From assembly GCA_000388065.2 (NCBI GenBank), contig KB932207.1: a stretch of DNA of 44,326 bases; one strand, given 5' to 3'. Position 1 is the stretch's first letter, and the number at the start of each line of letters is the position of its first letter. The position numbers and the translations under genes were made by a program. Shown piece after piece: positions 1 through 44,326 of the stretch. The stretch is from Fonticula alba ATCC 38817 (lineage: Eukaryota; Protista; Nucleariida). The notes under the pieces are model-generated. The model saw only the letters and a program-made list of their open reading frames with translations, was not told the DNA's origin and made no database searches.

Positions 1-654
1 CCCCGCATTCCTCTCCGAGGAATGCTGTTCTGGGATGCTATCATTCCCACGATGTAACACGTGTGGCAATTCACTCACGTGTTGCTTCATCTATCGTTTA
101 CATGGGGATTCCACTACATCGGCGCCCGGGGCACGCCACCGGCCAGGCAGCAGGGGGGAGGGGGCGGCTGTTGTGCTTGGGCGTGCGCGCCGCATTCGGA
201 AGGCGGCCCTCCCCCCGGCGAGCGCGTCTCGGGCAGCCGACGCCGCTCTTGGGGGCGGCCGGGCGCCTCCTCGCGTCAGGGTGCTGACCGGGCGGGGCGG
301 CAGGCAGGGGGCGGGGGGCGGGCGGCGCGCGCGCGCGCGCAACAAACACACAGTGCAATCATCGGCCACCCGGGCCGGCCGGAGAGCCCACTGGACCGGG
401 ACCGGCGGCCGGGCGAACTGGGTGGCGGACGCCCTCCCGGCGCAACCTACACCGGCCGCCCGACCGCGCGAAATGCGTGCGCCCAGGTGGCATCCGCGCT
501 GCGCCGCGCCGCGCCCCCCGCTGCGGCTCCGCAGCCCGGGGCCCCTGCATGTGCCGCAGGGCCGGCGGCGTCCAGTGTGCGGGTCGCGTTGTTCCGCGGC
601 AGCCGCGCGCCGCGACTGCACAAGGCGGCCCGGGCGGCGGCGACGGCGGCGGCG

Positions 655-695
<41 letters not shown>

Positions 696-1539
696 GGGGG
701 GCCGTTGTGTCCGCCGCATTAGCATATTACCGCCGCCCCAGCCGCGTCGCCCCCCGGCACATGGGGCGCGCGGTGATGGCCGTAAACATTCGCCGCGGCG
801 ATGTGTGCGCATGTGTGCCAGTCCTCGGACTGCCAGCCCGATGGAGTCCAGCTGTGAGCATCGCCGCCGCCGCCGCCGCCGCCGCCGCGGTCGCGGTCGC
901 TTGAGCCACGCCTCCCGGGCCACCCCTATGCCCTGCCGGGCGCGGAGACCCGTAAGCGGATTGAATGTGCACGGGCGAACACGGCCCGGCCATCGGCCCG
1001 GGTCCAGGGGCAGGCATCCGCGCTCGGGCCCGCGCGCAGCCCCATCGGCCGGCCGGTCGAAGCGCCGCGGCGCCGGAGCCGGGGGGGGGGGGGGCAGGAC
1101 ATGCACCCCAGTGCGCGGCCCCCGAACCGCTGGCGATGGCCCCCCCCCCCGCTCGGAGGCCTGGCTGATGTAGACAAGGGCGACACGCCGGATGGCGGGT
1201 CCCGGCACCAGGGGCAGAGGCGGGGCCGAACTGGGGGCCCTTCAGCTGAGGGCCCCAAGCATTCCCCCTCCCGCGGCGCGCGCCCCACCCATGGCCCAAT
1301 ACGCACAACACACCGGTCTCGCCCCGGCGCGCCCGCGGCGCCCGAACACAACGACCCGCCCCCCCGCGCGCCCCCCCCCCCGGGGGGGGGAGAGGGGAGT
1401 TGGGCCGGCCGGCCGCCGCAGAGTCGACGATGTACGCCCATGGACTGGGCATGTACACGCAACCCTTGCCCCGGCCCCCCAACGCACGATTCGCCCACGC
1501 GCCAGAGGACACGCCCGCCGTGCCGGCCCTCGCGCTGTT

Positions 1540-1577
<38 letters not shown>

Positions 1578-2282
1578 GCGCTCCGCCCCTCGCTCCCCGT
1601 CCGGGGGCGAGCAGGGCTGCGGGCCCCCCGGGGGCGAGGAATGCGCCGCCGCTCTCGGGGCTTCGGCCGGGGGCGGAGGCGTCCTCTCCGAGCTGGCACC
1701 CGTTGGTCCGCGCCCCCTCCCCCCGGGCCGGAACAAGTGGCGGCGCGCGCGCGCACGGCACCCATGGCGCCGGTCAAGCAAGCGAACCCGTGCTCCTCCT
1801 GTCTCGGACTCCCGCCGAGGGCCCCTTCCCTGGGCCCGGTCCCCTGGCCCACGCAGCCCCCCCCCGCCCCCCCCCCCCCCCCCGGCCCCCGCGGCCGGCC
1901 GGGTCGCACTGTTGCTACGGATGCACGGCTCGGGGTCGGCCGGCGGCACGAGGCGCCTGGCCGAAAAAAAATGGCAACCGCCCAGGCGAACATGGGTCGG
2001 ATATTTACGGCGCCCCGGGTGGGCCTTCGCGGTCCCGGGTTGCTGGTGCCCGGGGCGCCGGGGCCCGCCCTTGCCGCGCGGCCGCCGCGCCGCCAGCTCC
2101 CTCGGGCGCCGGTCCGCGCGCGCGCGCGCGCGCCCCGGCCCACCCCGACCGGACTCCCAGCCGGGCCCCGCGTCCAGACCGTGCCCCCTACGGCACGCCC
2201 CCCGGCCCGGGGGCCGCCGCACAGCCGCCAGCCCCGTTCCCCCATCGGGGCGCAGGCTCTCCCGCGGCCGACACAACCATAA

Positions 2283-2334
2283 CAGCCGCAACAGCCGCAA
2301 CAGCAACAGCAGCAACAGCAGCAGCAGCAGCAGC

Positions 2335-2365
<31 letters not shown>

Positions 2366-2378
2366 GCAGCAGCAGCAA
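2283..2378 (+). repeat. CAG/CAA trinucleotide tract (polyQ in one + frame, polyL on the - strand)
   Basis: Read from 2283 the tract gives Q-P-Q-Q-P followed by 27 consecutive CAA/CAG codons (2298-2378). Coding status is not established. Confidence 0.9.
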
Positions 2379-2789
2379 CTGCACCAGGGGCCCGGGCGGT
2401 GGCGGGTACGAAAAATGCCGCGGAAAAATATGGCCAAATGAGCGCCCCGCCCGGGGACCAGGGGTCGCTCATGACGTCCATGCGAGGGCGCGCGCGCGGG
2501 TGTCGCGCGGGCGCGCTCGCACCGACCCCCCTTCTGAGGCTGGTCTCACTCGGCCGGCCGGCCGGCCGGCAGGGGCCACCACGCACCAATGGCCAGGTTC
2601 CCAGCCGCCAGCCCAGGGCCGGGGGGCTGCGCCGGGCACGAGGAACACGCCCCCCCCCCCCGGCGCCCGGCGCGGCCGACCGCCAACCTTCCCTCGGGAT
2701 GGCCACCGCCGGACGGCACTCGCAGGGGCCGGCAGATCGCGCCGGCGTTTTGCCCTCGCTCCCTCCCTCCGGGCGGCCGGCGCATGCAT

Positions 2790-2790
<1 letters not shown>

Positions 2791-2826
<36 letters not shown>

Positions 2827-3315
2827 AGGTTCCCCCCCCCCGCCGCCGCCCCCCGCCCAGCCCAGCCCGGCGCCATGCTCCTTGCCCTCCTGGCGCCCAG
2901 CCGCCTCGGCCCCTCGTCTCCCCGGTTGCGCGTTCCGCTGACGCCCGCCCCCGTGCCCCGGCCNNNNNNNNNNNNNNNNNNNNNNNNNNNNNNNNNNNNN
3001 NNNNNNNNNNNNNNNNNNNNNNNNNNNNNNNNNNNNNNNNNNNNNNNNNNNNNNNNNNNNNNNNNNNNNNNNNNNNNNNNNNNNNNNNNNNNNNNNNNNN
3101 NNNNNNNNNNNNNNNNNNNNNNNNNNNNNNNNNNNNNNNNNNNNNNNNNNNNNNNNNNNNNNNNNNNNNNNNNNNNNNNNNNNNNNNNNNNNNNNNNNNN
3201 NNNNNNNNNNNNNNNNNNNNNNNNNNNNNNNNNNNNNNNNNNNNNNNNNNNNNNNNNNNNNNNNNNNNNNNNNNNNNNNNNNNNNNNNNNNNNNNNNNNN
3301 NNNNNNNNNNNNNNN

Positions 3316-3359
<44 letters not shown>

Positions 3360-3413
3360 CCCGCCCCCCCCCCCCTGCCCCGCCCCCCCCCCGGCGCGCC
3401 CCCCACACCAACC

Positions 3414-3459
<46 letters not shown>

Positions 3460-3623
3460 TCCCCCCTTCGCTCCTCCCCCCCCACCACCACCTCCCCCCC
3501 CCCCCTCCCCCTCTTCCCTCCATACCATCCCCCCTCGTCTCCCCCCGCCCACCCCTCCCACTCCTCACCCCCCCACCCACCACCCCGCCCCCCCCTACCC
3601 CTCCCACTCCTTCCCCCCCCCAT

Positions 3624-3660
<37 letters not shown>
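2791..3660. repeat. Poly-C / C-rich low-complexity tract flanking an assembly gap
   Basis: Long C runs at about 2791-2840 and 3316-3660 on either side of the N gap 2964-3315. Confidence 0.85.
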
Positions 3661-3665
<5 letters not shown>

Positions 3666-5276
3666 CCTATCCCCGTCCGGGGAACGCGCGCCACGAAGGT
3701 GCTCAAGCCGACGCCCACCTAATCCGGCTTGCGCCTCGTCTCGCTGAAAAGAGGCGCCAAGACGTGCCCCCGGCCGGGGCGCGCCCCTGCCGAGAGTCGG
3801 CGCAGTTGCCCGGGCGCGGCGCCCGGCGTCTGCCCCCGATGCTCGGCTAGGGGTCGGGCTGGAGGCCCGGGGGGCGGGGGGGGGGGGGAGGAGGAGCCGA
3901 GCGTGCCCATGCCGCCGGCACCCCGTCCCCCCTGGGTCCCGAGCGTGCTTCTGTTTGTGTGTGTTTGTCCGGTCCAGCGAACATCCCGCCCCCCCGGCCC
4001 CCTCCCGCCAGCCCCAGGAACGGGCGGCGGAGGAGGGCACAGAGCACGGGGGGCGCCTGGGGGCGCGCGCGCGCGGCCACCGCCGGTATGCCTGGCCCTG
4101 GCGCCAGCTCCCCAAGCCGGCCAGAGTCAGCTGAAGGGACAGCCAGGCCCGCCCTCGCGCCCCCCCGCCCCTCCCACCTCCCCCCGGGCCCATCGCCTCC
4201 GTGGCCGCGGCCGCCGCCTCCCCCTCCCGCCTTTCTCCTTTCGGTCACCCCGCCCGCACATCGGCCTCCCCCGGCGGGGGAATGATCGGCCGCAATATCT
4301 GGTGGGCGCCTTTTGGGCCGCCGCGGCCGCCGCCTGGTCCGGGGTCTGCCGCGGTCCCCTGGCCGACAAATGCGCAGAACGACCGGCACCCTCGCAGCGC
4401 CGTCCGCATCCACGCCGATCCGCGCGCGCTCACGTACACACAGACACACACACACACACACAGACACACGTACGCCGGCCACCGGAGCCTACATGGCAAC
4501 AGACCGCGCGGGGGAATCCCCCAGGCTCATGTGTCCGGCGATGCCCGGGCTCCTGGGGGGGGCGGGGGAGGGGGAGCGCGATCGCTGCGAGGGGCATTCA
4601 ATCTGCGAAGATTGGCTTGGTCAACACTTTCGGCACTTCGCGCCGTGGCCACCCACGCTCGTGCCGTGGCCGGGGCCCGCCGCCACCGCCGCCGCCAAAT
4701 GGCGCCCGCCGCGGGCGTCCACTTGGTTGCGTCGGCGCGATGCGCGGCCCCGGGGCCACGGCCCTCCCACATGGCGCCCCTGCCGGGGCATGCACATCTC
4801 CGGGTCGGCGCGCGCACGCGCACACATACACACTCATATGTGTCTGTGTGTGTGTGTGTGTGTGCGTGCGTGTGTGGCTGCATGGTTGCATGGGTGCGTA
4901 GCAGTGTGGCTACACAAGGCCGTGCGCAGACACGAGGACGACCGAGGGAGGAGCAGGGGGAGGGGGCCGGCGGCCGGCCGCGAGGGGCGAGACCACACCG
5001 TCGACCGGCCAGCATGCACCGCCATCCCGCCGGAGGAGGGCGCGGGACAGAGGGAGAGAGAGAGAGCGCGCGCGCGCGCACGAGGGCGACATGGCACGCG
5101 CGTGTGGCCCGGCGCTGGCGGCATTTGAACATTAGCAACGGCCGGGGAAATGCCTCAGCGCTGGCCGACCCCGGCCTGGCCCTCTCGCGGACCGAGGGCC
5201 TAGCCAACCGGCCGGGCGGCCGTAGCCCAGGCCGCCCTCCGGACAGATGACCGCACCCAAGGCGGGGCCAGGTGTG

Positions 5277-5282
5277 CGTACG

Positions 5283-5313
<31 letters not shown>

Positions 5314-5376
5314 TTATATGTGTGTGTGTGTGCACTTGCGGGTGCTCGTGGCTGGCGCGCGCGCGCGCGCGCGCGC
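5277..5376. repeat. (TGCG)n + (TG)n + (GC)n compound microsatellite
   Basis: Directly visible. Similar alternating purine-pyrimidine tracts recur at about 4440-4470, 5820-5870, 18325-18355, 24606-24645, 32370-32420 and 37630-37720. Confidence 0.9.
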
Positions 5377-6167
5377 AAATCCCCGGCGAATGCCCGCCCG
5401 CCGAAAAGAGCGGCCCTGCCCGGCAAACACATGCACATCGTCCGTCCGGCGACGGTCCGCCTGCTCCGGGCGAGCACAAACAATACACTGCCGGCTTTGG
5501 CCCGGGAGAAGGAGGGGACGCCGCCGCTCCCCCCTCGCCCGTCCGGTACAATCACACACACACACACACCACACACGGGCGCGCGGTCCAACCGCGCGCC
5601 CGTGTGTGGGGCCGCCAGCGGAGGGTGAAACACTTGCCGATCAGCCAACACCCAGGGGGGCCGACAATGGGAACCACCGCCCGCACGCCCACCGCACCCT
5701 GCTCGGGGTGCGGTGCAGCGCCGTCGCCTCCCCCGGGACAGGGAGGCGAAGCAATGACGCGAGGCTCGGGCAGCCGTGGGCCCAGACCCTTTCGTCTGGC
5801 GGGCGCACATACACAAATATACACACGCACACAGGGACACACACACACACACACACACACGCACGCGCGCGCCGGTGGCGAGGGACGGGGCTCGGGGGAG
5901 CCCGCCCGACGCCGGGCCACACTCGCCCCACGCGCGTATGCTTATTCTGGTTTCCCCTTTGCGTTGGTAGGTGCACTGGCCGAGGGAGGCCACACCCCCG
6001 GGCCGCCGCCGGGCAGGCCCCATTAGCAGTCCCATATCAGGGGACTCGTTATTTCCTCCGCCTCGCGACGGTCCTCGGTCCCCGCCGCCTGCGGGCTCGC
6101 ATGCCCGCGTGCCGGTCGGCCGGCCAGCCGCCCGGGCACGCGTGCGCCGGCCACAACATTTCGTCTC

Positions 6168-6176
6168 ATGACTCAT
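6168..6176. promoter_or_regulatory. ATGACTCAT, perfect Gcn4/AP-1-type bZIP consensus
   Basis: Exact match to ATGA(C/G)TCAT in intergenic DNA. A single 9-mer can occur by chance and no target gene was identified. Confidence 0.2.
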
Positions 6177-6762
6177 CTTCAATGCCGCGGCATGTACGCA
6201 CGCCTTGCTGGGCCTCGCCCCCCGCCCTCTGGCCAGGTCTGCGGCCCGGCGGGCGAGGCAGGGAGAGGCAGGCGGAGGGGGGGGCGGGGGGGGGGCATGG
6301 AATTGCGCCGGGGATTTCGTCTACCCGCCGTAGGCGCGCAATGGCCCTCGGTCGCGCGGGACATGGGTAGTAAGAGACCCCGCCAAGCACGCGATTCGGG
6401 GTGTCGCTCCGGGGGGCCTCCTGCCGCTCCGGTTTCAGAAGGGCAGCACGGTCGGTCTCACAGGGCCACATATACACACACACACACACGCACACAGGCA
6501 TGCTGCCACTCCCCTGCCAGGCGTGTGGCAACACTGGCGGGTCCCCCCCCCCCTGGCAGCCGGGGACGCCTGTGCCGTGTGCACAGAGCACCTTGGGGCC
6601 AGGAGGGCAGGAGACACTCTACAAGAGGCCCCGCCCGCCGCCCTCCGGCCCCTCACAGGGACCCTGCTGAGGGGGAGTGTGAGGGCCACAGGCCAGAGAC
6701 ACCCCCGGCGCCGCGCCGTGTTACCCCCCGAGAATCCCCGACGGGCGGGGAGCTACTTCAAT

Positions 6763-6772
6763 TATATAAAAG
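6763..6772 (+). promoter_or_regulatory. TATA-box-like element TATATAAAAG
   Basis: Canonical TATAWAAR match standing out in very GC-rich DNA. No downstream gene identified. Confidence 0.25.
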
Positions 6773-6781
6773 ACCAAGGCC

Positions 6782-6948
6782 GAGGAGGAGGATGAGGAGG
6801 AGGAGGAAGAGGGGAAGGAGGAGAGGGAGGAGGAGGAGGAGGGGAAGGAGGAGGAGGAGGGGAAGGAGGAGGAGGAGGGGAAGGAGGAGGAAGAGGGGAA
6901 GGAAGAGGAGGAGGGGAAGGAGGAGGGGAGGGAGGAGAGGGAGGAGGA
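6782..6948 (+). repeat. Purine-rich minisatellite, (GAG)3-4-GGG-AAG units
   Basis: Repeating gaggaggaggggaag units that would read (EEEEGK)n. That frame is closed by TAA at 6767-6769. Confidence 0.85.
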
Positions 6949-8229
6949 ACGGCTGTCTGTCCCTCGACAGGGAGGGCTCCACAGAAGGGTGGTCCCACAA
7001 GAGGCCCCCCCCCCCCCCACCCGTGGCCGGAGTCCTGGCTACAACCTGGGCGGAGGGCGAGAGCAGGGGCGAGCGCTGGACCGAGCCCGTCGTTCACCAC
7101 CGCCGGGGCCGGGGAAATGCGACAGTCATCCGTGGATGTATTTTTGTGCGTGCGTGTGTATGTGTGTGTATACGCCCGTCCGAACGTGTGCCACCCCACA
7201 ATGCCACACACCTGCGGCCAAAGACACCTGCTGTCAGCACATTGCCACCGCGGCGGCTCCCCCCAGGCACACCGCGCCGGTGTTCGCCCTGCTCGGCCAC
7301 GTGTTAACTCACCGAGAGATAAACTGAGATGGGCCTCTGAGGGCTGTTGGCCCAGAACCCATGGATCCCAGAACGACGGCTATCCCGGTGGTAGCCCTTG
7401 GCGCTCAGCGGGGCCGCCCGACCCCCCCCCCCCCCCCCCGGGAAGAGACAGAAGGGAGGGTGAAAGGCACAGGGCAACAAATTCCGTCGGCAAAGCGCCT
7501 TGCGCACGGGGCGGAAAAGGGGACGTGGTGTATTTCAAGTGTCGCTCCCTTTCAGGGGGGGGGAGGGGGCAGGGGCGTGTATACAGCGGAGTGGGGCACA
7601 GGGGGGGGGGCCGGGGAAGAGATGAGGCCCCTCCTCTCCATACCATGTTGGCTGGTCTTCTTTCGGTGCGTGTGTGCGTGTGCGCTGTGCTGTGGAAAAT
7701 GTATAGATGTCGGGACATGCTGCGCTGTGGCTCACTCTCTTTCTCTCGGTCCCCCGCTCTCTCGCCTCACCCATCCAGAAAGGCGATGCATTCTTTTGTC
7801 CCGTCCTCTTGGCGCTTCCGCCCCGCGCAAGGGCATGGGATGTACCCCCCCCCCCCGCCCTCCAAGAGGAAGGAGAAAGGGGAGCGGAGGGAGCTGGGGG
7901 GGAGGAAGACGCGCGTGCAGGGCACACAACGGGGGACACTCTAAAAATCCGAAGGCACCGCCCTGTGATGGGCAACAAAAAAAAGAACCGAGAGGGGCGC
8001 AGCGGAAGCGCACGCGCAGCAAGGAGAGGGAGAGAGAGAAAGAGAGAGGGAAAGCCGCGCACACGCACACACACACCCAGATGCAGGAGGACAGAGGGCG
8101 GTACACAGAGTCACACACCCATCCCCCGGCCTCCCCAGTGTTACCACCACCACCGCCGCCGCCGCCGCCGCCGTGCGCGCGCGCAGGGACATATGCCCCC
8201 CCCCCCGCCCCCTCCCCCGCCCGACGACA

Positions 8230-11200
8230 TCAGCCACCGCGGTGGCGCGTGATGAAACGACGGAAGAGTTGACGGAACTGCCGCGGGTCCTGGTTCATGG
8301 CGGCGTTGACATAGTCGGCCGCCACGTCGGCCGGCAGGCCGATGCTCGGCAGGTACTGCCCGGTCAGGAAGGACGTGCAGGACACCCCCAGCGTCTGGAT
8401 GAGGCGCTGCTGCAGCAGCGTCAGATCATTCAACACCGCCAGCGAGCTGGCATTCGACACGTCAAATGTCGGCGCCAGGGGGATGGAGAACACCAACGGC
8501 TGGACCTCATTCAGGGCAAAGGGCAGGAAGTCCGGCAGACGCAGGCGGCTGATGTTCACCGGCTCCGTCGGCGGCGGGGGGAGGGCCTGCTCCGGCGGCG
8601 GGGCCCCCGGGCCGCCCGGCAACGGGGTCTGCCCGTCCCCCGGCTGCAGCCAGGCCACCGCCATGCGCGACAGGACCCCGAGGGCCGCCCGCTGGATGGC
8701 CGGCTCCAGGCACCGCGCGGCCAGCAGCGTCACGCTGGCCAGGATGGTCGGCAGCACCGGCAAATTGACCTCCGACACCAGGATATGCTCCATGCGCTCC
8801 TGGAAGATGGCATTCAGGAAGGCCAGGTACGCCCGGCGGATGTCATTCAGCCGCTGGAGCTCCTCCGTGTTGACCGTGGCACCGACCGCCGCCGCGGCCG
8901 CCACACTGGAGGAGGCCGTGCCGCCGGCCGTGCCGCCCTTGAAGCCAGGCGCATGGGCCCCGGCCGCCGCGGCCGCCGGCTGCTGCGGCTGGCTCGCCCC
9001 CCCGGGCGGAGCCCCGGCGGTGGTGGCCCCGGCGGCCCCGGCACCGCCCGGGCCGCCCCCGGCTCCCCCGGCTCCGGGCTTCGGGCTGCCAGCCGCCAGC
9101 TCGATCAGGCCGAGCTCCTGTCGCGCGAAGGGCAAAATCTGTGCCACCACCGCCGGGAACAGCCCGGCCAGGGTCGGCAGGAAAGCCTCCCGATAGCGGA
9201 AGGTCAGCTGCGCCAGGACCGGCAGGAATTCCGCCAGCGCAAAGGCACTCGCATGCCGCAGCAGGCGCTCCAGTGCCCCCGGCACCAGGGCCATCAGATC
9301 GCACGTGGCACACCCGACAAGACGCTGGAACAGCTGCCGCACCGCGTCCCGCATCGGGGCCTCTACCGCCACCAGCCACGCCGTGCCCGGGGCATTGCCC
9401 GCGGCCGCCAGCTCCTTCTGATATGCATCCAGGGCGTCCAGCACGGCCAGCGCCGCCTGCAGGCAGTCACGCAGGGCCGGCTCCCAGCTGGCTGCCGAGT
9501 GACCGCCCCCGGCCCCGGCCGCCGGCTGCTGGGCCGATGGGAAGCCCTTGACCAAGTGCGAGATGGCCGTCACGGCCATGTGAAGCAGCGCCAGATGCCG
9601 CGGCTCGGTGGCCGCCCGGCCGGGCGGCGCCTCCCGGTACCGGCCCTCCTGCAGGATGGCACTCATCTGCGTCAGCAGCGGCTGCACCACGGTCACCGTG
9701 TATTGCCCGGCCAGCTCGGCCGGCGCAAAGGACCGGTTCCCCAGCAGCAGCCCCACCACCTCGAACAGGTGCAGCTGATCATCGAACTGGGAGAAGTGCT
9801 GCCCGGCGGCCGCCACGGCTCCGGACCCCGGCTCGGCCGGCACCCCGGCCTTGGCCGGCCCGGAGTCCCGGTCTTGCAGGAGCTGCTGCCAGGCCGCCGC
9901 ATTGGCCGGCACCGCCTGGAAGATGGCACTGGTGGCCAGGGTCGGCTCCGGCAGGGCCAGCAGCTCCTGGATGCCGCTCAGCAGGGCATTCGTGTGGGGG
10001 GTCAGTTGCGACAGCAGTGTGCGAACGAAGCGCGCCAGCAGGTAGGTGGTACGCCGGCGGACGTAGGGGTCATGATGACGCAGGCCACTGGGGGGGAGGC
10101 GGGGGGACCGTTGTGCGTGCGCCATCGAATCGAAAGCAGGCCAGGCGGGGAGAGGGGGNNNNNNNNNNNNNNNNNNNNNNNNNNNNNNNNNNNNNNNNNN
10201 NNNNNNNNNNNNNNNNNNNNNNNNNNNNNNNNNNNNNNNNNNNNNNNNNNNNNNNNNNNNNNNNNNNNNNNNNNNNNNNNNNNNNNNNNNNNNNNNNNNN
10301 NNNNNNNNNNNNNNNNNNGGGGCGGGGCGGGGCGGGGGACATACCGGCTGTCGAGGAAAGCCACCAGCGTGGCCTCAATGTACTCGGTGAAGACGCCAAA
10401 GAACTGGGCATACCGCACGGCGTTCTCGAAGAAGAGCAGCTGCACTGCCGAGTGGGGGTACGACACGATGTTGCTGGTGATCATGGAGTGCAGCATCGCG
10501 TGCAGGGAGAAAAGGGCCTGCTCCTCGGGGGGGACCGTGCGCGAGAAACGCAGCGAGGCTGCAAGCGCGCAAGTGGACGCAAGAGTGAGTGGGGCGTCGG
10601 GAGGAGGGGAGTCCTTCTGCAGATGGGCAGAGAGCGAGGGGTAGGACCAAAAGGCCGGAGGGCCGGGCGATCAAGGGGGGGGAGAGAGAGAGAGAGAGAG
10701 GGGGGGGGAGGGAGGGAGGGAGGGAGGAAGGAAGAGAGGGAGAGAGAGAGGGAGAGAGAGAGGGAGAGAGGGAGAGAGGGAAAGAAAGAGAGAAAGAGGG
10801 AAAGAAAGAGGGAAAGAGGGAAAGAAAGAGGGAAAGAAAGAGAGAAAGAGATGCCGCCACGTGCGGCCGGTCGCACACACGCACTCTTGATGCAGTCACT
10901 GTAGGTATACAGCAGGAAGAGGGCCAGCTCCGCGTCCTGGTACGGAGCCGATGGGTTCGACAGGACGGCCAGCACGTTGCGCTCGACGAAGCTCACGAAG
11001 ATCGATTGCTGGATGGAGCAGATGTGGTCCAGCTGGATCTTGATTGTCCGGCGGAAGTCGTCCACCTCCTGCCGGCCCTCATCGTCGTGGCTGAAGTCGA
11101 AGTCCGCCGGGAACTTCAGCTTCGACACCAGGATCTGCAGCAGACGCTCCAGCGCGGCAAGCTGCTCCCCAGTCAGGGGGGTGCTGCGGGCCGACTGGCG

Positions 11201-12581
11201 GAGCTGGAGGGGTTGAAGGAGGGGGGGAGGGAGGGAAGGACATGTCAGCGAACAGGCGGATGGATGTACTCCAGCAGATCGGCCGGCAGACACAACGGCA
11301 CACACCAGCACCAGGAAGGCCTGCGAGAATTCGAAAATCACCCCGAGGTCCGTGTCCTCCGACTCACCGAGCAGCTTGTACAGGACCGGCAGCAGGGACT
11401 CGATCACGGTGTACACCTGCGCCTGGTAGGCCTTCTCGCCGGCCAGCTCATTCCAAGAGGAGATCAGCGAGACGGCCGTGTCATTGAAGAGCTTGATCAC
11501 GGGCTCGCTGATGTCGGAGGACTTCTGCGCGGCCCGACAGCCCGGGGTGAAAGTTGCGAGGCGAGACAGAAAGAGGGAGCAGAGTCAGAAGGAGGGAGGA
11601 GGGTCAGAACATGGCACTGGGGGCAGGGCGGGGCGGGGCGGGGCGCAGGGGAACACGAACCATGATGAAGGCCTCGAAGATGTTGTGAAGGTGCAGCTTG
11701 TCCAGGAGGGCCAGGCGAGAGAGGGGGGGCATGCCCTTGAGGACAATCTGCCGATGGACAAGTCAGTCAGGACATGCGCAGGGCCGAGGAGAGAGGCAGC
11801 ACGAGGGGGAGCGAGGGCAGCAATGGAGAAAACACGGGCCGGTCGGAGGGGGCCCTGTGTGGGGAGACACGCACGCCGTTGACACATTCGCATGCGGCGT
11901 CGCGGAACTGCTCGGACTTGAGGAAGCTGCTGTAGGCCGAAACGAAGTTCGGCGTGACGACCAGATCCAGCTCGATCCAGGCTGTGTGTGTGGGGGGGGA
12001 GGGGGGGGGCAGGGAAAAGACGGTGAGTTGGCGACGTGACCGGGTGTGCACAGGGAGGGGGGGGGGGGGCGGATGGCTGGCTGGCACATACAGACATAGA
12101 TCCCGATGACGCTCAGGCAGAGGTTGATCAGGCCCGGGTCCGAGGAGTGGTATGTCCCGAGGATGAAGTACCAGGAGTCCACCAGCTGGGGGACATCCGT
12201 GTCGCGCATGCGGTCCTTCTGCAAGTGGGGCCCGGCCAGGGTGTTGGTAGGCGGTTAGCATACACCGCGGATGGCCAGGGGAGGGAGGGGGGGGGGACAA
12301 ACTAGCGCGAAATGCCCAAGCAGGCGGCGCCTGCTGCCAGCGTACGATGTTGGTGGCCAGCGCCGCCTCGGTGGGGAAGCGCTGGATGTCGCGCGAAATC
12401 AGCTCCTGATCCAGGATGATCAGGATGCGCAGGTACATGTCCACCATGGCTGGGCTCTGGTGGATGAGCGACAGGATGTCCTGGAAGAAAGAGCCCCAGG
12501 AGGTAAGGTATTCATGCATGAAGATGTGCACCAGGACGGTGAGGAACTTATGCTTGAAATCTAGAGGCCGGCAGGGGGTGA

Positions 12582-12617
<36 letters not shown>

Positions 12618-13262
12618 GAGGCGGAGAGGGGGAGGGAGCGAGGGAGAAAGAGGCAAAGAGAAACGGAGAAGAACAAAGAGACAGAGAGGGAAAGGGGGAA
12701 AGAGGAAGAGACAGAGACGCAGACGCAGACACAGACACAGACACAGAGAGGGAGGAGGAAATGGGCGAAGAAAGATCGTGAGGGTGGTGGACCACGCACA
12801 GACAGGGTCATTCGCGTGGGCAGTGGCGAAGGACGAGAGCCACTGCATCAGGGAGTTGCGCAGGGAGAGACGCTGGTCGGTCGGGATGGCCGCATACCGG
12901 AACTGCACGGCATCCTGCAGAACCTGCAGGCAGATGTAGAAGGTCTCGCCGCGGATGCCGGCCGGGCGCTCCAGGAACAGCTGCAGGCAGAAGCGCCAGC
13001 CATCCGGCGCGAGACGGATCATCTCCACATACTCGAGGGCCTGGTACCAGATGGGGCCGAGGGGCAGGGGGAGGGCGGAGGGCGGAGGGCGGAGGCAGGT
13101 GTCAGCCGAGCACCGGCCAGGGGGGGGCCCCGAGGAAAGAGGTCATGGTCATGGGGAGGAGGGGAGGGGCGGGAGGGAGCCACGCACCTGGGCCTTGACG
13201 TCGGCCGGCGAGGCCGAGTCAAAGCAGAGAGCGACCGCCTGGTCGAACTTTGCGTAGTCCAT
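8230..13262 (-). CDS. XPOT: Exportin-T (tRNA nuclear export receptor, Los1/Xpot family), ~1,153 aa, 10 exons
   Basis: Exons 13262-13188, 13040-12800, 12560-12346, 12218-12092, 11981-11875, 11747-11661, 11524-11306 (or 11312), 11203-10885, 10558-10345, 10087-8230. All introns are GT-AG with consistent phases. Peptides such as YFKHKFLTVLVHIFMHEYLTSWGSFFQDIL, KDRMRDTDVPQLVDSWY, WIELDLVV, IVLKGM, FFENAVRY and DSRGLRHHDPYVRRRTTYLLARFV match exportin-T segments recalled from the family. Confidence 0.92.
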
Positions 13263-13883
13263 GGCGGTAGTTGCGTGTCGGGGGGGACACACCGAGGAGA
13301 GGCGAGCGGGAGAGATGGAGAGTAAAGGGCGAACCGGGCGCGCGTGCGGCTATGTCACACTGCGACGGGGCGCGCAAGAGGAAGAGGAGGAGGAGGGCAG
13401 CGAGCGGCCCGATGGATGGCTTCTCGGGTGTCGGCCGAGAGAGGTGTTGGGTGATGGCCCCCCTGGGAAGAACCTCGCCTGCGGGCCGGGGGGGGGGGGN
13501 NNNNNNNNNNNNNNNNNNNNNNNNNNNNNNNNNNNNNNNNNNNNNNNNNNNNNNNNNNNNNNNNNNNNNNNNNNNNNNNNNNNNNNNNNNNNNNNNNNNN
13601 NNNNNNNNNNNNNNNNNNNNNNNNNNNNNNNNNNNNNNNNNNNNNNNNNNNNNNNNNNNNNNNNNNNNNNNNNNNNNNNNNNNNNNNNNNNNNNNNNNNN
13701 NNNNNNNNNNNNNNNNNNNNNNNNNNNNNNNNNNNNNNNNNNNNNNNNNNNNNNNNNNNNNNNNNNNNNNNNNNNNNNNNNNNNNNNNNNNNNNNNNNNN
13801 NNNNNNNNNNNNNNNNNNNNNNNNNNNNNNNNNNNNNNNNNNNNNNNNNNNNNNNNNNNNNNNNNGGGGGGGGGGGAAGATAC

Positions 13884-13896
13884 TTACGTCACGTAA
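13884..13896. promoter_or_regulatory. Palindrome TTACGT-C-ACGTAA (CRE-like bZIP site)
   Basis: Perfect 13-bp odd palindrome containing TTACGTCA, in the divergent XPOT/NDUFA9 intergenic region. Confidence 0.25.
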
Positions 13897-15284
13897 TGGC
13901 GTATGTGTGCGTGTCTGTGCTGTTTGTGTTTTCTGTGTTCGTGTGTTGGTATATTCCGGAGAGCAGTGTGTTGCGGCAACGGAAGGAGGCGGAGGGGGCG
14001 GCGGCGAGGGCGGGGGGGGGGGAGGGGCGAGGAGGGAGGAGGGGGGAGGCGAAAGGGTTTGCCCCCGCGCGGGGGGCTGGACGGGCGCGGCGCTTTTTTT
14101 TCTTTTTTTTTCTCCCCCGCCCAGGCGCGGGGAGGGCCGAATTGCGGGAGGGGCCCGCGCGGGCGGGCCGGGCATTTTTCCCGGGCCGCCGCAGTCCCCC
14201 CCTCCCCCCCCCCTGTGCCTTCTCCTTCTTCCTCCCTCGCCCGCGCGCCCGGCCTGGGGACGCCCTCACATGGCACCCGGGCTTTGCGTGTCTGCTGGGG
14301 GTAGAAGGGAGGGAGGGGGGGGGGAAGATTCTGGCCTAAATTCCTGGCCTATGCCGCGGGCGAGGGGGGCGGGAGAAGGACCCGCGGCTGCCACCGCGAC
14401 AACACCGACCCAACCTCGGCCCCGGCCCCGGCCCCCCGGCCCGGTGGAGGACGCACGCGCCGCACACGGGTGTGCTGATGGAAATCAGACCGAAAAAGAG
14501 TCTTTTTTATTCGAATCTCCCCTCTGCGCCTGTTCCCCCCTCCCCCCAGCCCCCCAACCTGGCTCCCCAAAAGCAGGGCGGAGATCGACGAAGGGGGGGG
14601 GGGGGGGCGGGCATGCGGCCCCCGCCCGGCGTGCGGCGAGGGAGGCAGGGCCGGGGGGGGGCATCTTCCTGCGCGCCGACTTGGCTTTCCCTGCCTTGGT
14701 CCGCGGCGGACCGAGATCTCCGAGGCCGCGGGGTGGGTGGGCGGAGCCAAAAAGCAAGAAGTGCCAACAGAGAGAACGTGAACCCTCGGCCGCGGCCTCT
14801 GAGGTCAGGCCTCCGTGGGCGGGCGGCGGCGCGCCTCACCGGCGGCACTTGCCACTGAACCGCGGCCGTGCGCGGTGGGCGTGCCCGGGGCCCAGCGCGG
14901 CCGCCGCCCGGAGGCCGGGCAGCTGGGAGGGGGGGGGGGCCTGTGTTGCGTCGTGCACGGGGCCCCTGTCTATATCTTGCGCAAGGGTCGTCGGCCCGGC
15001 ACCCCCGGGGGAGATCTCCTCCCCCGTGTGGCGGCCGCCCTTGCGGCGACCGGCGCCTGGCGGGGTAGCCGCGGTCCCAGTCCAGTTGGCAGCTGCGTCG
15101 GCCGGCCGGCCGCCACGACCGGCGCCGCAAGAGGGCCCTAAACTGGACGGGCCCCGGGCGGGGGGGATGGGGGGGGGGGCGGGGGAGAGACAGTCTCCGC
15201 GGGGCTTTCACCCGGCCAGCCTGCCGGGCGCGTCTCCCCTCTAGCGAGGGGCCGGGCATGCCCCCCCCGGGCCGGCCCCCGGGG

Positions 15285-15315
<31 letters not shown>

Positions 15316-16830
15316 AGCCGGTGTGGCGGCCGCCCCATATAACCACGCGAAAATGATGCACCTGCGCGGTGGTCCGGGCACCCCCGGGCGGGGCGCGGCG
15401 TGCCCCGGGCGCGTCCGGCTGCCGGTGCCGCCGCGCGCCACGGCGCCCCCGCGTGGGAGGACCGAGCGCGAGGGCGCCGGAAGCGTTGGGACATGCCTCG
15501 CCCCGCGAGGCGCATGATGCCAATGCATTTGCCGGACCGGGACTTCCGGCCGGCCCGCCTCCCTGGTGGTGGGGCCCAGGGCTGCTGGGGGCCAGGAGCA
15601 TCCGCACACCTCCCGGCCTAGTCCCTAAAGCGGAGGGGTTCTGATATGCCGCGGCCCTGTGTGGGAATTGTATTCCAGGTCACATGCCCCGGAAACCATA
15701 TTCCCAAGAGGTGGTGCTCGATCTCCCGGCCTGCCGCGGCGGCCGTGCCAACCAGCCGCACAGCGGGAGCGGGAGCGGGAGCGGGAGCAGGAGCGAGAGA
15801 GGGCATCAAAAGCGCACCATCGTAGCCCGCGGTGGCCGGCCGGCGGAGGGGGGACGGGGGGCATGTCCTGGGCCGTGAACACCGGCCGGCGCCGGAGCGG
15901 ACGCCGCAGGGCGGAGGCCCCGATGGCAGGAGAACGCGCGCCGCGCCTGGGCTGGTGTTATCGCGTGCCCGCGCAGCCTGCTGGGGGTTGCNNNNNNNNN
16001 NNNNNNNNNNNNNNNNNNNNNNNNNNNNNNNNNNNNNNNNNNNNNNNNNNNNNNNNNNNNNNNNNNNNNNNNNNNNNNNNNNNNNNNNNNNNNNNNNNNN
16101 NNNNNNNNNNNNNNNNNNNNNNNNNNNNNNNNNNNNNNNNNNNNNNNNNNNNNNNNNNNNNNNNNNNNNNNNNNNNNNNNNNNNNNNNNNNNNNNNNNNN
16201 NNNNNNNNNNNNNNNNNNNNNNNNNNNNNNNNNNNNNNNNNNNNNNNNNNNNNNNNNNNNNNNNNNNNNNNNNNNNNNNNNNNNNNNNNNNNNNNNNNNN
16301 NNNNNNNNNNNNNNNNNNNNNNNNNNNNNNNNNNNNNNNNNNNNNNNNNNNNNNNNNNNNNNNNNNNNNNNNNNNNNNNNNNNNNNNNNNNNNNNNNNNN
16401 NNNNNNNNNNNNNNNNNNNNNNNNNNNNNNNNNNNNNNNNNNNNNNNNNNNNNNNNNNNNNNNNNNNNNNNNNNNNNNNNNNNNNNNNNNNNNNNNNNNN
16501 NNNNNNNNNNNNNNNNNNNNNNNNNNNNNNNNNNNNNNNNNNNNNNNNNNNNNNNNNNNNNNNNNNNNNNNNNNNNNNNNNNNNNNNNNNNNNNNNNNNN
16601 NNNNNNNNNNNNNNNNNNNNNNNNNNNNNNNNNNNNNNNNNNNNNNNNNNNNNNNNNNNNNNNNNNNNNNNNNNNNNNNNNNNNNNNNNNNNNNNNNNNN
16701 NNNNNNNNNNNNNNNNNNNNNNNNNNNNNNNNNNNNNNNNNNNNNNNNNNNNNNNNNNNNNNNNNNNNNNNNNNNNNNNNNNNNCCCCTCTTCCCCCGCC
16801 CCCCGCGCCCCCTGGCTGCGCCCCACACAG

Positions 16831-17945
16831 CCCGTCATCCCCATCCCCACCGCCGATGTTGATGCCGCGGTCCACTACGGTCGCGGCCGGTCCTCCGTGT
16901 CCGGCCACACCGTGACCATCTTCGGCGCCAGTGGTCTGCTCGGTCTCGGCACCGTGCACCGCTTTGCCCGCATTGGTAGCACCGTCCGCACCCCCTACCG
17001 CGGTGACCACTACGATATCCGCCACCTCAAGGTCATGGGCGACCTGGGCCAGGTTGTCCAGAACGTGCGTTGGGTGCCCTTTTGGTGGCCGCTCTCCCCG
17101 TCCTCCTCCGCGCCCGGCCCCGCGCCATGCCACTCACCCATGCATATGCCCATCATTCGCACCTGCCCCGGCCTCCTCCACCCCCTTCCCTCCTCCTTCC
17201 GTGGATAGTTCTACTGCGTCCGCGACAAGGACCGCGTTGCTCAGCTGGTGGAGGGCTCCGACATCGTCATCAACCTCATCGGCCGTGACTACGAGACCGC
17301 GTACGCACCCGCACCCCGCGCCGCGCATGCCCCCCTCCCTCTGGCCCCACTCGCAGCCGCCCTCGCCCGCCCGCCCGCCCGCTCCGCTGCTCCTCTGACG
17401 CCCTCTCTCGCCCCGTCCTCCGGTACAGCAACTTCAAGTTCGAGGACATCAACATCGACGCCCCGCGCACCATTGCCGAGGCCTGCAAGAAGGCCGGCGT
17501 CAAGCGCCTCGTCCACGTTTCTCACATCAACGCCGATGCCGACTCCGAGGCCAAGCAGTTCTCCACCAAGGTGCGCCAGCTGGCCCCCCCTTCCCTCTCC
17601 CGCTCTCTGAGCCACTTTCGCCACACATACACACACATGCCCCCTGGGTATTCTTGTGTACTGACGGGCTTCCCTCTCTCTCTCTCTCTCCCTCTCCACC
17701 CCCTCCCCTTGCCGCCCTCCCATCAGCGTCTTGGTGAGCTTGCCGTCCTCTCGGAGTTCCCCGAGGCCAGCATTGTCCGCCCGTCCACCATGTATGGTTA
17801 CGACGACCGCTTCCTCCGCTGGATCGCCCGTACGTCGTCTCTGCGCCCGCGGCTCGCCCCCCGCCAGGGGGCTGAGATGCGCTCGCGGTGCCTCCCGCCG
17901 CATGCGTGCATGCATGTGTGTTGCATCTGACATCCCCCGCCCCCC

Positions 17946-18010
<65 letters not shown>

Positions 18011-18837
18011 CCAGGGTAACTGCGACGCAGGGACCCCCACCCGGCGCCGCACCCCCCCTCCCCCACCACCCCCCGTCCTGCCCCCCCCCCCCCTCCCGCC
18101 TCTGGGGCCCGGGCCTACTGGTTCCTTCGGCTTCGGGCCTTCCCAGCCGGCAGCCCCGGCGGCCCCTCGCTCCCCCCCTGCCCAACAGACATGAACCGCA
18201 ACGTCCTTTTCCCCGGCGACCTGGTCGTCAACGGCGGTGAGACCGTCTTCTACCCCACCTACGTACGTGGCACCACTGCCATGCCGTGCGATCCTTCTCC
18301 CTCCTCCCGCGCAGATGCTCACACAAACGCACGCACGCACGCACGCACGCACACAGGCCGGTGACGTCGCCCAGGCCATCCAGAACATCGCCGTCTCGCC
18401 CAACTCCTCCGGTAAGGTGTATGAGCTCGTTGGGTGCGTCTCTTCCCTTCCCCCGCCGTCACGGCCGCATCGCCGACCTTCTTTCCCCTCCCCTCGATGG
18501 CTGACAGCCCCGTTTCCCCCTCCCCCCCCCCTTTTTTTCCCGGCCGCCATCCAGTCCCAAGAAGTACACCTACAACGAGATTCTTCAGATCTACTCCGAC
18601 ACCACCGGCGCCCCGATCAGCCCGCTGAACGTCCCGGCCCCCATCTTCAAGGCCATCCTGCGCATGTACGAGCTCCTGCCGTCCAACCGCCTGGCCTCGC
18701 GCTCGGATGTCTACCGGTTGAGCATCGACGAGACCCCCACCCCCGGTGCCCTGGGCTTCGGCGATGTCGGCGTCGTCCCCGCCGAGCTGGAGACCATGGC
18801 CCTGCGCTTCCTGCGCCCGTACCGCGTTGTTTCTTAA
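16831..18837 (+). CDS. NDUFA9: Complex I 39-kDa subunit (SDR fold), 5'-partial
   Basis: Exons 16831-17064, 17209-17300, 17429-17570, 17727-17829, 18189-18262, 18357-18433, 18555-18837 (335 codons, phases consistent). Motifs GRGRSSVSGHTVTIFGASGLLG, HLKVMGDLGQ, SDIVINLIGRDYET, IVRPSTMYGYDDRFL and LRFLRPYR. The first exon(s) probably lie in the 15992-16785 gap. Confidence 0.93.
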
Positions 18838-19445
18838 GTGTGCATGCGCATGTACATGCACACACACACACACACACACATACACGCACATGCGCGTCCC
18901 CCGCAGGAGTGGCGAGAGCGAACATGGGCCACTGAGGCGGCAGGGGGGGGGGGGGGCACACCGGGGCGGCCGGGACACGCGCCGAGACTTACGCAGACAG
19001 AGCGGTTCCCCCGGCGCGAGCCCTTCCAGACCTCATCGGATGCATGCGCGGGCCCCTGCCGCTCCGCCCCCGCTCCCGCCCCCGCCCTCGCCCCCGGCCC
19101 GCCTCTCTCCTCCACCTCCCCGCCCACCACCGCACATACACACATGTCCACCCACCCGTGCTCTTCTTGGCGCATGCGTGCGTGTCACGCACGCCACAGG
19201 AGGGGCCACACACACAACCCCGCTGTGCACAGTGCCGCACGCCCCTCCCCCTTCTCCTTCCCTCGTGCCCTAAGTGTGCCCCTGCTTGTGCCTGCGCAGC
19301 AGGGCGCACCCCTTCAAATCTAGAATATCTCCCCACACACCCACCTACCCACACACCCACACGTTTTGTTTGTGTACACACCCATCTTGCACGCAGGTTT
19401 TGACGTCTATTCCCAGGTTGTGGGGGGGGGGGAGGAGGGGGGTCC

Positions 19446-19989
19446 TCATACCTGCACTTTGGCGTCCTCCGCGGTTGGCGACTCGTCCCCGACGGCCAGG
19501 CTCTCGACGACCCTCCGGACCGCGGCCATCGACAAGCCGGTGTGCGTGGCGATCTGCGCCACGGGCATCGGCGTGCGAGCGGGCCAGCCTGCCTCGATGG
19601 CCGGGCCAGTTGTCGCCCCCAGCAGGGCCAGCCGCAGGACATCCAGCCGCTCGGTGGGGGTCATCACCTCGCGGGGGGCCTGGTATGTCGGCAGGAAGTA
19701 CCGGATGTAGTCGGCCACTCGGCCGGCCGGGAGATCCAACTCTTGGGCAATCTCCCCCACCGTCAAGCGTGGGGCCGTTTGCGAGGCCAATATCCGGACG
19801 TTGGCCCGTTTGAAGGGGGACAGGCGCCGGGCAGCCATCATCCGGGGATGGTACTCCGGGAGATCCTGCTCCAGCACCCGGCGGATGGTGGATGGATGTA
19901 GCCGGACCACCGCCCCGAGCTCCTGGTATGAAAGGAGAACCGGCATGACGGGGAGGATGTCATGCGCCTTGGCGGGGCAGTTGCTGCTG

Positions 19990-20026
<37 letters not shown>

Positions 20027-23000
20027 TGCTGGCCATCAGCGCCTCGGTGAGTTTCGGGTCCATCAGGGCATTCAGTTGGCGCTTGGCCTGCAGCACCAGG
20101 CTCTGGCGCAGCTCGGCCGACACGGTCTGTGTCAGCTCCGGGGCCGGCACATACTCCGGCATCCGGGCCTGGATGATGTGCCGGGCCAGGGCGATGGACA
20201 CACGCGCCCGGGCGGCCACCGTCACCAGCGGCGGATTCACCGGGGCCTTGAGGCTGGCGTCCACCACAGCCAAGTGCTCGCCGGTGGCCTCATTCGGAGT
20301 GTACACGTCGTCCGGTGGCCGCCGCCATACCCGGGCCGCCGCTCGGAGAACCCGCCCGACCAGGTCCTTCGATAGGACCCCCTGTCGCCCGGGGTCCCGG
20401 TAGGTGGGAACCTGCTCGCGGACCACGGCGATCACCATGCGCACCGGGATGTGCCCGGCCACCTGGGCCATCTGCTCGATGGACATGAGCTCGGCCGGGC
20501 TTGGGCCCGGACCCGAGCCCGAGCCCGAGCCCGAGGGGGCCTCGGTCGCCAGAGCGTCGCCCGCATCGGCCCCATCGGCCGCATCGGCCGCGGCCGATTC
20601 CCTGGCCAAGTGCACGATGGTCTGAAACTCGCGCCAGGTCAGGGTGGTGAAGGTGCGAGGGATGCTCGGCAGCGGGCCCGCGGTGCGTGGCACGGCTGCC
20701 GGGTCGAAGGCCACATCCAGCACCGGGGCCTGGGCGTCCTCGGTAGTGGCTGTGTTGGCGGCGGCCAGCATGTTTGTGCGGCCTCGCCGCGCGGCCCGCT
20801 GCTGCAAACGCTGCAGCCGCATCGAGGGCACCGATGAATTCGACCCTCGGCCGGGCGGGGAAGGCCCGATGGTGGCCTGGCCGCTTGCCCCCGATGCCGG
20901 GCGCCGTGTTGCCGCTGCCACGACGCTCTTCCGATCTTCCTCGGTAGTGGCTGTGTTGGCGGCGGCCAGCATGTTTGTGCGGCCTCGCCGCGCGGCCCGC
21001 TGCTGCAAACGCTGCAGCCGCATCGAGGGCACCGATGAATTCGACCCTCGGCCGGGCGGGGAAGGCCCGATGGTGGCCTGGCCGCTTGCCCCCGATGCCG
21101 GGCGCCGTGTTGCCGCTGCCACTGCCGCTGCTGGTGCGGACGTCGGCGTGGCCGCCATCGGCCCCGCCGCGTTGCCGGCCCTCGCGCCGGCCATGTCGTC
21201 GTCCTCATGCCGCAGACCCGGCAATCCGAAGACAATCTGCCGGATCATCCTCTCCGACAGCCCGGTGTCGGCGCCAATCAGCCGGACCGCTGTCTGGGTG
21301 AGGACCGGCGGTGTCCGGTCAGCGGGGGGCCCGTCCCGATTGGCCGGCTGGTCGGCCTCGGACTCCGGGGCCGCCGCCTCGGCCAGGGCAAACCGGCTGT
21401 TCAGGGCCAGCACCCGCTCGCGCAGGCTGGCCGTGATGACCGGCAACCGGGGGGGCACGAAGTCCGGCAGATGCTCGGCCAGCACGCTGACCACCTGTCT
21501 CCGAGATCGGAAGAGCACACGTTGGCCGGCTGGTCGGCCTCGGACTCCGGGGCCGCCGCCTCGGCCAGGGCAAACCGGCTGTTCAGGGCCAGCACCCGCT
21601 CGCGCAGGCTGGCCGTGATGACCGGCAACCGGGGGGGCACGAAGTCCGGCAGATGCTCGGCCAGCACGCTGACCACCTGTCTCCGCGAGGCGCCGACCAT
21701 GCGCACGATCATGTCCAATGTGGGCACCGGGTCGTGGAAGCGCGCCAGCTGGAGAATCCACTCGCGCTGATCGTCCGTCAGTTTGGCCACCCGCGAGGGC
21801 TTGTAGTCCGGCCGCGCGGCTTGCAGGACCTCGCGCACGGCGGGGATGCCCAGGCCCGACAGCTCGGACAGCTGGCGAATCGTCAGCACCGGGTCCTCGC
21901 GGTAGGACAAATCCACCAGACTCGCCCGATCGGCCGGGTCTTGGGGCGACCGCCGCGGGGCCCGGTACTCCGGGCAGTGCAGCTGCAGGAATCGAGCCAC
22001 CCGCAGCGGGGCCAGCCCCGTATTCCGGGCCAGCTCGGCCACCGTCGGGGGGCGGATGCTCCGCTTCAGCAGGTCCATCACCATCTTGCTTTCCCATTCG
22101 TCAAGATGCCCGTGAGCAATGGCCCGGAAGAAGCCGGCCGGCCGGTCGGCCCGGGAGGCCACCTCGGCCAGCAGCAAGTCCTTCACCCGGCCCGGGGTGG
22201 CCTCGGCCAGGGCGGCCACCTGCGCCAGCTGGCCGGGGTCACGCAGGAGCCGAATGAGATCCGAAGTGCCGGGCAACCCATCGACACAGGCCCCGGCGGT
22301 CCGGCCAGCGTCAGGGGCACCCGGGTCCCCGGGCCCGGTCACCGTGGCCGCAAAGCCGGCCGCCGTCTCTGCCGCCGCACTCAGCACCCGGACGCGCAGG
22401 CGCAAGCGCCGCTCGGTGGCCGTGCCCGTCAAGGCCGGATGCTCCGGCATGTGAACCCCGAGCAGGTTTTCCAGCTCGGCGGCCGGCAAATTCGCCGCCT
22501 TGGCAATCAGGTCGACCAGCTCTTCCGGAGACGCATCCACCAGGGCCGATGCCGCATCGCCGGGGGCCACGGCCGGCAAATTGGCCCCCGGCATGGTGTA
22601 CTGTGCCAGCTCCAGGGCACGGAGGTACGGCCGTGCCACTGCGGCTGGCAGGGAGGCGCAGTTGGGCCGGTGAATGCAAAGGAAGCGAGTGACCGCACGC
22701 GGCAGGACCCCGACAGCCTCAGCTAGCCGGCCCACCGAGGGGACCAGCCAGGCCGAGGCATTGGCCTCGGTCGCACTCTTGCCGTCGAGGAGCTCCAGCA
22801 CCCGGCATTGCTGTAGGGGAGTCAGCTCGCCCCCGGATGATGAGTCCACAAAGCCCGGCACATGGTTCCGAATGATGCGTGCCACCAGGGTGGCGCTGGT
22901 CCCGGTGAGAACGGCAATCTCCTGGATGCTTGGCCGGTCAACCGGCCGCATGGCCAGCTGGATGATGTGGTCCTGCATGTCGCCAGTCAGGTCGGCGACG

Positions 23001-23045
23001 CCGGTGCCGCCAGCTGTCGAGGAGCATGCCATGCGGCCGGTGGCG

Positions 23046-23111
<66 letters not shown>

Positions 23112-23470
23112 GCGCTGGTGGCGGACTCCGGTTCGAGGGATTCCGCCCTGCCAATCCGGGCATTCTCTTCCTTGAGGATCTGCGCCACGACCGACGTCGA
23201 GAGGCCTACCTTCTGGGAGATTTCCAGCAGAGTAAGCGGCACCGGCTCCATGATGCTCGCTAGGTGGAGGATTTCCGTTCGCCGTTGCTGGCGCTCGGAT
23301 GACGAGGAGATTCGCAGCCTGGGACGTGGTTTGGAGGCCGCCGGGCTGGTCGTGCTCTTTGCCGCCGAGGGCACCGACAAGGCAAAGCACCGGGCTCCGA
23401 CCATTGGCGACAGCCGGGCGCCCATCGGCAGGAGAGACGATGCCCAGGTTGCGCGGCACAGGTAACCCAT
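19446..23470 (-). CDS. Intronless ~1,213-aa protein with about 12-14 tandem HTH-like units and a predicted mitochondrial presequence; function unknown
   Basis: Track ORFs 21401-23476 and 19446-22097 join into one frame after removing two adapter-associated duplications (182 and 201 nt). The first true ATG is at 23470 (23476 is GTG) and there is an in-frame TGA upstream at 23566-23564. Repeated pattern L[ST]xxx[QR]xx[IV]LxLA...P[ST]xx[EQ][IL]Axx[TV]G[LV][SP]xxxVxx[IFV]Lxxx[LM]Px[YF]. Confidence 0.82.
20737..21121. other. Assembly artefact 1: tandem duplication joined by Illumina adapter
   Basis: 20737-20920 is repeated at 20938-21121. The junction 20919-20937 is CACGACGCTCTTCCGATCT, the 3' end of the Illumina read-1 primer/adapter, which translates as DRKSVV on the - strand. 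Offset is 201 nt, so it stays in frame. Confidence 0.95.
21340..21685. other. Assembly artefact 2: tandem duplication joined by Illumina adapter, causing a frameshift
   Basis: 21340-21503 is repeated at 21522-21685. The junction 21504-21522 is AGATCGGAAGAGCACACGT (TruSeq adapter), which translates as VCSSDL on the - strand. Offset is 182 nt, a frameshift. Confidence 0.95.
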
Positions 23471-24894
23471 CGTCACACTTGGGCAGGCGATGAGGCGACC
23501 GGCTGGCAGGAGTTCAAAGGCTGAGGCTCGCCAAGTGGCCAGCCGGGGCGAGGGACGAGAAGATCAATCCGGTGTACACACGGGCACCGGTGGGATGTGT
23601 GTGTGTGTGTGTATGTGTGCGTGCGTGCCTGCGTGCGTCCCTCACAGGTCCCCAGAAACGCACGTGTGCACACGCAGCTGTGACCTGCAGGGGCGGGGCG
23701 GGAGCAAAGACGGTGGTACGTGGTGCTGAGGTGGTGGGATGCACACAATTGGAGAGGCAAGGCCGGGGAAGGGGAGGGGAGGGAAGAGAAGGGGGGAGGG
23801 AGGGAGGGAAAAGCGAGGGGGAAAGGGAGGGACAGAGGGAGGGAGGGAGAGATCTGTGGAAAGCTGGCGGACGCTTGCGGCGGAAGCATAGCAGGCCAAC
23901 AGCTGGGCGCCTGAAGTCCCAGCGCAAGTGCTCGGTCGGAAACCCGCCCCTGGCTCCATGACAATGCGGGTAGGCCGATTGTGGCCTCTTTTTCGAGCGG
24001 CGCAGCGAGCGCCAGAAGGAGCATGTCTATGCGTCTGAGAACATAAGCCGGTGGATGATGGGTGGGGCAAAGAGCGAGGGAGGGAGGGAGGGGGAGAGAG
24101 AGAGAGAAAGGGGGAGAAAGACACCTGGAAAGCACGGCCCGAACACCTCGGAGGATCCCTCACAGCGGGCGGAGAGTTGTTGATGGGCAGCACGATTTTC
24201 GGCCACACGGGGCCGCCAGCCTCGGTTCCGTTGGTGTGTAGAATCAACGAGGCTGGTCTCCGGGTCTCGGCCTCCGCCAGCCCATACACACGCGCAGACA
24301 CGCACGCACACGCACACACACCACGCTCACACACACACGCGCGCACGTTCGCAATCCGGCGATCGCGCCTGTGGTCCACCCCCCACTCACAAGGAGAGGC
24401 TCGCATTTGCATCCTGGCATGGTGACCATCATCACGTGCGAGGATGAGGGAGCACCAGCGCTCCCCGTTGGTCCTCCGTCTCCCCTGGCCGGAAGCCGCG
24501 GCCGGCCAGCCAGCCGCCGGCCGACATGCATGCCCGCGTCCACAGGGAGGAGAGCTGGCAAGAAGCGGGCGACTTACCAAGCTATACATGGTTCAGGGAG
24601 GATGTGTGTGCGTGTGCGTGTGCGTGTGCGTGTGCGTGTGCGTGTGGCGGCGACAGAAGGATGCATGCACGTGCATGTGTGCGTGTAATTTGGTCTATAG
24701 AGTACAAATGAGTTTTGTTGAGGGCGGGGGGGGGGGGGGGGGGGGGAAAGCAAGGGAAGGAGGGCGGGGTGCGCATGGAAAAGGAAAGGCAACGGAAAGG
24801 CGAAGGGAGGAGGGGAGAGCAGGTGACAAGGCAGTCGCGGCTGTTTGCCGGCGAGCACGCGGCCCCGAGGGAGGCACACACGGGCGCCACCTCC

Positions 24895-25912
24895 TCAGTC
24901 GTCGGCCGCCTTGAGGAACAGCTCGGACTCGGTGGAGGAGAAAATCTTCCGGACCAAAGCCTCGTCCTTCTGGGCGTGGGCCTGCTGCTGCTTGTGGATC
25001 TTGCTCCGCTCGACGGCGCGGCGGTGCTCCTGGGCCTCGATGCGATCCTGGGCAATCCACTCCTTGGTGCGCTGCACCGCGCCATCGACAACCACCTCAT
25101 CGAGGCCGGCCGCGGTGAGGAAGGAGTGCAGCACATCGGTCGAGCTCTTGGAGGTCACGTCGATGCTGGCCTTCTTGCCGGAGGCTGGCCGCAGCGCAGC
25201 AGGAGGGGGGGGGGAGAGAGGAACGGATGGGCGTCGAGTCTGGTCAGTGGAAGGGGGCCGACGCGGAATACAAGCATCAGGCCCGGCTTTTTGATGCACA
25301 GGAGCGCAACGCACTGAAGACAATGTCAACCATGGACTTGGTGGAGCGGATGTTGTCCGGGACGGCCAGCATCTCGTACGCGAGCTTGGTCTGCTCCTCG
25401 TTCAGGGTGGGCCGGGGAGCGGGCTTGCCATCGCGGCCAATGCGCTTGGTGGCCCGGGCCTCCGGCAGGACGGGGATATCCTCGCGCTTGAAGGCGATAT
25501 GCGTGTTGTTGTACTTGAGCGCGGGCAGCNNNNNNNNNNNNNNNNNNNNNNNNNNNNNNNNNNNNNNNNNNNNNNNNNNNNNNNNNNNNNNNNNNNNNNN
25601 NNNNNNNNNNNNNNNNNNNNNNNNNNNNNNNNNNNNNNNNNNNNNNNNNNNNNNNNNNNNNNNNNNNNNNNNNNNNNNNNNNNNNNNNNNNNNNNNNNNN
25701 NNNNNNNNNNNNNNNNNNNNNNNNNNNNNNNNGGAAGGGGGCGGAGAGCCCGGCGCGTACACAGTGCCGCCGAACTGGCGCGAAGGGCCGACAATGCCGG
25801 GCCGCACGATCACCGACTTGATGTTCCGAGGAAGGGTCAGAGCAGTGGGGCCAGTCTGCAGGAACTCCACGAGCTTCGGGATCGACATGCGGGAAAGGTG
25901 GGTACGAGACAT
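24895..25912 (-). CDS. MRP49: Mitoribosomal protein of the L51/S25/CI-B8 family, most like fungal mL61/Mrp49; internal gap
   Basis: Exons 25912-25761, (gap)-25315 and 25184-24895. LQTGPTALTLPRNIKSV, LPALKYNNTHI and IVFTSGKKASIDVTSKSSTDVL resemble, from memory, fungal Mrp49 segments (GPGAAILPKEV, LPRLKYHNP, IDMKNK). Confidence 0.68.
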
Positions 25913-27376
25913 GGTGGCGACAGGGGGAGAGGCGAGGGGAGGGGCGAGGAAAGGGGCAGCGAGGGGAGGGCGTGTGTCGCCGAGATCAGTGTGTCGGGCA
26001 CAGCGTTCCGCGGGAGAGGCAAGGGCAGGGGGGAGGGGATGGGTGTGGCGCGGGAGGGGACTGCTGGCGGCTGCCGCGGGCCGGCCTCATCGCCAAGCTG
26101 GTGGGCCTTATTGCCGGCCGCGCCTCTCTCCCTCTCTCTCTCTCCCTCTCTCTCTCTCCCTCTCGCGCGCGCGCGCCGTGGGCCTGGCCTTGCCCCCGTG
26201 CCCACGCACGTCCTCTCGCCCTGCCGCCCCCTCGCTCTCGCTCGCGCTGGCGCCCCCGTGCCCCGAGACACCACATACAGGCACCCGCGCACCCACACAG
26301 GTACAGGCACCGGCCGAGGGAAGGAAGATCGGCCCCCACGCCCGGAGGCTCACGCCGCCCACCAGCAGACCCTCCGCCGGCGCGGGGGGTTGGGTTGCCA
26401 CGGCACAAGGTGCCTGCCGCCTGTGTTGTGTCCCCCCCCCTCCCCCCCCCAGCCCCCTCCCTCGCCACCCTGGGCACGGAGTGCGAGCCGCTCGCGAGGG
26501 CCAACTTGGAGAAGGGTGGCCCGGCGCCCGCAAAGGCCGCATGTGATCTGGGACCGAGGCGTGGACAGTCCCAATCTGGGACTTCGGATCCTGCGCGCGC
26601 TCCCCGTGGCCATGATTCTCGGGCCCCGGGTTCTCTGCGCCGGGCGTCCGAAGAGGGAGGGGCAGAGCGCGAGAAAAGCATGGCCGCTGGCCCGGCGCCC
26701 GGCTCGCTCCTCTTTTGGTGAGCCTTTTTTTTCCGCCCGCCTCCAGGATGCTGACGACTCCCCCCCGGGGGGAGGGCACGCATGAGCGCCAACCGGCGGA
26801 CCGGGCCCGGCCCTTGCGGCCATGAGGTTCCCCGGAGCCACGCCCGCACAGAGTGGCGACCCCCCGCGTCCATCACCAGGTCTCACACACAGAGGCAGAG
26901 CAAGCGGGCGCAGGCGGGGGCAGGCGGGGGCAACACAGCTACAGGCCAGATCGGACGCGCATGCAGGCCTCCCCAGGCGGCGAGGTTGTTCTCCCCCCCC
27001 CCCCCCCCCCCCGCACCGAACACCCCCCGAACACGAGGAGCGATCTTGCTGGCCCCGCACCCAGGCCCGGATCTCGCGTCGCCGGTGCCACATCGATGCA
27101 CGGCATTTTCGGTGGCCTTACCACTGTGCCCCAGTGGGCCGAGGCAGCGTTGCCCGNNNNNNNNNNNNNNNNNNNNNNNNNNNNNNNNNNNNNNNNNNNN
27201 NNNNNNNNNNNNNNNNNNNNNNNNNNNNNNNNNNNNNNNNNNNNNNNNNNNNNNNNNNNNNNNNNNNNNNNNNNNNNNNNNNNNNNNNNNNNNNNNNNNN
27301 NNNNNNNNNNNNNNNNNNNNNNNNNNNNNNNNNNNNNNNNNNNNNNNNNNNNGTGCCCCGCCCCCCGCCCCGCATC

Positions 27377-28368
27377 ATGCTCCCGTCCGCCCGTGCCGCC
27401 GCGAGCTCCCTGCTCGGCCGCCCGGCCGGAGTGGCCCTGCGCACCGCCGCCGCGGCCACCACCGCCCAGGCCCGGTTCTATGCATGCGGCATGCCCAAGG
27501 CCCCGGCCACCCCGGAGCCGACCAGCGCCGCCGCCGCCGCCGCCGCCGCCGCTGCGGTGTCGGAGTTTTCCTCCCCCCTGGACGGGGAGAAGGGTTCCGC
27601 CGCGTCCCGTCGCCGGTCTCTGCCGCCGATTATCCCCTCGCTGGCGGAGTTCATGAAGATGTCCGACGGCCAGACCCCCCCGCAGGATGGCGACGACCAG
27701 GAGGTCTACGCCCCGGCCCCATACCTGCCGAAGAACCTGGGCCAGGGCCGCACAGTGCTGACCGAGACCTACGGCTGCCAGATGAATGTCAACGACACGG
27801 AGATTGCTCTGGCCTGCCTGCTGGACGCCGGGTACGAGCGTGCCCCGGAGGGCGCCTCGGCCCAGGATGCCGATGTGGTCCTGCTGATGACCTGCGCCAT
27901 CCGTGACAACGCTGAAACCAAGATTTGGAACCGCCTGACCGAGCTGTCGCACATCAAGGTATGGACCCTCCCTCTCCCTCTCCCTCTCTCTCTCTCTCTC
28001 TCTTTCTCTTTGAACCCCTATTTCTGTCTCTCGCTCGCCCGCCCGCCCGTTCGCACCCGCGCATGTACGCCCGGCCGGCCGCTCACTGGCGTCTGCATCA
28101 CCTTGCCTCTGACCTGTCCCTCTGCCCCTTTCCTCTCCTCCAGCGCAAGCGTCGTGGTCTGCGCGTCGGGCTGCTCGGCTGCATGGCCGAGCGTCTCAAG
28201 CACCAGGTCCTCGAGTCGGACAAGTCGGTCGATGTTGTCTGTGGTCCCGATAGCGTACGTTGTCCGCTGTCCCTCTCTGCCCATCTGGCTATCTCACCCC
28301 CCCTCCCCCCATGCTTACAGCTGACCCTGTGCTCCTCTGCTACCTACCCGACCTTTCATCCCCCCCCC

Positions 28369-28399
<31 letters not shown>

Positions 28400-29982
28400 G
28401 CCAGTACCGCGACCTGCCCCGCCTGCTGCACTCGGTCGACATCTCCGGCGGGCAGTCCGCCATCAATGTGATGCTCTCGCTGGATGAGACGTATGCCGAT
28501 GTGGCGCCGGTGCGCGTGAACCCGGACAATGTGTCGGCCTTCGTGTCCATCATGCGTGGCTGTGACAACATGTGCTCCTACTGCATTGTGCCCTTCACGC
28601 GCGGCCGGGAGCGCTCGCGCGATGCGGCCTCCATCATCCGCGAGGTGCGCCAACTCCAGTCCCAGGGGGTCCGCGAGGTGACCCTCCTCGGGCAGAATGT
28701 CAACAGCTATCGCGACACCTCCGAGGCCGGGCTGGCCCTGCTGGACGAGCGCGCCGAGCGCGGCGCCGCCACCACCACCGAGATGACCGGCACCCTGGCG
28801 CGCGGCTTCCAGACCATCTACAAGGCCCGGACCGGGGGTCTGCTCTTTGCCGACCTGCTGGACGAGGTGAGTGCCGCCTGTCCGGACATGCGCTTCCGCT
28901 TCACCTCCCCCCATCCGAAGGACTTCCCGGATGAGCTGCTGCGACTGATCGCCGAGCGGCCGAACGTGGCCAAGCAGCTCCACCTGCCGGCACAGTCCGG
29001 CAACAGCGCCGTGCTCGAGCGCATGCGCCGGGGGTACACCCGCGAGGCGTACCTGGAGATGGCCGACCGCGCGCGGTCCCTCATCCCCCGGGTGGCCCTG
29101 TCGTCGGACTTCATCGTGGGCTTCTGCGGGGAGACCGACGCGGAGCATGCCGACACCGTGTCCCTGCTGCACCATGTGAACTACGAGCATGCCTACCTCT
29201 TTGCGTATAGCATGCGCGAGAAGACCCACGCCCACCGGACCCTGGTGGACGATGTGCCGGAGGAGGTGAAGCAGGCCCGTCTGCGCGAGGTCATCGACCT
29301 GCAGTATGGCCTCATGTCGAAGTCCTCCGCCCTGGAGGAGGGGTCCCTGCATGTGATCCTCATTGAGGGCGACAGCCGGCGCAACAGCGACGAGTGGTCC
29401 GGCCGGTCGGACAACAACAAGATGGTACGCATCGTGGGCTGGAGGGCGTGCACGCCGCGGGGGGGGGGGGGGGGGGGGGGGGCCCCCCCCGGGCCCCCCC
29501 GGGGCCCCCCCCCCCGTGGCGGGGGGGGGCCCCCCCCCCCCCCCCCCCCCTCTGTCGTTCCTTCTCCGCCCCTGCACGGGGGATGTGGCCCCTTCTGACC
29601 TCCGATCCCCTTGTCTGCCGGTACTGTGTGCACCATCGCCTCTCGCCCGAAGGTTGTCTTCCCCAAGCAGCCGGTGCCCAACATGGTCAGCACCCCGGAG
29701 GCGCCGGTGTCCATGAGCCAGCCGCTGTCGGCGGCCAGCGGCTTTGTCATGCCGCAGAAGGGCGACTTCGTGCTGGTGCGCGTTACGTCGACCAGCGCAC
29801 AAACCTACCGCGCCGAGCCTCTGGCCCTGTGTGACGTCCGTGGCCTTGGGCTGTCCACCAGCGAGCTGGCTCAGCTCCACGTGTCGGAGGCGGACCGGGC
29901 CCTGGGCCTGCAGCGCATTGCCCAGCTGGACCAGCTGGTGGCTGCTGCCGGGCCGGCGGCCGCGGTGGCCCACTCCCACTGA
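27377..29982 (+). CDS. CDK5RAP1: Mitochondrial tRNA methylthiotransferase (MiaB/CDK5RAP1; UPF0004 + radical SAM + TRAM), ~680 aa
   Basis: Exons 27377-27958, 28144-28254, 28405-29424, 29653-29982. Motifs [26 protein letters not shown], the CxxxCxxC motif [42 protein letters not shown] and [11 protein letters not shown]. The N-terminus is Arg/Ala/Ser-rich with no acidic residues, ending ARFY|A. Confidence 0.95.
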
Positions 29983-30705
29983 AGCACGCGTGTCAGCACC
30001 GCCAGCGCCCGTGCCAATGCCAACCTTCCCCTGGTGAGGGCTGGGGAAATGAATGGACTGAGTCGCATTTCCCGGCCCTCGCCCTGCGCTCGCGGTGCTA
30101 GCCTTGACATCCGCGCGTCTGGCCGCGGTCAGCGGGTCGGTGTGTGTGTGTGCGGGGGGAGAGGGGGGGAAGGGGGCCTTCCTCACCCTGTCCTGCCTCT
30201 CGCCGCGGTGTGTGCCGGCCTCCCCCCTTCCTGCCCCTCCCCGCTTGCAGCGCCAACCTCTAGAACACAATAGATCCAGTATTTTTCTCCTGTCGGCGGT
30301 CCTGCTTGCGGCAGGCGGCGCGGGCGACGGCGGGCCGGGCGACAAGCGCGGGGGCTACACATAAAAAGGCAAGTGCGGCGTATGTATTGGGATACGCGAG
30401 GAGAAAGGAAAAGAAAAAGGGCGCAGCCCATTGATCTGCCTCGCTCAAGTGAGGGGGGGAGGGGGGGGGGGGGCGACGATTCTGAAGGGGGGAAGATGGG
30501 CGACGTGCGACCCGCCTCCATGCTGGGTGATATGGGAGCTCCGCATGGGGATGGGCGGAGGAAGAAGAGGGGGAGAGAGAGAGAGAGGGAGGGAGAGGGA
30601 GAAAAGGAGAGGGCGAGACAGTGAAAGGCGGGCAGCCAATGGGTGGCACTCCAGGGCGAGGGGACCCGACTGGGCCAAAGAAAAAAAAAAGCGCCTGTGT
30701 GCTGC

Positions 30706-32734
30706 CTACTTCTTGGCGTTCTCCTCATCCTGGTACATGCGCTCAACCTCGGCCACGTCCAGCGCGCTGCCAAGGAAGATGCCGGTCCGGGCGTGGAGCT
30801 TGTCCGGGCGGATGGCCAGGGCGCGCTTCAGACCGGTGGTGCACCGGCCGCCGGCCTGCTCGCACAGGAAGGCCATGGGCAGGACCTCGTACAGGATGCG
30901 CAGTTTGCCGTTGGGGGAGCTGTGCTCCGGGGAGGGGGGGAGGGGGGAGGAAGCCACCAGAGAGGCGAGGGGAGTGTCAGTGCCCCGCGGCGGCGCCGGC
31001 GGGATGCGGGCGACTGAGCGACCGAAAGAGAGGGAGAGAGAGGGGGGGGAGGGGCACATGCGAGGGATCGGCTGCACCGGGAGCCAGGGGCTCCGGCGAG
31101 GAATGGATCATGCACGCACCTCCTGTCCGCGGGGTAGGCGAAAACACCTCCGTGGAGGAAGGTCCGGTGGACGTCGGCCACCATGGACCCGACGTAGCGC
31201 AGGGAACGCGGCTTCCGAGTCCCATGGTTGTCGTGCTCATCGGCGCGGACGGCCAGCGAGCCGGCCGGCCGCAGCGGGTGCGTGACCTTGAGGGTGGCCT
31301 CATCCAGCCCGGCCAGGGGCTTGCCCTCGGCGTCGGCGGTCGGGGCCTCCGGGAACTTGCAGTGGTTGACCCACCGAGTGACGGCTGGCCCCCACTTGCT
31401 GGCGTTGCCCTCATTGATGGAGTAGATGTTCCCGCGCGAGGGGATCCGCATGGACGGGTGGGTGAGGATGAACTCCCCGAGGCTCGGGTCCAGGGTGTAC
31501 CCGTTGACCCCGTCCCCGGTGGCCAGCACCAGGCCGGTGAAGGACCCGTACAGGGCGTACCCGGCGGCCATGAGCTCGGTCCCGGGGCGCAGGACGTCCC
31601 GCTCGAGGGATGTCCCATCCGAGCCCTCGGGCTGTGCGACGGGGCCGGTGTCAGATATCTGTGCAGGACAGGTGTGCCGCCACCGGAAAGGCGGGGGGGG
31701 GGGNNNNNNNNNNNNNNNNNNNNNNNNNNNNNNNNNNNNNNNNNNNNNNNNNNNNNNNNGCGGGGCCGAGGGAGGTCCCCAAAGGGGCGGCGGCGCCTTG
31801 GGCCACGTACCAGGCGGTAGATGCCGAAGATCGAGCCGATGGACACACCGCAGTCGATGTTGGACGAGCCGTCCAGCGGGTCGAAGCAGACCACATAGCG
31901 CCCGGGCCGCGAGTCGGCATCAGGGCTGCCCTCGGGAGCGGCGGTCACAAAAAAGGCGTTCTCATCCTCCTCGCTGACCAGGACCGCCGCCCGGCCGGAC
32001 GTGCGCAGGGAGTTCATGAACACCTCGTTGGCCAAGACATCCAGGCGCTGGACCTTCTCGCCCTGGATGTTGGGGCCGCCGCCGGCGAGGCCGGTGCTGT
32101 GGGTGGCGAGAGGGCCGGGGAGGGGAGGGGTCACGGTGTCAGGCAGCTGGGACATGGCTGACAGAGGCAAGCCAAGGGGATGGCGAGTGGTCGGGAGACA
32201 CATACACGTTGGCGAGGCCGGCACGGCGCACGAGGGAAGACACATACTTGCAGCTCAGCTGCGGGATGGCGACCGTCATTCGAGAAGGAGGGCAAGTTGG
32301 CGCGGCGCCACACAAGAAAGGCAGGGTGTAAGTGGGTGGCAATGTGCAGGGAAAGGGGCCCGGCACAAGTGCGCGTGCGTGCGTGCGTGCGTGCATGCGT
32401 GCGTGCGTGCGTGCGTGCGTGTGGGTGGGTAGGTGCGTCTGTGCCGATGCCGGCCGGCACATGTGCCAGGTACACGCACCTGCAGAGAGACCAGCAGCAG
32501 GGTCAGATCGCCGGAAGCCGAGGCATGGCGGCGCTGCTCGCTCAGGGTGTGCCGGGTGAGGGTGATCAGATCGGTGACCGGGGCGTCCGGGCCCAGGGAG
32601 CTGGGCTTCGGCCGCGGGGTGCCGGCCGGCACAAAGGCCGCCGTCGAGCCGTGCCCCTGCGTCTCGGTCGACAGGGACAGGAGGACGCGGTTGGCCGAGT
32701 AGGCGCACGGAGGCTCGGGGTGCGTGGAGGTCAT
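30706..32734 (-). CDS. FBP1: Fructose-1,6-bisphosphatase class I, ~439 aa
   Basis: Exons 32734-32480, 32258-32206, 32096-31811, 31631-31120, 30919-30706. Motifs [65 protein letters not shown] and [14 protein letters not shown]. Confidence 0.96.
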
Positions 32735-34813
32735 GGTCGGTGGAGCTGGAGAGGGGGGATGCTGGGAATGCTGGGAGTGCTGAGGGGGGGTGGGGGGGGG
32801 TAGATACAAAGACGAAGAGGGTGAGGCAAGGAAGGGAAGGGGAGTGCGGTCCTACCCCGAGGGCCGAGGCCACCGGGGCCCGGGAGCATCCCTCAAATAG
32901 GCGCCCTCACCGAGGGAGGATGCCCCGATGCAAGCCACCTGGCAGGGGGGGGGGGGGGGGGGCCCCCCCCGCGGGGGGGGCGGGCGGGGCGGGGGAGACC
33001 CAACAGAACCGAAAACCGGCACAAAACGCCAGCCTGGCGAAGAGGAGGCCAGCTTCCGCTGGCATATTCCCTCTCCCCCCCCCCCTCCAGCCCTGTGCGC
33101 CTCGGCGTGGTTCCGACCTGAGTGCCATCAGTAGGAGTCGGCAGATCTGAGGTGAGCCACCGCACTTGCCGCAGCCTCGGCTCCCGCCACCCCCCGCGCG
33201 CGGCAGGCATGGACCGCCCGCTCAAGGCTGAACTGGGGGGGGGGGGGGGGGGGTTGCCACCAGTGATACTACTGGTGTTGCCCAGTGCCGATGGGGGTCG
33301 CCAGGTACCGCTGGCTCCGGCGGGGCCGGCGAGGTCCACGTTCACCCGAGTCTCGCGAAGTGGATATTAATTCCCCCAACACGGACTCGCCACGCCGCAA
33401 GGGGTGGGGACGTCTACCATCATCAGGGACGAGAAAATGAACAGCCACATAGGGTGGCCGCGAACGCGCGCAGGCGCGGGGGACGAAGATCTTGGACAGT
33501 GCCGGAATGCTCGGGCCGGCACAGAGTGACTCGTCACCAGGCGGCCACGACCAGGTCCCGCTCCCATGCCGCTCCCTGCCCACCCGCTCCCTCCCGGGGG
33601 CGCGGGGGGCAGGGCGAGCGAGCGCTCGCTCGTAGTTTGACATGTCTCATCCGGCCCTGCTGATGTGGGCGCACACGCGATGTACGCCAACAGACGGACG
33701 CAGGGCCGATCACTAGCTGGCCACCCCACACCCGGCTCTGGGAAGTCGGACAGAGAGACAAGTGGTGGAAAAGGGGGCGAGCGAGCGGGAGAGAGAGAGA
33801 GAGAGAGAGGAGGGGCGGGGGCGAGATGGAGATCGATCGACACCTAGCTCCTCCCGTGGCCTGGACACGTCCTCCCCCATTGGAGGTGTCTTGTCCGGCC
33901 CGCCCTGTGTCCCTCCCCTCCCCGTCGTCCGTCTCCCCCCCCCCCCCCCCCGGGCCCGGCCCCCTCTCCGGTCAGTGGCCCGCTTGTCCATGCAGAAGTA
34001 GTCCAAACGATGATGCCCCGACCGCCGTTTCCCGCCCCCGGGGCCCGACCCGCCCCCGCGTTCCTGGCGGCCTGGCCGAGAAGCATGGGCCTGGGGGGGG
34101 GAGTGGGAAGTGCGGCCCGGGGCACCCCCACCCCGGCCCCAGGCCCTGCGCGTCCCCCCCCCCCCGGCCGACAGCAACCGTCCGCCAGCTGGCCAGTCCG
34201 CCGTCCGCGGGGGAAAAAAGCACGCACGCACATCTCAACGCGTCGTCCACATCCACCCGCGATGGAGCTAACGTCCCGGCGGCCTCCGGCTAACGCCCGC
34301 CCGGCCACGGGCACCCGATCGCCTCCGCGGTTGGCACTTGCCTGTAGCAGGGGTGGGGGCGGGGGCAGTCAGGCAGGGGGGGGGGGGGGGGCGCACACGC
34401 AGACGAAGGGCCCCGACACAAGCAACCCAAACAATGCCCCCTTCAGGCCCTGTACCCGGAGCACTGCGAGACGCACTGCGCATGTACGCGCGCGCGCACG
34501 CACAAACATCCCACGCCCGAAGTAGGCCCATCAATGTGTGAGACCCCCCTCCCCCCCATGGGCGATGGACCCGACACAGCAGCGAGACAGAGGACGATCA
34601 CCCGCGCTCCCCCTCCCCCGCCGCGGGAGGACGCATGCACACACGCTCCCCGCCCTCACATTGGGGCATGTTCGCGCGGGGGCATCCACATCCCGCCCCG
34701 CCCCGCCCCGCCCCGCGTCCCCCCCCCCCCCCCGCTCCATCAACATACGTGCGGGGCGGAAAAAAACACCAAAAAGGAGCCCAGGGCGCCTGTGTTGACA
34801 TGTGATCTCGCCG

Positions 34814-37109
34814 TCACCTGATGACAAATGTGCACAGGTCATGCGCCGCCGACACCTGGCCGCCGGGGTGCTGGTCGGCGGCCAGCTTGACGATCCTGCA
34901 CCACGGAGGGCGGGGGAGAGAACCCCGCAAAAACCCAGAGCCAGAGGAGGGTGGCAGAGAGGTGGTGGGAGGGGGGACCACAGGACGAAGCGGGCGTTTG
35001 CGTTGGAGCCGGCAAAAGCGCATGGCAGGGGGACGTGACGTGTCAGAGGGAGAGAGAGAGAGAGAGAGGAAGAAAGAAAGAAAGAGGGAGAGAGAGAAAG
35101 AAAGAAAGAGGGAGAGAGGAGGAGGAGGAGGAGGGATGGGTACTGCAGGGGGGTTTGCAGGGAGGAACCCGCCAGGCCCATGGGCACGTACATCTCCATG
35201 TGGTTCTGGGGCGCGGTGAGCGGCGCCTCGGGTGAGGAGGTCGGGGGCTGGGCCACATTCAGCGCGGGATACCGCGCGCTGAAGTGGGACAGAATCAGGT
35301 GCGACTTGTGGCTGGCTAGACGCGCAAACTTCCCGGCCATTTGGGGAGTGCTGTGGCCGCGCGACCGGGCCAGGCCCTCGGCAGCCCGGTGGGACTCCTC
35401 GGTGCCCGGGTCCAGAGACCCATCCCGCAGGATCTGGAACCCGGCCAGAGTGGCCTCGTGAACGATGGCATCGGCACCGTGGCAGATGGCCAGCGCGGCA
35501 CGCGAGTCGCTGGTGTCCCCCATGAAGGCCACCCGCCGACCGGGCACCGGGGGGACGATGAATTCCGCCGCGCAGAAGGACGCCCCCGGGTGCGGCGAGC
35601 TATCGTCGGCCACAAAGTGCCCGCCGTTGCAGATGACCGACGAGATCTTCCGGCTGATGTCGCGCGCGGGGATGTCAGGCCTGTCGTGACGGGCAGAGAG
35701 GGGACCGGGCGGCGGCGAGAAAAGGCAGATGCACGCGGGCAGCAACCATGGAAGTATGGGTCAGGGAGCGGGGAGTGGGGAGCAGGGGAACGGGGGAACG
35801 GGGGAACGGGGGAACGGGGGAACCAAGAAGACGCGCGGCCGGGCCACGTACATGCGCTTGCCGATGGCCTCCAGCAGGGCGGCGCTGTCGAAGCGCGGGC
35901 GCTTCGGGAACTCGGTCACCGCAAAGCCGAAAGAGAAGGTATCGTGTGCCAGCGGGGCCGCCGTCACCCGGAAGGGCAGCTGACAGGCCGGCAGCCCGGG
36001 GACCCGGTAAGCCACCCGGTCTGTGAGGGAGGCCCGCACCGGGCCCTGGCCGCCCGTGGCGTCGGCCGGCAGCGCCAACAGGGTCGGGGCCTTGGACGGG
36101 CTCTTTGGCACCGGGGCCGGGGCCGGGGCCGATTCCACGACCGGGTAGGTGGCCGGATCAAACATCCAAGACACCGCATCTGCGTCCGAGAGATCGGGGC
36201 GCCCGTCGGCGCGCAGGCGCGCCCGCAACCCCTCGTCATCCATCCCAGAGGGGCAGTTCGGCCCGAAGGAGAAGTGCCCCGAGCACAGCAGCCGGGCATC
36301 CGGCCCGGCGCCAGGGGTCTCCGGCCAGTCGGCCGCCAGCGGGACGTCATATGTACCGGCCGGCGCCGGGCGAATGCACTCCCGGTGAATCGACGAGGCC
36401 CCGCCATCGCCCGGGGGAAGCGCATCGCAGGGTGGCGATGCGCCACACGTGCAGTAGCTGATCGGGCTGCCTGCTGCGCTGGCAGACGCTCCATCGATGG
36501 AGGCCCCGGCCGTGGCCGGGTTCGGCCGCACATTCCGGCCCTGCAGTTCGTTGAAGAGGAAGTCCCCGGCCGGCGAGTCATCCAGCGCCGGGGCCTCGCC
36601 AAGGGCCGGGTGCAGCTCGTGCACCACAAACCGGAAGGCCATGTTGGTGCCGGAAAACCGCAGCGACTGGCGGAGATATGCCCGCAAGCCGGGCGGTCCG
36701 ACGATCACCAGGTGCCCATCGCCCGGCACGAAGCCCGTGGACCCGGCGCTGGAGGACAGGGTCATCAGCAGGCCCACCAGCCCATTGACGTGGTCACCAT
36801 GCGCATGGGTGATGAAGATGTGCGACATCTTTCGGAAGCCGAGCTTGGATTGTTGGAGTTTCACCTACCAGGTGGCGAGGCGGCGGCCCGGGGGGGGGGG
36901 GGCGAATGGAACCCGGCGCGGGGGGGGGGGATGGCGTGAGTGATTGGCCTCCCGGCGGGGCAGACACGGGCAGGACAGCCGCGCACCTGTGTATTCTCGC
37001 CGCAATCGAAGAGCAGCATATGGGTCCCGTCGACGACCATGGCCATGGCGGAGGTTCCGCGCGAGGCCGAGGGGATGGCACTGCCGGTGCCGAGGAAGCA
37101 CAATTGCAT
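34814..37109 (-). CDS. ELAC1: Short-form tRNase Z (ELAC1-type metallo-beta-lactamase), ~568 aa, possibly +60 aa from an upstream ATG at 37289
   Basis: Exons 37109-36987, 36864-35852, 35680-35192, 34895-34814, phases consistent. Motifs FLGTGS, LFDCGE, ITHAHGDH, GRRVAFMGDT, HEAT, HST, LSHFSARY and AHDL. One catalytic domain only. Confidence 0.9.
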
Positions 37110-37774
37110 TGGGTAACTCCGGAGCGGTGGGACGGCCGAAGATCTGGCAGCCGCGGAAGACAGGCGCCGGGGGGTGATGCTCGGAAGTGGAAGGAACAAG
37201 GGGAGGGGCGGGGCGGGAGGCTGGCCGGCGGCGATGGCCAGCCGTGCGGCGTGAGTCCCGCAAAAGTGCCTGACCGCACGCACCAACATCGGCCTCTGCT
37301 GGGTGGTGATCCGGGCTCTGTCTCGGGCCCTCGTGGATGTGGAAAGCAGGAGCCAGTCGGGGGATGGGAGGGAGACAGGGTGAAGGGGGGGGGGGGGGGG
37401 CCAACACCCCCACCTCGGGCCAGCCGGGCGCGCGGAAAAAGCCCCCACAAAGGAACCGCGGTTGCATCATGGCCCGGGCTGGCTGATCGGCCGCACCTCC
37501 CGGGGATGCCAACGATCGGCCGCACTTCCCGACCTGTGACAAGGGGGGGGCGGGGGGCGATTGAAAATCCGGGACCGCGGGAGGATCGCCGGCCCCGGCG
37601 ACCGGGGCATCCAGCCTCCCTCCCCTCCATACATGCATACACGCACACACATACACGCACGCATACACGCGCACGCATACACGCACACGCATACACGCAC
37701 ACGCATACACACACATATACGCCGCGCCTCGCCTCCCGCATATGGACGCACACGCGCCCTGTCCCGAGTCCAGC

Positions 37775-38833
37775 ATGGGGAATGACAGCGCCAGCGACGG
37801 CCCCGACAACACCAGTGACTTCGCAGCCCCCCGGGCAGATCTCGTCCCCATGAGCGAGTTCACCGAGGACGATAGCGATGGGTATGACGAGGAGGATGAG
37901 GACCGCGGCGCCCCGCCGGGGGACTACTATCAGCCCCTGGGGGATGGCCCGGCGTCGGACGATGAGCTGGCCCTGGCCATGGCATACGGCCTGACCACCA
38001 TGGATCTGGATGGCGAGGGCTTCGACTCGGACGGCACGATGTCCGACGAGCCGGATGCGGCCGGCCCCGCCACGGCTCCCCTGGCCGACCTGGATGACGA
38101 GCAGGTGGACTCGCTGGTGAAGGCCCTCCTGGCGGAGGATGACCGCCAGGCGTCGCTCTTTGTCAGCCCGGGTGCCCTGCCTGCCCGGAAGGCTGGCCGC
38201 CCAGCCTCGGCCCCGGCTGTGGAGGGGAGCGGTGTTGGCCGGCATGGCCGTGACTCCTCGGCTCGCGGCCTGGATGCCGAGCTGGACCCGCTGCCCACCC
38301 TCGGGGGCGACGTCGACGAGTTCCTCCGCGGCGATGTACGTGCCGTGAGCCTTTCGCTCTTGAGCCCCGACTCTCCGGCCATTCCTCCGATGTCGGTATC
38401 CCTCTGCTGACCCGCCCCACCCGCCCTCCTCCCATCACACGCACACACATGCACACACGCACACACAAATGCCTGCGGGCGCATATGCATCGGCGTCAGT
38501 ATGTCCAACTTAGTTCCGGCCCAAGGCCAACCTTCCTCCTGACATCCCGGCCCACAGAGGCCGAGGACCAATCGCGTGCGCCTGGTCTCGCCTGCTGCCT
38601 ACCCACTGCAGTGCCTTCCTCCTCCTCCTCTTCCTCCCCCCACCAGCTAACCCCAGCAGCGTGCGGTGTCCTCCGCCCGTCCTTGGCTCCTCCTCCCCTG
38701 GCTCGAGCCAGTCGACACCGAAACCATCCGGTCGATCATGCAAGGGATCTCCTTCCCCGCGAGCGCCGTCCCGGAGTGGGCCGGTCACGTGGACGAAGCA
38801 GACTGGCTGCCGGTCATCCGTCGGAGGGAGTGA
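37775..38833 (+). CDS. MEA1: Male-enhanced antigen 1-like acidic protein, ~252 aa (alternative start at 37742)
   Basis: Proposed exons 37775-38335, 38500-38575, 38712-38833; the middle exon is the least certain. An acidic N-terminal region with YYQPL and a C-terminal LDTETIRSIMQGISFPASAVPEWAGHVDEADW resemble the recalled MEA1 C-terminus ([23 protein letters not shown]). Head-to-head with the RNase Z gene. Confidence 0.7.
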
Positions 38834-40050
38834 ACATGGCGAAAGTCCAGCACCCCCGGGCTGGCACCTATGCCGGATTGTTCTGCTGCGCCCCACTTAC
38901 ATTCTCCTACTCAAGAAACCAGTTTCACCGTCAGCTCTCCCTCCGTTCCGGCGGCATGGGCATGTGGGGCGAGGGGGGGTTCTGTCTCTCTTGTCTTTCT
39001 GTTTCCCGCCTACGGGGAGGGCGAGAGAGAGAAGGCCGTGACGCGGGCCGTCGCGGCCCTTTTGCAGGGCATGCGCATCATCAACCTTCGGTGTGGATGT
39101 GACATATTCTTCGTTATTTTAATGGGGGATTATTTTCCGCCACCGCCCGTTCTCCTCTCTCCTTCGCCGGCAGCTTCTCGGGCGGGCGGGGGGGCGGGGG
39201 GCGCGGGCGGAGCGTTCACTGTGCATGTGTGAGAAGAAAACCCCCCGCAGGGTCAGGGGCGGCATTCTCAGTTGGGAGCACGGGCGTGGCAAGCCACGAC
39301 GCTTTCCGGCACCGCGCGTGGCTCCGAGTCTCCCTCGGAGGCGCGCGGTGACTGGAGCGGGGTGCGGGGCGCGACGGGGGATGTTGCGAGGCGGCACGCG
39401 CCGTGCACCGGCGCCAGGGGAACGGAGGCCGGCTCGGGCTCTCTCCCGGCTTCTGCAAGGTCCTCGGGCAGGGGGAGATACGCCAAGGGAGAACCGCCCG
39501 GTCTCCTCCCCCCCCCCCCCCCGGGTCCCCACGCAGCCNNNNNNNNNNNNNNNNNNNNNNNNNNNNNNNNNNNNNNNNNNNNNNNNNNNNNNNNNNNNNN
39601 NNNNNNNNNNNNNNNNNNNNNNNNNNNNNNNNNNNNNNNNNNNNNNNNNNNNNNNNNNNNNNNNNNNNNNNNNNNNNNNNNNNNNNNNNNNNNNNNNNNN
39701 NNNNNNNNNNNNNNNNNNNNNNNNNNNNNNNNNNNNNNNNNNNNNNNNNNNNNNNNNNNNNNNTCGACCCGGGGTGGGGGGGGAGGGGGGGGTGGGGGCC
39801 GGGGGGCGGCCGGGGGGGGAGGACATTCGCCTGGCCACGCCCCGGCCGCCTGGGCGGGGACCTCCCTGGGATCGGGCGGAATTCCGGGAGCCGGGCGCAC
39901 CTTGCCTTCAAGTGCACCCGCCGTCCTACCCACTGCACCAAGGGTCGTTCCCCAGCTGTTCATTTCGATTTGTTTTCTGGCATAATCTCGGAATAGCACT
40001 AGCAAAAGTACGGCTTCTGCTTTCCGCCCCTCCTCCTCCTCCCCCTCCCA

Positions 40051-40089
<39 letters not shown>

Positions 40090-40776
40090 GCCTTTTGCCC
40101 TCGCCTCCCCGCCCGTGCCCCTCCCTCTCCCCGATTGGACGACGTCAGGACTCCCCCCCCTCCCCCTCCCGGTTCCACTGTTGCTGGGCGTGTGTGCCTA
40201 CTGGCGGCCGGGCCCGACCCGTATCTGGCCCAGCACGGCACAGGACTGTGTCCGCCTGTGTGTGTGTGAGTGCAGATCGGGGGCGCCATGCGGCGCCTCA
40301 CGTCGGAGCCGCGCCGTTGCCGTGCTGCGGGGGCGCCCTCGTCCCTGTTGCCGCTGGGCACCGCCGCCCTCCGCGCATTTGCCCACCCGGCGTCTGTGCC
40401 CAACCTGCGCGGGGTCGGATTCATCTTGCCGAAGTTGCATCCGATGCGCGCGGTGTTTGGTGTGCTGCCCCTGCCGTTGGGCGCGCGCGTGAGTCGGCGC
40501 GCCGGCGGCCATACGTGCCCGCTCATGCACATCCCCGTGTGTGTGGGGGGGGTGTGTGTCTGGCCATGCACATGCTACTGCGCACCCGTCAGGCCGCTGG
40601 CGAGGGGCGGGGGCCCGTCGTCCTCTTTGTCACCGCGCTCGCGCTCTCCCCTCCCCCCTTTTCTGGCACTCCCCTGCGTGCCCCCTCCGGCTCGCCGCGC
40701 GAGAGAGGCATCCATCGAACTAACCCCCCCCCTTCGTGTCCTCTCCCTCGCTCTCTCCCTCTCTCCTCTCCCCAAG

Positions 40777-41418
40777 ATGGTGGCCGCTACTGTCCCCCAC
40801 AAGAAGATCGTCAAGAAGCACTCCAAGCCCTTCTACCGCTACCACTGGCACCGTTACAACCGCCTTGGTCGTGTACGTGCCCTCCCCCCTTGCCATGTTG
40901 CCTGCTGCTGTTGGGCTGTGATTGTTCGCAAGCGCGAGCGCTCCCGACCCTCGCTCTCTCGCTCTCTCCCCTTTTGCCCGCCTCCTCCTCCTCCCCCGTC
41001 GTTTTCTCTTTCTCTCGCTTTTCTCTCCTCCCCCCCTGCTCTCGTGTGGTGGGTGGCTAACAGCGGCCTCCTCCCCTTCCCTCTCCTCCCTCCGGACCCG
41101 TAGCAGGAGACCTGGCGCAAGGACCGCGGTATCGATAGCCGCATGCGTCGCCGCTTCAAGGGTATGGCTCCTCAGGTCTCGATCGGTTTCGGTTCCGACA
41201 AGGCCACCAAGTTCCTGCGCCCTGATGGCTACAAGACCTTCGTTGTCAACAACGTCAAGGACCTCGACATCCTCATCATGAGCAACCACACCTACGCCGC
41301 TGAGGTCGCCCACAACGTCTCCGCCGCCAAGCGCGTCGGTATCGTTGAGCGCGCCAAGGAGCTCGGCATCAAGGTCACCAACCCCAACGCCCGCGTCCGC
41401 TCTGAGGAGTCCGCCTAA
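40777..41418 (+). CDS. RPL32: 60S ribosomal protein eL32, 135 aa
   Basis: Exons 40777-40872 and 41107-41418. Motifs [59 protein letters not shown] and [12 protein letters not shown]. Confidence 0.96.
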
Positions 41419-42884
41419 ATGATGCAGTGCGAGCCTTGAGAGACGGGAGTGTGTGCGTGCGCGTGTGTGTGCGTGTGGTGTGTGCACACATGGCATGAGC
41501 GGGGCGCGCTGGTGTGTGTGTGTGCGCGCGGCAGCAGCAGCACCCCCCCTCGGGGGGGGCGGCGGCGCGGGGCGTGAGGCGGAGCCATCTCCCCTCTCTC
41601 TCCCCCCCCGGCCCCGCTGCGCGCGCGCCCCACCGCCCGTGTTCTCTTTTGCCGTTGTTCTCCCCCCTTTCCCCCTCCCGCGCGTGGGGTGCTCCTCGTG
41701 GTACTTTGCCTCTGTGTGTGCGCCTGCGCGCGCGCGCGCGCGCACCGCCTTCTCGAAACTAAACGGATTCTTACGATAAACTTTGCCCTTTCCTTCTTTT
41801 GTGCGCGCCCCTCTCTCTCTCTCTTTGTTTGCTGTGTGTGTGTTTGCTGTGTGTCGAGGCGCGGGTCGCGCCGCGCCCCCCGTGTGCCTGCACGCGCGCG
41901 CGCGCACATGTGTGTGTATCGCTCTCAGGGCGCGCGCCCGCGCCGCCTGTGTACAGGCTCTCCCAGCGTGCCATCGCCGCTTTCCCGCCCTCTTTCTCTC
42001 ACACCCTCGCAGCGCGAGGGCTCCCCGCGCGCGAGGCTGCCTCTTTCCTCGCTCTCTCCGATCCTTGTGTGTGTGTGTGTGTGGGAGGGGGGGGAGCGCC
42101 CTTCTGGGCGCACATATGGTGTCCAGTCGCTTGTTCTGTGGGGGCGCGCAGGGGCGAGGGGGGTGCGCTCCCGGCCCTCTCTCTCTCTCTCTCGAGAGCC
42201 GATCGGGGCCAATCCCACGCATGTGTGTGGGGGCGCAACCGAATGGCCTGCCATCGGCGTGTGTGTGTGTGTGTGTTGTGGCCTCGGTCGTGCTGTGTTC
42301 TGCTTTTCCTCCCGCGCCGCCCCCCTCAGGGAAGTCCCAGCGCGGGGAGCTGCCCGCGATGTAAGTGTGTGTGTGTGTGTGTGTGTGTGCGTGCGTACGT
42401 GCGTGGAGCGGGGCGGAGCGGGGCGCCAGCCAGCGCAGTTCGCTGGCCATGTCAGTTAACCCCATCGTAAACCCACGGGCGCCTGGCCCTCTCTGTGGGT
42501 GTGGCCCGGAGGCGCCAACGTTAACCGGATGGCGGAGACGACAGTGCGGGATCACACGGACCGGATGCGTTGGCAGTCGGATTAACAGCCCTGGCTCCTG
42601 AGCCCTCCGCGGCCTGGCGTGCTCCTGCGGCCCCGCCCCCCCCCCCCCCCATTGCGCCACCCGCCTTGACCAGGCATACGTGTGTGTGTGTGTGTGTGCA
42701 TGTTCTCGCGCACACATGTAAAGCACGCATGAGTGTACACCGCTGGCGGTCTATATTGGGCCTCTGCCAAGGTGCAGAGGACACCCCGAGAGAGAGAGAG
42801 AGAGAGGGAGAGTGGGCGACGGGAGGCAGACAACGCGCCAACCCCCGCCAGCCCCCGTGCCTCCTCCCGGCCCCGGCGTGCGGG

Positions 42885-43111
42885 CTACCGCTTCCGGGCG
42901 GTCGGCGACCGGAGCGCCGTGCTCACGACGCCAGGCGCATCCGGTGTGGAGGACCCGGCGACGGCGCCGCCCTTGCCGGCACGCACTTGGCGCACAGTGG
43001 CCAGATTCCGCTGGCGGGCGCGCTTGAGATCTGTGCCGCGGCCATGGGTGTGCGGGTTGTGTGTGTGGGTGTGCGCAGGGTGTCAGTAGGCGCGTCCCGC
43101 GGAATCCTCCG

Positions 43112-43151
<40 letters not shown>

Positions 43152-43152
43152 T

Positions 43153-43184
<32 letters not shown>

Positions 43185-43940
43185 CCACATGCTCACGCAC
43201 CCTCCTTCTTGGCCTCGGCATTGATCTCCCGCATGAGAAGGTAGGCCGAGATGACGCCCATGAGGGCCAGCGGCACCATGATGCCCATGATCATCTTGCC
43301 GTAGGAGATCGGGTCGCGCACGATGTCCAGGATCAAGGAGTCCATCCAGTAGCGGAAGGGACCGAGGCTAGGGTCAGGCTGGATGACGGCGGCCTTGGCG
43401 GCGGCCGCCTTGGCAGCAGCCACGGCGGCGGTCGGCAGCAGCACCCCCGGCCCGGCGGGGTTCGACGAGATGGCCGCCTTGGCGGCCGCATCGGCGGCCT
43501 GCTGCCCGGCGGCGGCCACCAGCGTCGGGGCCGAGGCCAAGAGGGCAGTGGCAGCGGCGGCGGCCGCCGCCGCACGGGCACACCCCTCCGGCGCGTGGCG
43601 CGACGTGCCAGCCGGCACGGGAGCAGCGGCCGCCGGGGCGGCGGCCACCGGCCCGTCATCATGGTCATCCTCCTCGTCGTCATCCTGCAGGGACCCGGCG
43701 CCGGCGCCGCCCAACAGACGCATCTCCTCGGCCTGCTGCATTTGCCGGTGCAGCGTGGCCAGCGCCTGGGCCTGTTGCAGCTCGAGCTCCAGGGCAGCCG
43801 CCCGGCGCGAGGCAATCTCCGACTGCTTGGTCAGCAGGTGGGAGATGTCCTGCTCCGGGCCGGCCTGGGAGGCGGGCTTTTTGCGAGCCACCCGCTGGGA
43901 GGGAATGCCAGTCGGCGAGCCGGGCACAGTGGGATTGGTA

Positions 43941-43977
<37 letters not shown>

Positions 43978-44257
43978 GGGTGGTGGTGGCAGGCTCCGGC
44001 GGCGAGGTGGCGGCGGTCTTGCGGCGCTGCTCGCGCTTCTGCCGGGCGGCCGCCCGAGCGGCCGCCTCCTCCTCCTCGATGGCCTGGCGGGCGGCCTCTT
44101 CGGCCTCCTGGCGAATGCGCTCCATCAGGTCGTCATCGCTGATGTAGAGGGCCGCCCGGCGCCGGGCGAAGTCCGGCGGCACCGGGGCGCCCTCCGTGTA
44201 AACATACGCCGAGGGGTCGGATGCGGCCAGTGGCCGATCCCTGTTCGGGGCGGTCAT
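42885..44257 (-). CDS. SMIM15: ~400-aa protein with a C-terminal SMIM15/UPF0542-like transmembrane domain and a long Ala-rich/coiled-coil N-terminal extension
   Basis: Exons 44257-43201 and 43030-42885 (G|GTGCGT ... CACAG|AT, phase 1). The spliced C-terminus WMDSLILDIVRDPISYGKMIMGIMVPLALMGVISAYLLMREINAEAKKEDLKRARQRNLA aligns without gaps to recalled human SMIM15 ([60 protein letters not shown]). Confidence 0.75.
43111..43184. repeat. Intronic poly-C tract (poly-G on the transcribed strand of the SMIM15-like gene)
   Basis: About 70 nt of near-pure C. A comparable tract lies in NDUFA9 intron 4 (about 17935-18009). Confidence 0.85.
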
Positions 44258-44326
44258 ATGGTGCGTTCGGGGATTGGTGTATGCACTGCAGTGGAGCAGG
44301 GCGGGACTGTGTCTGGCGTGTGTGTA

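What the first reader, a model, noticed from the sequence alone, without database searches (positions are those of the whole stretch)
19446..23470. Candidate novel system: mitochondria-targeted tandem HTH-array protein
Seen: after artefact removal, a single ~1,213-aa ORF of about 14 three-helix units (about 11-12 clear), some with low-complexity inserts. Helix 2-3 examples: LTLLEISQKVGLSTSVVAQIL; PSIQEIAVLTGTSATLVARII; PSVGRLAEAVGVLPRAVTRFL; PTVAELARNTGLAPLRVARFL; LTIRQLSELSGLGIPAVREVL; PTLDMIVRMVGASRRQVVSVL; LSYQELGAVVRLHPSTIRRVL; LTVGEIAQELDLPAGRVADYI; MPVAQIATHTGLSMAAVRRVV. Many units begin with an L[ST]xxx[QR] helix and end in a conserved linker (HVPGF, HCPEY, ARPDY, HLPDF, QVPTY, RMPEY, DLPEY, FLPTY). 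The first ~58 residues have no D/E, are Arg/Ser/Ala-rich and contain ARCF|A, a typical mitochondrial processing-type motif. No catalytic domain is visible. Established: organellar gene expression uses helical-repeat nucleic-acid binders (PPR, mTERF), but I do not recognise a family made of this many HTH units. Inference: a modular mtDNA- or mtRNA-binding factor (nucleoid, transcription, or intron/transcript maturation).
Basis: partly seen in the sequence, partly recalled or inferred. Interest (0 to 1): 0.85.

Follow-up and report, generated by a model that had tools for sequence, protein, structure and literature searches.

The report
Fourteen-unit DNA-binding-fold repeat protein in Fonticula
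This amoeba gene, broken in the public assembly by sequencing-adapter errors, encodes a 1,213-residue protein built from 13-14 copies of a classic DNA-binding fold; the family is undescribed and so far seen only in this species, and its proposed mitochondrial role is plausible but unproven.

Summary
Two perfect tandem duplications, 201 nt and 182 nt, each carry Illumina adapter sequence at the junction and split one minus-strand gene. Removing them leaves an uninterrupted 1,213-codon ORF. Independent environmental DNA contigs lack the 201-nt copy. The frame has strong coding periodicity, variants biased towards synonymous changes, and sparse matching contigs in RNA-labelled runs.

A unit profile finds 13-14 units. 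A profile built only from a paralogue still finds 9, against 0.025 per shuffled sequence. AlphaFold gives each unit three helices (about 13, 8 and 11 residues). Structure searches match single units to helix-turn-helix (HTH) and winged-HTH DNA-binding domains. Nothing solved matches more than one unit.

An exhaustive search of 1.84 billion proteins found one relative, Fonticula alba H696_00212 (900 aa, 13 units, E 2.5e-21). The gene itself appears to be missing from public protein sets.

Most likely it is a serial HTH nucleic-acid binder. Helix 3 is net basic and the unit-ending P-[E/D]-[Y/F] has an invariant proline.

Mitochondrial targeting stays open, at about 0.4. The leader has the right composition and an R-3 motif, but weak amphipathicity. 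A similar acid-free stretch lies inside the protein, and the paralogue has no such leader.

The scan had already flagged this family at other loci of the same genome.

The parts
19446..23470 (-). Coding region as it stands in the assembly: ATG at 23470, stop at 19446-19448. The true CDS is 1,213 codons once the two artefact blocks are removed.
   Evidence: GC by codon position is 0.71/0.55/0.84 in the N piece, with the same periodicity in the C piece.
21340..21521 (.). Assembly artefact 2: a duplicated 167-nt copy plus Illumina adapter (AGATCGGAAGAGCACACGT at 21504-21522). It shifts the frame and splits the gene.
   Evidence: Adapter-bearing reads of unrelated runs pile up at 21505.
20737..20937 (.). 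Assembly artefact 1: a duplicated 185-nt copy plus Illumina adapter (ACGACGCTCTTCCGATCT at 20920-20937). It is in frame and adds 67 spurious residues.
   Evidence: Independent contigs skip exactly 201 nt, 20736->20938.
23297..23470 (-). N-terminal 58-residue leader: no D/E, 8 K/R, Ser/Ala/Leu/Pro-rich, with an R-3-type motif RCF|A. It is a candidate mitochondrial presequence; this was not shown.
   Evidence: No in-frame ATG lies upstream before the stop; the upstream DNA is CT-rich with CA repeats.
23153..23293 (-). HTH unit 1 (helices 2-3 clear; no P-[ED]-[YF] ending).
   Evidence: Pfam HTH_24 E 2.1e-7, 30.8 bits against a cutoff of 21.9. Unit profile domain E (i-E) 1.6e-8. Also found by the paralogue-only profile.
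22832..22990 (-). HTH unit 2 (complete; ends HVPGF).
   Evidence: Unit profile i-E 8e-18; paralogue-only profile 3e-7.
22646..22828 (-). HTH unit 3 (insert between helix 1 and helix 2; ends HRPNC).
   Evidence: i-E 1.5e-8; 0.004.
22427..22579 (-). HTH unit 4 (degenerate and acidic, net -7; ends HMPEH).
   Evidence: i-E 2e-7; charge.
22139..22285 (-). HTH unit 5, the weakest. It is picked up only in the first profile rounds and has no linker motif.
   Evidence: 14 domains in iterations 0-1 against 13 later; aligned in A1.
21947..22105 (-). HTH unit 6 (complete; ends HCPEY).
   Evidence: i-E 2.3e-18. Pfam HTH_IclR 22.1 bits. AlphaFold helices 14-26, 33-40 and 44-54 of the model.
21785..21943 (-). 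HTH unit 7 (complete; ends ARPDY).
   Evidence: i-E 2.9e-17. AlphaFold helices 68-78, 87-94 and 98-108.
21623..21781 (-). HTH unit 8 (complete; ends HLPDF).
   Evidence: i-E 1.5e-17. Single-unit AlphaFold model has pLDDT 89.6 and three helices.
21213..21437 (-). HTH unit 9. Helix 1 lies inside the duplicated stretch, followed by a long insert; the unit ends GLPGL.
   Evidence: i-E 1.7e-6. The unit reads correctly only after artefact 2 is removed.
20652..21212 (-). Non-HTH spacer between units 9 and 10. It is basic, low-complexity and D/E-poor, and in the assembly it contains artefact 1.
   Evidence: An 84-residue D/E-free run; no Pfam hit.
20382..20651 (-). HTH unit 10 (Asp/Ala and Gly/Ser low-complexity insert; ends QVPTY).
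   Evidence: i-E 3.4e-12. A 9-nt in-frame indel polymorphism lies at 20564.
20133..20378 (-). HTH unit 11 (insert; ends RMPEY).
   Evidence: i-E 1.9e-13; 0.006.
19833..20129 (-). HTH unit 12 (poly-Gly insert; ends DLPEY).
   Evidence: i-E 1.3e-14.
19665..19823 (-). HTH unit 13 (complete; ends FLPTY).
   Evidence: i-E 7.7e-17. Pfam HTH_24 19.2 bits.
19485..19661 (-). HTH unit 14 (insert; C-terminal; no linker motif).
   Evidence: i-E 3e-9. Pfam HTH_IclR E 1e-5, 25.7 bits against a cutoff of 22.
19058..19445 (-). Probable 3' UTR.
   Evidence: A contig from an RNA-labelled run lies colinear over 19058-19329 at depth about 5, like the gene body. No splice is used at the GT that follows the stop.

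Best explanation
This is a real, weakly expressed gene. It is apparently unannotated because adapter-containing misassemblies break it. It encodes a 1,213-residue protein made of 13-14 tandem tri-helical HTH units.

Each unit of about 47 residues has three parts. Helix 1 starts L-[ST]-x3-[QR]; a Pro-rich loop that tolerates low-complexity inserts follows it. Helices 2 and 3 form the classic helix-turn-helix (P-x-[LS]-[ST]-h-x2-I-A-x3-G-L-S-x3-V-R-x2-L). The unit ends in h-P-[ED]-[YF] with an invariant proline.

Inferred mechanism: the net-basic third helices dock one after another on a long nucleic-acid target, most simply the major groove of double-stranded DNA, or on several sites at once. 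The diverged exposed residues of each unit would then give each one its own preference.

The acid-free, Arg/Ser/Ala-rich 58-residue leader with an R-3 motif makes mitochondrial matrix import the slightly favoured destination, at about 0.4 on its own. In that case the protein would act on mtDNA or its transcripts.

Shown here: the gene structure, the repeat count, the fold and the family restriction. Inferred only: nucleic-acid binding and the compartment.
For: - Gene repair.
- Coding signal: GC3 is 0.84 against GC2 0.55. Of 7 variants against independent strains, 4 are synonymous and 3 are conservative; there is also one in-frame 9-nt indel.
- Expression: perfect short contigs inside the gene in three RNA-labelled runs at depth 3-5. 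The same runs hold a spliced neighbour at depth 87.
- Units.
- Pfam: HTH families score above their cutoffs (HTH_24, HTH_IclR).
- PDB profile: hits the helix 2-3 region of IclR- and ArsR-type regulators.
- AlphaFold: a three-unit model has pLDDT 77 and pTM 0.58; a single unit has pLDDT 89.6. Every unit shows three helices.
- VIA-align: each unit superposes on HTH or winged-HTH domains (NiaR, TtgV, ArsR-type AntR, SelB) at rmsd 1.6-2.6 A over about 50 residues, Z about 7.
- Charge: summed over the units, helix 3 is net +16 here and +22 in the paralogue. Helix 1 is -4 and -9 respectively.
- Paralogue: H696_00212 has the same unit and the same linker.
- Leader features.
Against: - No binding or localisation data exist.
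- The whole protein is only mildly basic (pI 9.1, net +10). Several units are neutral or acidic (unit 4 is -7, unit 10 is -5), so not every unit need touch nucleic acid.
- The leader has low helical amphipathicity and contains Gly and Pro. A longer acid-free basic stretch sits mid-protein.
- The paralogue's annotated N-terminus is acidic with a KRPR motif, which looks nuclear rather than mitochondrial.
- RNA coverage is sparse and absent over the 5' third, so the start codon and the first exon are not confirmed.
- Z of about 7 for a 50-residue three-helix unit is within the range of common arrangements (note).
Confidence: 0.45

Rival explanations
1. The architecture is the same, but the protein is a nuclear DNA binder. 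It would be a lineage-specific family, possibly transposase-derived, that recognises long or repeated nuclear sequences. The basic N-terminus and the basic spacer would serve as disordered or NLS-like regions, not as a presequence.
For: - The paralogue's N-terminus has acidic residues and KRPR.
- UniRef names the paralogue 'Transposase IS30-like HTH domain-containing'. Pfam HTH_38, HTH_Tnp_ISL3 and HTH_23 hit it.
- The structural neighbours of two-unit stretches are IS30, Tc3, Mos1 and Pax paired-type double HTH domains.
- An internal 84-residue acid-free basic run shows that such composition is not specific to the N-terminus.
Against: - The leader has no acidic residue in 58 positions and carries an R-3 motif.
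- First-stage notes on at least 8 other loci of this genome describe the same kind of leader on other poly-HTH proteins. Those notes were not checked here.
- No transposase catalytic domain or terminal repeats were seen.
Confidence: 0.3
2. The HTH units have lost nucleic-acid binding, and the array serves as a protein-protein scaffold or structural repeat.
For: Many units are neutral or acidic. The units have diverged to 20-44% identity. Three-helix bundles are common interaction modules.
Against: The HTH signature (I-A-x3-G-L-S-x3-V-R) and a net-basic helix 3 are kept across the units of both proteins. Pfam DNA-binding HTH models still score above their cutoffs.
Confidence: 0.12
3. It is not a functional gene: either a chance ORF in 70%-GC DNA or a decaying pseudogene.
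For: Long ORFs are frequent on both strands of this window. RNA coverage is low. No public protein matches it.
Against: - The frame is open for 1,213 codons once the artefacts are removed.
- Codon-position GC periodicity is strong.
- A paralogue matches at E 2.5e-21.
- Nine units are recognised by a profile built from another protein.
- A near-identical intact sequence occurs in independent environmental samples, with variants biased towards synonymous changes.
Confidence: 0.03

Closest known systems
Fonticula alba H696_00212 (hypothetical protein, 900 aa; P0001)
   Same: It has the same unit of about 47 residues, the same P-[ED]-[YF] unit ending and 13 tandem units. Similarity is significant (E 2.5e-21, 31% identity over 5 stretches).
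   Different: It is shorter and far more regular, with unit pairs up to 49% identical; units here are 20-44% identical. It has few low-complexity inserts and no presequence-like N-terminus. The unit order of the two proteins is not collinear.
Bacterial winged-HTH regulators (IclR/TtgV, ArsR/SmtB, AsnC/Lrp, NiaR)
   Same: The three-helix core and the helix 2-3 sequence pattern match: P-x-L-S-x-x-E-I-A-x-x-x-G-L-S-x-x-x-V-x-R-x-L. Evidence is the profile hit to 2g7u at E 3.4e-5 and VIA-align Z 7.0 with rmsd 1.6-2.1 A.
   Different: The model has no beta-hairpin wing after helix 3 and no strand anywhere. There is no effector or dimerisation domain. These regulators have one HTH per chain, against 13-14 here.
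Multi-HTH DNA-binding modules of transposases and their relatives (IS30 HTH1+HTH2, Tc3/Mos1 bipartite domain, Pax paired domain, CENP-B)
   Same: These are consecutive tri-helical HTH domains joined by short linkers. They are the top multi-unit structural neighbours. Pfam HTH_38, HTH_23 and HTH_Tnp_ISL3 hit the paralogue.
   Different: They have two units, not 14. All TM-scores are below 0.4 and Foldseek E-values against PDB and Swiss-Prot are not significant. No DDE/rve catalytic domain is present.
Organellar helical-repeat nucleic-acid binders (PPR, OPR, HPR, mTERF) and TALE arrays
   Same: The concept is shared: a tandem array of small helical modules with conserved scaffold positions and variable exposed positions. 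The family is lineage-expanded, and a presequence is possible.
   Different: Those repeats are two-helix hairpins, or mTERF's three helices, of 30-40 residues that stack into a solenoid. Here each unit is a self-contained HTH domain. No Pfam PPR, mTERF or TAL hit was found, and no solved solenoid matched more than one unit.
Arrays of winged-helix domains in TFIIIC tau138/GTF3C1 and SelB
   Same: Several HTH-type domains lie in one chain and bind DNA (TFIIIC) or RNA (SelB). Both appear among the weak Foldseek hits.
   Different: There is no sequence match to any solved chain and no B-block_TFIIIC Pfam hit. Their domains are winged and mutually dissimilar. Here the units are clear repeats of one another.

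Membership tests
Tri-helical helix-turn-helix DNA-binding fold (Pfam HTH clan) | A three-helix bundle in which helix 2, a tight turn and helix 3 form the HTH. | tested here: met
   AlphaFold gives helices of 11-13, 8 and 11 residues per unit, with a 3-residue turn between helices 2 and 3. Units superpose on solved HTH domains at rmsd 1.6-2.6 A.
Tri-helical helix-turn-helix DNA-binding fold (Pfam HTH clan) | A profile match to curated HTH families above the gathering score. | tested here: met
   HTH_24 scores 30.8 bits (cutoff 21.9). HTH_IclR scores 22.1 and 25.7 bits (cutoff 22). The paralogue scores 54 bits on HTH_24.
Tri-helical helix-turn-helix DNA-binding fold (Pfam HTH clan) | It binds nucleic acid through helix 3. 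| not testable with these tools
   Only indirect evidence: helix 3 is net +16 over the units, against -4 for helix 1.
Fonticula tandem-HTH repeat family (H696_00212-like) | Significant full-length sequence similarity to another member. | tested here: met
   phmmer E 2.5e-21. It was the only hit with E<=0.001 among 1.84 billion representatives.
Fonticula tandem-HTH repeat family (H696_00212-like) | Eight or more tandem units that end in h-P-[ED]-[YF]. | tested here: met
   13-14 units here. Pro is invariant in 20/20 aligned units of the two proteins.
Fonticula tandem-HTH repeat family (H696_00212-like) | An N-terminal mitochondrial-type leader, as claimed for other members in earlier scan notes. 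| tested here: inconclusive
   A leader with the right composition and an R-3 motif is present here. It is absent from H696_00212. The other members could not be fetched.
Winged-helix regulators (IclR, ArsR, MarR, AsnC) | A beta-hairpin wing after helix 3. | tested here: not met
   No strand is predicted in either model. Helix 3 runs straight into the P-[ED]-[YF] ending and then the next unit.
IS30 / Tc1-mariner transposases | A DDE (rve-type) catalytic domain after the HTH region. | tested here: not met
   Neither piece has a catalytic Pfam hit. Only HTH families hit.
PPR / OPR / HPR / mTERF organellar repeat proteins | Helical-hairpin or mTERF repeats of 30-40 residues, recognised by the family profiles. 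| tested here: not met
   No such Pfam hit at E<=1. The units are three-helix HTH domains of about 47 residues.
PPR / OPR / HPR / mTERF organellar repeat proteins | Import into an organelle. | not testable with these tools
   Composition and motif only. No targeting predictor or localisation data were available.
TFIIIC tau138 (B-block-binding subunit) | The B-block_TFIIIC domain, or similarity to solved tau138/GTF3C1 chains. | tested here: not met
   No Pfam hit. No PDB sequence hit. The Foldseek match to 8cli_A is weak: E 0.13, TM 0.22.
Myb/SANT repeat arrays | Regularly spaced tryptophans (or aromatic residues) forming the core of each repeat. | tested here: not met
   Trp makes up 0.6% of residues. 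The conserved core positions are L, L, I, A, G, L, V and L.

The most novel reading that the evidence does not exclude
Fonticula has evolved its own expanded class of organelle-targeted modular nucleic-acid readers from the HTH fold. It would be an independent counterpart of PPR, OPR, HPR and mTERF. Each of up to 14 units would contribute a few bases of specificity through the variable exposed residues of helix 3, so that a recognition code could be read off and re-engineered.
Probability: 0.15. Interest if true: 0.85.

Novelty: new variant of a known kind. Interest (0 to 1): 0.6.

Why it matters
The HTH is the most familiar DNA-binding fold, yet chains of 13-14 of them with a fixed unit ending have not been described. 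The usual number is one to about five, as in Myb, Pax, SelB and ZHX.

If the array reads a long target unit by unit, it would be a new natural scaffold for programmable nucleic-acid recognition. If the leaders really are presequences, it would be another case of a lineage inventing its own organellar gene-expression factors, here in a close relative of fungi.

There is also a practical point. The public Fonticula assembly contains adapter-mediated duplications that break genes, and this gene seems to have dropped out of the protein sets because of them.

Tried and rejected
Searches that found nothing useful:
- Word-index homologue searches with the C piece, with the paralogue and with a four-row alignment found only the paralogue itself. 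Low-complexity words and the length window probably limited them.
- A JGI metagenome scan with units 6-8 found no relative.
- Exact look-ups of the two assembly ORFs found no annotated product.
- 2026 RNA-seq runs offered under the same species label as some DNA holders do not contain the organism. They matched only the adapter blocks and a poly-G stretch.
- ESM Atlas feature hits (Bacteroidota multi-HTH, DUF7317) scored 0.66, too low to count.
- Four literature searches found no description of such a family. The 'helix-turn-helix repeats' in the trypanosome mtTF1 preprint are mentioned only once, without detail, and give no evidence of a related family.

Readings considered and rejected:
- A splice at the GT that overlaps the stop codon was rejected because an RNA-run contig is colinear through 19058-19329.
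- TFIIIC tau138, Myb arrays, transposase, and PPR/mTERF-type repeats were each rejected on a defining feature (see the membership tests).

Controls that did not work:
- The neighbouring NDUFA9 gene could not serve as a positive control for a Fonticula presequence, because its 5' end lies in an assembly gap.
- The 'hypervariable recognition helix' idea (another note on this locus): exposed helix-3 positions are variable (entropy 2.8-3.2 bits), but no more so than exposed helix-1 positions (3.0-3.4 bits).


Full report
**What is in the sequence.** On the minus strand, two long ORFs overlap: 21401-23476 (691 aa) and 19446-22097 (883 aa). Both read the peptide RRQVVSVLAEHLPDF...ADQPAN, each in a different copy of a repeat. 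The region holds two perfect tandem duplications:
- period 201 at 20737-21122, in frame;
- period 182 at 21340-21685, which shifts the frame.

Both junctions carry Illumina TruSeq adapter: ACGACGCTCTTCCGATCT at 20920-20937 and AGATCGGAAGAGCACACGT at 21504-21522. That is 2 adapter matches against 0.05 expected by chance. These are assembly artefacts. Removing one copy plus adapter at each site gives a single open frame of 1,215 codons, or 1,213 aa from the first ATG at 23470.

Contigs from a soil metagenome and from a 2025 sample are 99.8% identical to the window and jump 20736->20938, so they lack the 201-nt block. No contig bridged the 182-nt site, so the adapter is the evidence there. After its removal, unit 9 reads through correctly.

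**Is it a gene?**
- GC by codon position is 0.71/0.55/0.84 in the N piece, with the same periodicity downstream.
- Of seven single-base differences to the environmental strains, four are third-position synonymous changes and three are conservative (R>K, T>A, A>V). The one indel is 9 nt and in frame.
- Three small 2012 runs labelled RNA hold a spliced contig of the neighbouring gene at depth about 87. They also give perfect short contigs inside this gene (19628-19821, 19796-19972, 20314-20482, 20531-20770, 21673-21852) and over 19058-19329, at depth 3-5.

This fits low expression and a 3' UTR of about 390 nt. DNA carry-over in those libraries cannot be excluded, and the 5' third has no RNA cover.

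Neither protein library holds this protein, and neither assembly ORF is an annotated product. I infer that the gene is missing from public protein sets, probably because of the misassembly.

**The repeats.** An iterated unit profile finds 13-14 units here and 13 in the paralogue. A non-circular test used a profile built only from 11 paralogue units. It finds 9 units here at domain E<=0.01, against 5 single hits in 200 shuffles.

Conserved positions are L8, L11, P16, [LP]18, [ST]19, h20, I23, A24, G28, L29, S30, V34, R35 and L38, then P43 (20/20), [ED]44 and [YF]45. Low-complexity inserts (poly-Ala/Thr, Asp/Ala, Gly/Ser, poly-Gly) sit between helix 1 and helix 2. A basic spacer of about 120 residues separates units 9 and 10.

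Units here are only 20-44% identical to one another and are not collinear with the paralogue's units. The paralogue's units reach 49% identity to each other. This array is therefore old and diversified.

**Fold.**
- Pfam HTH_24 and HTH_IclR score above their cutoffs on single units.
- A unit profile hits the HTH of IclR-, ArsR- and AsnC-type regulators in the PDB, best 2g7u at E 3.4e-5.
- AlphaFold on units 6-8, with other triplets as the alignment, gives pLDDT 77 and pTM 0.58, with three helices per unit.
- One unit modelled with all 27 units as the alignment gives pLDDT 89.6.
- VIA-align superposes single units on NiaR, TtgV, AntR (ArsR-type), BirA, ScpB and SelB domains at Z 6-7 and rmsd 1.6-2.6 A over about 50 residues. 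No solved chain aligns over more than about 60 residues.
- Foldseek against PDB and Swiss-Prot gives only non-significant multi-HTH hits: SelB, sigma factors, Tc3, Pax, DUX4, Myb and TFIIIC.
- No strand is predicted, so the units are wingless.

**Relatives.** phmmer of the 649-residue N piece against 1.84 billion representatives returned one protein, P0001. This is H696_00212 of Fonticula alba: 900 aa, E 2.5e-21, encoded on KB932201.1 of GCA_000388065.2. This supports the window being Fonticula, which earlier scan notes also state; the window's own origin was not tested directly. About 41 bits are needed for E<=0.001 in that library, so more distant members would be missed.

AlphaFold DB fold clusters give significant but low-TM (below 0.4) multi-HTH hits. 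Among them are four accessions of the A0A058Z series and five of the A0A137 series. From memory these are Fonticula and Conidiobolus proteins, but the organism column was blank, so this is unverified.

First-stage notes list at least eight other loci of this genome with poly-HTH proteins and presequence-like leaders. One follow-up called it a Fonticula-only family. I could not fetch those sequences. **The scan has therefore met this family before, on other DNA.**

**Function.** No catalytic domain is present. Summed over the units, helix 3 is net +16 here and +22 in the paralogue. Helices 1 and 2 are neutral to negative. That is the polarity expected if helix 3 faces nucleic acid.

Against a simple picture, the whole protein has pI 9.1 and net charge only +10, and some units are acidic. 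I therefore favour a serial HTH nucleic-acid binder in which not every unit need be active. I hold a pure scaffold role at about 0.1.

**Compartment.** The first 58 residues have no D/E, 8 K/R, many S/A/L/P, and RCF|A, which fits the R-3 cleavage pattern. With 10.2% D+E elsewhere, the chance of such a run is about 0.002.

Three points weigh against this. The hydrophobic moment is low (maximum 0.47 in 11-residue windows). An even longer acid-free run lies at residues 699-782. The paralogue starts MRRAPADDPD...KRPR, though its first exon is only a model. No targeting predictor was available. I put mitochondrial import at about 0.4 and a nuclear role at about 0.3.

**Comparison and novelty.** The unit is an ordinary HTH. 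The architecture is not ordinary: 13-14 units, an invariant Pro-acidic-aromatic ending, and restriction to one species as far as the searches reach. No paper in the library describes it. I rate it a new variant of a known kind. If the family proves to be organelle-targeted and modular in recognition, its importance would rise.

Noticed in passing
window 16786-18837 (+): A convergent neighbour encodes an NDUFA9/NUEM-type complex I 39-kDa subunit. The last exon, 18556-18834, hits solved NDUFA9 chains at E 1.7e-4 to 6e-3. An RNA-run contig at depth about 87 confirms a GT-AG intron at 18434-18554. The 5' end of the gene lies in the assembly gap 15992-16784.
   Followed up: partly
window 19446-23470 (-): No identical or near-identical protein is in either large protein library, and neither assembly ORF is an annotated product. 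The gene appears to be missing from public protein sets.
   Followed up: partly
window 18300-23900: DNA 99.8% identical to this stretch occurs in a 2022 soil metagenome, in four 2025 samples filed under another organism label, and more thinly in sediment and sludge metagenomes. The organism, or a very close strain, is therefore present in the environment or as a contaminant.
   Followed up: partly
window 20557-20591: The (TCGGCCGCA)n repeat that encodes the Asp/Ala-rich insert of unit 10 is 9 nt shorter in both independent samples. This is an in-frame length polymorphism.
   Followed up: no
window 8230-10125 (-): An ORF piece with a strong Exportin-T match (Pfam PF19282, E 6e-63).
   Followed up: no
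window 27925-29598 (+): An ORF with a Radical SAM domain (PF04055, E 6.8e-28).
   Followed up: no
window, eight N runs (2964-3315, 10159-10318, 13500-13865, 15992-16784, 25530-25732, 27157-27352, 31704-31759, 39539-39763): This is a draft scaffold with many gaps. Together with the adapter-bearing duplications, they suggest that other genes of this assembly may be broken in the same way.
   Followed up: no
AlphaFold DB cluster hits (A0A137P...): Several multi-HTH proteins of 235-549 aa, named 'Mos1 transposase HTH domain-containing', are among the best fold matches. From memory their accession series belongs to the fungus Conidiobolus coronatus. This may be a second holomycotan expansion of HTH arrays.
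   Followed up: no
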